Shown: positions 1 through 64,000 of the stretch, in pieces | Layout: the number at the start of each line of letters is the position of its first letter | Numbering within the stretch: position 1 is the stretch's first letter | Origin: Spirochaetes bacterium GWB1_60_80 | GTDB lineage: Bacteria; Spirochaetota; Spirochaetia; Treponematales; UBA12059 | Length of the DNA stretch: 64,000 bases | Reading direction: 5' to 3' | Assembly: GCA_001829185.1 (NCBI GenBank) | Contig: MIAR01000045.1 | Coordinates: 33,440 to 97,439 of the forward strand | Notes under the pieces: generated by a model | The model's input: only the letters and a program-made list of their open reading frames with translations | Told to the model about the DNA's origin: nothing | The model's database searches: none | Made by a program: the position numbers and the translations under genes

Positions 1-999
1 AGCCGACAGGGTGCCGGGCGAAGGCATTTGACCGGGCGGCGCGGCCATCGGCGTCGCTTCGCCCTGGTACGGGCTGTCGTCCTGCTCGTCGCCTGTACCG
101 CCTTCCTGGCCGCCGGTCCGCTCCACCGTCGAGCCTTCGGCCGCTTCGCCGTCGGCCTCAACCCGCGTCGAGTTTTCGGGCTTTTCGCCGGCCATCTCGT
201 CGGAGGTGTCGGGATTGGAGGCCTCGGAGCCGCGGCTTTCCGCCAGGTTGGCCTGGGCTAACGTCGCCCGGTCGACCAGTTCGCGCACTTCCTCCAGTCG
301 GCCGGCCCGCAAGGCCGCGGCCAACAGGCGGGCCAGTTCCGGCTTGTCGGGGAACATGGCCGTGGCCAATTCCTCCGGCGTGGCCGATGGATCGACCGAC
401 GGCAGGGCGGCCGAGACTTCGGCCACGGCGGCGGCCACTTGTACCGGCGTGGCTTCCGGCTGGCTGAAGCCGGGCATTGTCCAGCTACCGGCCGGCACCA
501 CTCCACCCGACCAGGGCAGCAGGACCAGCGCCCCTACGGCCAGCAGGCCGGCCGCGGCCAGCAGCAACGGCCGGACCCAGAAGCGTCGCGGAATGGCCAG
601 CGCCTCGATCCCTGGCAACCGCCTTTCGGCGGCCTGGATCACCGCCTCATCATAGTCGCCATGCTCCGGCTTGTACTGGCGCTGGACGCACAGCAGGCTG
701 GAGGAAAACAAGCCCTGGCGGCCGAGCGCCCGATCGATCCAGCCGGCGGCCAGTTCCAGCGTCACCGGGCGACGCAGCGTCCACCAAGCGGCGGCGCCAG
801 CAGCCAGGCCACCAGCCGCTAAAACCAGCCCCACGGCCGGCCACGGATCGGCTAGCCCCGAGGCGACAAACAGTCCAGCCACAACGGCGCCGGCCAAACT
901 GACGCTGCCACACCAAGCAGCCAGTCTGGCCAGCCAGGCTTGACGCTGCAGCCGGCGCCGCACGGCCTCCAAGGCCGCGACGAGTCGTTCGCCGTTCAT
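1..999 (-). CDS. hypothetical membrane-anchored protein, first 333 codons (gene continues past the left edge)
   Basis: Absent from the ORF track because it has no in-window stop. I checked all 333 minus-strand codons from 999 to 1 and none is a stop. The ATG at 999-997 is preceded by GGAGG and overlaps the upstream stop as ATGA. The translation starts MNGERLVAALEAVRRRLQRQAWLARLAAWCGSVSLAGAVVAGLFV, with two hydrophobic helices and an acidic tail. Confidence 0.55.
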   Translation of the reverse strand, partial: MNGERLVAALEAVRRRLQRQAWLARLAAWCGSVSLAGAVVAGLFVASGLADPWPAVGLVLAAGGLAAGAAAWWTLRRPVTLELAAGWIDRALGRQGLFSSSLLCVQRQYKPEHGDYDEAVIQAAERRLPGIEALAIPRRFWVRPLLLAAAGLLAVGALVLLPWSGGVVPAGSWTMPGFSQPEATPVQVAAAVAEVSAALPSVDPSATPEELATAMFPDKPELARLLAAALRAGRLEEVRELVDRATLAQANLAESRGSEASNPDTSDEMAGEKPENSTRVEADGEAAEGSTVERTGGQEGGTGDEQDDSPYQGEATPMAAPPGQMPSPGTLSA

Positions 1000-1661
1000 G
1001 GAGCCTCCTTGCGGTACAGACGCCGGGATTGACCACAGCCAAGCAGAGCCAGCAGGCCGGCAACCGCCAGCCAAACCGGTAGGGCCAGCCAGGCCAGCCA
1101 GGAATGCCGCCCGCTCATCAACCACCAGGCACCGATAAAGGGATTCAGGAAACGCAAGACAGGCACCAACGAAACCGACAGGAACCACAGCAGGGTTAAC
1201 CAGAGACCCGGCAGGCTGTCGTCGTCGTTGCGGGTGGCGGAGGCCAGGAAACCGGCGGCGCCGGCCAGCAGCCAGGTGGCCAAACCCAAAGCCAGCAGAC
1301 GCGGCAGGATGCTGGCCGGCAGCTGCCAGGCGCGCAGCACCAGTACCAATACGGGCGAATAGACCAGCGCGAAAACCGCCCAGGCCAGGGCCGCGCCAGT
1401 CAGCAAGCCAAGTACGATATTAGACGATGGCAGACGTTCCAGCGCCTGGCGCAAGCGCTGCCGGCCGGCTGACTCCGGGCCGTAGCGCCAACCAGCCAGC
1501 CAGCCGCCGACCAAGTGGGCCAGCACGGCGGCGAGCGCGCCGGTGAACGGAGAGAGGACGCGGAAGGAAGTGGCCAGCAGGCATAACGGCAGCAGCCAGA
1601 ACAGGCCGAGGCCGGGGCGCTGACGCCAGTCGCGGAAGACCGCTAAAGCCAGGGCCGTCAC
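996..1661 (-). CDS. polytopic integral membrane protein, function unknown
   Basis: ORF 996..1832 is trimmed to the in-frame GTG at 1661, which overlaps the upstream stop as GTGA. The sequence is almost entirely hydrophobic L/A/W-rich helices. It is translationally coupled on both sides. Confidence 0.55.
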   Translation of the reverse strand: MTALALAVFRDWRQRPGLGLFWLLPLCLLATSFRVLSPFTGALAAVLAHLVGGWLAGWRYGPESAGRQRLRQALERLPSSNIVLGLLTGAALAWAVFALVYSPVLVLVLRAWQLPASILPRLLALGLATWLLAGAAGFLASATRNDDDSLPGLWLTLLWFLSVSLVPVLRFLNPFIGAWWLMSGRHSWLAWLALPVWLAVAGLLALLGCGQSRRLYRKEAP

Positions 1662-3322
1662 GGCTGGCCCCCGGCCAGGTCGGCCAAGGGCAACGCCCAG
1701 ACCAAAGCCCGCAGTGGCAAGCCATTTAGCCGGATATCGCCCAAGGTAGCCGTCTGTCGGCCAAACAAGAAGGCTTGGTCGGGCAAGGCATCGACCAGGC
1801 CGACGGCCCAGACCGCGTCGGCTTCCAGCCAAGGCGGGAAGCTGGCCAGGTCACGCCAGTCGCCCCGGACGCGATCCCATTCCTGCCAGCGGCCACCAGC
1901 GCTGGACGGGGTGGACGCATCCGGCGCATAGCGGGCCAGCCGCGTCCCCCAGGGCAGGCGCCCGGCCTGCCAGCGGCTCACGGCGCGCTCCACCGGCGCC
2001 GGCCAGACTTCCAGCCAGGCCGCCAGCTCGACGCCGCCGGGGAAAACGCGGCGCAGGGCCGCGGCCGAGGCCAGGCCGGACCGGATCAGGCGCGGCGCCG
2101 TACCACTATCGGGATAAAATGTTAACCGGTTGACGCCACCGGCCGGCATCGTTAGTTCGTAGGTCAGCTCAGGCCGCAGTTCCTGGAGCCCTCGTTGGGC
2201 CAGCGGATCGGGCGGCGCCAGCAACAGGCTGGCGAAAGCGCCGGCCGACTCGGGCAGCAGCACAAAGCGGGCGCGCAAGGCATGGCCAATGTCGCGCGGG
2301 CCGACCAGGCTGGCGCCGAAAAACATGATGGCCAGCCAGGCCAGGGAATAGGCCAGACTCGGCCACAGCCAACGCCGCCGGCGCCACAGCGCGATCAAGA
2401 CCAGTCCCAGTCCCCAAAGTAGCACGACCAGCGCCGTACGGCCGGAGAGGGCCAGCTCATCGCCGGCCGACCAGCCCCAGCCCAGCCGCGGCTGGGCCTC
2501 GATCCAGGGATTAAGGCGTTGCGGGCGCTCGAAGGAACGCAAACCGAGTAGTTGGCCCCAGCGGCCGGCCTGGCTGGCCAGGGCGGCCGGCACCAGCGGC
2601 CCAACAGCCACTACCAAATGACCTAAGCCAAAGGCGACGGAACGTGGATCGGCCGCGGCTCCCGTCGCCAGACTCTCCTGACCAAGTCGCAGCCGCGTGG
2701 CCAGGCCATCGGGGCGGGCCTGGCTGATAGCCAGACAGCCGCCGGCCGCCAACCAGGCCCGCAGCGCCCGGACGGTGGCGGCCGAGAGCGGTCCGTCTTT
2801 AATGACGATGGCGGAAACGCCATCCAGGCCCAGGGCGGAGGGCGGCAGCTGTTCGGGACGCAGTCCGGCCACCCGTACCGGCTCAACGGGGTCCAGCGCC
2901 CGGTTCAAGCCGACCAGGCTGGCCGCATCCTGGCCAACAGCCAGGATCAAATGCGAATCTTGCCGGTTGTCGGCCGGCTGGAAGGGGAATTCAGCCACCA
3001 CGGTTATACCTGACAGCAGGCGGACTTGCAGCGCGTCGCCGGCCGCGACGTAAAACGGCAGGCTCAATCCAGGCATGGCCGGCATCTGGCAAGCCGCCGT
3101 CAGTCCGTTGCGGAGGTCGGTGCTAACGATTTCAACGCTATCGCCGGGAGCGTTGCCCGGCAAGATCAACCAGAGCGGCGTCAGGCGGTCGCTGGTCGCC
3201 TGGCCACCAAAACCAAATTCGCCAGACTGGGCAGCCAACGGGCCAAGCAGGCTAAAAAAGCAGCCAAGGAGCAGGAACTGTCTTAGCCCATACCGGATTG
3301 CGCGTCGCGACACCGAATACAC
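1658..3322 (-). CDS. hypothetical exported/membrane protein (N-terminal signal peptide, internal TM segments)
   Basis: 554-aa ORF with a GTG start. It has a signal-like N-terminus (LLLGCFFSLLGPLAAQSG) and is the first gene of a three-gene coupled operon. I recognise no catalytic motif. Confidence 0.6.
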   Translation of the reverse strand: MYSVSRRAIRYGLRQFLLLGCFFSLLGPLAAQSGEFGFGGQATSDRLTPLWLILPGNAPGDSVEIVSTDLRNGLTAACQMPAMPGLSLPFYVAAGDALQVRLLSGITVVAEFPFQPADNRQDSHLILAVGQDAASLVGLNRALDPVEPVRVAGLRPEQLPPSALGLDGVSAIVIKDGPLSAATVRALRAWLAAGGCLAISQARPDGLATRLRLGQESLATGAAADPRSVAFGLGHLVVAVGPLVPAALASQAGRWGQLLGLRSFERPQRLNPWIEAQPRLGWGWSAGDELALSGRTALVVLLWGLGLVLIALWRRRRWLWPSLAYSLAWLAIMFFGASLVGPRDIGHALRARFVLLPESAGAFASLLLAPPDPLAQRGLQELRPELTYELTMPAGGVNRLTFYPDSGTAPRLIRSGLASAAALRRVFPGGVELAAWLEVWPAPVERAVSRWQAGRLPWGTRLARYAPDASTPSSAGGRWQEWDRVRGDWRDLASFPPWLEADAVWAVGLVDALPDQAFLFGRQTATLGDIRLNGLPLRALVWALPLADLAGGQP

Positions 3323-3429
3323 TCCGTTCCGGCCTTCGCGCCGCGAAATCCGCCGCCTGACCGAAGGCCATTATGGCATGGGAATTCCCAGCTGTCAATT
3401 TCAAGCAGGTCTCAGCCCTTGCGGACGGC

Positions 3430-4407
3430 TTATTCAACCCCAACCAGGGCCTTGATATAATGTAAGCGGCCATACAGTTCCGGGTGCGCCGAGTTGCGCC
3501 TCGACAAATGGCCGTGCAGCTCCTTAAACGAAGTGACTTTACGCGACGCCATCCAGTGCGTCATGTCTTCCAGCACGGCGGTAATGGCCGGGAAGCCGCC
3601 GGAATAAACGGCCGAGCAAAGCTGAACGGCGGTGGCGCCGGCTGCAATCAGCTTGATGGCGCTCTGGCCATCGTAGACGCCGCCAGAAGCCGCCAGGTCG
3701 AGCGGTGCCCGGCCCTCCATTAAGGCCAGCCAGCGCAGGCTGTCATGGAAACTCTCCGGGTTGCTGCGGCTGGGGCCGGGCTTGAGGCTCATCGTGTCCA
3801 GGTCGATATCCATGCGATAAAAACGGTTGAACAGCACCAGCCCCTTGGCGCCGGCCTTGGCCAGCCGCAGCGCCAGGTTGAGCGGATTGGTAAAGCTCAT
3901 GCCGAGCTTGACGGCTACCGGAATGGTTATGGCCCGGCAGACGCTAGCCACCGTATCCACCAGAGCTTGCTCGATCTGGGCGGCGGTCTCGTCGGGTGAA
4001 TAGGGAATTAGGCCAAGGTTCATTTCCAGGGCATCAGCGCCGGCCTTCTCGATGTTCTTGGCGTAGTCCGGCCACCAGGCGCCGCTGGTGCCGTTCAGGC
4101 TGGCAATAACCGGTACGTCCAGATTACGCTTGGCATCGGCAATCAGGTCAAAGTACCAGATGGCGCCATCACTCAAGCCCATACCCTGCAAGAAATTGGC
4201 CGCCTCGGGGTGACCCTCAAGCTCATCGTTAATGACCTCAAGCTCGGCGCGTAGCTGTTCCTCGAACAGCGACTTGAGCACCACGGCACCGATGCCGGCA
4301 TTAGTAGCCTTGACCAGTTTGTCGAGGGAAGCTCCCAGGCCGCAAGCCGCCAGCAGCAGCGGATTCTTCAGTGTTAAGCCCAAGTAACGTACGGATAGAT
4401 CGATCAT
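3430..4407 (-). CDS. dihydroorotate dehydrogenase-like flavoprotein (class 1 DHOD/DHPD fold)
   Basis: The start is moved to the ATG at 4407 (GAAAGGA upstream), giving MIDLSVRYLGLTLKNPLLLAAC...GIGAVVLKSLFEEQL. This is a typical DHOD-like TIM-barrel N-terminus, with a C-terminal GGVYDGQSAIKLIAAGA. Confidence 0.8.
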   Translation of the reverse strand: MIDLSVRYLGLTLKNPLLLAACGLGASLDKLVKATNAGIGAVVLKSLFEEQLRAELEVINDELEGHPEAANFLQGMGLSDGAIWYFDLIADAKRNLDVPVIASLNGTSGAWWPDYAKNIEKAGADALEMNLGLIPYSPDETAAQIEQALVDTVASVCRAITIPVAVKLGMSFTNPLNLALRLAKAGAKGLVLFNRFYRMDIDLDTMSLKPGPSRSNPESFHDSLRWLALMEGRAPLDLAASGGVYDGQSAIKLIAAGATAVQLCSAVYSGGFPAITAVLEDMTHWMASRKVTSFKELHGHLSRRNSAHPELYGRLHYIKALVGVE

Positions 4408-4559
4408 GCTTGGTCCTTTCCCGGTCGACGAGGCGAGCGCCGGCCGACCATAGTCGGGCAACGCAGGCGGAGCCCCGACGACCGTAGCCGGAGCCCTGCT
4501 GCAAGTATAGTAATATTTCGGCGAGCATGCAAATGAATCGGTATGAACCACCCGGCAGG

Positions 4560-5603
4560 CTAGGCGGAGATGCTCACCCGGTTGCGGCCATTTTGCTTGG
4601 ACTGGTAGAGAGCCTTGTCGGCCCGGTCGATGACCGACTTGGCCGAATGATCCATCTCCGGCGAGAAGCAGGCGATGCCCAGCGAAATGGTAACCGACAA
4701 CTTGGTGTTCTCGTAATCGGTAATCGTGGTAGCCACGTTAAGGCGCAGGCGCTCGGCGATGACCTTGGCGGCCTCGATGGCGGTGTCGGGCAAAAGCAGG
4801 CAAAATTCCTCACCGCCATAGCGGGCGGCGGTATCGGTTGGCCGGGTATTGAGCTGGATCAGCTTGGCCACCTGCTTGAGCACCACGTCGCCGCAGGAAT
4901 GGCCGTAGGTATCGTTGAACAGCTTGAAATGGTCGATGTCCATCATCACCACGCACAGCGGCTTGCCGCTGAGGGAACTCTGCTCCATGCGCTCGATCAG
5001 CGCCGTGTAGAAGTAGTGCTTCATGCGCAGTTTGGTCATCATGTCGGTGGTAGTCATCTCGAACAGGAAGGCGTTGTTGATGGCGATGGCCGCCAGGGTG
5101 GCGATATTCAGCAAGTATTCTTTCTCATAGGCCGAGAAATCCTCGCTCATGATCTGGTCGCCCAGGATGATAATGCCGTTGATGACGCCCTTGGTCTTAA
5201 GGGGGACGATCAGGGTGGGCTCCAGAGGCACCAGCTTGTCTAGGCCGCCGAGGTTGCCCAATATCTGCTGGATCTCGTCGAGCGTGTAACAGCGGTACTC
5301 GCGGCTGAACAGCTTCATAGCCGGCAGGCTCTCGTCGAGGGTGTAGTCGACGTTGTGCTCCAGTTCGAAGCCCTTGTAGTTGCGGTGCAGGCTAAAGGCG
5401 CTGGAATCGATGCCGCGCTTGGCGTAGAGGGCGGCCTTGAGCACCTTCATCTGTCCCATGATGGTATACAGGATCGAGTCGATTAGAATCATGTAATCGA
5501 GAGTCGAGTTGAGGCTTTTTGAAATCTCGAGCAACTGCTTGAGGTCGAAAATCTGCTTTTCGTAATCCTCAAGCTGCGCCGGGTTGGTTTCGGCTTCATT
5601 CAT
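4560..5603 (-). CDS. diguanylate cyclase (N-terminal GAF-like sensor plus GGDEF)
   Basis: Contains RYGGEEFCLLLP (a GGEEF active site) and DHFKLFNDTYGH in the 347-aa ORF. Confidence 0.85.
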   Translation of the reverse strand: MNEAETNPAQLEDYEKQIFDLKQLLEISKSLNSTLDYMILIDSILYTIMGQMKVLKAALYAKRGIDSSAFSLHRNYKGFELEHNVDYTLDESLPAMKLFSREYRCYTLDEIQQILGNLGGLDKLVPLEPTLIVPLKTKGVINGIIILGDQIMSEDFSAYEKEYLLNIATLAAIAINNAFLFEMTTTDMMTKLRMKHYFYTALIERMEQSSLSGKPLCVVMMDIDHFKLFNDTYGHSCGDVVLKQVAKLIQLNTRPTDTAARYGGEEFCLLLPDTAIEAAKVIAERLRLNVATTITDYENTKLSVTISLGIACFSPEMDHSAKSVIDRADKALYQSKQNGRNRVSISA

Positions 5604-5731
5604 GGGGGCAGGCCACTCCGTTCCGGTGATTATAATACCGTCTCCCGAAAAAATCCAGCCGAAAGCCCCATTATTGGCACGCCGCTGCCGTGTCAGCCTT
5701 TTTAGCCTACGCTGCGCTGGCCAGAGCGCCC

Positions 5732-6478
5732 TTAGGCCCGGCTTTTCCAGGCCACCGCCTGCCGAAAAACGTCCAACCCCAGGCCGCCTTCATAGCCATG
5801 GCGGCGGGCCGGGTGTACTTCCGGATGAATGAAGGCCTCCGGGTGCGGCATCAGACCGAAAACCCGGCCGGTGGGGTCGCAGATGCCGGCGATGTCGGCC
5901 ACCGAACCGTTGGGGTTGCCGCCATGGTAACGCAGGGCCACCAGGTGACCAGCCTCCAGGCGGGCCAGGGTGGCCGGCGTGTCGGTTACGAAGCGTCCCT
6001 CGCCGTGGCGGATGGGCAGCCAGCGCCGGCCCAGCCCCTGGGTCCAGACACAAGGCGATGCCGGATCAACCTCCACCATCACCCAGTCGTCGATAAAACG
6101 GCCCTGCTGATTGTGTACCAGCGAGACGCTCGGCCGGCTTGAACCGTCCAGCGCCGGCAGGAGGCCAGTCTTGACTAAGGTTTGGAAGCCGTTACAAATG
6201 CCGATAACCAGCCCGCCGTCGGCCACAAAACGCGACAGCTCCGGATAGAGTTTGCGGCGGAACAGCTGGGCTAGCACCAGGCCGGAGCCCAGGTGGTCGC
6301 CAAAGGAAAAACCGCCCGGGAAGGCCAGGTAATCGTAAGCGGCCAGCAGCGCCGGCTCGGCCACCAGGTCAGCGACATGGCGACGCTCGGCCTCCGCCCC
6401 GGCTAGCTGAAAGGCTACCGCCAACTCTTCGTCGGCGTTGATGCCGTAACCGGCTACTACCAATGCGCGTGTCTTCAT
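5732..6478 (-). CDS. purQ: phosphoribosylformylglycinamidine synthase, glutaminase subunit
   Basis: Carries the GICNGFQ nucleophile-elbow cysteine and RHGEGRF (the His/Glu pair). It lies immediately downstream of purL. Confidence 0.85.
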   Translation of the reverse strand: MKTRALVVAGYGINADEELAVAFQLAGAEAERRHVADLVAEPALLAAYDYLAFPGGFSFGDHLGSGLVLAQLFRRKLYPELSRFVADGGLVIGICNGFQTLVKTGLLPALDGSSRPSVSLVHNQQGRFIDDWVMVEVDPASPCVWTQGLGRRWLPIRHGEGRFVTDTPATLARLEAGHLVALRYHGGNPNGSVADIAGICDPTGRVFGLMPHPEAFIHPEVHPARRHGYEGGLGLDVFRQAVAWKSRA

Positions 6479-6511
6479 ATATTAATCCTCAACTCCATGT
6501 ATACCGCCGCC

Positions 6512-9500
6512 TTAGCGGCTGATTGGCGTCTTGAAGGCCCGCTCAATGTCGACCAGGCTGGCGGCCAGCACCGCCTCTTTCTCCAGGTTGACGCGCAGCG
6601 CCGCCGGCCCGTCCGCCGCGGCGGCTGTCACCTCGCCGGCCAGGCGCCAGGCGCAGCCGCACAGGGTATCCTCGAAGCGCTCGCGGTCTTCGCTGCGGAT
6701 CGACACCACGTAGCGGCCGCCCGATTCGCCGAACAAGGCGCGGACCGCATACTCGGCGGCGGGAAAGCGTTCCAGCCCGCCAGACAGGTGGCTGAGCTGA
6801 ATCTGGGCGCCCAGACGACCGCCCAGGCAGCACTCGGCCAGGGCCACCGCCAGGCCGCCGTCCGAGCAATCGTGGCAGGAGCGCACGATGCGCCCGGAGA
6901 TGGCCCGGGCCAAGGCGGCATACAGGACCTTGGCTTTTCCCAGGTCCACGTCCGGCGCTGTGCCAAACTGCTTACCGGGCTGCACCCGCTCAAACATGGT
7001 GCAGCCGAGCTCGCCGTTGTGGTCGCCTAGGAAATAGATCAGGTCACCGGCGGCTAGGAAGTCGGTCGAGACCGCTTTCTGGACGTTGTCGATGGCGCCC
7101 ATCAGCGTCACCAGCAGGGTGGGCCGCACCGAAATCTTCTTGCCGTCGGCCCGGGCGTCGTTCTTCATGGAATCCTTGCCGGACACCAGCGGCAGGCCGT
7201 AGGCCAGGCAGGCCTCGCGTAGGCCCTGGCAGGCGCGCACCAACTGGGCGGCCTTGTAGCGGCCGTCCGGCGTACTCAGGCTCTCCACCGGGTCGGGCCA
7301 GCAGAAATTGTCCAGGGCGGCCGCCTTTTCCGGGTCGCCGCCCAGGCCGACGTGGGCCCGGTAGGCCTCGTCGACCGCCATGCGCGCCATGACGCGGGTA
7401 TCGGCGTCGGAGTAGCGCGGGCAGATGCCGTGCGTTATGGTGATGCCGTGGTGGCTGGTGTGGTCGACGCGCAGCACGGCGCCGTCGCTGGGGGCGTCGG
7501 CCAGCGGTCCGGCAAAGGGTTTCTCGACCGACTTGCCCTGCACCTCGTGGTCGTACTGGCGCACCAGGCTTTCCTTGCTGGCCACGTTCGGCTCGGCCAG
7601 TATTTTCAATAATAGACTCCGGTTGGCCAGGGACGCAGGCGCGCCAGCCGCCAAGGCCAGATCAAGGGTCGTCGGCAGCGAGTCGTTACGGCGTTGCGGC
7701 GCTTCCCAGCGGGCCGGGATGCGCAGGGGCGGCAAGCCGCGGTGCAGGAATTCTAGCGACAGGCAGCCGGCCGGCCGGCCATGCGCCACCAGTTCGATGT
7801 AACCGGAGTCGGTAAACTCGCCCACCACGCTGGCCTCGACGCCCAGGCGCTGGGCCAGAGCCAGGAAAGCCGGCCATGTATCGGGCGCCACCGCCAGGCT
7901 CATCCGCTCCTGGCTCTCGGACACCAGAATTTCCCAGGGCGACAGGCCCTGGTACTTGAGCGGGCAGGCCGACAGGTCGATGCGCACGCCGCCGGATGAT
8001 TCGGCCATCTCGCCCAGGCTGGACGACAGGCCGCCGGCGCCATTGTCGGTGATGCCCTCGTACAGGCCGCGGTCGCGCGCCGCCAGCAGGAAGTCGGTCA
8101 GGCGGCGCTGGATGATCGGGTCGCCGATCTGCACCGCCGACACCGGGCTGGTCTCGTCCAGGGCCAGGCTGGAAAAGGTGGCGCCGTGGATGCCGTCCTT
8201 GCCGATGCGGCCGCCCAGCATCACGGCCAGGGCGCCGGGGCGGACGGCCTTTTCCCACGACGGCCGGCCGTTGACGGTTTCGGGCATCAGGCCGCCGGTG
8301 CCGCAAAAAACCAGCGGCTTGCCGGCGAAGCTGTCGTCGAACAAGAAGGCGCCGGCCGCCGTCGGGATGCCGGACTGGTTGCCGCCGTCGACGATACCCT
8401 TGTGTACGCCTTCCAGAATCTCGCGTGGATGCATCAGCCCCTTGGGCAGGTCGGCCTCCGGCATGTCGGGGTAGCCGAAGCACAGTACGTTGGTGTTGAA
8501 AATCGGCTTGGCGCCGATGCCGGTGCCCAGGATGTCGCGGTTGACGCCGACGATGCCGGTGATGGCGCCGCCGTAGGGGTCCAGGGCGCTGGGGCTGTTG
8601 TGGGTCTCGGCCTTGACGCACAGCACGCTGCCTGAGTGGAAGGCCACCACGCCGGCGTTGTCGGTAAACACCGAGCGCAGGAAGGGCCGCGTCGGGCGCA
8701 AGTCCTCGGTGGTCTGCTTGATATACGATTTATACAGTGAATTAATGGTAACATCATTAACTGGCTCGGCGGCATCTTCGTAATCGATGCGGGCGTTGAA
8801 AATCTTGTGCTTGCAGTGCTCGCTCCAGGTCTGGGCGATCATCTCGATCTCGACGTCGGTGGCCTCGGCCGACAGGCCGCGGGCCAGGCGGTCGGCTCGG
8901 ATGGCCGGGTCCAGGTAGTAGCCCCGGACGGCCTGCATTTCCGGCAGAGTCAGGGCCAGCAGACGCTCGGCCGACAGGCGCTCCAGGCCGGCATCGTCCA
9001 GGCTGGCCACGGCGATAATCTGCGGTTCGGGCTTGTCGTGGACGTCCGGCGCCGGGTAGGAAGCTGGCGGCCGCCGGCCGGCCTCCCAGTCGGCCCGGCT
9101 AATGGCCACCGCCGACTGGACCAGCGGATTGTGCAGCAACGCGGCCGCGCGCTGGGCCTGTGCGGCCGTCAAGTCGCCGCGCAGCAGGTACTGGCGGGCG
9201 GTAGACAGGCCGGTCGCGGCCGCCGCCAGCTCGTCGCCCTCCAGCAACAGCGCCTCGCGGGCGGTAATGGCCAGAGTGTCGGTCACGCCGGGGCGCCAGG
9301 CCACTTCCAGCAACCAGGACCAGCCGGCCAAGTCAACGTCCAGCGCCAGAGCGCGCTCGACAGCCACCGCCTGGACCACCGGGTCACAAAAAACCGAACG
9401 CGCCCGGTCAGAAGACACAGGCGCGCCCGGCAGCACGACATCGATGATAGTGACGCCCAACTGGCAGCCCAGAGCGCGCGACAATTTGTCGGCTAGGCTG

Positions 9501-9550
9501 CGCGCCCGGCCATCGAGCATGGTATCGCTGAAACGAATTTCTATACGCAT
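6512..9550 (-). CDS. purL: phosphoribosylformylglycinamidine synthase subunit PurL (long form with extra N-terminal domain)
   Basis: Motifs in a 1012-aa ORF: KAETHNSPSALDPYGGAITG, GGRIGKDGIHGATFSS and VSGKDSMKND. Confidence 0.9.
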   Translation of the reverse strand: MRIEIRFSDTMLDGRARSLADKLSRALGCQLGVTIIDVVLPGAPVSSDRARSVFCDPVVQAVAVERALALDVDLAGWSWLLEVAWRPGVTDTLAITAREALLLEGDELAAAATGLSTARQYLLRGDLTAAQAQRAAALLHNPLVQSAVAISRADWEAGRRPPASYPAPDVHDKPEPQIIAVASLDDAGLERLSAERLLALTLPEMQAVRGYYLDPAIRADRLARGLSAEATDVEIEMIAQTWSEHCKHKIFNARIDYEDAAEPVNDVTINSLYKSYIKQTTEDLRPTRPFLRSVFTDNAGVVAFHSGSVLCVKAETHNSPSALDPYGGAITGIVGVNRDILGTGIGAKPIFNTNVLCFGYPDMPEADLPKGLMHPREILEGVHKGIVDGGNQSGIPTAAGAFLFDDSFAGKPLVFCGTGGLMPETVNGRPSWEKAVRPGALAVMLGGRIGKDGIHGATFSSLALDETSPVSAVQIGDPIIQRRLTDFLLAARDRGLYEGITDNGAGGLSSSLGEMAESSGGVRIDLSACPLKYQGLSPWEILVSESQERMSLAVAPDTWPAFLALAQRLGVEASVVGEFTDSGYIELVAHGRPAGCLSLEFLHRGLPPLRIPARWEAPQRRNDSLPTTLDLALAAGAPASLANRSLLLKILAEPNVASKESLVRQYDHEVQGKSVEKPFAGPLADAPSDGAVLRVDHTSHHGITITHGICPRYSDADTRVMARMAVDEAYRAHVGLGGDPEKAAALDNFCWPDPVESLSTPDGRYKAAQLVRACQGLREACLAYGLPLVSGKDSMKNDARADGKKISVRPTLLVTLMGAIDNVQKAVSTDFLAAGDLIYFLGDHNGELGCTMFERVQPGKQFGTAPDVDLGKAKVLYAALARAISGRIVRSCHDCSDGGLAVALAECCLGGRLGAQIQLSHLSGGLERFPAAEYAVRALFGESGGRYVVSIRSEDRERFEDTLCGCAWRLAGEVTAAAADGPAALRVNLEKEAVLAASLVDIERAFKTPISR

Positions 9551-9654
9551 GCCAACGGATAGTAACAGAAAGCGGCCGGCGCGGGAAGCCCCGGACGGAT
9601 GCGGACAAAAACAAACGTTTCATCTATAGTTACCCCCAAGGAGCGCACCGGCAC

Positions 9655-10680
9655 ATGAAAAGCGAACGGCTTTTTGCCATCATGAACTGGCTACTCGACA
9701 AGCGACGGGCCACCGCCCCGGAGCTGGCCACCCGTTTCAGCGTGTCGACGCGCACCATCTACCGCGACCTGGATAGCCTGGCGGCCAATGGGGTACCGCT
9801 CCGGACGGCCCAGGGTTACCAGGGCGGCTTCGAGCTGGCGGAAGGCTTTACCATCGACCGCTCCTTCCTCAGTCAGCCGGAGTTGGCCGACTTGGTGGGA
9901 GCGCTGCGCGGCTTCGACGAGGCGCTTAAGGCGCCGGCCCTGGCCAGTTCGCTTGGCAAGTTGGCCGGCCTGGGGGCGGGCCGTCAGCCACCGCCAGACG
10001 CCGGCCACCGGACCGGCGGCCTGTTGCGGCGACCGACTGACAGGACCAGCGCTACCGGCGGGTCAGCCGACCAGCCGCCAGGCCGGCCGCGGCCCTTTGA
10101 GTTGCCGCCGCCACTGTCGGTCAGCCTGACGCCTTGGGGCGGACCGTCGCCGGACGCGGCCACCGTGGAACTGTTCCGGCGGGCCATCGCCGAACGCCGG
10201 ACAGTTGAGCTGGCCTACCGCACCCTGCGTGGCGACGCCAGCCGGCGGGTGGTCGAGCCGTTTACGATCGCCCTGGGCGGCCCGGTCTGGTACGTCCACG
10301 CCTGGTGCCGCCTGCGCCAGAAATTCAGGATTTTCCGCCTGTCGCGCGTCGAGTCGGCCGAGCTCGGCCAGGAACGCTATGACCCGCGGGCTCACGGACC
10401 AGTGCCGCCGCCCTTTGCCAGCGCGCCGACCGAACGCTTGGTCGCCATCACTCTTGAGGCGGCAGCGGACGCCCGCACGCTGTTAACGGAGAGCTTCGGC
10501 GCCGCCACCATCACGACGCTGCCGGAGAGCCGCATCCAAGCCTGTTTCGAGTATCCAGAAGGCGACTGGTTGGTCGGCCTGCTGCTGTCGCTGGGTGGAG
10601 GCTTGCGAGTAGTGGAGCCGGCCAGCCTGCGCGCTAGCCTCCACCAGGCCGCCCGCCGGGTCGCCGAACGCAATCGCTGA
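9655..10680 (+). CDS. YafY-family transcriptional regulator (HTH plus WYL domain)
   Basis: N-terminal HTH (PELATRFSVSTRTIYRDLDSLAANGVPL) and a WYL core (WYVHAWCRLRQKFRIFRLSRV). A Pro/Arg-rich insertion lies between the domains. AAGGAG lies upstream. Confidence 0.8.
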   Translation: MKSERLFAIMNWLLDKRRATAPELATRFSVSTRTIYRDLDSLAANGVPLRTAQGYQGGFELAEGFTIDRSFLSQPELADLVGALRGFDEALKAPALASSLGKLAGLGAGRQPPPDAGHRTGGLLRRPTDRTSATGGSADQPPGRPRPFELPPPLSVSLTPWGGPSPDAATVELFRRAIAERRTVELAYRTLRGDASRRVVEPFTIALGGPVWYVHAWCRLRQKFRIFRLSRVESAELGQERYDPRAHGPVPPPFASAPTERLVAITLEAAADARTLLTESFGAATITTLPESRIQACFEYPEGDWLVGLLLSLGGGLRVVEPASLRASLHQAARRVAERNR

Positions 10681-10771
10681 TTTTTACGCATAAAACGAAA
10701 AGTAACATGACACTAGTTGTCAGGTTACCCCAGCTATAGTGATGCCAGATCGCGTCAACCGACGCAAAAGG

Positions 10772-10892
10772 GTGTTGAAAAACGCGAATGCGGCTTTTCA
10801 ACACTTCAAAACCCGATACAATTGCGCAGCATAGCGCAAGCTATGCGAGGAATTGTTAAGGTTGTTGGAAAGCAACCGGCTTTTCAACAACC
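10772..10892. repeat. three hairpins in the DUF3795 leader, two of them paralogous (TGTTGAAAA...TTTTCAACA)
   Basis: - Hairpin 1, 10772-10804: GTGTTGAAAA / TTTTCAACAC.
- Hairpin 2, 10829-10846: GCATAGC gcaa GCTATGC.
- Hairpin 3, 10860-10892: GGTTGTTGGAAA / TTTTCAACAACC.
- A related hairpin occurs at 22761-22788. Confidence 0.6.
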
Positions 10893-10908
10893 TGCCAAGG
10901 AGCAAACC

Positions 10909-11271
10909 ATGAACCAGAAACTCGGAGCCTGCTGCGGCCTGGACTGCGCCGAATGCCCGGCCCACCAAGTGTACCTCAAGGACGATCCGGCCCTGCGCCA
11001 AAAAACCGCCGCCGATTGGTCGAAAAAATTCCATGCCAACTTTGATCCGGAGCAATTTTTCTGCGCCGGCTGTACCGTCAAGGAAGGCCCGCACACCGGC
11101 TATTGCGAGCTGTGCCCGGTCCAGAAGTGCGCTCTGGCCAAGCCGGTGGCCAATTGCGGCCTTTGCCCCGAATATCGTAGCTGTTCGACCATCGGCGACT
11201 TCCTGGCCATGGCCAAGGAACTGAAGCCGATGCTGGACGCCATCGCCGCCGGCGCCGCGCCTGCCAGCTGA
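10909..11271 (+). CDS. DUF3795-like cysteine-rich protein
   Basis: The ATG at 10909 follows AAGGAG. The sequence MNQKLGACCGLDCAECPAH...FCAGC...CELCPVQKC...NCGLCPEYRSC shows the DUF3795 cysteine pattern. The upstream part of track ORF 10717..11271 is leader. Confidence 0.65.
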   Translation: MNQKLGACCGLDCAECPAHQVYLKDDPALRQKTAADWSKKFHANFDPEQFFCAGCTVKEGPHTGYCELCPVQKCALAKPVANCGLCPEYRSCSTIGDFLAMAKELKPMLDAIAAGAAPAS

Positions 11272-11409
11272 GCCAAGAGCAGCCAATCGGCGCCAGGTTT
11301 CCGGCGCCGCGACTGGAAAATGCTGCCACTGCGGGTTATACTTTTAACAAGGTGACGACGGCCCTGCCCGTCCCGCCCGTCGGGCCGCCTGTCCGCAGTG
11401 GAGCTTGCC

Positions 11410-12228
11410 ATGAACCAAAACCCCGGCCGCCGGCTTTGGCGGCGCAGCGCCATCAGCCTCGGCTTGGCCGTCGTCCTGACGGCCTGCCCAGGCGGACTCC
11501 TCCCGCCAGTCAACAACCTGGAGCCCTACAGCGAAGAAGCCATCACCGTCCCCTATTTTGCCAAGCCGGATGCGCCAGACTATACCATCGCCGGCTTCTC
11601 CGCCGACCTGGTCTATAGCGGCCTGGAGTTTGGCCCGACCGGCGACCTGTACCAGCTGCAAGTAACCCCGGCCGCGAGCTCGCCCTACCAAGCCGCCTTG
11701 CTACACCATTCAACCGGAGGCTGGCAACCCAGTGTCGACATCCAAAGCAAAACCGGCTATACAGGTTATCCCTACGACCTGGCTTTTGACAACACCACGC
11801 TGTATGTGCTCTATTCCAACCGCATCTATCGGCTGTCCAACACCGATCTCAGCCTTAAAGACTACCTGACCACCGGCCAAGCCGGCATGCAGGGCCTGGC
11901 CATCATCGGTAGCACCGCCTACTTCACGGTCTGGCAGGATCGCACTGTCTGGCGCCTGGAGCTACCGGCCATCGGCGGCCCGGCGGCTAGCGCCGTGGCC
12001 TGCGCCAGCTTGCCGGAGCACTCAGGAGCGCGCGGCCTGACCGCTAGCGGCGGCAAACTCTACGGGGCCGACTACTTCCACGATGTGGTCTACCAGATTG
12101 AACCGGCCTCGGGCGCCATCACTGAAGAATTCATCACCTACGGCCGCGAATCGCTCGGCCTAGGCTGCTCGGAGGGCGTACTCTACATGCGCGACTCGGC
12201 GGCGTCCACCATCCGGCCGCTGTTATGA
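11410..12228 (+). CDS. lipoprotein, probable beta-propeller, function unknown
   Basis: The ATG at 11410 follows GGAG. It has a lipobox (LAVVLTAC) and repetitive strand-like segments (LYVLY, AYFTVW, LYGADYF). Confidence 0.6.
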   Translation: MNQNPGRRLWRRSAISLGLAVVLTACPGGLLPPVNNLEPYSEEAITVPYFAKPDAPDYTIAGFSADLVYSGLEFGPTGDLYQLQVTPAASSPYQAALLHHSTGGWQPSVDIQSKTGYTGYPYDLAFDNTTLYVLYSNRIYRLSNTDLSLKDYLTTGQAGMQGLAIIGSTAYFTVWQDRTVWRLELPAIGGPAASAVACASLPEHSGARGLTASGGKLYGADYFHDVVYQIEPASGAITEEFITYGRESLGLGCSEGVLYMRDSAASTIRPLL

Positions 12229-12276
12229 CAGCACCTGGACGAGTGGCGGACGCGCTCCGAGCCGATCGACGTCACG

Positions 12277-13146
12277 GTGCGCTTCCGGGCGGTCATTTCT
12301 AACACGGCCGGTTTAGCTGCAGCCTCGGCTCGCGTCACCGCGGCCTTGCCGGCCGCCGACTGGCGCCAGGACCTGATAAACCTAAGTTACGAAGGTACGC
12401 CGGAAACAGGCACCGACCGCTACGGCCAAGCCTACGCCCGCCTCGGCAGCGGCAGCATCGCGCCTGGCGGCTCGGTTACGGTGGGCTGGACCACCCAGGC
12501 GCGGCTCTGGGCCCTCAAGGTGCGCGTACCGGATAGCCGCCTGGTCGATCCGGCCACGGCCGACGCCACCCTGCGCGGGCACTTCCTGAGCGCCAGCTTT
12601 CCCTACCTGGCCATGTCGTCGCCAACGGTGACCAACTTTGCCGCCGCGGTCGGCGTGTCCCCGGCCAACTTCGTCAACTTCGGCCGCGGCCTGCGCGACC
12701 AAGTCTTCCAGGCGCTCAGCTATAACCTGGACAGCGTCTGGGACGATGCCGCCACCGTGCTGCAACGCGGTAGCGGCTCCTGCTCGGAGTACAGCTTCGT
12801 CACCAGCGCCGCCTGGCGGCTAAACGGCTACCCCACTCGCTTTGTGGGCGCTAGTACCGGCGGCAGCGCCCTGGAGAGCGGCGCGCCAGACGACACCTAC
12901 CACCGCTGGATCGAAATCTACGCGCCGGGCATCGGCTGGGTGCCGATGGACTGCAACCACAACGACTCCGGCAGTGTCACGCCTTTCTCCAACGAGCTGG
13001 TCTTCGGCGTCAACTCGCGCAAGCTAATCGTCCTGAAAGGTGGCTGCGAGGACGGCGACTGGCTGGGCCACGGCTACACTTGGAACTACAACGCCACCAG
13101 CGGCTCGGTAGACGTCGACGGCGCCTATGAATGGAGCTGGCGCTAG
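12277..13146 (+). CDS. transglutaminase-like cysteine protease family protein
   Basis: Contains GSGSCSEYSF (catalytic Cys), YHRWIEIY (His) and WVPMDCN (Asp). The start is uncertain (GTG at 12277; the frame is open from 12229). Confidence 0.7.
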   Translation: MRFRAVISNTAGLAAASARVTAALPAADWRQDLINLSYEGTPETGTDRYGQAYARLGSGSIAPGGSVTVGWTTQARLWALKVRVPDSRLVDPATADATLRGHFLSASFPYLAMSSPTVTNFAAAVGVSPANFVNFGRGLRDQVFQALSYNLDSVWDDAATVLQRGSGSCSEYSFVTSAAWRLNGYPTRFVGASTGGSALESGAPDDTYHRWIEIYAPGIGWVPMDCNHNDSGSVTPFSNELVFGVNSRKLIVLKGGCEDGDWLGHGYTWNYNATSGSVDVDGAYEWSWR

Positions 13147-13207
13147 CGTCCAGCGCCATCCGCGTCACCGTATTTAACAATTTCTACAAATTGTCTATAC
13201 TACCGGC

Positions 13208-15334
13208 ATGAAACACACGCTGAGTATCAGGGCAAAACTGGTTATCTGGTCCTTGGTGGGAGCGCTCGTTCCCCTAGTCATCACGTCCAGCCTGGCTATC
13301 GCCAGCGGTGGCAAGACCGCCACTAGCCTGATCCGCACCGATCTGACCGGTCGGGCGGCCCAGGTGGGAAAATCGATCAGCCTATTCCTGGAACAGCAAC
13401 TGGCCAACCTGCGCACCCTGACCCAAGCCGACACCTTCGAAGGCGGCGACCAGGACGCCATCGTCCGCTACCTGAACGAGGTGGCGGTGGAAAACCCCGA
13501 GTTCAGCGACTTTGACTGCTTTGACCTGCAAGGCGTCTGCCTGGTCTCCTCCGGCGGGCAGGAGGAAACCGGCCAGACCTTCGCCGGACTGTACCCGGAA
13601 CAGGCCGAGCTCTTCGGGCAAGCCCTGCTGGCAAGGCAGGGCAATGTCTACGTCTCGGAGGCCTTCGTGCGCGACGGTACGGTCTACCTTAACATGCTGA
13701 CGCCGGTGACCGACGAATCGAACATCAACAATATTTACATCCTCACGGCCGAGCTCAACCTGGCCACTATCGACAATCTGGTAGCGGATTTCACCGATTC
13801 CATCATCGGCGACCGCTTTGTCTACCTGCTGGACAAGCAGGGCCGGGTATTGAGCAGCCAGCACCCCGGCCTGACGATGCTCGATCCCCTGCCCGATCTG
13901 GCCGCCTTCCCGGACCTGCTGCCGCTCCTGGCGGAGCCTGGCGCCAACGCCAGCGTCCAATACGGCGACGCTTCGGGCCAGCCAGTGCTGGCCGCCTACG
14001 CCGACCTGGTGGAAATCGCCTCCAATCGGGCGCTAAACTGGAGCCTGCTGGCGGTGGCTCCCCTGGCCGACATCACCGCTCCGGTCAGAGCGCTGCGCAA
14101 CCAGCTGCTCCTGGTCAGCCTAGTCGTCGCCCTGATCATCATGGTGGGTAGCTTCGTCATGGTGCGCGGCCTGATGGCTCCGGTCGGGCGCACTACCGAG
14201 GTGCTCAAAGGCATTTCCGAGGGCGAAGGCGACCTCACCCGGCGCATGGACGCCAAATACGACGACGAGACCGGCCGACTGGCCCTCTACTTCAACAAGA
14301 CCAGCGACAAGATCCGCGATTTTGTGGTTGGCATCCGCGACGAGGCCCGGCGGCTGGAAGCCACGGGCGACGACCTGGCCAGCAACCTGACCCAGACCGT
14401 AGCCGCCGTCAACCAGTTAGTAGCCAATATCCAAAGCGTCACCGACCGCACCGCCAAACAAGCCGATCTGGTCGAGGACAACCGTGGCGGCATTGAAACC
14501 ATGAACGGCGGCATCGAGCGGCTGGGCAACCTGATCGGCGAACAATCGGCCAGCATCACCGAGGCTAGCGCCTCGGTCGAGCAGATGGTCGCCAATATCC
14601 GGTCGGTGGCCAGCATTCTGGAGAAAAACGCCCTGACCGTCGGCCAACTCGGCGCCTCGTCCGAAACGGGCAAGCAAGGCATGGACCGGCTGGGCGAGCT
14701 GATCAAGCAGATCGAGCAGGACTCGGCCGGCCTGCTCGACGCCTCCAAGGTGGTCCAGGCCATCGCCTCCCAGACCAACTTGCTGGCCATGAACGCGGCC
14801 ATCGAGGCCGCCCACGCCGGCGACGCCGGCCGCGGCTTCGCGGTAGTGGCCAACGAGATCCGCAAACTGGCTGAAAACTCCGGCGCCCAGGGCAAGGTCA
14901 TCGCCAAGACCATGAAGACCTTGTCCAGCTCCATCCGCCGGGTAGCGGAACTGGCCAGCGGCTCGCAGGAACAGTTCCACGCCATTTACGGCCTGGCCCA
15001 GCAGGTGCGCGACCAGGAAGACGTCATCAAGCACGCCATGCAGGAGCAGAGCGCCGGCAGCCAGCAGGTGCTACTGGCCACCAAGCAGATGATCGGCATC
15101 ACCCAGGAAGTACGCGAACGCTCGGCCGGCATCCAAGAAACCAGCCAAACCATCCGCGGCCAGACTGGCCAGCTGGCGGCCTTGACCACCGAAATCGAGG
15201 GCAGCATGGCCGCGATGGCCGCCGGCACCCGCGAGATCAACCAGGCTATCATGCAGGTCAAGGACCTGGGCAGCGCCAACACCGCCAGCATCGACCAACT
15301 CAACGCCGCCGTCAGCCGCTTCAAAGTCGACTGA
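13208..15334 (+). CDS. methyl-accepting chemotaxis protein (Cache-like periplasmic domain, HAMP, MA domain)
   Basis: Contains the conserved signalling hairpin [35 protein letters not shown] and two TM segments. Confidence 0.9.
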
Positions 15335-15356
15335 CCAACCCCGCCAGTCTTCCACG

Positions 15357-15412
15357 TTCTTCAAGGCCAGTACCTCGGCCTTGAAGAACCCCTTTACACA
15401 AGGGGTTCTTCT
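15357..15412 (+). terminator. tandem/alternative hairpins downstream of the chemoreceptor gene
   Basis: The first hairpin is TTCTTCAAGGCC-8nt-GGCCTTGAAGAA (12-bp perfect stem). It overlaps GAACCCCTT-5nt-AAGGGGTTC, which is followed by TTCTGTC. Confidence 0.5.
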
Positions 15413-15569
15413 GTCTATACTGCAACCGGGCATTTTTCTGCATCCAACCGTAAAAAACGGGAAGTTCTGCGTCTATGGGGTAATAAACAACCATAAATGC
15501 ACGCCCGCCAGGACCGCCGGCCGTCAGTCACGGGGGTCAATACTCCAATAGCAAGGTAGAGGCAAAAGC

Positions 15570-17660
15570 ATGGCTTTCGACATCTCCAAAATGCGCAATA
15601 TCGGTATCAGTGCGCATATTGACTCCGGCAAGACCACCCTGTCGGAACGGATTCTCTTTTATTGCCGCAAGATCCATGCCATTCACGAAGTGAAGGGCAA
15701 GGACGGCGTCGGCGCCACCATGGACTCGATGGAACTGGAACGCGAGCGCGGCATCACTATCGCCAGCGCCGCCACCAACGTCACCTGGGGCGATCACACC
15801 ATCAACCTGATCGACACCCCCGGCCACGTCGACTTCACCATCGAGGTGGAGCGTTCGCTGCGGGTGCTTGACGGCGCCGTCCTGGTATTGTGCTCGGTCG
15901 GCGGCGTCCAGTCGCAAACCCTGACCGTCGACCGCCAGCTGAAACGCTACAACGTGCCTCGCCTGGCTTTCATCAACAAGTGCGACCGCACCGGCGCCAA
16001 TCCCTACCGCGTGCGCAACCAAGTCGGCGAGAAGCTCGGCCTCAACGCCGTCATGATGACCCTGCCGATCGGCCTGGAAGACAAGCTGGAAGGCTTGGTC
16101 GACCTGGTCGAGATGCGCGCCGTCTATTTTGACGGCGACGGCGGCGTCGACCTGCGCTTCGCCGAAATCCCCGCCCACATGGCCGATGACGCCGCCAGCT
16201 ACCGCGAGCAGTTGCTCGACGCCGCCAGCATGTTCTCCGACGAGCTGGCCGAAGCCTTCCTGGAAGGCACCGAAACCATCGCCATGATCAAGACCGCCAT
16301 CCGCAAGGGCACCATCGCCCTGCAGCTGGTGCCGGTATTCTGCGGCTCCGCCTACAAGAACAAGGGCGTCCAGCTGCTGCTCAACGGCGTGGTCGATTAC
16401 CTGCCCAACCCGACCGAGGTCAAGAACATCGCCCTGGATCTGGACAATAACGAGACGGCGGTCGAAACCATTTCTGAAGAAAACAAGCCGACCGTGGCCC
16501 TGGCCTTCAAGCTGGAAGACGGCCAATACGGCCAATTAACCTACGTCCGCATCTACCAGGGCTCGGTCAAAAAAGGCGACGAGCTGATCAACACCCGCGC
16601 CCGCCGCAAGTTCAAGGTCGGCCGCCTGGTGCGCATGCACGCCGCGTCCATGGAAGACATCAACGAAGGCACCTGCGGCGACATCGTCGCCCTGTTCGGC
16701 ATCGAATGCGCTTCCGGCGACACCTTCTGCACCCCGTCCATCAATTACGCCATGACCTCGATGTTCGTGCCGGATCCGGTTATCTCCCTGGCCATCATGC
16801 CCAAGGACAAGAAGAGCGCCGACCAGATGTCCAAGGCGCTCAACCGCTTTACCAAGGAAGATCCGACCTTCCGCACCTATGTCGACGCCGAATCCAACCA
16901 GACCATCATCCAGGGCATGGGCGAACTGCACCTCGAGGTCTACATCGAGCGCATGAAGCGCGAGTACAAGTGCGAGGTCGACACCGGCATGCCGGAAGTG
17001 GCCTACCGCGAAGCCATCACCGAGCGCGCCGAATTCAACTACACCCACAAGAAACAGACCGGCGGTTCCGGCCAGTACGGCCGCGTGGCCGGCTTCATGG
17101 AACCCTGCGCCGACCACGTCTACGAATTCGTCGACTCCATCAAGGGCGGTTCCATCCCCAACGAATATATCCCAAGCTGCGACAAGGGCTTCAAGGAAGC
17201 GGTCAAAAAGGGCGCGCTCATCCATTTCCCGGTGGTAAACATCCGCATGACCATCAACGACGGCGCCTCGCACGCCGTTGACTCCTCGGACATCGCCTTC
17301 CAGCAAGCCGCCCTGGGCGGTTTCCGCGAAGCCTACCTCAAGGCCAAGCCAGTCATCCTCGAGCCGATCATGAAAGTGGTCGCCGAAGGACCGGCCGAGT
17401 TCCAGGGTAACATCTTCGCCAGCGTCAACCAACGCCGCGGCGTCATCACCGCCAGCACCGAGGAAGCCAGCTTCTGCCGCGTCGAGGCCGAAGTGCCGCT
17501 GTCCGAGATGTTCGGCTACTCGACGGTATTGCGCTCCATGACCCAAGGCAAAGCCGAGTTCTCCATGGAATTCCTCAAATATGGCAAGGTACCGACCAAT
17601 ATCTCCGAACAATTGCGCAAGGACTTCGAGGAAAAACGCAAAAAGGAACACGGTAGATAA
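15570..17660 (+). CDS. fusA: elongation factor G (EF-G2-type paralog)
   Basis: Contains [17 protein letters not shown] and NKCDR GTPase motifs, with full-length EF-G architecture (696 aa). Confidence 0.95.
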
Positions 17661-17665
17661 ATCGC

Positions 17666-17689
17666 GCGGGAAGCCTGACGGCTTCCCGC
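17666..17689 (+). terminator. GC-rich hairpin after fusA (no T-tract)
   Basis: GCGGGAAGCC-tgac-GGCTTCCCGC lies 6 nt after the stop. Confidence 0.4.
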
Positions 17690-17753
17690 TACCGCGCCCG
17701 TCGGCTGCAGGCTGGCTGGCGCGGCAAGTTACCGGTTAAAACCGGGTTTTATT

Positions 17754-17782
17754 TGCGTTTTTGACCGACAGGCTTTATACTG
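17754..17782 (+). promoter_or_regulatory. candidate sigma70-type promoter for the KaiC-like gene
   Basis: TTGCGT, a 17-nt spacer, then TATACT. About 90 nt of leader follow, containing the hairpin GCAGGCC-tccaa-GGCCTGC. Confidence 0.3.
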
Positions 17783-17872
17783 GGTGCATGATAGTTTCGG
17801 GCAGGCCTCCAAGGCCTGCACCCCTCTTATGTACCCGCCTGTCGTATACCACACCACTGACAAGGAGTTCCC

Positions 17873-18577
17873 ATGCTTAAAGAGGAGCTTATCAAGAAGA
17901 GCCCGGTTCGTATCCTGGAAAAGGGCATCGAAGGCGGCCTGATGGCCGGCAATATCGGTGTCATTTCCAGCCGCAAGGGCATTGGCAAGACCAGCGTCCT
18001 GGTCCAGCTGGCCATGGACAAGCTAATGCAGAACAAGAAAGTCATCCACGTCTCGTTCACCACCCAGACCAGCTACGTCATCGCCTGGTACGAAAACATC
18101 TTCACCGAGGTGGCCAAGCGCAAGAGCCTGGAACATTTCGGCGACGTCCACGACGAACTGGTCAAGAACCGGGTCATCATGAACTTCAACCAGGACAGCA
18201 TCGACGTCAACCAGATGATCAAGTCGCTGCGCGCCCTGATCGCCGACGGCGGCTTTAACGCCGAGTCGGTCATCATCGACGGCTTCGACTTTGCCCGCGC
18301 GGCCGTCGACCACATGACCAAGATGCGCGCCTTTGCCAAGGAAATGAACCTGGAGGTCTGGTTTTCCTGCACCATGGCCGGCCAGGAACCGCTCCTGGAC
18401 AAGCACAACGTCCCGGTCATCCTGCGCAACTACCTGGACAACATCTCGGTGCTCATCAACCTCGACCCGCAGGTCGAATACATCCACTTCATCGTCGTCA
18501 AGGACCATGACCGGATGAACCCGGCCGACCTCCATATCAAGCTCGACGCCAAGACCCTGCTGATCGCCGAAGTCTGA
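17873..18577 (+). CDS. KaiC/RecA-superfamily P-loop ATPase, single domain
   Basis: Has a Walker A-like motif (SSRKGIGKTS) and Walker B-like motif (SVIIDGFD). AAGGAG lies upstream. The gene is monocistronic, between a promoter-like site and a strong terminator. Confidence 0.6.
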   Translation: MLKEELIKKSPVRILEKGIEGGLMAGNIGVISSRKGIGKTSVLVQLAMDKLMQNKKVIHVSFTTQTSYVIAWYENIFTEVAKRKSLEHFGDVHDELVKNRVIMNFNQDSIDVNQMIKSLRALIADGGFNAESVIIDGFDFARAAVDHMTKMRAFAKEMNLEVWFSCTMAGQEPLLDKHNVPVILRNYLDNISVLINLDPQVEYIHFIVVKDHDRMNPADLHIKLDAKTLLIAEV

Positions 18578-18616
18578 GCCCCAAGCTCGGTCACTGGCGC
18601 CTGAGGCCAGACAACG

Positions 18617-18649
18617 AAAAAACACCGACCTGCGCGTCGGTGTTTTTTT
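18617..18649. terminator. bidirectional intrinsic terminator between convergent genes
   Basis: AAAAA-ACACCGAC-ctgcgc-GTCGGTGT-TTTTTT, with an A-tract and a T-tract flanking an 8-bp GC-rich stem. Confidence 0.7.
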
Positions 18650-18682
18650 ATCGACCCGGCTCGTGGCCGGCGCCAAGCCCGC

Positions 18683-19534
18683 CTAGTCCAGAATATAGGC
18701 CGCCACCGACTCGGTCTGCGGGCCGAGCGAGCGCAACAGGCGAACGCCGGCACCGTCGCCGCGACCGTCCAGGAGGCTGGCGCAAGCCCTGTGCTTGCCG
18801 GCTGCCCGGAGCAGGAAACGGATATGGCGGCTGGAGCGCAGCGCGGCCAGGCCCAGGCTGACCCGCTGCCGCGGTTCGGTCGGCGCTAGGCCTTGCCAGC
18901 TGGGTCCGGCTTGGGCTGTGAACAGTGCTTGGCGGTCAACATCCTCGGCCGGGGCCTGACCCGCCACCGTCGGTGGCGCGAACAAACCAGCCACATGGCC
19001 ATCCGACCCCAAGCCCAGGAAGCAGATATCGAACAAGGGGGCCGCGGCGGCTTCCCGACTGGCCAGCTCCCTATCCATCGCGGCGCAGGCCTGCTCAGGT
19101 CCCGTCGACAGGTCCCAACCCAGCCAATGGCAACCCGGAGATTGCAGCAACGGCTGGAAACAAGACAGCAGCATGGTTTGGTTGAGCTGGCTAGGGTTGG
19201 CAGGAACAAAGCGCTCATCACCCGGCAGCAGCTCCAGGCGAGGTGTGGGTAGCGCGGTGCCAGTCCAGCTGGCCGGCGCGCTCACTTCCGCCAAGTCAAA
19301 GGGCAGCAGGCCAGGCCGCAACAGTTGGGCAAGCCGCCGATAGACTGGCTTCGGCGTATTGCCGCCCGCTAGACAAAGCCGGACGCTGCGGCCAACCGCC
19401 CAGCCGACCTGAATCAACTCCAGGCAGTCCCGCGCCAACGCTTCCTGCCAGGCCTGAGCGTCGGAAAAGCGGTGGATAGCGGGTTGGCGATAGCAAGGAT
19501 GGCTGGGATGTCGACCGGTTTGCCGCTCAATCAC
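18683..19534 (-). CDS. pgl: 6-phosphogluconolactonase
   Basis: Contains LAGGNTPKPVY, PGDERFVP and FLGLGSDGHVAGLF. The start is trimmed to the in-frame GTG at 19534 next to the upstream stop. The track ORF extends to 19579. Confidence 0.8.
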   Translation of the reverse strand: MIERQTGRHPSHPCYRQPAIHRFSDAQAWQEALARDCLELIQVGWAVGRSVRLCLAGGNTPKPVYRRLAQLLRPGLLPFDLAEVSAPASWTGTALPTPRLELLPGDERFVPANPSQLNQTMLLSCFQPLLQSPGCHWLGWDLSTGPEQACAAMDRELASREAAAAPLFDICFLGLGSDGHVAGLFAPPTVAGQAPAEDVDRQALFTAQAGPSWQGLAPTEPRQRVSLGLAALRSSRHIRFLLRAAGKHRACASLLDGRGDGAGVRLLRSLGPQTESVAAYILD

Positions 19535-20480
19535 GCGGGGCTTGGGCCGGGTCGATCGTCTCGGCGCCCCGGAACACAAAAAAGTAAGCCGAGGCTTCGC
19601 TGTCGGTGGATAAAAGGCCGATGCGGCTGGCCTTGCGGATGCTGTCGCCGACCTTGACGTTGATCATGGCCAGGCCGCCGTAGACGTACATCAGGCCGTC
19701 GGCCGCCTGGACGAAGGCCACGTTACCGAAGCCGCGAAAAGGTCCGGCCGAGACCACGGTACCGGCGCGTACCGCCTGAACCGCCGACCCCGGTTGGCTT
19801 TGGATGGCCACTCCGGTCAGCTTGCCTTGCAGCGGCACCAACAGGCCGTTGCTCGGCCAAAAAAAATTGTCGCCGCTTTGGGAGACGACGATACCGGCCG
19901 CCGACGGGGTTTCCCCGGGGCGGGCGGCCACAGCGCCGGCGTTACCGCCGCTGCCGGCAGCGGCCTGGTTAGTCGTGGCCGCTGCGGGGGCGACTTGGCC
20001 GCCGCCGGCCAGCGCAGTGCCGGGTATGGTCAGGCGTTGGCTGGGCTGGATAGTGTTATTGGAAAGGTTATTCGCCGCGCGCAGGCTTTCCAGGCTGACA
20101 TTGTAGCTGCGGGCGATGGCGTAGAGCGTATCGCCACGCTGCACGACATAGCTGCGAGGGCTGGCCGCTACGGCTGGCGCTGTCACCGGCGTCGCGGCCG
20201 TTCCGCTGCTGCCGGCGCTGGTCGGCACGACGGTGGCGGGCATGGCAGGCGCGACGGCTGTGCTGCCCGGTATGAGCAAATTAGCGCCGACCAGCAGTCG
20301 GGCCGGGTCGCTGATACTGTTGACGCGCATCAGGTCAACAAGCGCTACGTTATACTGCCTGGCTATCGAATACAGCGTATCGCCCCGCACCACCCGATGG
20401 TAAACCGGATCGGCCAAGGCCTGGCCGACAGCGATGAGCAGAATCAGGAAGCAGGCGAAAAATCGTTTATTTCCAATCAT
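19527..20480 (-). CDS. LysM-LysM peptidoglycan-binding protein with C-terminal M23 peptidase-like domain
   Basis: Has two LysM repeats (YHRVVRGDTLYSIARQYNV and YVVQRGDTLYAIARSYNV) and a C-terminal M23-like barrel. The signal peptide begins at the ATG at 20480 (MIGNKRFFACFLILLIAVGQALA). Confidence 0.85.
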   Translation of the reverse strand: MIGNKRFFACFLILLIAVGQALADPVYHRVVRGDTLYSIARQYNVALVDLMRVNSISDPARLLVGANLLIPGSTAVAPAMPATVVPTSAGSSGTAATPVTAPAVAASPRSYVVQRGDTLYAIARSYNVSLESLRAANNLSNNTIQPSQRLTIPGTALAGGGQVAPAAATTNQAAAGSGGNAGAVAARPGETPSAAGIVVSQSGDNFFWPSNGLLVPLQGKLTGVAIQSQPGSAVQAVRAGTVVSAGPFRGFGNVAFVQAADGLMYVYGGLAMINVKVGDSIRKASRIGLLSTDSEASAYFFVFRGAETIDPAQAPRD

Positions 20481-20531
20481 AACATGCCCATTATCGACAG
20501 ATACCACTGCCGGCATGAGCGCGGCCGTCGC

Positions 20532-21407
20532 CTATCTCGCTTCGGCAGTGGGTAGACTGTCCGCAGTAGACGGCTGGTCGGGCTGACGGGAGCGAAACAT
20601 CCAGGCGCCAGCCTCGTCAATCAGCTTGGTCAGCACCACGACATGCACCTCGGCTTTAGCCCGCTCGGTTTCGCGCGACCAGCGTTCAGCGGTGAAAACG
20701 GCCGCCAGGGCGACGCGGACAGCCTCGGCGCGAGCCTGTAGGCGCTGCCTCTCGGCCGGTTCAAGCGTCGACAAGGCGCACAGCGAGCCGACCAGATAGG
20801 CAGCCAGCAGTACCAGCACCTTTTCCCTGCTGTTCAGCAAGCCCTCTAGCGTCGGGGTGGCCGCCGCCGCCCGCTGCTGCATGATCAGCGAAAAGGCGTA
20901 ATAGAAGTGCAGCCAATCCTTGTTGTCCACCGCCGGCTTGTCCAGCCAGCGGGTTAGGAAAGCCTCGGCGCCGGCCGGGTCGTTGCGCAGCAGCCAGGCG
21001 GTGCCAAACAAGGTGGCCTCGCGCTGCAACAGGATGGGTTTGTGCTCCTGCAGGGCGGCCTGCAGCCGGTCGATAGCCGCGCTGTCGGCCCGCAACAACG
21101 AAGCGTTGACATACAGCCGCACATGGCGCTTGGTAAATTGTCGCTTACCAAAAAGACGGATGGCCAGCACTTTGTTCAGTTCGTCCCAGCGCTCGGCCTC
21201 GATCAGGCTAAAAACCTGCCAGTTGGACAGGAAAAAGCCGTTGAAGGCCGCCAGTATCAGCACAAAGAATATGGCCAATGGCCAGTTTTTTTGCCAAAAC
21301 GTGATGCCGTAATCGGCACCGAGCATGAATACCGGCATGAAAAAGATAAAAACAAAGGATATGACGATTATAATATTGAAAAGCAGGAAAATTGTCTTAA
21401 ACTTCAT
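20532..21407 (-). CDS. membrane protein with cytoplasmic helical-repeat domain, function unknown
   Basis: The ATG at 21407 follows GGAG. Two N-terminal TM helices are followed by helical repeats. Confidence 0.6.
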   Translation of the reverse strand: MKFKTIFLLFNIIIVISFVFIFFMPVFMLGADYGITFWQKNWPLAIFFVLILAAFNGFFLSNWQVFSLIEAERWDELNKVLAIRLFGKRQFTKRHVRLYVNASLLRADSAAIDRLQAALQEHKPILLQREATLFGTAWLLRNDPAGAEAFLTRWLDKPAVDNKDWLHFYYAFSLIMQQRAAAATPTLEGLLNSREKVLVLLAAYLVGSLCALSTLEPAERQRLQARAEAVRVALAAVFTAERWSRETERAKAEVHVVVLTKLIDEAGAWMFRSRQPDQPSTADSLPTAEAR

Positions 21408-21521
21408 GACAGAATGCTCCAATAATATAAGAGATAATCCACGGTCCAGGCCAGTGACTCAGGCGGAAGCTGGCCGGCAAAGGATTGTAGACCATGCACG
21501 GAGAGGGGTCAATGGGGAATC

Positions 21522-22691
21522 ATGAATAAAATCCCTATCAGAGACTTGAAGGCGGACGGCTTTTTTGACAAGCCCGTTTTCATAGACGAAAGCTACATCA
21601 TCCTCACCCCGGAAACCCCGGTAACCCAATCGCTCATCAACCGCCTTATCCAGTGGGAAATGAGGGAGCTCTATTCCGAAGGGCAGCTCAGCGAGAGCGA
21701 AACTATCGCCCCTTCCCCGGAAGCCACCCCCGATGAAGCCGAAGAAGCCAAACCGCTAATCAGCTCTGGCGACAACGACCGCGAGCAATTACACCGCATA
21801 AAGGCCTTCTACGAGCAGTTCCGTGACTATGTCGACAAGATTTATACCCGCTACGTTACAAAAAACGAGATCAGCGTCGCCGAGCTGTCCGACAAGGTAA
21901 AGAGTCTCTGCGACATTATCCTTGAAAACCGCCGCTTTGTGCTGCGAGTCATCAGCAGCGTAGCCATCACCAATAACTACCTGGTTGACCACTCGTCCCG
22001 CTCCACCGTACTGGCTATAGTCCTAGGCGGCCAACTCAAGCTGCCACCGCATCGCCTGATCGAGCTGGGCGTGGCCTCGGTAGTACACGAGATCGGCATG
22101 GTCCGTCTGCCGCCGCAATTATACATGGCCAATCGTCAGCTGGCGCCGCAGGAACGCAAAGCCATCACCGCCCACCCGATCCTCGGCTACAACATCCTTA
22201 AAGAGAAGAAATTCCCGCTGGCCGTGTCGCTGGCGGCCCTGGAACACCACGAGCGCATGAACGGCAGCGGTTACCCGCGGGCCCTTTCCGCCGAGAAAAT
22301 TTCGATCTACGCCCGCATCATCGCGGTGGCCTGCTCCTACGACGCCGTCACCGGCAGCCGCCCCTTCAAGGCGGCCCGCGAAGGCTATTTGGGCATGGTC
22401 GACATCCTCAAGAACGAAGGCAAGCAGTACGACGAGCTGGTCATCAAGGCGCTGGTCTATTCCTTGTCGGTCTACCCGATTGGTTCCTACATCCAACTGA
22501 CCAACGGCAAATACGCCCAAGTTACCGACGTGAATCCAGACAATCCGCGTTATCCGATCGTTACTATTCTGGGCGCGCGCACCCCTGACGGCAAGGAAAT
22601 GAACATCCAGACCTCAGAAACCGGCTTGCGCATCCTCAAACCGGTCAGCCAGGAAAGCGCCTTGCTGGCCGCCGGCGTCAAACTGCCCTAG
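21522..22691 (+). CDS. HD-GYP domain cyclic-di-GMP phosphodiesterase-like protein
   Basis: Contains the HD motif (VVHEIGMV) and HHERMNGSGYPRAL (HD-GYP). Confidence 0.85.
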   Translation: MNKIPIRDLKADGFFDKPVFIDESYIILTPETPVTQSLINRLIQWEMRELYSEGQLSESETIAPSPEATPDEAEEAKPLISSGDNDREQLHRIKAFYEQFRDYVDKIYTRYVTKNEISVAELSDKVKSLCDIILENRRFVLRVISSVAITNNYLVDHSSRSTVLAIVLGGQLKLPPHRLIELGVASVVHEIGMVRLPPQLYMANRQLAPQERKAITAHPILGYNILKEKKFPLAVSLAALEHHERMNGSGYPRALSAEKISIYARIIAVACSYDAVTGSRPFKAAREGYLGMVDILKNEGKQYDELVIKALVYSLSVYPIGSYIQLTNGKYAQVTDVNPDNPRYPIVTILGARTPDGKEMNIQTSETGLRILKPVSQESALLAAGVKLP

Positions 22692-22974
22692 GAGTCTGTC
22701 GGACTTAGGAGCGCCAAACAATGTTTTTAGGTGACATTACCCAGCCACTCTAGCAGGCTATTGAAAAAGCCGAACGCGATTTTTTCAACATACCAAAACC
22801 TAAAGAACCCAGTATTTTGGCCCGTTTTCCACGCTTTTTGGCCGATCTCAGCGCCCCGCGGCGTAAAATTGGCTCGTCAATCGGGCCATACAGGAAGTAT
22901 GGCCCTCAATCCTCACCAATTTTCCACTCGCGGCTCGCTTTCGCTGGGCCAAAATCCTAAGTCCGACAAACTCC
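22691..22974. repeat. 284-bp element bounded by 20-bp terminal inverted repeats (MITE-like or long-stem RNA)
   Basis: GGAGTCTGTCGGACTTAGGA (22691-22710) pairs with TCCTAAGTCCGACAAACTCC (22955-22974), matching 19 of 20. The interior has lower GC and contains the hairpin TTGAAAAA-12nt-TTTTTCAA (22761-22788). Confidence 0.4.
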
Positions 22975-23050
22975 TGAGAGGGTATTGAACAGCCGCCCGC
23001 TTTCCGGCAAGCTAGCAGCGCCTCGTTAACCAAAGCACAAGGAGCCAACC

Positions 23051-24706
23051 ATGAATCTTTCAGCACTGCACAAAGCCCGTTATACCTACCAGCCCAAACT
23101 GCCGGCCATCTTGCAAGCCCCAGCCGATAGCATTACCGCCAGCCTCGGCGAACCCACCACATCGGTCGGCGACCAGGCCGCGGTCAAGGCCATCTTCGCC
23201 CACCAGTACGGCAAGCCGATCATCAGCTTCCGCCAGGGCTCCAATCCAGCCATGACTCGGCGCCTGACCGTCGGGGTCATCCTGTCCGGCGGCCAGGCGC
23301 CCGGCGGCCATAATGTTATCGCCGGCCTGTTCGACGGCCTCAAGAAGGGCAACCCAGCCTCCAGTTTGCTCGGCTTCCGCGGCGGCCCCGGCGGCCTAAC
23401 CGACGACCAGTCGGTCGCCCTCGACGCCGCTACAATCGACCAGTACCGCAACACCGGCGGCTTCGACATCATCGGCTCCGGCCGCACCAAAATCGAGACG
23501 CCCGAGCAGTTCGCCAAGGCCGCCGGAGTGGCGCGCGACCGCAAACTGGACGCCGTGGTGGTCATCGGCGGCGACGACTCCAACACCAACGCCGCCCTGC
23601 TGGCCGAGTACTTCGCCGCCCATGACGTCCCCTGCGCGGTCATCGGCGTGCCCAAGACCATCGACGGCGACCTCAAAAACGAGTATATCGAGGCCTCCTT
23701 CGGTTTCGATACCGCCACTAAAACCTATAGCGAACTGATCGGCAACATCGAACGCGACGCGGCCAGCGCCCGCAAGTACTGGCACTTCATCAAGTTAATG
23801 GGCCGCTCGGCCAGCCATATCGCCCTGGAATGCGCCCTGCAGTGCCAGCCGAATGTCTGCCTGATCTCCGAGGAGGTCGAGCAGCGACGCATGACCCTAG
23901 CCGGTCTCTGCGACGAAATCTGCGCCGCCATCGTCACCCGGTCCGCCAAAGGCCTGGATTTTGGCGTGGTATTAATACCGGAAGGCCTGATCGAGTTCAT
24001 CCCCGAGTTTAAAGACCTGATTTCGGCCCTCAACGATTACCTAGCCCACCAAGCCGCGGCCTACGCCGCCCTAACCGACGACGATACCCGGCTGGCCTTC
24101 GTGGCCAAAGGCTTATCCGTCAACCTGGCCAGCCTGTACGCCAACCTGCCGCGCGACATCAGGCTACAACTGATTATGGATCGCGACCCCCATGGCAACG
24201 TCCAAGTGTCGCGCATCGAGACCGAAAAGCTGATCGTCTCCATCGTCGAGAAACGCCTAGCTGAGCTCAAGAAACAGGGCGACTATAAAGGCAAGTTCTC
24301 CAGCCAGACCCACTTCTTCGGCTACGAAGGCCGCTGCGCCTTCCCGTCCAATTTTGATGCCGACTACTGCTACGCCCTAGGCATGAGCGCCTGGGCCCTC
24401 ATCGCCGGCGGTTATTCTGGCTACTTGTCCAGCGTCCGCCAGCTCGACCAGAGCGCCGCCCATTGGCAAGCCGGCGGCATCCCCCTGACTATGATGATGA
24501 ACATCGAACGCCGGCATGGCAGCGACAAACCGGTCATCAAGAAGGCCCTGGTGGAACTGGAAGGGAAACCCTTTCAAACCTTCGCCGCCGCCCGCGCTGT
24601 TTGGGCGGTCGAGACCAGCTACCGCTTCCCCGGCGCCATCCAGTACTACGGTCCCAGCGAGGTCTGCGACCAGCCGACCGAAACCCTTAAGCTGGAGAAA
24701 CGCTAA
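23051..24706 (+). CDS. pfp: diphosphate--fructose-6-phosphate 1-phosphotransferase (PPi-PFK)
   Basis: GGDDSNTNA and PKTIDGDL are diagnostic of PPi-dependent rather than ATP-dependent PFK. AAGGAG lies upstream. Confidence 0.9.
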
Positions 24707-24746
24707 TGGCCTGACAAGCTGACAAGCAAACCTGCACACCTAAAAA

Positions 24747-24797
24747 CAGCAGCCGGTCGGTTCCCTGAAAGGGGAGCCAACCGGCCGCTGTGCTTTA
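24747..24797. terminator. long hairpin between convergent pfp and the lipoprotein gene
   Basis: CAGCAGCCGGTCGGTTCCC-tgaaa-GGGGAGCCAACCGGCCGCTG, followed by TGCTTTATT. Confidence 0.5.
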
Positions 24798-24823
24798 TTG
24801 CCGGGTCAGTTAAGGCCGCCTGT

Positions 24824-27091
24824 CTACTGATGGAAGCGCGCGATGGTCACCTTCATCAGGCTGCCGTCAGCCAGACTGCCATAGAGCACGCCATCCACCA
24901 GCAAGGGCCGGGCGCTGAGCGCCGCCGGCAGTTCCTGGATGGCCAGCTCGCGGCGATTGGCGACGTCATAGGCTACCAGGCGCTTGGCGGTGGTGCCGTA
25001 ATAGAGGATGCCGCCGACCAGCAGCGGTGGGGCGCTGACGCCGCTTACCGGCGGCATCAACTCGGCGCCGGCCGGGTTCATGCTGTAAATGGTATTGCGG
25101 GCATAGGCGAACACGCCGACGCGGCCATACTCCAGGTCATTGTGGATGCCGCCAGCATCGCCCAGCATGCGTTCCCAAACCACGGCGCGCGTGGCCAAGT
25201 CAACCATTACTACCAGGCCCTTGCGGTCGGCAAAGACCGCCCGGTCGCCCATAATCCTGGCGGCCAGGGCCATCGGCTGCTGGGCGTTGGTCTGAATACT
25301 GGCCACCGCCTCGCCGGTCTCGACGTTCAGCAACAGAAAAACGCCGCGCTGGTTGACGATTGCGGCCTGACCCCGGTAATTGGCCGGAGTCATGTTGGTG
25401 CCGCCGGGTACGGTGATAGTGCGCAGTACCTCGCCAGTCTCGCTGATCACTTCCAGGCCGGTGCGGGTCGGGAAGAGCACAGCGTTGGCGACGGGCACGA
25501 TGCGGTTGCCGAACATATGGCTGCGGTCGCCGGATAATTCGCTACGGTGGACGATGCGGCCGGTGGCAGCCTCGACGATGACGAATTCGCCCGAGCCGGA
25601 ATAGTAGACATTGGCCTTGAACGGAACCGGGTAGGAGCGCTCGGCGGCCCGGTTCCGGGTGGCGATGGTCCAGACAACGCGACCGTTGGCGTTAATGCCG
25701 GAGACGGTGCCCTCAATGTCGGAGGTGATCATCATGCCGGTTCCGGCCATGTGAATCAGGCTGCCGGTAGCTGACCGGGTCAGGGTCGCCCAGCCGGTCT
25801 GCAAGGCGGACGGACGGGCCGAGGGAGCCGGGGTGGCCGGCGTGGTAACGGTTGGAGCCGGCGTCGTGGCGGCCGGGGTAGTAACCGGGCGGCTAGCCGC
25901 GTTGGCCGAATCGGCCGGCGTGGCGGGGGTACCGTTATCGGGTTGCGAGGCGGTCGGAGTAGCCACAGTGGCCGGGCTCACCATAGAAACATTCGAAGGC
26001 GTGTCGACCATAGATTGCGGATCCGGCACGGCGCTGACAGCCTCGAGTTGGCGCAGGTTTTCGCGGCTGGCCGCCGTAGCGCGGACCGGAACCGCCGTCA
26101 AGACCTGACGTTCGGTGTTGACACGCTGGATAACGCGGGCGATGGCGGCTTGGGCAGCCGCTGACATGGTCGGATTGATGGCCAGGGAACCTGGCGCGGC
26201 CTGCGAACCAGGCGCGGCGGAGGCGGCGCTACCCTGGGCAGACTGGGCGGAAGCGGCCACGACCGGCAGCTCCGGCGGCGCCTGGAAAGTCAGTAGCGGT
26301 GGCGCGACGGCAATGACGTCGACACTGGCCGACTCGGCACTGACGGCAATCGGTTCGGCCGGGACTGAAGCGACGGCTTCGGCGATAGCCTCGTAGACGA
26401 CGGCTGCGTCCGCTACCATCTCGGCGTTCATAACCACTTCTTGGTCGGGTTCGACGATGGCGGCCGAGGCGACGATGGCCTGGATGGCAGCGGCGGCGAC
26501 GGCGTTAGTGGAGGCTTCCTGCAGCAGGCTATTCACGATGTCACTAGCCGGCAAAACGGCCACCCGACCGGTGCTGACGGCGATGGTCGTGCCTTTTTCA
26601 GGATCGGAACTGACGCCAAACTCGGTACCGCGCACGCCGCAGACCGAGGTTTCGGTACGGATAGTGTAGGAATCAGCCCCTGCCAGATGCTGCACCTTGG
26701 TGAGGAGGGCGCCTAAATCGAGCGAGGTATCAATCCTGGACGAGGCTTCGGACAGCAAAATCTCGTTGATGGTCAGCGTCGTGCCAAGCTGGAGGCGCAA
26801 CACGGCGGTAGCGCCAAAACGGATCTCGCATGAGCCATCCGGTCCAGTGCGCAGGGTATCACCGGCTTGAATGGCATCACCGATGTCCAGTTCCAGCCAG
26901 CGGTCGGCCCGTTGCAGCTCCACCAAACCCTCGGTGTAGATGCAGGAAGCCGTCAAAGCCCTGGTTGGGGCGGGGGTAGCTGGCTGTTCGGCTGTTTGGT
27001 CCGGCAGGATTGGCGTCGGGCTCGATTCACGACAGGCCACCAGGCCAAGACCCAGGCACACCAGCAGTGCCGTATATTTAATCAGCTTCAT
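24824..27091 (-). CDS. lipoprotein with FecR-like domain, Ala/Pro/Thr-rich linker and PQQ-like beta-propeller
   Basis: The ATG at 27091 follows GGAGG. It has a lipobox (LGLGLVAC). The N-terminal part is FecR-like (TGPDGSCEIRFG...TEFGV). The C-terminal region shows repeated propeller-like blades (GILYYGT, GVLYGS). Confidence 0.7.
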   Translation of the reverse strand: MKLIKYTALLVCLGLGLVACRESSPTPILPDQTAEQPATPAPTRALTASCIYTEGLVELQRADRWLELDIGDAIQAGDTLRTGPDGSCEIRFGATAVLRLQLGTTLTINEILLSEASSRIDTSLDLGALLTKVQHLAGADSYTIRTETSVCGVRGTEFGVSSDPEKGTTIAVSTGRVAVLPASDIVNSLLQEASTNAVAAAAIQAIVASAAIVEPDQEVVMNAEMVADAAVVYEAIAEAVASVPAEPIAVSAESASVDVIAVAPPLLTFQAPPELPVVAASAQSAQGSAASAAPGSQAAPGSLAINPTMSAAAQAAIARVIQRVNTERQVLTAVPVRATAASRENLRQLEAVSAVPDPQSMVDTPSNVSMVSPATVATPTASQPDNGTPATPADSANAASRPVTTPAATTPAPTVTTPATPAPSARPSALQTGWATLTRSATGSLIHMAGTGMMITSDIEGTVSGINANGRVVWTIATRNRAAERSYPVPFKANVYYSGSGEFVIVEAATGRIVHRSELSGDRSHMFGNRIVPVANAVLFPTRTGLEVISETGEVLRTITVPGGTNMTPANYRGQAAIVNQRGVFLLLNVETGEAVASIQTNAQQPMALAARIMGDRAVFADRKGLVVMVDLATRAVVWERMLGDAGGIHNDLEYGRVGVFAYARNTIYSMNPAGAELMPPVSGVSAPPLLVGGILYYGTTAKRLVAYDVANRRELAIQELPAALSARPLLVDGVLYGSLADGSLMKVTIARFHQ

Positions 27092-27217
27092 AAAAAGCCT
27101 CCTCAAGTGATTATCCAAATTGTCCACCCTTAGTATATACCTTTAAGAGCAATACTTCAAAGCGTTAACCGGGAAACTTGGCCAACAACGCCGAAAAGCC
27201 GGACTTGAGGCCGCCAA

Positions 27218-29890
27218 GTGGCCACTACCACCCAGTCAGGTCTTGCCGAAGCCGGTCACGCAGACTATTATACCGCAATGTTCAGTTTCTTGAAACGCCT
27301 GTTTGCCAAAAAGCCAGGAAACCAGCCGCCAATTGAAGCGGAAACCAGCTTAGCCATCGACTTCGCCCAAACCGCTCCGGCCTGGTTCAGCCTCGGCGGC
27401 GACGAGCGCTATGCTAGCAGCCTGCGCCAGAGTAGCCTACTGCTGGAATTGTTCAAGAAAAACCTGTTTGCCTGGAGCGAGGCTACGGCCATCGTGGCCG
27501 GCGACTTTTATATGGAAGCTAGCTTCCGGTTTGGCCCAACGACGACTCAAAGCCTAAGCCCTCCGGGCGACCAAGTGGCTGTGACCGCTAGCGCGCTACC
27601 GGCCAACCCGTTGCCGGCTAGCGCCCCCGTCCGCAACAACGCGTCCGCCGGCTTCATCTTCCGCATGAGCGCCGACGACACCTTCATGTACCTCCTGGTC
27701 GGCAGCAACGGCGCGCTTCGGCTGGAAATGGTATTCAACGGCGAGCCGGCCACGGTCTGCGCCTGGACGGAGTGTCCCTGGCTCGACGCCGCGCTGCCAA
27801 TAAACCTGCAGTTGATAGCCCGGGGCGGCTATTTCCTGTGCCTGGCCAACGGCCGTTTTGCCCTGGAAGCCAGCGACGACCGGCTCAGTAGCGGCCACTG
27901 GGCCTTCGCCGCCCAGAACTACGACACCTGGGACGCCCTCAGCTGCCGCTTGGAACGCTTCAAGCTGGAAACCGGCGCCATGGCCATCGAACGAGTCTAC
28001 CTGGAGCTTGCCAAAAAGCAGACCGCCGACCCGGAACAGCGCCGCCGTCTGGCCGCCACCTACATGGGCATGCGAAAATGGCCGGCCGCCTGGCAGCAGC
28101 TGGTCAAGCTCGGCGAGCGCGATACCCTGACCGCCGGCGACCATTTCCAGCTGGCTGAATGCTACCTGCATGAAGAGTTGCTCCAGGACGCCGAAACCAG
28201 CCTGCGCCGCTGCCTGGCCCTGGAGCCGGACCACCGCGACGCCAACGAAGAACTGTTTAACCTCCTGTACCTGCAGAACCGCTATGACCAGCTCAAGGCC
28301 GGATTGCTGGCCAGCCCGACCCTGGTCGGCAACGCCCGCCAGCAAAACCTGTTGGGCCACGCCTGCTTCAACCTGGGAGACTGGGTCGGCGCCGCCGCCG
28401 CTTACCTGGCCGCGGCAGGACTAGACCCGGCCATGCCCATTTATAGCCTGAACGCCGCCCGGTCGCTGGACCGCGCCGGCCAGGCCGCTGAGGCCGCCGC
28501 CAGCTGGCTGCAGGCCGCCCGCGGCTTCCTGGCGCAGAGCGCCGGGGACGACGCCGCTGAATGCCTCAGCCAACTGCGGCGTCTTGGCTACGACAAGTAC
28601 GAACTGGCTACCATGGAAGCCCGCCTGGCCTGGGAACAGGCCGATTATGACAAGGTCGAAAAGCTGCTGGCCCCCATCGTCAAGAAACAAAAAGGCGATG
28701 CCGTAGCCTGCCATCTATACGGCCTACTGCAAGCCAACCTCGGCAAGCGCCAGGACGCTCTGGCCTGGTTCGACCGGGCGCGCCAGCTGGCGCCGGATAA
28801 TCCCAGCTGTCAGCTTAAATACTGCGAACAACTGTACCTGACCGGCGCGGACTGCCGTACCGCCTTGGCCGAGGCCCTGGGGCTCTGCCCAACGGACGGC
28901 TGGCTCAATAACCTGGCCGGCATTATCGCCCTGCGCAACGGCGACCAATCCAGCGCCGTCGCCAGCTTCCGCCAGGCGGCGTCCGCCCTGCCGGAGGCCG
29001 AGGAACCGGCCATCAACCTGGCCACTGCCCTGGCCGGCTCAGGCGATCTGGACGGCGGCTTAGCCACCCTGGCAGCCGTCCGGCCAAGCGCTGCCACGGC
29101 CAATGCCGCCGGCAACCTATCGGTCGGCGCCGGGCGCCTGGACGAAGCCGTCCTGGCCTACCAGGCGGCAGGCCGCCTGGCCGCCACCGACCCGACCATC
29201 CCGGCCCGGCGCCTGGCCGAGTACCATACCAACCTAGGCGCGGTCTACCTGGAGCAGGAACGCTGGGCCGACGCCGGCGAGGCCTTGCGCCACGCCCTGG
29301 AAATCGACAGCGACGTCCGCAGCCTGATGCTGATGGGCGACGTCTGGCTGGAAACCGGCGAATTCGTCCGCGCCGAGACGGCCTGGAAAACCGCCCTCCA
29401 ACAACAGCCGGACGCCGTCGACGTCCTGGTCAGGCTGGCTGGCAGCTACTGCCGGCGCGGCAAATACGACGAAGCCGCCAGCCTGGCCGACCGGCTAGCC
29501 GTCCTCCAGCCAGAAAAAGAGCGGGAACTGAGAGCGCGCATCCACCAGGCTACGACCGAACAACTGGCCTGCTTGTCCTGCGGCCGCGAGTGGTCCGTGC
29601 CACGCGGCTTGCCCAATGTTCCCCGCCTGCAATTGCGTGGCGAGCTGCCGGACAACGCGCCGGCTGGCGCCTGCCCGGATTGCCAGGCCATCTACTGCGT
29701 AGCCTGCCGCAAGCCCGACCTGGATGACGGCCGCTTCACTTGCGCCCGCTGCGGCAGCCACCTCAAGCTGAACGACGACCGCGTCCGCTACCTGGTGGTC
29801 AACATCGTCCGGGAAGCCGCCGCGGACGCTGGACTTGAACCGGCCGCGCTGCCCGAGTCGCCAAAACTATCCGAACCAGTCGGAAACTGA
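27218..29890 (+). CDS. TPR-repeat protein with C-terminal double zinc ribbon
   Basis: Multiple TPR-like repeats. The C-terminus reads CLSCGREW...CPDCQAIYCVACR...CARCGSHL. The start is GTG at 27218 (GAGG 7 nt upstream) or ATG at 27278. Confidence 0.7.
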   Translation: MATTTQSGLAEAGHADYYTAMFSFLKRLFAKKPGNQPPIEAETSLAIDFAQTAPAWFSLGGDERYASSLRQSSLLLELFKKNLFAWSEATAIVAGDFYMEASFRFGPTTTQSLSPPGDQVAVTASALPANPLPASAPVRNNASAGFIFRMSADDTFMYLLVGSNGALRLEMVFNGEPATVCAWTECPWLDAALPINLQLIARGGYFLCLANGRFALEASDDRLSSGHWAFAAQNYDTWDALSCRLERFKLETGAMAIERVYLELAKKQTADPEQRRRLAATYMGMRKWPAAWQQLVKLGERDTLTAGDHFQLAECYLHEELLQDAETSLRRCLALEPDHRDANEELFNLLYLQNRYDQLKAGLLASPTLVGNARQQNLLGHACFNLGDWVGAAAAYLAAAGLDPAMPIYSLNAARSLDRAGQAAEAAASWLQAARGFLAQSAGDDAAECLSQLRRLGYDKYELATMEARLAWEQADYDKVEKLLAPIVKKQKGDAVACHLYGLLQANLGKRQDALAWFDRARQLAPDNPSCQLKYCEQLYLTGADCRTALAEALGLCPTDGWLNNLAGIIALRNGDQSSAVASFRQAASALPEAEEPAINLATALAGSGDLDGGLATLAAVRPSAATANAAGNLSVGAGRLDEAVLAYQAAGRLAATDPTIPARRLAEYHTNLGAVYLEQERWADAGEALRHALEIDSDVRSLMLMGDVWLETGEFVRAETAWKTALQQQPDAVDVLVRLAGSYCRRGKYDEAASLADRLAVLQPEKERELRARIHQATTEQLACLSCGREWSVPRGLPNVPRLQLRGELPDNAPAGACPDCQAIYCVACRKPDLDDGRFTCARCGSHLKLNDDRVRYLVVNIVREAAADAGLEPAALPESPKLSEPVGN

Positions 29891-30068
29891 GCCGCCAAAC
29901 CGCCGGCAACCAGCCAACCCTATCTTGCCATTTTAACAATAAAGGTATATCCTGCACCGGGCTTCACCCGCCCGGCAACCAGCCTTCCTGCGCGCGCGGA
30001 GGGCAGGCATCATGACGGGCCGGCCGGCACAATGCCGCCGCACCCCTCGCCCCCAGGGAGACTTACAC

Positions 30069-30773
30069 ATGCACCGCACCAGAAATCGGACCTTGTTGGC
30101 AGCCTGCCTCGTCAGCCTTTTGCTTGCCGCGCCAGCGCTCCGGCCGGCCATGGCCCAGAATATCCTCACCGCCGACCAATTCTTCCGCCAGGTCTCGGAA
30201 AACTACGCCAGCATCCGCGATTACGAAGCCGCCGTCCAAGTGCACTCCTCCCGGTCCACCATGACCGGCAGCGTTATCTATAAGTCACCCAGCTTCATGC
30301 GCATGGACTTTTCCCAGCCGGCCAGGCAAGTGGTCATCTACAACGGCGAGGAACTATTGATCTACGTACCGGAGTTTAACGCCGTACTGCGACAGGTCAC
30401 GTCCACCAGCGGCGCCAGCGCCTCGGCCATCGCCACCAGCGATGGCCTGCGCATGCTGTCCCGCAGCTACAACATCACCTACGTTACCGGCCCGGTGCCC
30501 GAGCCGCTCGACGAAGGCTCCGGCGAAATGGTCATCAACCTGATACTAACCCGAAAAACCGTGGCCGACGGCTTCCGGACCATCCATCTGTCCATCGACC
30601 CGGAGCGCCTGCTCATCCGGCGTATGCGCGGCGTTACCCTGTCCAACGAGGTTATCACCCTCGACTTTACCAGCATCAAAACCAACGTCGGGCTAACCGA
30701 CGCCCGCTTCATCTACGAGTACCCGGCCTCGGCCAACTCGTACAACAATTTCCTGTTCAACTCCGGCAACTGA
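30069..30773 (+). CDS. LolA-like / outer-membrane lipoprotein-sorting fold protein
   Basis: The ATG at 30069 follows GGGAGA. It has a signal peptide (LLLAAPALRPAMAQ). The assignment rests on LolA-like length and strand pattern only. Confidence 0.55.
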   Translation: MHRTRNRTLLAACLVSLLLAAPALRPAMAQNILTADQFFRQVSENYASIRDYEAAVQVHSSRSTMTGSVIYKSPSFMRMDFSQPARQVVIYNGEELLIYVPEFNAVLRQVTSTSGASASAIATSDGLRMLSRSYNITYVTGPVPEPLDEGSGEMVINLILTRKTVADGFRTIHLSIDPERLLIRRMRGVTLSNEVITLDFTSIKTNVGLTDARFIYEYPASANSYNNFLFNSGN

Positions 30774-30794
30774 CGAGCAAGATAAGGAAGTGCC

Positions 30795-31919
30795 ATGACA
30801 TCGATTGGAGAGCAGCTACGCCACGCCCGGGAGCTCCGCGGGCTGAGCCTGGATCAGATAGCCGACGACACCAACATCGCCCGCCGCTTCCTAAACGCGC
30901 TGGAAAACGAAGATTTCGCGGTTTTTCCGGGCGACCCCTACATCCTTGGCTTTTTACGCAATTACGCCGAGTACCTAGCCCTGGAACCGGAAACCCTGAT
31001 CAACGCTTTCCGCGGCATCAGGCTGCAGGAACAGCCAGTGCCGCTCGACGCCTTGCTGCACGACCGCAAGCGGCCCAACCTGGCGGCCTTCATCATCGTC
31101 GGCGTGATCGTCCTGGTAGCCATTGGCGTCTTCCTGCTCTGGAACAGCGGTATCTTCAATATTAATAGCGATCCGGTGACCGCCGCGCCAGTCGAAAGCA
31201 CCAATTGGGAACTGACCACCGAAGAGTTTGAGCACCGCTTGTACACTGGAGATACCGTATCCCTCAAGTATAGCGGCACCACCCATCAGTTGCGCCTGGC
31301 CGCCATCGGCGACCGGGTTGCCCTAGAAACCCCGAACGCCACGCTCCAGTTTATGATGGGCGAGGAAGGCACCATCGATCTGGACAAGGACAACCTGCCC
31401 GAGCTGAGCGTCTTTGTCATTGATTTTAGCCGTAGCGACCCGACGGCCGGCTGCCTGCTGCGCATCACCGCCCAGCCTAGCCTGTTGGCCGAGGGCCAGC
31501 TGACCGACGAGACCGGCGCCGCCGCCGAGGCCCCGGTAGCCGATTTGGGCAGCCCGGAAAACCTCTCCCCCGAAGCTCCCGGCACGCCGCTGAAAATCAT
31601 CTATTCTGGCCGACGCAGCCCCCACCCCTTCGTGCTGAACATCACCTTCCGCAACCAGACCATGTTCCGGCACGAGATTGACCGCAACCCGCGCGAGGAG
31701 CGCTTTTTCTTCCGCGGCGACGAAATCGTCGTCACGGCCACCAATACCGCCAAACTGTGGTCCAGCAACGCCGCCGGCACCCGGCTGGTCGTTCAGGCTT
31801 CCGGCTACGAGAGCGTCGAGGTGGAGCTCGGGCAGCCCGGCGTGGTAACCGTTAACCAGCTGCGCTGGACCAGGGCCGACGACGGCAGCTGGAGCCTCGG
31901 GCTGTATGCCCTCAACTGA
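30795..31919 (+). CDS. RodZ-like HTH membrane protein
   Basis: N-terminal HTH (LRHARELRGLSLDQIADDTNIARRFLNALE), one TM helix, and a C-terminal DUF4115-like beta domain. Confidence 0.7.
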   Translation: MTSIGEQLRHARELRGLSLDQIADDTNIARRFLNALENEDFAVFPGDPYILGFLRNYAEYLALEPETLINAFRGIRLQEQPVPLDALLHDRKRPNLAAFIIVGVIVLVAIGVFLLWNSGIFNINSDPVTAAPVESTNWELTTEEFEHRLYTGDTVSLKYSGTTHQLRLAAIGDRVALETPNATLQFMMGEEGTIDLDKDNLPELSVFVIDFSRSDPTAGCLLRITAQPSLLAEGQLTDETGAAAEAPVADLGSPENLSPEAPGTPLKIIYSGRRSPHPFVLNITFRNQTMFRHEIDRNPREERFFFRGDEIVVTATNTAKLWSSNAAGTRLVVQASGYESVEVELGQPGVVTVNQLRWTRADDGSWSLGLYALN

Positions 31920-31925
31920 GGCGGC

Positions 31926-33251
31926 ATGAACACCTTTTTTATCGACAACCACGGCTGCGCCAAGAACCAGGTCGACGCCGAGGAGATGGCCGCCAGCCTG
32001 CGCCGGCAAGATTACCAACAAGTCACGCGCGGCGACGACGCCGACCTGATTATCGTCAACAGCTGCGGCTTTATCGAGGCCGCCAAGGCCGAGTCCATCG
32101 AGGCGGTACTGGCCATCCGCGCCGCCTGGCCCGGGAAAAAAATATTACTAGCCGGCTGCCTGGCGCAGCGCTATCCCGACCAGCTCTACGGCGATCTGCC
32201 CGAAGCCGACGGCATCTTCGGCAACAACGACCTGTCCCAGGTGGGAAGCATCGCCGCCGACGTCCTGGCCGACCGCCGCAGCCGCCTGGTCCCGGCCCGC
32301 CGAGCCTTCCAGCCCGGCCCGCGCGACCGGCTCTATGGCTACCCGGGCATGGCCTACCTCAAGATCGCCGAGGGCTGTTCCAACAACTGCGCCTTCTGCG
32401 CCATTCCGCTGATTCGCGGCCCGGTATCGTCGCGATCGGTGGCCGACATCGTGGCCGAGTTCCAAGACCTGCTGGCCCGCGGCGTCTATGAAATCTGCCT
32501 GATTGGCCAGGACCTCGGCTCGTTCGGACGCGACACGGCCGGGCGGCAACTGCTGCCCGAGCTACTGCAAGCCTTGTCGGCCCTGCCCGGCGACTTTCGC
32601 GTCCGGCTGCTGTACATTCATCCCGACAATTTCCCGCTGGCCATCCTAGATATCTGCGCCGCCGACCGACGCATCCTGTCCTACTTCGACCTGCCCTTCC
32701 AGCACGCCGCCGAGCCCGTCCTGCGCGCCATGAACCGCAAAGGCAACGCCGCTGGCTACCTCGAGCTCTTGGCCACCATTCGCGCCCAGCTGCCCGATGC
32801 CACTATCCGCACCACCTTCCTGGTGGGCTTCCCCGGCGAGAGCGAGGCCGACTTCCAGCAGCTATTGGACTTCCAGCAGGCGGCCAAACCGGACTGGCTG
32901 GGCTGCTTTGCCTACAGCCGCGAGGAAGACACCACCGCCTACCGCCTTAAAAGCCGCGTCGCCAAGGCTATCGCCTTGAAGCGCCAACATCAGGTGGAAG
33001 AAGCCCAGATCGCCATCACCGCCGCCGCCCTCCAGACAAGAGTGGGCTCCGTCCGCCACGTCCTGGTCGAGGAGCGCATCGACGGCGAGGACCTGGCCAT
33101 CGGCCGCGCCGACCTGAACGCGCCGGACGTCGACGGCGCCATCGTGGTGGTCGGCGGCAGCCTGCAGGCTGGCGACCGCTTGGAGGTGCGCATCAGCGCT
33201 GTCCGCGGTGTCGACCTGGAAGCTGTACCGTTACCGGCGGCGCCAAAGTGA
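31926..33251 (+). CDS. rimO: ribosomal protein S12 methylthiotransferase RimO (MiaB-family radical SAM)
   Basis: N-terminal GCAKNQVDAE, a radical-SAM motif (CSNNCAFCAIP) and a C-terminal TRAM domain. Confidence 0.8.
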   Translation: MNTFFIDNHGCAKNQVDAEEMAASLRRQDYQQVTRGDDADLIIVNSCGFIEAAKAESIEAVLAIRAAWPGKKILLAGCLAQRYPDQLYGDLPEADGIFGNNDLSQVGSIAADVLADRRSRLVPARRAFQPGPRDRLYGYPGMAYLKIAEGCSNNCAFCAIPLIRGPVSSRSVADIVAEFQDLLARGVYEICLIGQDLGSFGRDTAGRQLLPELLQALSALPGDFRVRLLYIHPDNFPLAILDICAADRRILSYFDLPFQHAAEPVLRAMNRKGNAAGYLELLATIRAQLPDATIRTTFLVGFPGESEADFQQLLDFQQAAKPDWLGCFAYSREEDTTAYRLKSRVAKAIALKRQHQVEEAQIAITAAALQTRVGSVRHVLVEERIDGEDLAIGRADLNAPDVDGAIVVVGGSLQAGDRLEVRISAVRGVDLEAVPLPAAPK

Positions 33252-35344
33252 CCAGGCCCCCGACCGGGGCGGCGCCCGACTACCTGACCGGGCTGAACCC
33301 CGAACAGCTGGCCGCCGTCCTGCATGAGGGCGGCAACCTGCTCATCCTGGCCGGAGCCGGCTCCGGCAACAAGGCCGCCGCCGAAATGAAGGAGCGGGCC
33401 TGCCGCATCGAACCGGCCTGCGAACGGGCCAACCTGCGTACCTTCCATTCCTTCGGCGCCTGGCTGCTGCGGCGCAACGCCGACCTAGCCGGCGTTGATA
33501 AAAACTTTACCATCTACGACGACGACGACTCAACCAGCCTGATGCGCGCCGCCCTGCCCAACCTCAACCGGCCGGAGGCCGCCCGCCTGGCCCACGCTGT
33601 GGCCCGGGCCAAAGATTACCACCTGACGCCCGACTCGCCGGAACTGGGCAGCATGTTCAAGAGCTTCCACGATTTCCGGCGCTGCTACGCCGACTACGAG
33701 CGCCGCCTACGCGCCACCGGCAACGTCGACTTCGGCGACCTGATTGCCATGCCCACCCGGCTCCTGGAAACCGAACAGGCCCTGCGCGACCGCCTGCACA
33801 GCCGCTTCCGCGTCATCCTGGTGGACGAGTACCAGGACTCCAACGTCGCCCAGTTCCGCCTGCTCAAGGCCTTGGCCGGACCGGACAGTTACGTCTGCGT
33901 GGTGGGCGACGACGACCAAAGCATCTACCGCTTCCGCGGCGCCGAGGTCCAGAACATCATCAATTTCCCGGAAATATTCCCCAACACCGCCACCATCCGC
34001 CTGGAGCGCAACTACCGCTCCTACCAAAGCATCCTCAACCTGGCCTCCAGCGTGGTGGCGCAGAACCAGGGCCGCCTGGGCAAGACCCTGAAGGCGGAAC
34101 GCTCCGGCGGCCGCAAGCCGGAACTAGCCGTGTTGATGGACGGCAACGAGGAAGCCTCCTACTGCATTCGCCTAATAGACAAGCACGTCCGCTCAGGCGG
34201 CAGCTTCTCGGACATTGCCATCCTCTACCGCACCAACGCCCAAAGCCTGGCCTTCGAGAAGGCCTTCCCGCCGGCCGGCATCCCGTATCGCCTGGTCGGC
34301 GCCCTGCGCTTCTACGAACGCGAGGAAGTCAAGGACCTGCTGGCTTTCCTGGCCTTGTTGGCCAACCGGCGCGACGAGATCGCCTTCCGCCGCGTGGTTA
34401 ACAAGCCCAGCCGCGGCATCGGCGACACCAGCGTCGACCTGATAGCCGAGGAGGCCTTCGCCGGCGACGGCAATTTCATCGCCGCCGCCGCCGGCGCCAG
34501 CCTCAAGACCGCCAAGGCCCGCGCCGGCCTGAGCGCCTTCATCGCCCTGCTGGACGGCATGGCCGGTCAGCTGACGCCCCAAGCCGCCGCGGAGCCGGCT
34601 GACCAAGCGGCCGGACAAACGAACGCACCGGCCGGCAGCGGACTGGCCCGCCTGGTCGAGTACTGCGCCAAAGAATCCGGCCTGCTCGATTACCACAAGA
34701 ACCAGGACGAGATAGCCGGCAGCCAGAAGACGGCCAACATCGACGAGCTGATCAACGCCGCCAGCGACTACCCAGCCACCATCACCGGCCTGACCGACTT
34801 CCTGGAAGCCGTCGAGCTGGACCGGGCCATGTCCTCCGGCGAACTACACGCCGAAGCCGTCACCCTCATCACCATGCACAACACCAAGGGCCTGGAGTTC
34901 CCGATGGTGGTGGTCACCGGCATGGAGCAGGGCCTCTTCCCGCGCGACAACGAAGAAGGCGAAGACCTCGAGGAGCAGCGCCGCCTGCTGTACGTGGCGC
35001 TGACCCGGGCCAAGGATGAACTTTATCTAACATACTGCCGGCGGCGCCTCTTCCGCGGCCGCATCCTCGACTGCCTGCCGTCGCGTTTCCTGGCCGAGAT
35101 TCCCGGCAAGCTGCTGGACACCACCGGCGGCAAGCTGGACCTGAGCGTTTCGGCCGCCATGGGGAAGTGGCGTAAGGGCATGAAGGTCTATCACGACGAC
35201 CACGGCAGCGGCTACATCGTCCAGGTCAGCAGCGCCGGCGAGGGCGGCGTCTGCGTCATGGTGCGCTTCGAAACCGGCCGCAGCCTACAGTTCTTCCCCA
35301 AATACACCAGCAAACTCGAGGTACTCAAAAACGATGACTTCTGA
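33248..35344 (+). CDS. uvrD: UvrD/PcrA-family helicase lacking the Walker A Lys-Thr (in-frame deletion)
   Basis: Motifs DEYQD, GDDDQSIYRFRGA, ERNYRS, TMHNTKGLEF and YVALTRA are intact. Motif I reads LILAGAGSG|NKAAAEM, so about 29 residues (KT...TFT) are missing. GTGA overlaps the rimO stop. Confidence 0.85.
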   Translation: MTRPPTGAAPDYLTGLNPEQLAAVLHEGGNLLILAGAGSGNKAAAEMKERACRIEPACERANLRTFHSFGAWLLRRNADLAGVDKNFTIYDDDDSTSLMRAALPNLNRPEAARLAHAVARAKDYHLTPDSPELGSMFKSFHDFRRCYADYERRLRATGNVDFGDLIAMPTRLLETEQALRDRLHSRFRVILVDEYQDSNVAQFRLLKALAGPDSYVCVVGDDDQSIYRFRGAEVQNIINFPEIFPNTATIRLERNYRSYQSILNLASSVVAQNQGRLGKTLKAERSGGRKPELAVLMDGNEEASYCIRLIDKHVRSGGSFSDIAILYRTNAQSLAFEKAFPPAGIPYRLVGALRFYEREEVKDLLAFLALLANRRDEIAFRRVVNKPSRGIGDTSVDLIAEEAFAGDGNFIAAAAGASLKTAKARAGLSAFIALLDGMAGQLTPQAAAEPADQAAGQTNAPAGSGLARLVEYCAKESGLLDYHKNQDEIAGSQKTANIDELINAASDYPATITGLTDFLEAVELDRAMSSGELHAEAVTLITMHNTKGLEFPMVVVTGMEQGLFPRDNEEGEDLEEQRRLLYVALTRAKDELYLTYCRRRLFRGRILDCLPSRFLAEIPGKLLDTTGGKLDLSVSAAMGKWRKGMKVYHDDHGSGYIVQVSSAGEGGVCVMVRFETGRSLQFFPKYTSKLEVLKNDDF

Positions 35345-36488
35345 CGACACCACCCCGCCGGCTCCCCCCGCCAGCCCGAGCGCTCAAGCACCAACCGGAC
35401 CAACGTCAGTTACCAAACCGGCCACGTACAAGGCTGACAAAAAAATAAGCACTCCCAAGGCCAATGGTGGCAAGGGTGGACGCAAAAGCGCAAAAAACAA
35501 GCCAGTCACTCCGCCGGTTGCCCGCAAGTCAGCCAAGCCCGACAACAGCAAAGCCGCCCGCACGGCCCGCGCCGCCGGCCGCGCCGCCAAGCAACTAAGC
35601 GCCACGGCTACCCTACCCCACGACGACTCGCCGGCCGGCCGGCTGGCCCTGCTGCCGCCGGTGCGCCGGGCGCGCGGCAACCGCCTCTACCTGGAGACCG
35701 ACCGCCGCCTGCTGGATCTCTGGCTAGACGACGGCCGCATCATCCTGGGCGAGCGCGAGCGCAACAGCCGCCTCTACGCCCGCGACGCCGCCGAAAAAGG
35801 CCTAACTCGGGCTTACCCCGGCCTCTATAACCAGCGCCTGCGCAGCGCCCTGCAACGCACCTGGCCGCAGTTCACGGCCGTGCGCTTTTACCAGAACGAG
35901 GAACGAGCCCTCCAAGCCTGGTACAGCCTCAGCCCCAATCCCAGCCAGGCTAGCCCGACAAATCAGCCGCTTACGCCAGTAGAAGCCTTCGCCTGGCCGG
36001 CTGACGCCGCGATCGCCGCAAATAATTTGTTACTACTCCGCCCCTTCACCGAGGTGCCGGCCGGCTGCCGCTTCGCGCTTGTCCGCCTGCCCTGCGCCCG
36101 GCCTTTCGCCCCCGCCTGCCTGCTGGCCGCCCAACCGGCCGACCTGGCCGTACTACACGACGACCTCCTGCCGGCCATGCTGCCTTACGCCGCCACCCGC
36201 GCCCTGGACAGCCTGGCCAGCTGTGAACACGAAGGCTACACCGAAGCCCACTGGGCCAGCAGTGACGCGCGCCTGGGCCGCTGGTTCGAGCGGCGCGGCC
36301 CCTACCTGTTCGCCCGCCTAAGCGTCGGGAATAAAACCGTCAGCTACGACGACTTCTTCCGCGCCGCCCTAGCCGGCGACGCCCTGGTCAGCCCCGACCC
36401 ACTCCACCCGGCCATCGTGCCGCCGATCTTCGACCCTGGTGAATTGAAAAAATTGGACCGGGCACTCGAGGGATTATTCGGGGCCTAA
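35334..36488 (+). CDS. hypothetical protein with Lys/Ala/Pro-rich basic N-terminus
   Basis: ATG at 35334, overlapping the helicase stop by 11 nt. The first 100 aa or so are disordered and basic. The rest is unassigned. Confidence 0.55.
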   Translation: MTSDDTTPPAPPASPSAQAPTGPTSVTKPATYKADKKISTPKANGGKGGRKSAKNKPVTPPVARKSAKPDNSKAARTARAAGRAAKQLSATATLPHDDSPAGRLALLPPVRRARGNRLYLETDRRLLDLWLDDGRIILGERERNSRLYARDAAEKGLTRAYPGLYNQRLRSALQRTWPQFTAVRFYQNEERALQAWYSLSPNPSQASPTNQPLTPVEAFAWPADAAIAANNLLLLRPFTEVPAGCRFALVRLPCARPFAPACLLAAQPADLAVLHDDLLPAMLPYAATRALDSLASCEHEGYTEAHWASSDARLGRWFERRGPYLFARLSVGNKTVSYDDFFRAALAGDALVSPDPLHPAIVPPIFDPGELKKLDRALEGLFGA

Positions 36489-36505
36489 AGGAAAATGGCG
36501 GCGGG

Positions 36506-38374
36506 TTAGAGCGGGAAGGCAACAGGCCAGCCATCAAGCTGAGCTGTCCGATTGGTCGTTGAAGGCAAGGACGGTGCCGTCCCTCCCGCCGCCACATCGG
36601 CCGCGGCGCTCCCGGGCAACAGGCCGGCTCCGGCCAAGGGCAGCGTAAAGGAGAAAACTGAACCTTGGCCACACCGACTGGCCACCGCCAGTGTGCCGCC
36701 ATGCATTTCCACGAAATGCTTGCTGATGGGCAGGCCCAGCCCGGTGCCCCCCGGTATTGCGCGCTTCTGCCACCTGCGCAAACTCCTCGAACACCCGCGC
36801 CAGGTCAGCTGGGGCGATGCCCCGTCCGGTGTCGGCCACGGCCACGGCGACCAGGTCGGCTAGCGGGTCGGCACGAATGGACATGGTGATACTGCCCTGA
36901 TCCGTGAACTTGGCCGCATTGGACAATAGATTGAGCGCCACCTGCTGGATGCGCCTGCGATCCACATAGACGCGCACCGACCAGATCGGCCCCGGCTCGA
37001 AGTCCAAGCGCACCGGCTTGCCCGCCACCAGGCCGGCAGCGGTGGTCATGGCGGATCCCAGAATTTCCACTAAGTCAGCCTCCGCCCGGTAGAGCTCCAT
37101 CCGGCCAGCCTCGATCTTGGCCAAGTCCAGGATGTCGTTGATGAGCCCCAAAAGATGGCAGCCGGCGCCTTCAATGCGCTCTACCAGTTCGGCTTGGCCG
37201 GCAACCAGGCTGCCCTCGGCACCCTGGTCCAGCAAGTAGGCGAAATTGATGATGGCATTGAGCGGCGTCCGCAACTTGTGCGACATCTTGTCCAGGAAGG
37301 TGCTCTTCAAGCGGTTGGCTTGTTCGGCCTCGCTGCGGGCCAGACTGGCGGCGCGGAAGAGCTCAGCGTTACGCAAGGCTAGCGCCGCCTGGTCGGCAAA
37401 AGCCGAGATCAGAGGCAAGTCCGTCTCCCGGTAGGCTCCAACCTGGAAACTGTCCACCGTCAACATGCCGATGGCTTGCCCGGCGGTCAGCAGGGGCACC
37501 CCCATCCAGGAACGGATGGGCACCGAACCGGGAATCCAGGTATAGACCCAGCGACTGTCCTTGGAAACATCGCTGACCACCACGGGCCGACCAGTGCCCA
37601 TGACAGCCCGGTTGAGCGTCAGGCTGGGCAGCGGCAGACGAAGCCCCAGCACCTCGGCCGGATTGGCGAAACCCTGCCCGGCCTGCAAGACCAATTCATC
37701 GCTTTCCAGCAGCATGATGGTGGCGCTGTTATAGGCCAGCACCTCGCCCAGGCACGCTAAAATCTGCGTCAGGACCGTATCCAGCTCCAGCGTGGAATTG
37801 ACCGCCTGGCCAATGGCGCGCAAGGTGTCAGCCATGCGGCGGGCTCCAGCCTCGGCCTGGAACAGCTGGGCGTTGTGGATGGCCACGGCAATCTGGTCAG
37901 CCAGAGTCTGCAGCACCTGGATATCGTCCGGGCCAAAGGCATCCATGGTGGCGCTTTCCAGATCCAACACCCCCAGCACCTTTTCGCCGATGCGCAAGGG
38001 CAGGGCCAACTCGGCCCGAATCCCGGGCAGATGGACAGAGTCGCGGTAACGTGGGTCAGTCGTGACATCCCCTACTACCAAGGCCTGCCCGCTGGCAGCC
38101 CATGGCCAATCAAACCCTGATTTGGCGCCCGGGACAAGCCGTCGGCCAGGAGCGCCGCTTCGCCCGGGGCAGCCGCGGCCACCAGGCGCAAGTCACCGCT
38201 GGCCTGGTCCACTAGCACCACCAGCACAGCCTGGTAGCCCAAGCTGTCGCGGATCAGGTGGGCCGCCCGCGGCAGCAAAGTGGGCAGATCGAGCAGCATG
38301 GTAGCATCGCGCCCCACCTTGTTGATCAAGTTAAACTGTTCCAGGCGCCGGGCCAGCGTCGTCCGCCGTGTCAT
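36506..38374 (-). pseudogene. GAF-GAF sensor histidine kinase interrupted by two frameshifts
   Basis: Three track ORFs (38075..38398, 36534..38081, 36506..36781) are consecutive parts of one kinase.
- GAF domain 1 breaks at ...LIGHG|AASGQALVVGDVTTDPRY, at the C3 run 38099-38101.
- The H-box (HKLRTPLNAI) and N-box (NLLSNAAKF) are intact.
- G2 ([11 protein letters not shown]) is only readable after removing one base of the C6 run 36747-36752. Confidence 0.75.
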
Positions 38375-38595
38375 CGGGTTTGCTCCAAGCGCGCACATTG
38401 GCGCTGGCTATGGCGGCGGACGACTAAAGTAGTCAGACAAAGATTTGACATGATGCAAGTATAGTAGCTAGCCGCCCAGCTGTCGAGCGTGGATTGACCC
38501 CGCTAGCCAGTTCGGGGTCGAAGCGTGAGGCGGGCCAGCCTTCAGACCGAACCAATTCCTCCCGGGATCTTCACAGCCGCCGCAATTAACATCGG

Positions 38596-38995
38596 TTACT
38601 CTTTCATAATTATAAGCGTACGTCCTTGTCCAGGCCGCCAACCCAGGCGGCCTCCAGGCAGGTACAGCAGCTCGGCGTGGCTGAATTGGCGCGGACTACG
38701 CGGACGCATCCGGTAGGTACAGGCGTCGGCATGAATGGCCGCCAGATCGGCCCGGGCAATGCCCAAGTCCTGCAGGCTGGCCGGGACTCCCAAGCAGCTG
38801 CGCAAGGCGACAATCGCCTGCAGGAGCGCGGCCCGCTACCAAGCCGCAGCTCGCCAGCCGGCAGCGCCACCACGCAAGCGGACAGCACCTCCGTTTTGCC
38901 AGCGATCTGTTGGCGCATGGCGGCCAGCACGTACGGCAGCATGACGGCGTTGGAAAAAGCCAGGCCAGCGGTGGAACTGGCGCAGTCGATCGGGC
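38596..38995 (-). pseudogene. remnant of an iron-containing alcohol dehydrogenase gene (C-terminal third only; internal deletion and frameshift)
   Basis: STAGLAFSNA|VMLPYVLAAMRQQIAGK is in one frame, with the metal-binding His block missing. SLQDLGIARADLAAIHADAC...PRQFSHAELLYL is in another frame. Together they match the Fe-ADH C-terminal pattern. No N-terminal two-thirds is present. Confidence 0.5.
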
Positions 38996-39186
38996 GCTTG
39001 CTTATACTATACTTCCCTGGAGTTCGGTGAAACACCCTGAGCAAACCGCCCCGGTATTGCCGGAGCTTGACGGGCTTGGCCTGCCGGTGGCTGGTTTCTG
39101 CCAACCACCTGGCTGTCTGGACTTTTTATTTTTTATCACGCCTCCCTTGATTGACCCTTTTCTGTTTCTATTTGTAGAAAAAAACC

Positions 39187-39214
39187 TTGACAGCCAGAAA
39201 AACAGCTGTATAAT
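39187..39214 (+). promoter_or_regulatory. near-consensus sigma70 promoter upstream of the secreted nuclease gene
   Basis: TTGACA (39187-39192), a 16-nt spacer ending in TG, then TATAAT (39209-39214), in an AT-rich patch. About 110 nt of leader contain two short hairpins. Confidence 0.55.
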
Positions 39215-39329
39215 AATCTTACCGTTTCACCCTGGCCGTTAGCCAGGACCGACTGTAGACGCTGTTTACTTTAATACGTTGTGTGTTTTCTAGCGTCTTC
39301 CGTTTCAAACTTGCTCCTTGGAGGACGCC

Positions 39330-40661
39330 ATGAAGAAACTCTCGTTACTGATCTTGGCCGCCATTTTGGCACTGGCCGCTTGTTCCAATCCAATCACCAA
39401 TTTGCCAGAATCGGATCTTGATCCGGTCAAGCCGAGCTACGATGCCAGCCTGGACGCGGGCAGCGTAGCTGACCGCGCTATAAGCCTGAGCGGGCCCGAC
39501 GCCTACGAGCAGGACGATAGCCGCACAGCCTCCAAGGCCATCACCCCCGACGGAACGCGGCAGCAGCGCAATTTCTATGACGACGCCAATGACTGGTTGT
39601 CCTTCACGGCGGTGGCCGGCAAAACCTACGTTATAGAAACTTGGCTGGTCGGCGGAGCCGATACGGTCGTCTACCTGTACGACGGCAGCGTCAGCTTGGC
39701 TAGCAACGACGACAAGAGCGCCGACGACTATGGTTCGCGCTTGAGCTTTACGGCTCCGGCCAGCAAGACCTATTACATCAAGGTCTATTCCTACAACGGC
39801 CTCAAAGGCGCCAACCGCGGCTATGATATTTCGGTAACCGGACCGTCCATTACGCCGCCCAATGCCACCATCACCGTCGCGTCGTTCAATACCTGCATTT
39901 TCGGCAACACCAAGCTGGCGCGCACCAACACGGTAGCCGCCATGGCCGGCACGGTCGCCCGCTTCGACCTGGTCGCCATGCAGGAAGTCGGCTCCAACGC
40001 CAGCGCGGCCAGCGACGCCACCTGCAAAGCAATCATGGACGCTTTCATCATCAAGGTGAATGCCGCCGCCGGCGCCGACCTGTACAGCTATGTGCGCGGC
40101 AACCAGTACGCCATCGTCTATCGCCACGACAAGCTGCGCCTGGATGACTATCGCCTCTATTCAGGCACCCAAACCTTCTCCTACACGCCGCTCGTGGCCG
40201 ATTTCGCGGTCATCAACGGCAGCTTCGATTTCTCGGTAGTCACGATCCATACCAGCCCGAGCAAGGCCACCGCCGAGATCGCCTCCCTCAAGACGGCCAT
40301 GCAGGAAGCAGCCGCGCTCTACAACGAGTCGGACGTGATCTGCCTGGGTGACTACAATGCCGACGGCAGCTATTACGCCGAAGGTACCGGCCCGGGCCTG
40401 TCCGGCTTTGACAGCTACCTGACCGGTATTCCCAATACGGCCGACACCACGGTGGCCACCAACAATTATACCTACGACCGCGTCCAGATGACCCCGTCGA
40501 TGGCCAGCGACTTTGCCAATCAGTACGGCGTCTTCCATTACGCCGACTATTATGACGTGACCATCTGCGAAGGCGCTGCCACCACGGCCGGCAAGGAAGA
40601 GGCTATCAGCGACCATTATCCGGTGTGGTGCGTCTTTAACACCGCCAAGGATACGGACTAA
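39330..40661 (+). CDS. secreted lipoprotein: PPC-like beta-sandwich plus endonuclease/exonuclease/phosphatase (DNase-I-like) domain
   Basis: The ATG at 39330 follows GGAGGA. It has a lipobox (LALAAC). The N-terminal module reads DDANDWLSFTAVAGKTYVIETW. The EEP motifs are VASFNT, LVAMQEV and SDHYPVW. Confidence 0.8.
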   Translation: MKKLSLLILAAILALAACSNPITNLPESDLDPVKPSYDASLDAGSVADRAISLSGPDAYEQDDSRTASKAITPDGTRQQRNFYDDANDWLSFTAVAGKTYVIETWLVGGADTVVYLYDGSVSLASNDDKSADDYGSRLSFTAPASKTYYIKVYSYNGLKGANRGYDISVTGPSITPPNATITVASFNTCIFGNTKLARTNTVAAMAGTVARFDLVAMQEVGSNASAASDATCKAIMDAFIIKVNAAAGADLYSYVRGNQYAIVYRHDKLRLDDYRLYSGTQTFSYTPLVADFAVINGSFDFSVVTIHTSPSKATAEIASLKTAMQEAAALYNESDVICLGDYNADGSYYAEGTGPGLSGFDSYLTGIPNTADTTVATNNYTYDRVQMTPSMASDFANQYGVFHYADYYDVTICEGAATTAGKEEAISDHYPVWCVFNTAKDTD

Positions 40662-40739
40662 CAGGTTTTAAGACGCGAGGGGATGCAGCGGCTGCCGGGC
40701 GCTGGTTGGTCCGTCCGGCCGGTGCTTCCCGTCGAGCGG

Positions 40740-41597
40740 CTACTCGGGTCGTTCGGCGGCGGAATGGTAAGGTATTTGGATCTCGGTCACAAAGCGTTTC
40801 GGATCGCGCAGGAAGATCAGGCCGGGGCCTTTCAGATAGACTTCGCGCGATGGCACGAGCGGCAGCAGATCCCGGGCATGGAGCAGCTCGAACAGGATGC
40901 GGTACGAGCCGCCCAGGCTGTCGTAGGGGCCGCGGTGCTGGGTGCACAGGGCAGCTCCCGGACCGATCCGGCGGCAGCTGCCCTGGGGGAAACTGATTTC
41001 CTTGCGTATCGGAATGGCGGCCTCGATATCGGCATCCTCCTCCCGGTATTCGCTGTTGTGGTACAAGGCCAGGGGCGCGCCGCAGGCGTAGCGGCCGGCG
41101 GCCTTGAACAAGGCCGCAAAGTGCCCGCCAATCTGGTCATAGCTGCCTTTAAACCGGATGCTGGCAATCAGCAATTCCGGGAGTTGTTTTTCGTACACTC
41201 CATTGTCTCCCCGTTTGGCCCCGCCGTCATTTCGGCCGGAGGCAGCCGCGCTATCGACCGGACTGCTCAAGGTGGCCAAATAGAGAGCCAGGCGGCTGTG
41301 TCGTTCTATCAGCTGGGCCAATTCCTGTTTGACTATTCCCATCCTCTGGGCGAGGAACTTGGGCAGATCATGGTCTTCCTGGCATTCGGCAAGGATATCC
41401 TTGAGTTCCTTATGGGAGAATCCCAGCTCACGCAGCAGGATGATGCTCTGGGCTCTTTGCCAGGAACCATCTCCGTAATAGCGATAGCCACTGGACGGGT
41501 CGATGCGTTCCGGAACCAGGATGCCTTCGTCGTGGTACAGGCGCAAGGTTTTCACCGTCAGCCTGGTGGTGGCCGAGAATTCTCCCATGGTCAACAT
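40740..41597 (-). CDS. MerR-family regulator with GyrI-like effector-binding domain
   Basis: The ATG at 41597 follows GGAGG. The N-terminus reads MLTMGEFSATTRLTVKTLRLYHDEGILVPERIDPSSGYRYY, and the C-terminal half is GyrI-like. Confidence 0.85.
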   Translation of the reverse strand: MLTMGEFSATTRLTVKTLRLYHDEGILVPERIDPSSGYRYYGDGSWQRAQSIILLRELGFSHKELKDILAECQEDHDLPKFLAQRMGIVKQELAQLIERHSRLALYLATLSSPVDSAAASGRNDGGAKRGDNGVYEKQLPELLIASIRFKGSYDQIGGHFAALFKAAGRYACGAPLALYHNSEYREEDADIEAAIPIRKEISFPQGSCRRIGPGAALCTQHRGPYDSLGGSYRILFELLHARDLLPLVPSREVYLKGPGLIFLRDPKRFVTEIQIPYHSAAERPE

Positions 41598-41599
41598 TG

Positions 41600-42745
41600 T
41601 TAGGCCTCCGCTCGGCACGTCTCCAATTCATTATAGAACGCTTTTTCTGTTTCGTGCAGTTGGTCGGCCAGCTTTTTCAAGTTTTGGTATTCAAGCTGCC
41701 GTTCCTCCCGGTTCAGGCCTTTGATTCGTCCGGCCAGCGCGCGCATGGCGCCTGAGAGCTGGTGCCAGAGATCGATCGCTTGATCCAGACGTACCAGCGC
41801 CGTGTCTAGCCTATGTGCCCGCTCCGGGACGTTCTGTCTCAGTTCGGTGCTGGCCCGGGCCAGGAATTCCCGGTACAGCATGCGGAAGGCCGCACCGCCG
41901 GTGCCAAAATCCTCGATATTGCCGGCCATGTATTCCAGTACCGCCGGTAACAGGAAACTTTGTTTGGAGTATTGTTCCAGCTCGGCCAGATCCTGTCCAT
42001 AGCGGCTTAAACCTGCCAGGCCTGATTCGCGGTATGAGGCGCAGACCGTATCCAGCGAAGCATCCAGCAAACGGCCCCAATCGGGCTGATAGTTGGCCGC
42101 TCGTTGGGAGATCCAGAAGAACTCGGCTCGTGGCGGAAAAACCTTGGTCGTGGAAGTGCGGGCTTTATGCAGGTCGCGCAGGGCGATGGTCTGCAAACCG
42201 GGGAGAGCCGTATCGGATACCAGAGCGGTGTCGGTGCGGCGATCCAGCGCAAACAGGGTGATCATATGCCAGCCAAAAGACATATGCGCCGGACCGTACC
42301 TGCCGCCATACAGATACGGCAGGTAGCGCATGTCGACCCGCAGGATTACGGGTAGACCCTGGTCAAGCAGCGAGGCAATCTGGCTCCAACCGATATCGTC
42401 GCTCTGGTCAATCGCCGCGGCCGAACGCTCCCAGGCTATGCCCGTGGCTGCGAAGAAACGTTCGCGCATATCACCGTTGCGGGCCGAAAGGAAGGGAAAG
42501 GCAGAGCGTTCCAATCCGAAGCCAAGCGCTCCTCCGGCCCCGGTAATGGTGTACTCCGGTAGCGGGTAGCCCAGAAAGTTGAGTGCGTTGCCGATGGCGC
42601 TGCTTTCACAATGGCCGCCGGGAATAACCCGGACTCCGGGCAGCTCGTGTACGGTATCGGCCGGGATGTGCTGCCAGGCACTCTGGCAGGCAGTGAACAA
42701 GAGACAGGCGCAGCCCAGGCTGCCGAAAATAGCTCGTGGTTTCAT
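41600..42745 (-). CDS. lipoprotein with BtrH_N-like (papain-fold) plus DUF4872-like domains
   Basis: Has a lipobox (LLFTAC). CESSAIGNALNFLGYP is a candidate Cys nucleophile context. GGAGGA lies upstream, and the gene stops 3 nt before the merR-like start. Confidence 0.55.
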   Translation of the reverse strand: MKPRAIFGSLGCACLLFTACQSAWQHIPADTVHELPGVRVIPGGHCESSAIGNALNFLGYPLPEYTITGAGGALGFGLERSAFPFLSARNGDMRERFFAATGIAWERSAAAIDQSDDIGWSQIASLLDQGLPVILRVDMRYLPYLYGGRYGPAHMSFGWHMITLFALDRRTDTALVSDTALPGLQTIALRDLHKARTSTTKVFPPRAEFFWISQRAANYQPDWGRLLDASLDTVCASYRESGLAGLSRYGQDLAELEQYSKQSFLLPAVLEYMAGNIEDFGTGGAAFRMLYREFLARASTELRQNVPERAHRLDTALVRLDQAIDLWHQLSGAMRALAGRIKGLNREERQLEYQNLKKLADQLHETEKAFYNELETCRAEA

Positions 42746-42764
42746 GTGTATCCTCCTGGACTAG

Positions 42765-42795
42765 AGTAGAAACCTTGTCCCTGGGGCGGGGTCAA
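42765..42795 (-). promoter_or_regulatory. candidate MerR-type promoter/operator (19-nt spacer)
   Basis: Read on the minus strand: TTGACC, a 19-nt spacer, then TCTACT. The dyad TTGACCC-7nt-GGGACAA overlaps the -35 element. It lies 20-50 nt upstream of the lipoprotein ATG. Confidence 0.3.
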
Positions 42796-42970
42796 AGGGG
42801 GCAGCGTCGTCCTGCGGTCTTGGGAGGAAAAATAAGATATTGAAGGGAACGGCTGTTTTCTTCCACCAGTATTCATGGCAACATTTTCCAAATGGCTTAT
42901 GGAAAAATTAGTACGTGAATTCAGCGTTGCACTTGAGACCTGAACCTAAGTGCTTCTATTTTTCTTCGCT

Positions 42971-43924
42971 TTAGCCATTTGAGTTCAGTTCTTTCCTTAG
43001 CTCGTCTATAAACCAAAGATACTCCTCATAACTTTCGTATGGAGCTGGCGTTGTCAATCGATAGTCAATTGGCGCGCTCGGAAAATCGTCATTAAGATAT
43101 CGCGGAAAAAGGTGGATATGCAGATGCGCGCCGGTGTTCGAGTGCATTTCGTAGTTGATTTTCTCAGCTCCGGTGACACGTCTTAAGGCTTTTCCGGCCC
43201 TTTGGACCTCACGCATGAAGCAAGTAGCCTCTGCCGCAGGCATATCCTCAAAATGAAACGCGTGCTTTTTCGGCATGACGTAAATCTTGCCAAACAGCCG
43301 TCCTTGACCAGGATATTCTCCAACAATCCAGACTGCATCATTTTCCTCAATCGTGGTCTGATCATCTGGTTGTAGTTCCTGGTTGCAGGCGGGACAAGAC
43401 TGCGGCTGCGAGGCCTCGATGAACTCCGGGTAACGATAGTGGAAGCTACCGCCTCGACCCGCGCTTGACAGGCCGGCTGTCATACGGCATATCGCCGCAC
43501 CATGAGGGCCCACCAGATCGTGCTCCGTCTCAACAAAGCCGAACTTCAGGTACAAGGCTCTGGCGGGTGCACCCGGCTGGTAGCCACTTGGGAAGGTTTC
43601 GACGGTAACGGGTCTGCCATGCTCAAGTTGACGCAGAGCCGTCTTGAGCAACTGCTGACCAACACCCCGGCGGCGATGGCTCTCCGATACAGCCAACCAG
43701 CTAATCCGGTTATGTGTCCGAGAGAAACCAATAAACCCCAGCGCACCTCGGCTCCTGTAGTCTAGCGCGACGAGTGCTTCATATTTTCCAACTTTGCTCA
43801 TTGCATAGCTCGTAAACTCAGCGTCAGAGCCCATGTCTGCCGGGCGCCGAAAAACCGGCGAAACTTCGCTGGCAAGCGCGTACCACTGTGGCAGGTCTTC
43901 TGAAGTTGCCCATCGCACTAACAT
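42971..43924 (-). CDS. GNAT acetyltransferase - HIT (histidine triad) nucleotide hydrolase fusion protein
   Basis: The ATG at 43924 follows AGAGGAGA. It has GNAT motif A (SHRRRGVGQQLLKTAL) and, in the C-terminal half, CPAC plus the HIT motif GAHLHIHLFPRY. It is the first lower-GC gene of the island. Confidence 0.75.
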   Translation of the reverse strand: MLVRWATSEDLPQWYALASEVSPVFRRPADMGSDAEFTSYAMSKVGKYEALVALDYRSRGALGFIGFSRTHNRISWLAVSESHRRRGVGQQLLKTALRQLEHGRPVTVETFPSGYQPGAPARALYLKFGFVETEHDLVGPHGAAICRMTAGLSSAGRGGSFHYRYPEFIEASQPQSCPACNQELQPDDQTTIEENDAVWIVGEYPGQGRLFGKIYVMPKKHAFHFEDMPAAEATCFMREVQRAGKALRRVTGAEKINYEMHSNTGAHLHIHLFPRYLNDDFPSAPIDYRLTTPAPYESYEEYLWFIDELRKELNSNG

Positions 43925-43951
43925 TATTCTGTCTCCTCTGGAGTACATAGC

Positions 43952-44016
43952 TGGATATTCCGGTCATGTTTGCCAGCGATTCCGGCCATAAGTGGCAGGT
44001 TTAACCGGAATATCCA
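43952..44016. repeat. 13-bp perfect inverted repeat between mcrC and the GNAT-HIT gene
   Basis: TGGATATTCCGGT (43952-43964) pairs with ACCGGAATATCCA (44004-44016). There is an extra ATTCCGG copy at about 43979. Confidence 0.5.
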
Positions 44017-44082
44017 CTGCACCGAGCGCAATTCAAACATAACATTTGTCCCCCAGGAAGTGGCCCTGAAGGACCGGCGCCA

Positions 44083-45315
44083 TCAAACTTGCTTGGTAAC
44101 TGCCGCGAGCAATCGTTCTCCGGCATCTGAGGCCAGTTTGTCTCCATCGAACAGGCTCACGAAAATCAATCCGCACTGTAAAGGCCGGTCTGGATCGCGG
44201 TAGTGCCCCTGCCGGTCGCCCAGGCCATTGACGTCCGGGTAAACCAAGTAGGCCTGCTCGGCCGCGAAGAAGCGGTTATAGGCGTACATTTGCCTGAGGT
44301 CGTCCATGCCTGGCCGCCGGGTGCTGAGGACTTTCCATTTGGTGTCAAGGATGATGCACCGGCCGTCGGCCTCGAGGACGATATCGGGACGGATGGGGAG
44401 GTCTTCCCAGAAAGGCAGCGAGCTTTGCAAGCGGGCTTTCCAGCCGCGCTGACGGGCCGCCCGGAGCATCAAGGCGCCGATGTAGGTTTCAAAGAGATCG
44501 TTCATGGCGAAGAGCAGCGTGAGCGCCTGAGTTTCGCCAGGTCGTTGGATGGGGCTCTGGCCCAGCAAGATGAGGCGGGCGAAATCCATGGCCGATTTGT
44601 AGGCGGTGGTACGACGGTCCCAGGATAAGGCGGCGAAGGTTTCGGCCGTGACGCGCACGGGTGACAAGTCGGGGAAGGCCGCCGCCAGAGCGCGGGCTTC
44701 TTCAAGGGTGGCCGGTTTTAAGGGGGCGAAGCGCAGGGCAGCCACGGCTTGGGCCAGCAGGCGGTTGTGGATGATGTCCTGGTCGAAGACGTCGTACTCG
44801 CAGAGTTGGCGCTCGCGGTGGACGATGGCGTCGATACCAAGGTCACCGACGATGAATTTGCCTTTCACGCCCGGCACCCGGTCCTGGACGCGGCGGTAGC
44901 CCTTGGCCAGGCCGCCGCGCACGAGTGTCCGCACCTGGGCCAGGAAATGACGGGCGAAGAAGTCGAGCAAGCTCTCGTCGCTGGATTCAAGCTGGTCGCT
45001 GCCGGCCACTGCGAGCGGCAGGTCGTAGGCTACCGCCAGCATGCCGCGGAGGGCGCGTGACCACTTGCCGACCAGTGCGGCGTCCTCGCGGCGCTGCGGC
45101 GCTTCGGCCTTGGGCAGGATTTCCAGAACTAAATCACCGGATGCGAAGACGCCGACGTGCTCCTTGAGCTTTAAGCAATGCCAGCCGATTTCAAACGCGC
45201 CTAGCCGGTGCTCGTCCTCGTAGCGGGCCAGCAGGGCCAGATCGCGCTCTTCCAGGCCCTGCTGGCCGACTATGAGCTGGCTGCGCTCGAAGACCCTAAT
45301 CCTCCGTGTTTGCAT
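44083..45315 (-). CDS. mcrC: McrC-family restriction endonuclease subunit
   Basis: Has a C-terminal PD-(D/E)xK motif (RPDIVLE...IILDTKWK). It overlaps the mcrB stop by 20 nt. 410 aa. Confidence 0.8.
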   Translation of the reverse strand: MQTRRIRVFERSQLIVGQQGLEERDLALLARYEDEHRLGAFEIGWHCLKLKEHVGVFASGDLVLEILPKAEAPQRREDAALVGKWSRALRGMLAVAYDLPLAVAGSDQLESSDESLLDFFARHFLAQVRTLVRGGLAKGYRRVQDRVPGVKGKFIVGDLGIDAIVHRERQLCEYDVFDQDIIHNRLLAQAVAALRFAPLKPATLEEARALAAAFPDLSPVRVTAETFAALSWDRRTTAYKSAMDFARLILLGQSPIQRPGETQALTLLFAMNDLFETYIGALMLRAARQRGWKARLQSSLPFWEDLPIRPDIVLEADGRCIILDTKWKVLSTRRPGMDDLRQMYAYNRFFAAEQAYLVYPDVNGLGDRQGHYRDPDRPLQCGLIFVSLFDGDKLASDAGERLLAAVTKQV

Positions 45316-47458
45316 AGATGTTTATAAAGTGTTGCATGGTCCAGCTGGCCGGGTTGGTGAACTGGTAGGAACGCTTGTGCGCCTGGCGATCGGCCAGTTC
45401 CTGGTCAAAGTCGGCAAAAGGATAGGACTTTTCGGTCAGCTCCACAAAACCTTTGCCCAGGACCAGGCCAACCTTGCCGGGATCGGCGTAGAAGTATTCT
45501 TTCAACAAGGGCAGGATACGGTCGCGGAAGACGGTGCGCAAGGCCTCGAGCGGGTCGTCGGCACCGGCCAAGCCCATGAAGTAGGCATGGCCAATCTGGT
45601 GATCGCGGTCCAGCAGGCGTTCCAGGCGGCGGTTTATGGCCGCAAGCAGGGATGGCAGTTCCAAATCGGGCAGGGCAAATTCGTTGTCGGCGAGCAGGTC
45701 CGGTTGGGACATGATTTCTACGAAGGAGAAGCGTCGCCTGAGGGCAGTGTCGAGGGCTTCCACGGAACGGTCGGCGGTATTCATGGTGCCGACGATGTAC
45801 AAATTGGCTGGTACGGTGAATTTGGCCTTGGAATAAGGCAGCTGGCAGTCGGCCGCCTCAGCCGCGCCGGCGCGCTTGTCGTCCTCGATCAGCGTAATCA
45901 GTTCGCCGAAGACGCGCGCCACGTTGCCGCGGTTGATCTCGTCGATGATAAGCACATGGGCCTGCCCGGGCTGGGCGCGCGCGGTGTCGCAGAGCCGGCG
46001 GAAGGTGCCGGGCTGCACGTCGTAGCTGATAGCGCCCTTGACGGTGGTGGGGCGGATGCCTTCCACGAAGTCTTCGTACGAATAGGATTGATGAAAGGTA
46101 ATAAATTCAATATAACCGGCTTGAACAGCCGCGGCGTAGCGCCGGCGCTGCTCCTCGCGGCTGAGCCCGCTGACAGCGTCGAGGCGCCGCCCTTCGATCA
46201 GGGCGACGGCGAATTCGACCGTGCTCCAGGTCTTGCCCGTGCCCGGCGGGCCATACAGTATGTAGTTGCGCGGCCGGTTGGCCGTCTTGATGGGGACAGG
46301 CGCGGGTGTCTTGCCCTCCAGGATGAGTTCCCTGAGGCTCTGGACATACTCCGGGTACTGGGAGATGTTGGTGAGGGTTTTCAGAACAATGGGGCCGGTC
46401 GGCTCCTCCCAATGGCCGCGCTTTAACCAGCGGACCGAGCGGAGGTTCGGTTGGTCACTACGCTCGGCCTCGTAGCGATAGCCGGATTCGACGATACCCA
46501 ACCCGATGTATTCGGCCGAACCGCGTTTGGCAATGACCACGTCGCCAGGTTTGATAACCTGGGCAAACTCCCAGCAGGCCCGAGAATTGTTCCTATAGTT
46601 ATGGTCAGGCTTGTCAAAAATCTGTTTGAGTTGGTCGGCGATGGTCTCCTGGTCGGAATACTGGGTCAAGTCGCCCAGTTCATGCCAGCCCAAGCCCATG
46701 ATGCCTTCGTCGAAATATTCCTCCCAGTACTTGGCGCCCTCGCCCGGCGCGTAGAGCCACCAGGTGGCGGAAGGGTTAATGCTTACCTCCGCCGCCTGAG
46801 CAAGACGCTCCAAACTAACATAGAGCAGGTTCTGCACAATCAGGTTCAGGTCATCGCCTTGATAGCAGGAGGGCGTGAGGGTCTTGCGGTGCAGCTCCAG
46901 GAGCTCAGTCTCTTTGGTTACATAATCCTGCTTGATCCGCTCCACAATGGCCAGAAAGTGGGGATACTTTTCCCAGCTCGGGGCCATCGGCTCGCCCAGG
47001 GCTTCGCAGCTTAGCCGGTAGTAGGAGAACTTATAGAGGCAGTAGCGGGCGGGGTAGCGCATGGCCAGATAGAAGGCGATGGTACGTTCATCCTGGAGCG
47101 AGCGGAATTTCTTGCCGGTAGCAGCCTCTAACTGTGGGCGGAGGGCCTCAGCGCCATTGGTAAAAGCCTGCAGGCGGTCGCGGAGCGCCTTGTCTTCATT
47201 ATAAAGGTCCATAAAAAGCTGTTTGACTTCGGCCGGAAAATAGCGGGCGGCAATATTGATGTAGGCCCAGGCATTGGGATAGAGCAGGTTCTTGGCTTTG
47301 GAGAGCGCCAGTTTGAGCATGGCGGCGAAGTCATCGCTGCTATCATCCCAGGCGTCCTGGAAGTGCTTGGTGGTTTCCCACTTGTAGAGCTCGTCCTCGT
47401 TGCCGGTTTTTTTGAGCCAGTCTTTGTACTTGGCGATCAGGGCAGATATTTCGATCAT
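45296..47458 (-). CDS. mcrB: McrB-family AAA+ GTPase with ~380-aa N-terminal sensor region
   Basis: The ATG at 47458 follows GGAGG. Contains LYGPPGTGKTW, LIIDEINRGNVARVFGELITLIE and MNTADRSVEALDTALRRRF. Confidence 0.85.
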   Translation of the reverse strand: MIEISALIAKYKDWLKKTGNEDELYKWETTKHFQDAWDDSSDDFAAMLKLALSKAKNLLYPNAWAYINIAARYFPAEVKQLFMDLYNEDKALRDRLQAFTNGAEALRPQLEAATGKKFRSLQDERTIAFYLAMRYPARYCLYKFSYYRLSCEALGEPMAPSWEKYPHFLAIVERIKQDYVTKETELLELHRKTLTPSCYQGDDLNLIVQNLLYVSLERLAQAAEVSINPSATWWLYAPGEGAKYWEEYFDEGIMGLGWHELGDLTQYSDQETIADQLKQIFDKPDHNYRNNSRACWEFAQVIKPGDVVIAKRGSAEYIGLGIVESGYRYEAERSDQPNLRSVRWLKRGHWEEPTGPIVLKTLTNISQYPEYVQSLRELILEGKTPAPVPIKTANRPRNYILYGPPGTGKTWSTVEFAVALIEGRRLDAVSGLSREEQRRRYAAAVQAGYIEFITFHQSYSYEDFVEGIRPTTVKGAISYDVQPGTFRRLCDTARAQPGQAHVLIIDEINRGNVARVFGELITLIEDDKRAGAAEAADCQLPYSKAKFTVPANLYIVGTMNTADRSVEALDTALRRRFSFVEIMSQPDLLADNEFALPDLELPSLLAAINRRLERLLDRDHQIGHAYFMGLAGADDPLEALRTVFRDRILPLLKEYFYADPGKVGLVLGKGFVELTEKSYPFADFDQELADRQAHKRSYQFTNPASWTMQHFINIYANTED

Positions 47459-47504
47459 GGTGCCTCCGTTAGATTTCTTGCTGTCCGTCTGTTGGCTGCG
47501 TTGG

Positions 47505-48488
47505 TCACGATAGAACTCTCCGGTTGAGTATACTGACAAGGACTTTTTTGACGGTTTCCATTTCGGCGGGCTGGCTGACGGCTATAAACAAGGTAATGGA
47601 AGCCAGTGCGTCATTGCTGATGATGGCCTTGCCGGTTGCATCGAACAAAAGGCCGTTTTGTTCCAGAAAATACAGAAAGCAGGCGGCGGCGATGCGCTTG
47701 TTGCCGTCTATAAAAGAATGATTTTTGACGATCAGATACAGCAGCATGGCGGCTTTTTCTTCGAGGCTGGGATATAATTCCTTGCCGCCAAAGGCTTGGT
47801 AAATCTGGTTGACGGAGCTGTCAAAGCTGTCGTCCTTGGGCTGGCCGAACACATCGGAAGAAAACTCGGGGCGCATGGCTTCGATCAAGGTCTGGTATGA
47901 CTCTTTGCCGATGCGGATGGTAGCGCGAGCGGTTTTCCCTGTGCTGTCCAGTGTCTCGTGGTCGTAGTCATCCAGGAGGAGAAGTCCGCCAGAAAACCGT
48001 TCCAGCAGCTGGGCCAGGGATTTAGCGTCCTCCAGGCTTTTGGCCTGCTGCTCAATGGCCCGGTGAAGGATGGAAATACCAGCCTTCAAGTACTGTAGCT
48101 CCATGTTTCGTTCTGCCAGACGCCGCTGGTTGATGGCGTACCCGTCAACCAAGTAGTCTTTAAGGCGCTGGCTGGCCCACTGCCGGAACTGGGTGCCGCG
48201 TTTGGATTTTACCCGGTAGCCGACCGATATGATGACATCGAGATTGTAATATTTAGTTCGGTATTTCTTACCGTCAGAGGCAGTTGTCAAGGATTCCTTG
48301 ACAACTGATTCAGATTCCAATTCGCCTTCTTTAAAGCAGTTAGCTATGTGCAGGCTGATATTCTGCTTGGTCTGCTCAAAAAGCGACGCCATTTGTAGTT
48401 GTGTCAGCCAGACTGTATCCTGGGTAAACTGGACTTCGACTGTAACGCTGTTGTCCGGGGTTTTATAAATCTCAATTTGATTATCCAT
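47505..48488 (-). CDS. RhuM-family N-terminal domain fused to Fic/Doc domain
   Basis: The ATG at 48488 follows AGGAGA. The RhuM-like part reads VWLTQLQMASLFE...YYNLDVIISVGYRVKSKRGTQFRQWASQRLKDY. The Fic/Doc motif is HSFIDGNKRIAAA. Confidence 0.8.
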   Translation of the reverse strand: MDNQIEIYKTPDNSVTVEVQFTQDTVWLTQLQMASLFEQTKQNISLHIANCFKEGELESESVVKESLTTASDGKKYRTKYYNLDVIISVGYRVKSKRGTQFRQWASQRLKDYLVDGYAINQRRLAERNMELQYLKAGISILHRAIEQQAKSLEDAKSLAQLLERFSGGLLLLDDYDHETLDSTGKTARATIRIGKESYQTLIEAMRPEFSSDVFGQPKDDSFDSSVNQIYQAFGGKELYPSLEEKAAMLLYLIVKNHSFIDGNKRIAAACFLYFLEQNGLLFDATGKAIISNDALASITLFIAVSQPAEMETVKKVLVSILNRRVLS

Positions 48489-48608
48489 AGTATTTCTTCT
48501 CCTTTGACGTACGGTTTTTCTTGATTGGCCGGCCATGCGCTCGTTTCACCGGTAGCCATTGCATACCGGTGTTGTGGCCCCAGTCTTTGCGAATTGCATT
48601 GGGGCCTG

Positions 48609-48862
48609 TCACCAAGGGAATTTGGTTGGCTCTTTACGAAACTGCACCGCCCGTTCATTCTCGATCTTGCCCCCGCGGCAATGATTGACTGCAGATTGTC
48701 GTGGTCAATCCCGCGTTTAATTTCCCGGCTGCCCTCAGCTTGAACTATTAAGTATTTCTTAATAGTTGCCTCTCTTTCCTGCTCGTTGTCATCGTAAATA
48801 CGTTTCAGGTACTGATCGATGGCAGATACCTTGAATTCAAGTTCTAAGTGTTTCTTCCTTCC
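48609..48862 (-). pseudogene. remnant of a second RhuM-family gene (N-terminally truncated, frameshifted)
   Basis: The minus-strand translation ...ATIKKYLIVQAEGSREIKRGIDHDNLQSIIAAG is followed, in the +1 frame, by ENERAVQFRKEPTKFPW*. It parallels the RhuM core (YNLD.IIAVGYRV.S.RA.QFR). There is no start codon or RBS. Confidence 0.45.
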
Positions 48863-48919
48863 TCAATATGTCCTCGCGTCTCTCTTCCGCCGCAGCACAA
48901 GATGCGCGTAGGTGGGTCT

Positions 48920-51900
48920 TCATTCCTGTTTCTGCAAAATGCTGCTATAGATTTCCCTTGCAAGAATTGGAAAAATAGTTTTCTGGAAATTGCTGTCGTC
49001 CATGTATCGAGTAACGATTCCATCGTTGTCTGCCATTCTTTGCATCATGAGGGACTCTATAATGGCTTTGATTCCTAGTTCAAATTTATCCAGGGGATTT
49101 GCCAATGCGGTTTGAATGATTCGTTCATCCTTTGCAGCTTTTTCTTTGATCTGTTCAAAAAACAAACGATCTTCTTCTGAAAAGTCAGTTCCGAAACGGT
49201 CGTTCAAGGCCTGGATAATTTCTGACAGTGGCTTGTCTTCATCCTTCGATTTTCCGGTTCCAACGGCGGTAGGAGATTTGACGCCATACTGATCCCCGCC
49301 TTCCATAATGATTGAACCGGACATTACTTTTTCGAGCCGATAGTACTGGAGGACGACTTCCTTTTCTGGATGTGGATTTACTCCATCTTCGCCTAAGTCA
49401 AGGTGCGGTATCAGGTAGCGGCAATAACTATAAAGCATTTCAAGTTCTTGATCCGAATAAGGAATTATTTGACTGATGAAGGAATAGAAGCTGGTATAGG
49501 CAGTTATCTTTTCATAGAAGGATTCCTTCTGAACCTCATCGAGCGCCTTGAAACGATCTACGGCTGGCGCCACCATTTTTTCCATACGGGCATGGTCAGA
49601 GGGGTTCTGCTGGTATTGTGGAAGGTAGAAGACATGGCAAAAACCGACAACTTCCGACCACAAGTAGACTTGGAAGGCGTTGAGCTCATGTTTGAGCAAT
49701 TCCAGATGACTCGGGTCTGAGGGTTCATCAAGGGTTGTGACATTGTAGTAGGGCTTGAAGGCTTTATAAATGTCTTCCGATTCATTAACAAAATCCAGAA
49801 CAAAGGGCGGTTCTTTGCCGGCACTTGTCCTGTTCAATCTCGAAAGGGTCTGCACTGCCTGCACCCCGTCCAAGCGCTTGTCGACATACATGGCACACAA
49901 TAACGGCTGGTCAAAACCGGTTTGATATTTGTTGGCTACCAGCAAGACTTGATAATCCGAAGAATCGAATTTATCCGGTAATTGAGATTCGGAAATGGTC
50001 TTTCCGGTGACCACATCGCTGTTCATGGAAGGTTCGGTGTATTCTTTGTCGGTCTCCGGGTCTGTAACCGTACCGGAGAAAGCTACCAGGGGGCGGATAT
50101 CGGAATAATTATTTTCTTCAATGTAGCGCTGAAAGGCAAGCATGTACCGGACCGCATGCAAACGTGAGCCGGTTACGACCATTGCTTTTGCCCTTCCACC
50201 GAGCTTGTGCTTCACATGTTCGCGGAAATGCTCAACCATGATTTCGGTTTTTTGCTCGATGTTGTGTGGATGCAGAGCCATGAATTTGCCGAGTTTCTTC
50301 TGCGCCTTCTTCTTGGGCATGGCCGGATCATCTTCCACACTCTTGACCAGTTTGAAATAGGTTTTATAGGTGGTATACCGTTGCAGTACGTCGAGAATAA
50401 AGCCTTCTTCAATCGCTTGTTTCATGGAATAGGTATGAAACGCTTCCGGTTTGCCACTGGCACCCTTGCGGCCAAAGAGTTCCAGGGTCTTGCCCTTGGG
50501 TGTAGCGGTGAAGGCGAAAAAGCTCAAGTTCTTTTGCTTGCCGCGTGACTCCATGACCTTGTTCAAACCATCTTCCCAATCTAGCTCGCTTTCTTCGGTC
50601 CCCTGATCGGTGCCTGCACCCAAGATGCGCTTGAGCTCGCGGGCGGTTTCACCGGTCTGGCTGGAATGGGCTTCATCGACGATGACCGCATACCTTCGAG
50701 CGGCTATGGCCTCCTGCCACTCTTTGGCTTTGGCAATGGCAGCTTCGTCGGGGTTGTCTGGATTATCAGCTCCGGCGATATGCAAGAGTCCACGCAGAAT
50801 AAAGGGGAACTTTTGCAAGGTGGTAATAACGATTTTTGTGCCGTCAATCAGGGCTTCGGACAGTTGGCGGGAGTTTTCATCAATCGCCTTAACCACGCCC
50901 TGGGCATGTTCAATCTGGTAGATGGCGTCCTGTAATTGCTTATCCAGCACCCGGCGGTCGGTTATGACCACGACGCAATCAAAGATTTTGGCATCGGTGG
51001 CGGTATGCAAGCTGGACAAACGATGCGACAGCCAGGAGATGCTGTTTGTCTTGCCGCTTCCGGCAGAATGCTGAATCAAGTAATTGTTTCCGGCCTGTTC
51101 ATGCCGTGCAGTTCGTACCAGGTTTCGCACAGCATCAAGTTGGTGATAGCGTGGGAAAACCATGGTTTCTTTGGTGACTTTCTTACGGCCGCCGGCACCA
51201 TCGTCAACGATTTCCTCGCTGGTTTGAAGGAAGACAAAACTGCCGACGATATCCAGAAAACTTTCCCGTTCCAGCACGTCTTCCCAAAAGTAACCGGTGC
51301 GATGACCTGATGGATGCTGGGGGTTACCCTTGCCGCAATCAATCTCGCCGGGGGCACTGCCGCGGTTGAAGGGCAGGAAAAAGGTCTTCTCTTTGTTAAG
51401 GCGGGTAGCCATGAAGACCTCATCCGGGTCAACCGCAAAATGCACCACCGCGCCTTTGATAAATTGAAACAGCGGTGCGCGCGGGTCACGATCGCTTTTG
51501 TACTGGGCAACGGCATGTTTCCAAGTTTGTCCGGTGGCCGGGTTCTTGAGTTCCATGGTGGCGATTGGAATGCCGTTTAGGGACAGGACCATGTCGACGG
51601 TGCTGGAATCGGTGGGATGACAAGCCACCTGCCGGGTGGCGTGGATCTGATTTTGGGCGAAGAGCTCCAGGGTTTCTTTGACCAGTCCGTGAGCGGGTTT
51701 GAAGTAAGCCAGCTTGAAGGTTTTTCCGTAAAACTTGAAACCATGACGAACGATGTGCAGGGTTCCTTTGGCATCCCGTTCCTTTAGCAACGTTTCAAGG
51801 AGCTTTACCGCCAGTTCTGCGCCATGGAGCTTTTCCATCTGCGCCCAGAGGTCGCTTTGGGTAGCCTGAATAAAGGAAATAACCTGATTGGGAAACAAGG

Positions 51901-52003
51901 CGCGGGCTTTATCCCACTCCAGGTTAGAACCGGAGTTCCAGCCACCGCGTACAAGAGTTTCCTGGATATAAGCTTCAAAGGCCATTTCTATGGTTGCTTT
52001 CAT
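48920..52003 (-). CDS. hsdR: type I restriction enzyme R subunit
   Basis: The ATG at 52003 follows AGAGG. Contains helicase motif I (QHSAGSGKTNSISW), the DEAH box (VIVDEAHSSQTG) and an N-terminal nuclease region. Confidence 0.9.
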   Translation of the reverse strand: MKATIEMAFEAYIQETLVRGGWNSGSNLEWDKARALFPNQVISFIQATQSDLWAQMEKLHGAELAVKLLETLLKERDAKGTLHIVRHGFKFYGKTFKLAYFKPAHGLVKETLELFAQNQIHATRQVACHPTDSSTVDMVLSLNGIPIATMELKNPATGQTWKHAVAQYKSDRDPRAPLFQFIKGAVVHFAVDPDEVFMATRLNKEKTFFLPFNRGSAPGEIDCGKGNPQHPSGHRTGYFWEDVLERESFLDIVGSFVFLQTSEEIVDDGAGGRKKVTKETMVFPRYHQLDAVRNLVRTARHEQAGNNYLIQHSAGSGKTNSISWLSHRLSSLHTATDAKIFDCVVVITDRRVLDKQLQDAIYQIEHAQGVVKAIDENSRQLSEALIDGTKIVITTLQKFPFILRGLLHIAGADNPDNPDEAAIAKAKEWQEAIAARRYAVIVDEAHSSQTGETARELKRILGAGTDQGTEESELDWEDGLNKVMESRGKQKNLSFFAFTATPKGKTLELFGRKGASGKPEAFHTYSMKQAIEEGFILDVLQRYTTYKTYFKLVKSVEDDPAMPKKKAQKKLGKFMALHPHNIEQKTEIMVEHFREHVKHKLGGRAKAMVVTGSRLHAVRYMLAFQRYIEENNYSDIRPLVAFSGTVTDPETDKEYTEPSMNSDVVTGKTISESQLPDKFDSSDYQVLLVANKYQTGFDQPLLCAMYVDKRLDGVQAVQTLSRLNRTSAGKEPPFVLDFVNESEDIYKAFKPYYNVTTLDEPSDPSHLELLKHELNAFQVYLWSEVVGFCHVFYLPQYQQNPSDHARMEKMVAPAVDRFKALDEVQKESFYEKITAYTSFYSFISQIIPYSDQELEMLYSYCRYLIPHLDLGEDGVNPHPEKEVVLQYYRLEKVMSGSIIMEGGDQYGVKSPTAVGTGKSKDEDKPLSEIIQALNDRFGTDFSEEDRLFFEQIKEKAAKDERIIQTALANPLDKFELGIKAIIESLMMQRMADNDGIVTRYMDDSNFQKTIFPILAREIYSSILQKQE

Positions 52004-52015
52004 GGTGCCTCTTTT

Positions 52016-52066
52016 GTTCTCATAAGATCTCATAAGATCTCATAAGTTCTCATAAGTTCTCATAAA
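52016..52066. repeat. 10-bp tandem repeat, about 5 copies, in the 56-bp gap upstream of hsdR
   Basis: CATAAGATCT x2, CATAAGTTCT x2, then CATAAATCAA, preceded by a partial GTTCT. The stop codon of the upstream gene (52060-52062) lies inside the last copies. Confidence 0.85.
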
Positions 52067-53742
52067 TCAACGAGAATATATTTAGGTTTATTTGTTGTAC
52101 CAGCGTTACTTATTCTGTTCGAATTTCTCAACGACCCAAGTAGATTTCCAATTTTGTTGTCCTTTTGTTCATCCGTAAGGATTTCGGGCAACTTGCTCAG
52201 CAATAAGTGGTCAATGTCTCTACGGGTGGCTGATCCATATGTCTTCAGGAAATCAATAATCAGAAGGCGATAGTGATCATCATCGAAACCGCGATGTTTG
52301 ACATACTGGGCCTTCATTTGACCGTCTTGAGTACTAGCGGCGACATTGGATGATATAAAAAAATTGGGGCGTCGGCCTTCAATCAACCCCAATTGTCGCA
52401 AATGCTTGATGCTTTCTTCGCTGATACTTTGCTTTTTCTGGACCTTATCTAAAAGGATGATTTCATCCAACGTCAAGGATGGATTTCGAGCCAAGACCCG
52501 AGCGAATTCCAAATCCAGAACCTTGCCGATGATGGAGACTCGAACTTTTTCCGAATCCAGCTCATATTCCGGCAATGGGAAGAAGCGGTTTCTCTGGAAC
52601 CCAAACATCTTCTTTATACCACCGCCGGCGGTATCGACCATTTTGAGGTTGAACATGGCGTTAGCCAGGAACGGATTGCGATACGCTTCTTCCGGAGCGT
52701 CATCCATAACAACCTTTTCCACCGATCCGGGAATAAAGCTACCGTAATTGGAAAAGATCAGCTCTTCATCCTCGATTTCGATGACATTGATACGGCCACT
52801 TTTCTGGTAATCTTGATGGGCAATGCAATTATTGAGGGCTTCACGAATGACGTATGGTTCATATTTTAATACTTCTTCGGGAAACAGTGTGCCTTCTTTG
52901 AGGTACCGGTATTTGAGATTGCGGATTTTAGCGTGCACCTTGTCGACGGCCAATAACAGCGGGATGGGGAAAATTTCGTAGTCTTTGTCATTGTTTGCCA
53001 AATCCTTCAGAACCCAGCGAATTTTTGCTTCGGCTGGGCTGATGTAGTGCTCCGCTTCTTCACGCCCAAGGAGGATGATGGCGGTGCGCGTAATCTTCCC
53101 CTTGATAGAAATTTTTGCTTTATTCAGGAAGGTGCTACCATCCCAAGTTTTTCCTTCTTCTGCTTTGTCGGGGAATTTGGAAAAAAAGTTCTCGCGGGCT
53201 TTTTGGATGGCAGCAGGATCAAGGTCGTTAAAAGTGGCTCCCGGGACAATGGCTGCAGTCCAATCAAGCGACAGGCTCTGAGCGCGAATTCTCTCGATTT
53301 CTGACAGGTTGAGAGGGGCGAGTTCCTCGCCATCGCGACCATAATAATGGCCTTTGAAGGAAACCGGAATGCCGCGAGGCGCCGGGGGAATCTGAAACAT
53401 GACAATGCGGCCCTCGGGTTTCTGTAACTCGAAAATCTCGATGAAGGTTATCCGATTAATGGTCTGTTTTGCGATTTCTCCCTTGAGGCTGTCGAGGTTA
53501 GCCCGGTTTTTCCGGTAACTGCTGCTGACAATAGTCCGTCCCTTATCTTTGATGCCAAAGACCAGCCAGGCAAAGGGGCAGTTTTTCAGGTTGGCTTCAT
53601 TTGATAAGGCTGAAAAGTAGGCGCCAATTTTATCAAACGCATAGTCATTCTTGGCTTCTTTAAATTCGAATAGCTCATTTTCGGCTGGCGCATTTCGCAA
53701 TTGCTGCAGAATCGATTCCAGCTGGGTGACATCAAAAGTCAT
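52060..53742 (-). CDS. AlbA_2 (Schlafen-like) DNA-binding domain protein with ATPase-like and wHTH regions (often mis-named RecG-like)
   Basis: The N-terminus ENELFEFKEAKNDYAFDKIGAYFSALSNEANLKNCPFAWLVFGIKDKG matches the AlbA_2 pattern. 560 aa, embedded between hsdS and hsdR. Confidence 0.75.
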   Translation of the reverse strand: MTFDVTQLESILQQLRNAPAENELFEFKEAKNDYAFDKIGAYFSALSNEANLKNCPFAWLVFGIKDKGRTIVSSSYRKNRANLDSLKGEIAKQTINRITFIEIFELQKPEGRIVMFQIPPAPRGIPVSFKGHYYGRDGEELAPLNLSEIERIRAQSLSLDWTAAIVPGATFNDLDPAAIQKARENFFSKFPDKAEEGKTWDGSTFLNKAKISIKGKITRTAIILLGREEAEHYISPAEAKIRWVLKDLANNDKDYEIFPIPLLLAVDKVHAKIRNLKYRYLKEGTLFPEEVLKYEPYVIREALNNCIAHQDYQKSGRINVIEIEDEELIFSNYGSFIPGSVEKVVMDDAPEEAYRNPFLANAMFNLKMVDTAGGGIKKMFGFQRNRFFPLPEYELDSEKVRVSIIGKVLDLEFARVLARNPSLTLDEIILLDKVQKKQSISEESIKHLRQLGLIEGRRPNFFISSNVAASTQDGQMKAQYVKHRGFDDDHYRLLIIDFLKTYGSATRRDIDHLLLSKLPEILTDEQKDNKIGNLLGSLRNSNRISNAGTTNKPKYILVDL

Positions 53743-55022
53743 ACCACCTCCCGCACATCTATCTTGCCAGTAACCGCCGAACTGATCAATGCCGTGCGGT
53801 ACTCCTTGAGCCGTTCGATAATGGTCGTCACCTTGGCCGAAAGCGCATCGATCTTGGCCGTTTCACGGTCGAGAAAAGCGGCGATGGCCTGCTGTTCGGG
53901 GAGAGGGGGGAGAGCAAAAGGGAAACTTGCAATCATTGGTCTTCTCAAGGAATCAACTGTTGATTTTGCACCGCCTTCAAGTGCTACTCTCCAGAAATTC
54001 TCTTTCAGGAAAAGGAAGAAGAACCTTCCAGTAACCTTCTTGAAATTACTAAATAAATAAACCCGTTGGTGGAAATCAAATTTCCCATCATAATAATGAA
54101 AAACTTTACCGACACCAACACCATCACCCGCAGTTAATACAGCCTCGCAGTTTTTTGTGAAGGAATTAATTTTCTCAACCGTTTGGGATCTTACGAAAAA
54201 TGGGTAATCTCCGTCATCTTCTGCATCAACTGTATCTTTATCCCCGGTTTCTATTCTGCAAATATAGCGTAGCGCCTTAATTTCCCAATGCTCCGGCACA
54301 TCCCCCAGCCACTCCACGCCGGAGGGTTTCAGCTTGCCCGATGTCTCCAGCCCCTTGGTGACCGCACGGGAAATCAGAGCTATACGCTGTTCGGCCAGCA
54401 GTTCCAGAAGCTTGATTTTTTTGGCGATGAGAGCGTCAATACGCCCGGTCTCACGGTCGAGAAAAGCAGCGATGGCTTGCTGTTCGGGGAGAGGGGGGAG
54501 AAGAATCAGAAAATCTTTTAAGTGACTTTGTCCCAATTTGACCATAGAACCATTCGCCCCCCTGGCAGATGACTCTATCTGGACTCTTCCCTCGCGTGTT
54601 AGTAAGAAATAGACAAGATAGAAACCATCAACTCTAGTGTTCTTAATTTTTAATCGATATATTAAGTCGGCAATAATCAAGTTCCGATAGGTTTCATTTA
54701 GGCAACATGAATCACCAACGAGTTCTGGTGTATTTGCTCTCGTAATCAATATGTCACCTTTTTCTGGAAATATTACGCCTTGGTCGAAAGGTATTTCTTC
54801 AATCATCTTATTTTCATGTGGCAAAAACTGCCCATGATTCACTGCACTAAGCTTAAGAACTCCCAATTCTCCTTCGTTTGCAGGTGTTGAATTAGCTTGT
54901 GGACTCCATCCTTGCTCAATAGAGTCAACTAGGAATCGCAATCTCTTTTCTTCCCAATGCTCCGGCACATCCCCCAGCCACTCCGCGCCGGAGTGTTTGT
55001 ATTTTGGATAGGGTTTATTCAT
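53739..55022 (-). CDS. hsdS: type I restriction enzyme specificity subunit (two TRDs)
   Basis: The ATG at 55022 follows GGAGG. The conserved regions are duplicated: LPPLPEQQAIAAFLDRET twice and GVEWLGDVPEHWE twice, the latter encoded by about 48-bp DNA repeats near 54282 and 54950. Confidence 0.9.
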   Translation of the reverse strand: MNKPYPKYKHSGAEWLGDVPEHWEEKRLRFLVDSIEQGWSPQANSTPANEGELGVLKLSAVNHGQFLPHENKMIEEIPFDQGVIFPEKGDILITRANTPELVGDSCCLNETYRNLIIADLIYRLKIKNTRVDGFYLVYFLLTREGRVQIESSARGANGSMVKLGQSHLKDFLILLPPLPEQQAIAAFLDRETGRIDALIAKKIKLLELLAEQRIALISRAVTKGLETSGKLKPSGVEWLGDVPEHWEIKALRYICRIETGDKDTVDAEDDGDYPFFVRSQTVEKINSFTKNCEAVLTAGDGVGVGKVFHYYDGKFDFHQRVYLFSNFKKVTGRFFFLFLKENFWRVALEGGAKSTVDSLRRPMIASFPFALPPLPEQQAIAAFLDRETAKIDALSAKVTTIIERLKEYRTALISSAVTGKIDVREVV

Positions 55023-55992
55023 CGCCCGCCTCCGTATCAATTCCAAAACGCGCGCGGTCATCTTCAATCAAGCGGATCAAGTCCTCTTCTTTGGGCAAAT
55101 AGAGCAAGTACTTGCTAGTAAACAAGTTCTTATTTTCGGATAAAACGGAATACTTGACCACGGTCTCATCCTTCTCGGTACAAAGAATCAGACCGATGGT
55201 CGGATTGTCATCGAATCCCTTTTTAAGATCTTCATACATCCGCACATACATATCCATTTGCCCAATATCCTGATGAGTCAATTTGTTGGTTTTCAGATCA
55301 ATGAGTACAAAGCACTTGAGATGATAGTTGTAAAAGACCAAGTCGATAAAAAAGTCGGAAGTATCGGTTACGATATGCTGTTGCCTGGCGACAAAAGCAA
55401 ATCCCTTGCCCAACTCCAATAAAAAACTTTGCAAATGATCGATCAAGGCGGTTTCGATGACTCGTTCATGATGTTTTCCCGATTGCTGCAATCCTAGAAA
55501 TTCAAAAATGTAAGGGTCTTTCAAGGATGTTGCGACTCCCTTGGTACCGGAAGACTCAACCGGCAAGCGGCGCTCAAAATACAAGGTGCTGATATTGCGA
55601 TCCAGGGTACGACTATTCCATCCTGCCTCGATGCTCTGGGTCAGGTAAAACTCTCTCTTGTTTTTTTCTTCTATTCTTGACAGGAGACGATAATGTGTCC
55701 AGCTCAATTCGGTACGCACTGCGTTCCAAATTGGAAAAGCTCGGTAAAAAGCCCTCATGTTGTTTAGATTGCGTTCATCAAACCCAGCTCCAAATTCTAC
55801 GGTCAAATCGCGAGCCAGTTCTTTTAAAAGGCCCTTGCCATAGAGAGCCCGTTTATCACCTTGACGCTCATCCTCGGTAATCAACTGGCCGATCTGCCAA
55901 TATGTTTCCAATAGGACTACGTTAACAGTTGTTGTCGCACGTTTTCGGGCTTGGTTAATGATCAAGGCTATGGCAGAAAAAAGCGGATTCAT
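55015..55992 (-). CDS. DUF1016 / YhcG-family PD-(D/E)xK nuclease
   Basis: The ATG at 55992 follows GGAGGGA, giving MNPLFSAIALIINQARKRA...YWQIGQLI... The nuclease core reads FFIDLVFYNYHLKCFVLIDLKTNKL. The upstream 150 codons of track ORF 55015..56442 overlap hsdM out of frame and are rejected. Confidence 0.8.
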   Translation of the reverse strand: MNPLFSAIALIINQARKRATTTVNVVLLETYWQIGQLITEDERQGDKRALYGKGLLKELARDLTVEFGAGFDERNLNNMRAFYRAFPIWNAVRTELSWTHYRLLSRIEEKNKREFYLTQSIEAGWNSRTLDRNISTLYFERRLPVESSGTKGVATSLKDPYIFEFLGLQQSGKHHERVIETALIDHLQSFLLELGKGFAFVARQQHIVTDTSDFFIDLVFYNYHLKCFVLIDLKTNKLTHQDIGQMDMYVRMYEDLKKGFDDNPTIGLILCTEKDETVVKYSVLSENKNLFTSKYLLYLPKEEDLIRLIEDDRARFGIDTEAGDE

Positions 55993-56153
55993 AACTTCCC
56001 TCCGCGTTTCCCGCGTCTCCGCGTGAAACTCTTGGTTTGGCCATCGGCAGCTTCCAGTTTCAGTTGGTGACAATTTGTCACCGACTCGCTGCCCTCTTTC
56101 TTCAATCGTTCTTTCAGCTTGTTCCAGTTTTTGCGGGCTGCTTCTTGGCTCAT
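55989..56153 (-). CDS. 54-aa basic ORF, translationally coupled to both neighbours
   Basis: Not in the ORF track. I translated it by hand as MSQEAARKNWNKLKERLKKEGSESVTNCHQLKLEAADGQTKSFTRRRGKRGGKL. Its ATG overlaps the hsdM stop (ATGA, 56153-56150) and its TGA overlaps the DUF1016 ATG (ATGA, 55992-55989). Confidence 0.4.
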   Translation of the reverse strand: MSQEAARKNWNKLKERLKKEGSESVTNCHQLKLEAADGQTKSFTRRRGKRGGKL

Positions 56154-58255
56154 TGTAAGCCCTCGCTACTGCCGGTAAGCTCGGCCAGCATGGCGACAAT
56201 CTCACCTTCCAGAGCTTTAACATCGGCGGCAATGGCTTCCAGGGCGCGGGGTGGTTCGTAGCGGTAAAAATGGCGGTTGAGTGGAATCTCGTAACCCACC
56301 TTGGTTTTGCTATGGTCAATCCAGGCATCGGGTACATGGGGCAGGACTTCACGCTTGAAGTATTCCTCGATATTTTCCTTGAGCGGCACATTCTCGGTAT
56401 CGCGCAAGTCGGCATCGGCTTCGGGATTACCCTTGGCATCACGGCAGATTTCGGCAGTCTCGTCCTTTTCGCTCAGGGCTTCCAAAACTGCTTTCAGCTC
56501 TGGTGCCGACAAGCGCACGCCAGACTTTTGATCGATGGCTTTAAGTTCTTTCAAGAAGACGATGCGGTCTTTGAAAAGTTTCCCGGCGGTGGCTTTCTGC
56601 AAGTCAACAAGCATAGTTTTAAGCGCGGTTTGACGTTTTTTCCCGGCGGCCTCTTCTTGCAGCTTAACCGCCATATTTTTCTTGTCGCTTTCGGCAATTT
56701 TCTGAAAGGCACGCAGGTCGTCCAGAAGGGCGATACGTGCAGCGTTGGCCTGAAAGTTGAGGCGCAAGGGTCGTTCTACTGTGATCTTGTTGTAGCCAAA
56801 ATCATTGTTGTCAAAAATCTTGCTGACGATCAACTGCTTTTTCACGCCATCTACTATAATAGTGCGGGCTTCGTTGTGCTTGAATTTGCCATAAATCTTG
56901 CTCAGTTCGGCAATCTGATCCGGCCGGTTTTCCTCGCCATCGCCAATCTGGTTACGCTTGTTACCCAGGCTCTTGCGCATTTTGACGAAGAATTCCCGGC
57001 CATCAATTAGCTGAATCTTGCCGGTGCGGCGTTTTTCCTTGCGGTTGGTGACAATCCAGATATAGGTAGAAATGCCGGTATTATAGAAAAGCTGATCTGG
57101 CAAGGCGACAATAGCTTCCAGCCAGTCGTTCTCGATAATCCACTGGCGGATATTGGATTCGCCGCTCCCGGCATCGCCAGTAAAGAGTGGCGAACCATTA
57201 AAAACGATACCGATACGGCTGCCACCCTCGTCGGGACTGCGCATCTTGGAAATCATGTGCTGGAGGAACAGAAGCGAACCGTCATTGATACGGGGAGTGC
57301 CCGCGCCAAAGCGGCCATCATAGCCAAGGGTAGCTGCTTCATTTTCGATTGACTTCTGCTGTTGCTTCCATTCCACGCCAAAGGGTGGATTGGCCAGCAT
57401 GTAGTCGAACTTATCCTTGGGAAAACCATCTTTCTCAAACGTACAGTCCGGCTTGATGTTGTCGGAGTCTTCACCCTTGATGAGCATATCCGCCCGGCAG
57501 ATGCCATAGGCTTCATCGTTCCAGTCCTGACCAAACAGGTGCGGCTGTGCCTGGCTGTTTAATTTTCGAATATAATCCTCGGCCACGGAAAGCATACCAC
57601 CAGTACCGCAGGCCGGGTCATAGATGGTTTTTACCACGTGGCTTTTACGCAGGTCAGTTTCCGGCGAAAGTAGGAGATTGACCATCAGCTTGATGACTTC
57701 ACGCGGGGTGAAGTGTTCTCCAGCTTCTTCGTTCGATTGCTCCGCGCCGATGCGGATCAGCTCTTCAAATACATAGCCCATTTGCAGGTTATCGATATTG
57801 GCTGGCGACAGATCGACTTCATCGGATGCAAACTTCTTGACCACATTAAACAGCAGGTTTTTCTCGTTCATCTTGGTTACTTGAAGACCGAATTCAAGCT
57901 TTTCAAAAATCTGGCGTACATTGGGCGAAAATGAATTGATATAGCTATTCAGGTTTGGCGCAATCTGGTTCGGATCATCCAGCAGCTTCTTGAAGGTAAG
58001 CTTGGATAGATTGTAAAACGGCACTCCAGTAATAGTTCTCAGCTTGGCACTGATAATGTTCTCGGATTTGCCCTTGAACTTATCAAATTCCGCGAGTACT
58101 TTGGCCTTACTAGGCTCAAGGATACAATCGAAACGGCGCAGGATGGTTAAGGGGAGAATGACTTTCCGGTATTCATTACGCTTATATGGTCCACGGAGCA
58201 GATTGCAAATACTCCAGATAAAATTGGCTGTCTGCTGATGTGTCTGTACTGACAT
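56150..58255 (-). CDS. hsdM: type I restriction-modification N6-adenine DNA methyltransferase subunit
   Basis: Contains DPACGTGGML (SAM binding), LANPPFG (catalytic NPPF) and an N-terminal HsdM_N region. 701 aa. Confidence 0.95.
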   Translation of the reverse strand: MSVQTHQQTANFIWSICNLLRGPYKRNEYRKVILPLTILRRFDCILEPSKAKVLAEFDKFKGKSENIISAKLRTITGVPFYNLSKLTFKKLLDDPNQIAPNLNSYINSFSPNVRQIFEKLEFGLQVTKMNEKNLLFNVVKKFASDEVDLSPANIDNLQMGYVFEELIRIGAEQSNEEAGEHFTPREVIKLMVNLLLSPETDLRKSHVVKTIYDPACGTGGMLSVAEDYIRKLNSQAQPHLFGQDWNDEAYGICRADMLIKGEDSDNIKPDCTFEKDGFPKDKFDYMLANPPFGVEWKQQQKSIENEAATLGYDGRFGAGTPRINDGSLLFLQHMISKMRSPDEGGSRIGIVFNGSPLFTGDAGSGESNIRQWIIENDWLEAIVALPDQLFYNTGISTYIWIVTNRKEKRRTGKIQLIDGREFFVKMRKSLGNKRNQIGDGEENRPDQIAELSKIYGKFKHNEARTIIVDGVKKQLIVSKIFDNNDFGYNKITVERPLRLNFQANAARIALLDDLRAFQKIAESDKKNMAVKLQEEAAGKKRQTALKTMLVDLQKATAGKLFKDRIVFLKELKAIDQKSGVRLSAPELKAVLEALSEKDETAEICRDAKGNPEADADLRDTENVPLKENIEEYFKREVLPHVPDAWIDHSKTKVGYEIPLNRHFYRYEPPRALEAIAADVKALEGEIVAMLAELTGSSEGLQ

Positions 58256-58290
58256 TAATTTCTCCCTTATTGCTTTGTCCCTATTCTCTT

Positions 58291-58347
58291 CTTAAGCCCA
58301 CTAAGGACTTGGCGCGATTCGCCGAGCGCTAATGACATTCTTAGGGG
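58291..58347 (-). repeat. truncated attC-like remnant next to the hsdM start
   Basis: CTTAAGCCCACTAAGGACTTGGCGCGATTCGCCGAGCGCTAATGACATTCTTAGGGG aligns with the central part of the 62759-62865 element (TGGCGCGATTCTTGCCAAGCGTAGCGATAGCAC...) but lacks both canonical ends. Confidence 0.3.
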
Positions 58348-58405
58348 CGCGTTCGATTAAACCACATCTTCCTTTTCCTTTGCCTAACGCCGCGAAAGCG
58401 GCAGC

Positions 58406-58514
58406 CTCTAACATTTGCTCAAGCGGCAACGCGTATATGGCGTGATTTTGTCAAGCCAAGCTCCGACAGCAAGAATCGTGCCATAGCCGAGTCAAATTAA
58501 AGCAGTTGTTAGCT
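58406..58514 (-). repeat. attC-like site A (109 bp), 3' of cassette ORF 58518-59951
   Basis: Read on the minus strand: AGCTAAC-AACTG-CTTTAAT...CTTGAGC-AAAT-GTTAGAG. It starts 4 nt after the stop codon. A perfect GTTAGGC lies 18 nt further on (58388-58382). Confidence 0.5.
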
Positions 58515-58517
58515 TTC

Positions 58518-59951
58518 TTACATTACTAATGCATCAAAAACACTCTTTAGGTAATCATATTTTGGCATATAGTATTCTTCTAAAACATTTTCTACCATTT
58601 TCTCTAAATCACTATCATCTAAGCCTATTATGAATCCTCTACCGTCATTTGCAGTATCTTTGCATCTTTGTCTAAATATTTCTTTGTTCTCAATTGATCT
58701 ACATACTAATATTCCACACCTTCCACGTTCACGTGAAAAACGACCTGATAATTGATCTATTTCTGGGTTTACTGGATCAGTTGTATAATTCTTACATTCA
58801 ATATGCATATATGGAGCATTGTAATTAACAGCTAACCATTTGAAAAAACCATCAACTGCAGAATTTGTATATGTGATATCAATCCTCTTCCTTCCTTGAT
58901 GTATCTCATTTTGTACTTTTGGATTTGTTAAACTCGGGTAACAAATGGCTGTGAGAAATTTTTCTATTTCTTCTTCATATAATGAAGCATTTCCTCTTCC
59001 TGCAGGCACATTTTTTACAGCCTGTAATAGTTCTAAAAAGTTAGGTGATTCATCTGGTTTGTAATCAACAATTTCCTGATTACTTAATGGAGCTGATACT
59101 TGGGTGCTCTTAAATCTTCTATATCGCTCAAGTATTTCTGGATGCTTTTGACTGTATCTTACCATCATTTCTTTTCCAGAACCATATTTCAATTTGACAT
59201 CTTTTTTAAACACCCTTTTTCTACCACTTTTCAGTACAACTATCAAACTAGAATTATCTGCTAATTCTTTTTCTCGTAAGAAATCTAGTATAAAATGCCT
59301 ATAATACTCGTCTTCATCATAATGCATTGATTTTCTAACAATTGCTTTCGGAACTAATAGAAGCTTTTTATTCTCAGGTAATGGTAGGCTTGTGTACTCG
59401 TTTTTCCAGATTTTATCTTCAGCATCCCATAAAGGACCAGAATTTACATCTGATTCTACTGGTATTCCATAAAATGCACATACTTCCTGTGTATATAGTA
59501 TCAATGCATCTCGTATTATATTTGTTGTAATATCTGAAATCCTATCATACGAAATTCCAGGTATTAGTAGTATGGTGTCTTCAAGATCTTCAATTAATCC
59601 ACTGGCTACGGCTTGACTTTGAGTTATTTTTTCCCAGACATCTCTAGATGATTGATCCCCAAGAGCCGTTCCATGTGATTCTCCAACAGACAAGCCCAAA
59701 TGGGTCTCATTCGGCTCTCGTAGAACATTTAATAACGAACGAGCTCTGTCATGATCGCCTGCTTTGATACTATTTAATACAGTATCAAAGAAACTTTGAA
59801 CTTGACTAACACAATAATTGCCCCATTCATTATTAAGCGATAGCAAAGCCTTTGGATCAATATACATTTTTACATCGGTTGAAATGTCTACATCAACAAA
59901 ATCAAGCGTTGGTTGTTTTCGTCCAAGATGGTAATACTTCGATACCTTCAT
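58518..59951 (-). CDS. cassette protein: unknown ~330-aa N-terminal region plus C-terminal Mrr-like PD-(D/E)xK nuclease domain
   Basis: 477-aa ORF of about 30% GC, with AAGGAGA upstream. The C-terminus reads GRKRIDITYTN...YMHIECKNYTTDPVNPEIDQLSGRFSRERGRCGILVCRS, which fits the D...E-x-K pattern plus the Mrr_cat downstream pattern. Confidence 0.75.
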   Translation of the reverse strand: MKVSKYYHLGRKQPTLDFVDVDISTDVKMYIDPKALLSLNNEWGNYCVSQVQSFFDTVLNSIKAGDHDRARSLLNVLREPNETHLGLSVGESHGTALGDQSSRDVWEKITQSQAVASGLIEDLEDTILLIPGISYDRISDITTNIIRDALILYTQEVCAFYGIPVESDVNSGPLWDAEDKIWKNEYTSLPLPENKKLLLVPKAIVRKSMHYDEDEYYRHFILDFLREKELADNSSLIVVLKSGRKRVFKKDVKLKYGSGKEMMVRYSQKHPEILERYRRFKSTQVSAPLSNQEIVDYKPDESPNFLELLQAVKNVPAGRGNASLYEEEIEKFLTAICYPSLTNPKVQNEIHQGRKRIDITYTNSAVDGFFKWLAVNYNAPYMHIECKNYTTDPVNPEIDQLSGRFSRERGRCGILVCRSIENKEIFRQRCKDTANDGRGFIIGLDDSDLEKMVENVLEEYYMPKYDYLKSVFDALVM

Positions 59952-59985
59952 AATATCTCCTTTTACATCCCTGCACGGATGGCCA

Positions 59986-60103
59986 AACTAACATTTGCAC
60001 AACCTGCAATCCTAAACCGATTGGCTTGCGCGGTCTGCGCCGAGCGCAGCGACTAGCACAAACCATGACAACAGGATTTGTCAGGCTGAAGCAGTTGTTA
60101 TGT
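59986..60103 (-). repeat. attC-like site B (118 bp), overlapping the last 23 nt of ORF 60081-61691
   Basis: Read on the minus strand: ACATAAC-AACTG-CTTCAGC...GTTGTGC-AAAT-GTTAGTT. Its central-right block is homologous to site C. Confidence 0.5.
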
Positions 60104-61691
60104 TAAATTTCTTAAGTAATTTATCAAACTCAATTTTATATTTAGAAGACAATATTTTATTTGTTGTTATATCGCTGTAATCTATACTATTTACTCTATC
60201 TAGATTTTCATATTTATTTTCCGAATACTCTTGTTTCTTTAATGTTGAAGTAATAATTACTTGACGGTGAAGTAATTTTAATCCATTAATCATTATTTGT
60301 TCTTTATGAGTCGAAATCTCACCTTCTCGAAAACTATCAATGATGATTGGAAATGGGATTTTTAAGATTTTAGCAATAGCAACTAATTTCGCATAATAGA
60401 ATATTTGCCCTTCACTTCCAGAAAATGTCTGCTTCATTGTTGTGAATAAAGAATCTATATTAATTTCTGAATGTGGATCAATTTTCAGATAATTACTAAT
60501 TAATTCACTAATTATTCTATTTATCAGTATTTTTCCCTTTTCTATTTCGGAATTAAAACTTTCATCGATTTCCTTTAATCTTTCCTCTAAATGACTTATT
60601 TCAACCTGATATTCACTAACCTTTAAATCACTATTAATATTTTCCAATATTACATCTTTATACAGTATTATATCAGATACTTCATCCGGTGATTCCTTAA
60701 GCAACTCTTGATACTTTGCCTGTAAAGAATTAATTTCTTGTGAATATTCAGTAATTAAGGTAAGACGATAATTTATTTGACTTGTTATTGAATCCAGTAT
60801 TTGCCTTCGTACAATATCATTTGTGATCTCAAAAGATAAATCGCCACTTTGATACACTATGCGATCGCTTCCACAATCTCCACAAATAATTTTACCTATT
60901 TCAATATTCTGATTTAATGATCGAAGTTCAGTAATTAAACTTTCTAGCTTTACTTTTCTAGAAAGCTCCCTATTTCGCTTATTAACTAATCCAGCAATTT
61001 GTTTATCGGCTTCTCTTAATTTTATTTCAAACTGTTGGAATATAATATTGGAAAAGCCCGGCTGTACACGCAAAGCCAAATCAGGGTTCATTTTGGAAAA
61101 TTGATTTCGCTTTAATAATCTACTTATTTTATTCTGAAATTCTTTTATTTTTTCTTTAACCTGTTTAATCTCATCCGGAGATGCTTTAACATCTTCCTTT
61201 CCAATGCATTTTACCATTTCAATGAAGTGCTCTTTATTTGTAAATCCTGGGTTTATAATATTAGAAGTATTTCTTTTATCCTGTGGTAGAAAAAACAGTT
61301 GAAAAAATAGTGACAAATCTGAATGGTAAATTTGACCATCGTAATGATAACGAGGCAGTTTATATATATGATTATTAAAAAACATTTTGAAATCGGAAGT
61401 ACTATCATAAATTGTTAAATTACCATCCTGCAAAACGCTAAATGTATTCTGCTTTCGCATTATTTCGACATACTTTCTTCCTACTTTAATTTTTATGTAA
61501 AAATATTGATTATAATCATCAAATGATGATGGAAATATTGGATTATTTCCCAAAGCATAAAGCAGAGCTTGGACCACGAGTGTTTTTCCGCGATTATTGT
61601 CATCACTAAAAATAATATTTATTCTATTTTGAAATCTGTTTTCAATAAACGCCTCGCTCCAATTACCAAAAGCTACAGTTTTTACAATCAT
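60081..61691 (-). CDS. ABC/SMC-like ATPase with coiled-coil insert (Lamassu LmuB / DUF3732-like)
   Basis: Has Walker A (SDDNNRGKTLVVQALLYALG) and a ~250-aa heptad-rich middle with CGDCGS. It also has an ABC signature-like motif (FSGSEGQ) and Walker B (FPIIIDSFREGE). ATGA overlaps the upstream gene. Confidence 0.6.
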   Translation of the reverse strand: MIVKTVAFGNWSEAFIENRFQNRINIIFSDDNNRGKTLVVQALLYALGNNPIFPSSFDDYNQYFYIKIKVGRKYVEIMRKQNTFSVLQDGNLTIYDSTSDFKMFFNNHIYKLPRYHYDGQIYHSDLSLFFQLFFLPQDKRNTSNIINPGFTNKEHFIEMVKCIGKEDVKASPDEIKQVKEKIKEFQNKISRLLKRNQFSKMNPDLALRVQPGFSNIIFQQFEIKLREADKQIAGLVNKRNRELSRKVKLESLITELRSLNQNIEIGKIICGDCGSDRIVYQSGDLSFEITNDIVRRQILDSITSQINYRLTLITEYSQEINSLQAKYQELLKESPDEVSDIILYKDVILENINSDLKVSEYQVEISHLEERLKEIDESFNSEIEKGKILINRIISELISNYLKIDPHSEINIDSLFTTMKQTFSGSEGQIFYYAKLVAIAKILKIPFPIIIDSFREGEISTHKEQIMINGLKLLHRQVIITSTLKKQEYSENKYENLDRVNSIDYSDITTNKILSSKYKIEFDKLLKKFNITTASA

Positions 61692-62743
61692 TTAATTCCC
61701 TCCAGAATTCTAGCAATGAAAAATGCTAAGTGTATTTGACTCAAAGTTGGAACCAAAGCTTTTAATCTTTCGGAAAGTCCATTTATATAAAAATCAATAT
61801 CCTCACTTTTATATTTTGTAATCATAACAATAATTTTCTCAAGCAGTTGCCATACTGCTTTTTTATTGATTTTATTAAACCATGTCCTTGAAAGTGCAGC
61901 ATTACAATCAAGAATAATGTCTTTTATTTCTTCCGAATCACTTGTTTTTAAGTACGGTAGAAATAATATTGGAATATTACACTGCGAAAACAATTCGATG
62001 CCAATGATCCGATTTACAAGAAGAGTAACAATTTCTGTTTTAGAGATAGTCTTCTCAAAATTTAATGCTTCTTGTATCGTATTAACATTCTTTCCTTCAA
62101 TATTGATGTTTTTTAATGCAGACTGCTTGTCCCGAATTTCATCAAAAACACGAGATAAAAATGAATCATCAGCAAACGAATTGGACTTAATGGGAATAAG
62201 ACCACTAAGTGATTTTGGTTTATCCGTAGACCAAACGATAAATTTTACAAATTTTAAAAAACCATCTATCTTTGTTTCGTCAAGTTTATCATCATCTTTT
62301 AATTTATTTCTTCGTCGTATTTCAGAAACAAGCCCGTTTCTAATTCTTTCTTGTGTAGATTTTTTAATACCATCAAAAGAAAATGTTTTATCCGATGGAG
62401 CTACTAAATAGCTTGTATCTATTTCTTCAAGTAGCAATATATACTCAAGAAATTCGAATTCCGAGCAAAAATTATCCCATAGTGTAAATAAAAAACTACC
62501 AATTTTCTTTGGATTAGGATCTTGATGACCTTTTGATTGAATATCCCAAAGATTTTGAGGAGGTAAATCACATCCAGTAACATCATTAAATGTATCAACA
62601 AGTACTGTTTCTATATTTTCATGTTCATTGTGAAATGCTAATAAAAACAACAGAGAAAAGGTTTCATATTCAGAACCTTTTTTCTTTGTCTTCTCTGTAT
62701 TTTTAAAGGTATATGATTTCAAGTGTATCTCCATTTTCACCAA
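61688..62743 (-). CDS. predicted PD-(D/E)xK (Cap4/DUF4297-like) nuclease plus helical domain (Lamassu LmuA-like effector)
   Basis: The N-terminus reads GSEYETFSLLFLLAF...ETVLVDTFNDVTGCDLPPQNLWDIQSKGH (an E...D...D-x-Q-x-K pattern). 351 aa. The start is GTG at 62743 or ATG at 62734. Confidence 0.5.
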   Translation of the reverse strand: MVKMEIHLKSYTFKNTEKTKKKGSEYETFSLLFLLAFHNEHENIETVLVDTFNDVTGCDLPPQNLWDIQSKGHQDPNPKKIGSFLFTLWDNFCSEFEFLEYILLLEEIDTSYLVAPSDKTFSFDGIKKSTQERIRNGLVSEIRRRNKLKDDDKLDETKIDGFLKFVKFIVWSTDKPKSLSGLIPIKSNSFADDSFLSRVFDEIRDKQSALKNINIEGKNVNTIQEALNFEKTISKTEIVTLLVNRIIGIELFSQCNIPILFLPYLKTSDSEEIKDIILDCNAALSRTWFNKINKKAVWQLLEKIIVMITKYKSEDIDFYINGLSERLKALVPTLSQIHLAFFIARILEGIK

Positions 62744-62758
62744 GCGCTGCAGGCGTCA

Positions 62759-62865
62759 ACCTAGCATTTGCTTAATTGGCAAAGCGTAAATGGCGCGATT
62801 CTTGCCAAGCGTAGCGATAGCACGAATCGTGACATAGCGTTGTCCCGTTGAAGCAGTTGTTAGGT
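62759..62865 (-). repeat. attC-like site C (107 bp), 3' of cassette ORF 62875-63816
   Basis: Read on the minus strand: ACCTAAC-AACTG-CTTCAAC...ATTAAGC-AAAT-GCTAGGT. It is about three-quarters identical to site A over its full length. L'' (GCTTCAAC) is one base longer than the complement of L' (GCTTAAT). Confidence 0.55.
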
Positions 62866-62874
62866 CTTTTTTCT

Positions 62875-63816
62875 TCAAACAAAATCATAAGTCTTATAAA
62901 GTTTTTGCTTATTTATTGCCATTCGGATAACGTCTTTTGTATCATTAAATATTGTGTCACTTGCTTTCCATTCATTTCTGGCAATATCAATAATTGGTTT
63001 AAATTCACTATTATCAACTTTATCCATGTCTTTAACTTTTACTGTATTTTTTTGTATTTTGACTCTTCCATCGTTTAATATAATTACAGGAATAATAAGA
63101 TCTTCTGTTTCAAAAGCAAGTTTTTGACCAACAGTATATTTACCGCTTTGAATATCTTTTAAAAGTGCACCTTCTTGTACATTTATTGCTTGAGATATTC
63201 TTTCCTGCAATAACAAATTCAATTCTTTATCATCAACAATCTTAGTTGTACGTGTCTTATTTATTAATGTCAAAACATATTTTGCCATTTGTCTGAATGT
63301 TTCTTGATAAGTATTTTTTTTGAATATTGACATTATTTCAAAAAATTTCTCATCCTCAATATTAATAGCCAGCGTTTTAAATATTTCACTGTCATATTCT
63401 ACTCTAAATTTTTCTTCTGGCCCTAAAAATTCGCGTACAAAACTCTTTTTAAGAAAAAATATATAGTCAGTACCATTTGAGAGTAAGCCATAATTAATAA
63501 AATCATGATATTTTATATATTTTTCAATTTGATTAATTAATGACTCATTTAATGAAGCGTTTAGTTTTTTTGCTTCAATGATTAGCTTATCGTCAACTAA
63601 AAAATCAAATCGATCAAATCTTTTATCACTAGTAAATTCATATTTCACATCCTGTAAAGCATCAAAACCCCAAATATGTTCAAGTAAGGGAATAAGTATT
63701 GCACATTCTACGCCTTTTTCATTCAAATTCGATGCTATTTCATTATTTTCTTTTGACAGCGCATCCTTTAGATAGCCAATTCTCTGTTTAAAACTCGATT
63801 CACCTGTAATCGCCAT
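62875..63816 (-). CDS. cassette protein: HsdR-N-terminal-like PD-(D/E)xK domain plus unknown C-terminal domain
   Basis: ECAILIPLLEHIWGF...RFDRFDFLVDDKLIIEAKKL...QIEKYI...GLLSNGTDYIFF matches the HSDR_N_2-type nuclease-fold pattern. AAGGAGA lies upstream. 313 aa, very AT-rich. Confidence 0.7.
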   Translation of the reverse strand: MAITGESSFKQRIGYLKDALSKENNEIASNLNEKGVECAILIPLLEHIWGFDALQDVKYEFTSDKRFDRFDFLVDDKLIIEAKKLNASLNESLINQIEKYIKYHDFINYGLLSNGTDYIFFLKKSFVREFLGPEEKFRVEYDSEIFKTLAINIEDEKFFEIMSIFKKNTYQETFRQMAKYVLTLINKTRTTKIVDDKELNLLLQERISQAINVQEGALLKDIQSGKYTVGQKLAFETEDLIIPVIILNDGRVKIQKNTVKVKDMDKVDNSEFKPIIDIARNEWKASDTIFNDTKDVIRMAINKQKLYKTYDFV

Positions 63817-63835
63817 ATAAATCTCCTTAAGGAAA

Positions 63836-63863
63836 AATATAAAACCTCAATGGTTTTTGTCAA
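63836..63863 (-). promoter_or_regulatory. cassette-internal sigma70-like promoter
   Basis: Read on the minus strand: TTGACA (63863-63858), a 16-nt spacer, then TATATT (63841-63836). It lies about 20 nt upstream of the AAGGAG/ATG of ORF 62875-63816. Confidence 0.45.
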
Positions 63864-63898
63864 ATTGATTTTCTTAATCCTGCGCCGCCGCAGGCTGG

Positions 63899-63945
63899 AC
63901 CTAACACTATTTACACTGATCTCATTATCCCTCTACTAGTTATGT
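63899..63945 (-). repeat. short attC-like palindrome D (47 bp) upstream of cassette 3
   Basis: Read on the minus strand: ACATAAC...(33 nt)...GTTAGGT, with a perfect GTTRRRY core. It is shorter than usual attC sites and its interior pairing is weak. Confidence 0.3.
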
Positions 63946-64000
63946 CTCAATCTTTCCCGTCCACCACTAATTCCCTACCATCTCACTCCCAAGATTGGGA

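What the first reader, a model, noticed from the sequence alone, without database searches (positions are those of the whole stretch)
58291..64000. Integron-type gene-cassette array with a private attC family in a high-GC chromosome
**Seen in the sequence**
- From 58.3 kb to the window end the sequence alternates between two kinds of block. Very AT-rich minus-strand coding blocks lie at 58518-59951, 60081-62743 and 62875-63816, at about 30% GC by eye against about 65% in the left 40 kb. GC-richer 107-118-bp spacers lie at 58406-58514, 59986-60103 and 62759-62865.
- Read on the minus strand, each spacer begins at or just after the stop codon with (A)CCTAAC, AGCTAAC or ACATAAC, then AACTG, then a CTTCAAC-like box.
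- Each spacer ends with a TTAAGC-like box, then AAAT, then GTTAGGT, GCTAGGT, GTTAGAG or GTTAGTT.
- That gives RYYYAAC...GTTRRRY inverse-core/core pairs with 4-5-nt spacers. The L'' box is one base longer than L' (GCTT[C]AAC versus GCTTAAT). This is the canonical attC layout.
- Sites A and C are about three-quarters identical end to end. Site B shares both ends and the block GCCGAGCGCAGCGACTAGCACAAACCATGACA (versus GCCAAGCGTAGCGATAGCACGAATCGTGACA in C).
- One ORF ends 23 nt inside its attC.
- Cassettes 1 and 2 have only about 25-35 nt and no promoter between the upstream core site and their start codon.
- A truncated copy abuts hsdM (58291-58347), and a 47-bp ACATAAC...GTTAGGT palindrome precedes cassette 3.

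**Inference.** This is the distal part of a chromosomal integron or CALIN. The cassette orientation places attI and intI to the right of the window.

**Established knowledge.** Sedentary chromosomal integrons carry lineage-specific attC families (for example Vibrio, and Treponema denticola). Recent reports show integron cassettes can encode anti-phage systems.
Basis: partly seen in the sequence, partly recalled or inferred. Interest (0 to 1): 0.88.

Follow-up and report, generated by a model that had tools for sequence, protein, structure and literature searches.

The report
Integrase-less integron cassette array of defence genes
Three AT-rich gene cassettes, each ending in a genuine integron recombination site of the type common in spirochaetes, sit without any integrase beside a restriction system in a high-GC spirochaete genome; this is a new example of known things, not a new kind of element.

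Summary
Three co-oriented 109-118-nt repeats (58406-58514, 59986-60103, 62759-62865) each close an AT-rich minus-strand cassette.

They are real attC sites. A covariance model built only from 68 non-window relatives scores them 62.7-87.3 bits (E 1e-11 to 1e-17). Nothing else scores in 74 kb of host DNA.

The family is not private:
- The exact boxes occur 233 times in about 60 other genomes, mostly Spirochaetota.
- One Treponemataceae MAG carries at least 115 copies over 183 kb.
- In six genomes family members lie next to a bona fide integron integrase.
- One integrase-identical pair of contigs diverges exactly at an R' box, which shows cassette turnover.

The host is itself a spirochaete, from Rifle aquifer MAGs of about 60% GC. 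No intI or intI remnant exists in the window or 10 kb to its right. The locus is therefore a CALIN, not the distal end of an adjacent integron.

The cassettes carry PADLOC defence candidates: PDC-M36A/DUF8370, a Lamassu-like PDC-M22A+B pair, and a PD-(D/E)XK-like protein. They extend a defence island holding a type I R-M system, RhuM-Fic and McrBC.

Verdict: new member of a known kind, of moderate interest. Two side observations may deserve follow-up: a conserved hairpin at cassette starts, and a uniformly 29%-GC cassette pool whatever the host GC.

The parts
63899..63905 (-). First cassette junction: core GTTAGGT, with the crossover between G63905 and T63904. To its right lies non-cassette DNA with no attI or intI similarity.
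   Evidence: The 23 nt GTTAGGTCCAGCCTGCGGCGGCG are 100% identical to cassette starts in the Treponemataceae MAG OY762953.2 and in Treponema sp. AS07. DNA further upstream gives only chance-level matches.
62765..63904 (-). Cassette 3 (1140 bp): 5' hairpin (63879-63894), promoter-like site (-35 TTGACA at 63858-63863, -10 TATATT at 63836-63841), 313-aa ORF (62875-63816) and attC site C.
   Evidence: ORF. Weak Pfam hits to HSDR_N_2 (2.5e-5) and PDDEXK_3. Best promoter-like match in the region, 11 of 12. Hairpin.
62759..62865 (-). attC site C: R'' ACCTAAC, R' GCTAGGT (GCT instead of GTT).
   Evidence: Covariance model R1 87.3 bits, E 3e-17. nhmmer 5e-23. Fold.
59992..62764 (-). Cassette 2 (2773 bp): two overlapping genes, 61688-62743 (351 aa from a TTG; gene callers prefer 344 aa from the ATG at 62722) and 60081-61691 (536 aa), plus attC site B.
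   Evidence: PADLOC PDC-M22A 1.6e-100 and PDC-M22B 1.4e-179; LmuB models 6.5e-18.
59986..60103 (-). attC site B: R'' ACATAAC, R' GTTAGTT. It overlaps the last 23 nt of the 536-aa ORF.
   Evidence: Covariance model R1 82.1 bits, E 4.5e-16. Fold z = -3.25.
58412..59991 (-). Cassette 1 (1580 bp): 5' hairpin (59966-59981), 477-aa ORF (58518-59951) and attC site A.
   Evidence: PADLOC PDC-M36A 1.7e-43. Precomputed Pfam DUF8370. AlphaFold2 model pLDDT 87, with only weak matches, all to PD-(D/E)XK restriction nucleases. Invariant D358, E385 and K387.
58406..58514 (-). attC site A: R'' AGCTAAC, R' GTTAGAG. The first bulged base is T instead of C.
   Evidence: Covariance model R1 62.7 bits, E 1e-11. 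nhmmer 1.8e-18.
58291..58411 (-). Remnant of a fourth cassette: a standard cassette 5' hairpin (58388-58405), a second GTTAGGC (58382-58388) and a decayed attC whose degenerate R' (AATAGGG) lies about 25 nt before the hsdM start.
   Evidence: Local similarity to the family scores 30 against shuffles 20.3 +/- 2.0, 0 of 200 shuffles as high. Hairpin. Not significant by covariance model or nhmmer.
44083..58255 (-). Adjoining defence island, not cassettes: hsdM (56150-58255), YhcG nuclease, hsdS (53739-55067), Schlafen/AlbA ATPase (52060-53742), hsdR (48920-52033), RhuM-Fic (47505-48536), McrB (45296-47539) and McrC (44083-45315).
   Evidence: Pfam and PADLOC. GC 48-60%. No attC found by the covariance model.

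Best explanation
Window 58.3-63.9 kb is a CALIN, a cluster of integron cassettes lacking an integron integrase. It holds three intact cassettes plus one decayed cassette.

**Shown**
- The attC sites belong to the family used by Treponema-type (spirochaete) chromosomal integrons.
- Related integrases sit next to this family and exchange cassettes at the R' box.

**Inferred**
- Each cassette was captured from a shared, uniformly AT-rich cassette pool. Capture used IntI-catalysed recombination of the folded bottom strand (here the window + strand) at G|TT of the R' box.
- The array either entered at a secondary (attG-like) site through an integrase acting in trans, or lost its intI and attI by deletion.
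- The cassettes are now fixed in a defence island of a roughly 60%-GC aquifer spirochaete.
- They are probably transcribed from a promoter inside cassette 3, reading through the attC sites towards the type I R-M operon.
- They serve as anti-phage genes: a DUF8370 nuclease-like protein, a Lamassu-like SMC-ATPase pair and a PD-(D/E)XK-like protein.
- They could move again only if an IntI is supplied in trans.
For: **attC identity**
- A covariance model built from 68 non-window members hits sites C, B and A at 87.3, 82.1 and 62.7 bits. Nothing else scores in 64 kb plus the 10-kb flank.
- The family structure has 27 pairs, 96.3% of cells paired against 80.9% in shuffles, and a covariation score of 0.401 against 0.135, exceeded by 0 of 500 shuffles.
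- Two bulged top-strand bases, C and A, sit 6 bp apart. This is the geometry of the canonical attC extrahelical bases.

**Integron association**
- Integrases scoring 420-455 bits on TIGR02249 (cutoff 265) lie next to family attCs in L026, L036, L043, L111 and L116.
- A sixth case is L131, Treponema sp. GWB1_62_6 from the same aquifer; its protein was retrieved as an IntI homologue, not scored on TIGR02249.
- intI is co-oriented with the cassettes in 5 of 6 loci, as described for Treponema (PMC3607928).

**Activity of the family**
- L132 and L137 are 99.9% identical over 9365 bp. They diverge exactly in an R' box into different cassettes.

**Scale**
- There are 233 exact-box copies outside the host, and at least 115 co-oriented copies in one MAG.

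**Composition**
- 209 family cassettes average 29.1 +/- 3.1% GC and their attCs 46.6 +/- 3.0%, whatever the host. The window values fit.

**CALIN status**
- No intI or intI pseudogene appears by tblastn in the window plus L001 (all E >= 0.13). The right flank is aminotransferase/GntR DNA at 61.6% GC.

**Not an artefact**
- Both junctions are identical in 10 fetched contigs from ENA, NCBI, JGI and Logan assemblies.

**Cassette nature of the genes**
- The 57%-identical full-length relative of cas1 that was examined (P0003) is itself a cassette, in an array of a different attC family (L128).

**Defence content**
- PADLOC hits support a defence role. A Lamassu-like two-gene cassette (brc128) is an experimentally confirmed precedent (10.1101/2024.07.02.601719).
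Against: - No integrase is present locally, and the rest of the host genome could not be scanned.
- All host contigs are 100% identical over 58-64 kb. No cassette gain or loss is seen at this locus itself.
- Site C has GCT instead of the conserved GTT (1 of 68 family members does). This may cripple excision of cassettes 2 and 3.
- IntegronFinder's general attC model and HattCI could not be run.
- The promoter call is a consensus match in AT-rich DNA, where the total number of matches is at chance level.
- The defence roles rest on PADLOC 'candidate' families that have not been tested experimentally.
- No homologue of the window's cassette proteins was found in about 600 kb of fetched arrays.
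Confidence: 0.85

Rival explanations
1. It is the distal part of a complete sedentary chromosomal integron. The intI and attI would lie further away on the same replicon (more than 10 kb to the right) or would have been split off by a rearrangement.
For: - Related spirochaetes from the same aquifer carry intI with this attC family.
- Half of all CALINs occur in genomes that encode IntI (PMC4889954).
- The remnants at both ends suggest the array was once longer.
Against: - Immediately upstream of the first cassette come 490 nt of non-coding DNA and then host-like genes at 61.6% GC.
- No attC, intI or intI pseudogene appears in 10 kb to the right or 58 kb to the left.
- By the operational definition (intI within 4 kb) it is a CALIN regardless.
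Confidence: 0.1
2. The repeats are a REP/MITE-like or terminator-type intergenic repeat family unrelated to integrons. Their resemblance to attC would be coincidental.
For: They are structured intergenic repeats of about 110 nt lying directly after stop codons. No integrase is present at this locus.
Against: - There are no copies elsewhere in 74 kb of host DNA.
- In other genomes the copies form long co-oriented arrays at about 1-kb spacing.
- Family members sit next to integron integrases in six loci.
- Array divergence begins exactly in an R' box.
- No T-run follows the stems.
Confidence: 0.02
3. It is an assembly chimera that joins a low-GC Treponemataceae integron fragment to a high-GC contig near 58.3 kb.
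For: GC drops abruptly from about 48% to 30%. Metagenome assemblies can be chimeric, and one copy of the contig is binned as 'candidate division Kazan'.
Against: - The AT-rich block is flanked on both sides by host DNA.
- Both junctions are base-for-base identical in contigs from at least four assembly pipelines and several runs.
- The same GC contrast is seen next to high-GC intI genes in L026, L131, L111 and L132.
Confidence: 0.02

Closest known systems
Treponema-type chromosomal integrons (T. denticola and relatives; PMC3607928)
   Same: - Spirochaete host.
- Canonical attC sites closing promoterless cassettes.
[quoted passage not shown]
   Different: - This locus has no intI or attI.
- The host is a roughly 60%-GC aquifer spirochaete, not an oral or gut Treponema.
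- I could not compare the sites with the published T. denticola attC consensus sequences, so identity with that particular attC type is untested.
[quoted passage not shown] 2016, PMC4889954)
   Same: - At least two co-oriented attC sites less than 4 kb apart.
- No intI within 4 kb (here none within 10 kb) and no intI pseudogene.
- A small number of cassettes, and cassettes unrelated to resistance genes.
   Different: Nothing essential. The particular features here are the position inside a defence island directly upstream of hsdM, and the decayed cassette remnants at the edges.
Defence cassettes of integrons: BRiCs in mobile integrons (10.1101/2024.07.02.601719) and defence 'biobanks' in Vibrio chromosomal integrons (Darracq 2025 and Getz 2025, cited in PMC12614218)
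   Same: - Cassettes encode compact anti-phage systems, including a two-gene Lamassu-like cassette (brc128).
- A defence-island copy with a pseudo-attC has been described.
   Different: - Here the systems are only predicted (PDC-M22, PDC-M36, a PD-(D/E)XK-like protein).
- The host is a spirochaete MAG.
- The 2.8-kb cassette is larger than typical cassettes.
- There is no platform Pc promoter.
Vibrio cholerae superintegron and its VCR attC family
   Same: A homogeneous attC family of about 110-125 nt is repeated more than 100 times in one chromosome (the OY762953.2 array).
   Different: - Different sequence family and phylum.
- Members of this family appear in hosts of 32-70% GC with an invariant cassette composition of about 29% GC.
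- Cassettes also carry a GAC plus GC-hairpin module just after R'.

Membership tests
Integron attC recombination site | Inverse core R'' (RYYYAAC) and core R' (GTTRRRY) that pair with each other | tested here: met
   - Site A: AGCTAAC / GTTAGAG.
- Site B: ACATAAC / GTTAGTT.
- Site C: ACCTAAC / GCTAGGT, with one deviation (GCT).
- The R stem is invariant in 68 relatives.
Integron attC recombination site | L''/L' stem separated from the R stem by an unpaired spacer, with extrahelical bases on the '' arm that mark the recombinogenic bottom strand | tested here: met
   - The consensus fold has a 2x2 internal loop followed by the L stem.
- Unpaired top-strand C (column 17) and A (column 25) lie 6 bp apart, which makes G and T on the + (bottom) strand.
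- In site A the first bulged base is T.
- The comparison with the attC of aadA7 is from my own knowledge.
Integron attC recombination site | A variable terminal structure conserved in pairing rather than sequence, and a total length of about 57-141 nt | tested here: met
   - The sites are 107-118 nt long.
- All 7 pairs of the distal helix show compensatory changes.
- The covariation score is 0.401 against 0.135 in shuffles and at most 0.108 when slid.
Integron attC recombination site | Detected by the general attC covariance model of IntegronFinder or by HattCI | not testable with these tools
   Rfam holds no attC family; the search of 40-64 kb found nothing relevant. A family-specific covariance model was used instead.
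Integron attC recombination site | Substrate of an integron integrase | not testable with these tools
   Only proxy evidence is available.
- Family members lie next to integron integrases in six genomes; five score above the TIGR02249 cutoff.
- Two arrays with an identical IntI diverge exactly in an R' box.
Complete integron | An intI gene (tyrosine recombinase with the integron-specific insertion) adjacent to the array | tested here: not met
   - tblastn with six IntI proteins against the window, L001 and L005 gives a best E of 0.13.
- Neither the motif scan of all ORFs nor the Pfam scans of selected ORFs found a tyrosine recombinase.
Complete integron | An attI site and a Pc promoter upstream of the first cassette | tested here: inconclusive
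   - The junction G|TTAGGT exists.
- The 490 nt upstream share nothing significant with the intI-cassette spacers of L026, L036, L043, L116 and L131.
- The only strong promoter-like site lies inside cassette 3.
CALIN | At least two attC sites on one strand less than 4 kb apart, with no integron integrase within 4 kb (PMC4889954) | tested here: met
   There are three attC sites spaced 1580 and 2773 bp apart on the same strand. No intI lies within 10 kb to the right or 58 kb to the left.
Lamassu defence system (cassette 2) | An LmuB SMC-like ATPase encoded next to an LmuA effector | tested here: inconclusive
   - The 536-aa protein matches LmuB models (6.5e-18) but matches PDC-M22B far better (1.4e-179).
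- The 351-aa partner matches only PDC-M22A and has no Pfam or PDB match.
REP/MITE dispersed repeats | Copies scattered through the genome in both orientations at non-cassette positions | tested here: not met
   No further copy occurs in 74 kb of host DNA. Elsewhere the copies are co-oriented in arrays; 115 of 115 lie on one strand in OY762953.2.

The most novel reading that the evidence does not exclude
Spirochaete-type integrons may form a distinct subtype with four features:
- Cassettes come from one pan-host AT-rich pool (29 +/- 3% GC in hosts of 32-70% GC).
- Every cassette carries a conserved GAC plus cUUCGg-type hairpin immediately after the R' box. This could be an extension of the recombination site, or an RNA element that stabilises or processes each cassette transcript.
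- Cassettes often bring their own promoter.
- Integrase-less arrays such as this one can therefore be domesticated as self-expressing modules of a defence island and co-transcribed with a type I R-M operon.
Probability: 0.25. Interest if true: 0.55.

Novelty: new member of a known kind. Interest (0 to 1): 0.38.

Why it matters
- **Reach of integron-borne defence.** It extends the recent finding that integron cassettes are a reservoir of anti-phage systems. That finding came from Vibrio and clinical mobile integrons; this case is an uncultured environmental spirochaete.
- **Fixation outside an integron.** It shows cassettes fixed in a classical defence island. This is one concrete route by which defence islands may grow.
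- **Candidate genes.** The cassette context flags three untested gene sets (DUF8370/PDC-M36A, PDC-M22A+B and a PD-(D/E)XK-like protein) as mobile defence candidates.
- **Clues to cassette origin.** Two family-wide features bear on the unsolved question of where integron cassettes are made: the constant 29%-GC cassette composition, and the hairpin at cassette starts.

Tried and rejected
- **Rfam.** A search of 40-64 kb found nothing relevant.
- **Donor arrays.** tblastn of the four cassette proteins against about 600 kb of fetched arrays gave no homologues, so no donor was identified.
- **Strain polymorphism.** Look-ups with the hsdM and cas3 proteins returned only contigs with the same arrangement, 100% identical. 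The one exception is a 56-bp deletion in cas1 in one sample.
- **Empty site and taxonomy.** A homologue search with the flanking aminotransferase found relatives no closer than about 50% identity (47% for the full-length fusion), which was uninformative.
- **Host intI.** A search with a spirochaete IntI returned no hit attributable to the host MAG. The best multi-source candidate, P0283, comes from other samples.
- **Metagenome scans.** Scans for cas2B relatives and for the upstream junction sequence both found nothing.
- **attI.** The 12-nt match ACATAACTAGTA between the region upstream of cassette 3 and the L043 spacer is at chance level (E=18). I do not claim an attI.
- **Giant array.** No intI was found at the ends of the fetched part of the OY762953.2 and OW818665.1 arrays; one end holds only an IS5/IS1182-like transposase.
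- **Solved structures.** PDB sequence searches with the four cassette proteins gave only chance hits, such as myoglobin.
- **Literature.** No paper mentions PDC-M22, PDC-M36 or DUF8370.


Full report
**1.

- From 58.3 kb to the window end, three minus-strand coding blocks alternate with three co-oriented repeats. The blocks are 58518-59951, 60081-62743 and 62875-63816, at 33.7%, 28.9% and 27.5% GC. The repeats are 58406-58514 (A), 59986-60103 (B) and 62759-62865 (C), at 47-50% GC. The left 40 kb is 63.7% GC.
- The boxes TAACAACTGCTT and GCAAATGYTAG occur only at these three places in 64 kb.
- Read on the minus strand, each repeat runs R'' (xxCTAAC or ACATAAC), AACTG, L'' (CTT[C]AA...), a long imperfect hairpin, L' (TTAAGC-like), AAAT, then R' (GTTAGxx). 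Site C has GCTAGGT.
- The 536-aa ORF ends 23 nt inside site B.
  - The '47-bp palindrome' at the right end has no fold at all.
  - The 'truncated copy' next to hsdM is not seen by profile methods. It is still more similar to the family than any of 200 shuffles.

**2. The repeats are attC sites of a large, structured family**

- A scan of one genome per species for the two boxes returned 115 stretches. These hold 233 copies outside the host, 194 of them distinct.
- An alignment of 68 diverse non-window members (A2) folds into the canonical attC shape:
  - an invariant R stem;
  - a small internal loop;
  - an L stem interrupted by a bulged C and, 6 bp further in, a bulged A;
  - a variable distal helix in which all seven pairs show compensatory changes.
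- On that structure 96.3% of cells pair, against 80.9% in shuffles and 23-46% when the partners are slid. The covariation score is 0.401 against 0.135.
- The two bulges correspond to G and T on the window's + strand. This is the position and spacing of the extrahelical bases that mark the recombinogenic bottom strand in model attC sites (comparison with the attC of aadA7 from my own knowledge). Cassette ORFs therefore lie on the top strand, as usual.
- A covariance model built from these 68 sequences scores sites C, B and A at 87.3, 82.1 and 62.7 bits (E 3e-17 to 1e-11). It finds nothing else in the window or in 10 kb beyond it. nhmmer agrees.

**3. The family belongs to integrons, mostly in spirochaetes, and is active**

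- About 60 genomes hold the family. Nineteen are labelled Spirochaetota (Treponema, Treponemataceae, Rectinema, Alkalispirochaeta and others) and carry about half of the loci and the largest named array. Many of the other hits are short contigs in MAG bins.
- The Treponemataceae MAG OY762953.2 has at least 115 copies, all on one strand, between 861 and 1044 kb. The median spacing is 1062 bp and the region is 32.5% GC.
- A motif scan followed by NCBIfam found integron integrases next to family attCs in L026, L036, L043, L111 and L116. They score 420-455 bits on TIGR02249 against a cutoff of 265.
- A sixth case is L131, Treponema sp. GWB1_62_6, from the same aquifer data set as the window's host.
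- In five of the six loci intI points the same way as the cassettes. This is the atypical layout described for Treponema integrons (PMC3607928).
- L132 and L137 carry an identical IntI. They are 99.9% identical over 9365 bp of roughly 70%-GC host DNA, intI and three cassettes, then diverge exactly in an R' box into different cassettes. That is the signature of IntI-mediated cassette turnover.
- The attC family is therefore not 'private'.

**4. Host, flanks and classification**

- Exact-sequence look-ups name the source as Rifle aquifer MAGs 'Spirochaetes bacterium GWB1_60_80 / GWD1_61_31 / GWF1_60_12' and 'Spirochaetaceae bacterium'. One copy is probably mis-binned as 'candidate division Kazan'.
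- To the right of the window come 490 nt of non-coding DNA, then an aminotransferase-GNAT gene, a GntR/MocR regulator and further genes at 61.6% GC.
- tblastn with six IntI proteins finds no intI or intI remnant in the window or this flank (best E 0.13). There is also no tRNA.
- Neither the motif scan of all ORFs nor the Pfam scans of selected ORFs found another recombinase.
- By the IntegronFinder definition (at least 2 attC sites and no intI within 4 kb; PMC4889954) the locus is a CALIN.
- Both junctions are base-identical in 10 fetched contigs from ENA, NCBI, JGI and Logan assemblies. A chimeric joint is therefore very unlikely.
- These contigs represent one clonal population, however, and no cassette presence/absence variation is seen at this locus. 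The only variant is a 56-bp deletion inside cas1 in one sample.

**5. Anatomy**

- Taking the crossover at G|TT of each R' box, the cassettes are:
  - cassette 3: 63904 to 62765 (1140 bp);
  - cassette 2: 62764 to 59992 (2773 bp);
  - cassette 1: 59991 to 58412 (1580 bp).
- The first junction, GTTAGGTCCAGCCTGCGGCGGCG, is identical over 23 nt to cassette starts in OY762953.2 and in Treponema sp. AS07. DNA further upstream has no significant similarity to the intI-cassette spacers of related integrons.
- After site A comes a standard cassette 5' end, then a decayed attC that ends about 25 nt before the hsdM start codon. This looks like the remnant of a fourth cassette.
- The strongest sigma-70-like match in the region (TTGACA, 16 nt, TATATT; 11 of 12) lies inside cassette 3, upstream of its ribosome-binding site. 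Cassettes 1 and 2 have only a Shine-Dalgarno sequence. No terminator-like site lies on the minus strand between the cassettes.
- Co-transcription of cas3, cas2AB and cas1, perhaps continuing into hsdM, is therefore plausible but inferred.

**6. Cassette content**

- Cassette 1 encodes a 477-aa DUF8370 protein.
  - It matches PADLOC PDC-M36A at 1.7e-43.
  - Its AlphaFold2 model (pLDDT 87.4) has only weak structural matches, all to PD-(D/E)XK restriction nucleases (MspJI, Nt.BspD6I, FokI; E 0.03-0.2).
  - D358, E385 and K387 are invariant in 51 homologues.
  - The 57%-identical full-length relative that was examined (P0003) is the last gene of a seven-repeat cassette array with a different attC family (L128).
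- Cassette 2 encodes PDC-M22A (1.6e-100) and PDC-M22B (1.4e-179). The latter also matches LmuB SMC-like ATPases (6.5e-18), so this is a Lamassu-like pair.
- Cassette 3 encodes a 313-aa protein with weak HSDR_N_2 and PD-(D/E)XK matches.
- To the left lie a type I R-M operon interrupted by YhcG and Schlafen/AlbA genes, then RhuM-Fic (PDC-S23) and McrBC. The CALIN is thus the outermost part of a defence island.

**7. Mechanism and rivals**

- Best explanation (0.85):
  - The cassettes were captured by a spirochaete-type IntI from a shared cassette pool.
  - They are now stranded without an integrase, either through integration at a secondary attG-type site (Loot 2024, cited in PMC12614218) or through loss of intI and attI.
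  - They are expressed from a cassette-internal promoter and act in phage defence.
- What is shown: the attC identity, the integron association of the family, natural turnover elsewhere, and the absence of a local intI.
- What is inferred: the route of arrival, the expression pattern and the defence function.
- Rivals:
  - part of a complete integron with a distant intI (0.10; not excluded, because the rest of the genome was unavailable);
  - a non-integron repeat family (0.02);
  - an assembly chimera (0.02).

**8. Comparison and novelty**

- Treponema-type integrons, CALINs and defence cassettes are all described. The last group includes a two-gene Lamassu-like cassette and a defence-island copy with a pseudo-attC (10.1101/2024.07.02.601719).
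- This locus is a new member of those kinds.
- Two family-wide features may be new, but they were only partly followed up.
  - Cassette bodies are 29.1 +/- 3.1% GC and attCs 46.6 +/- 3.0% in 209 cassettes, irrespective of host GC from 32% to 70%.
  - At least 60% of cassette starts carry GAC plus a short G+C-rich hairpin, often a cUUCGg-type loop, 5-6 nt after GYTAG. Shuffles give 9%, and there are 22 different stem sequences.

**9. Limits**

- IntegronFinder and HattCI could not be run.
- No experiment supports recombination, expression or defence at this locus.

Noticed in passing
window 63879-63894, 59966-59981, 58388-58405 (minus strand); family loci L007-L121: Cassettes of this attC family start with GAC plus a short G+C-rich hairpin, often with a cUUCGg-type loop, 5-6 nt after the R' GYTAG. 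At least 60% of 211 distinct cassette starts have it, against 9% of shuffles, and 22 different stem sequences occur. The first cassettes next to intI in L026, L036 and L043 have it too. Its function is unknown.
   Followed up: partly
loci L007-L137 and window 58412-63904: Cassette bodies of the family are 29.1 +/- 3.1% GC and their attCs 46.6 +/- 3.0% in 209 cassettes. This holds whatever the host GC, from about 32% to about 70% in L026, L111, L131 and L132. It points to a common AT-rich cassette source.
   Followed up: partly
L132:12592 / L137:9365: Two contigs with an identical integron integrase (P0283) are 99.9% identical for 9365 bp. They diverge exactly in the R' box of the third attC into different cassettes, which is natural cassette turnover in this family.
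   Followed up: yes
OY762953.2 861-1044 kb (L060 to L087): A Treponemataceae MAG carries at least 115 co-oriented attCs over 183 kb at 32.5% GC. An IS5/IS1182-like transposase lies at L087 6182-7306. No intI was found in the fetched 192 kb.
   Followed up: partly
window 59414-59469 (L125): One sample (SAMN03203003) has a 56-bp deletion inside the cassette-1 gene, splitting it into 160-aa and 269-aa ORFs. This is either pseudogenisation in a subpopulation or an assembly error.
   Followed up: no
L001 9660-9784, about 30-150 nt to the right of the window end: An inverted fragment, AACATAACCCCTGCTTCAGC, matches site B's R''-L'' at 18 of 20 positions (1 of 100 shuffles scores as high). A 7.2-bit covariance-model hit lies on the same strand. 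This may be a decayed inverted attC.
   Followed up: partly
L128 460-7551: The 57%-identical relative of the cassette-1 protein that was examined (P0003) lies in a seven-repeat cassette array. That array uses a different, GC-richer attC family (CATAACAAATCGTTGCAGTTG...CAACTGAACTCTATGTTA).
   Followed up: partly
window 48920-58255: The type I R-M operon is interrupted by a YhcG/DUF1016 PD-(D/E)XK nuclease gene (within the 55015-56442 ORF) between hsdM and hsdS. A Schlafen/AlbA_2 ATPase gene (52060-53742) lies between hsdS and hsdR.
   Followed up: no
window 58518-63816 (proteins KKW25285-KKW25289): NCBI also holds these identical proteins under 'candidate division Kazan bacterium GW2011_GWC1_52_13'. 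This is probably a mis-binned copy of the spirochaete contig.
   Followed up: no
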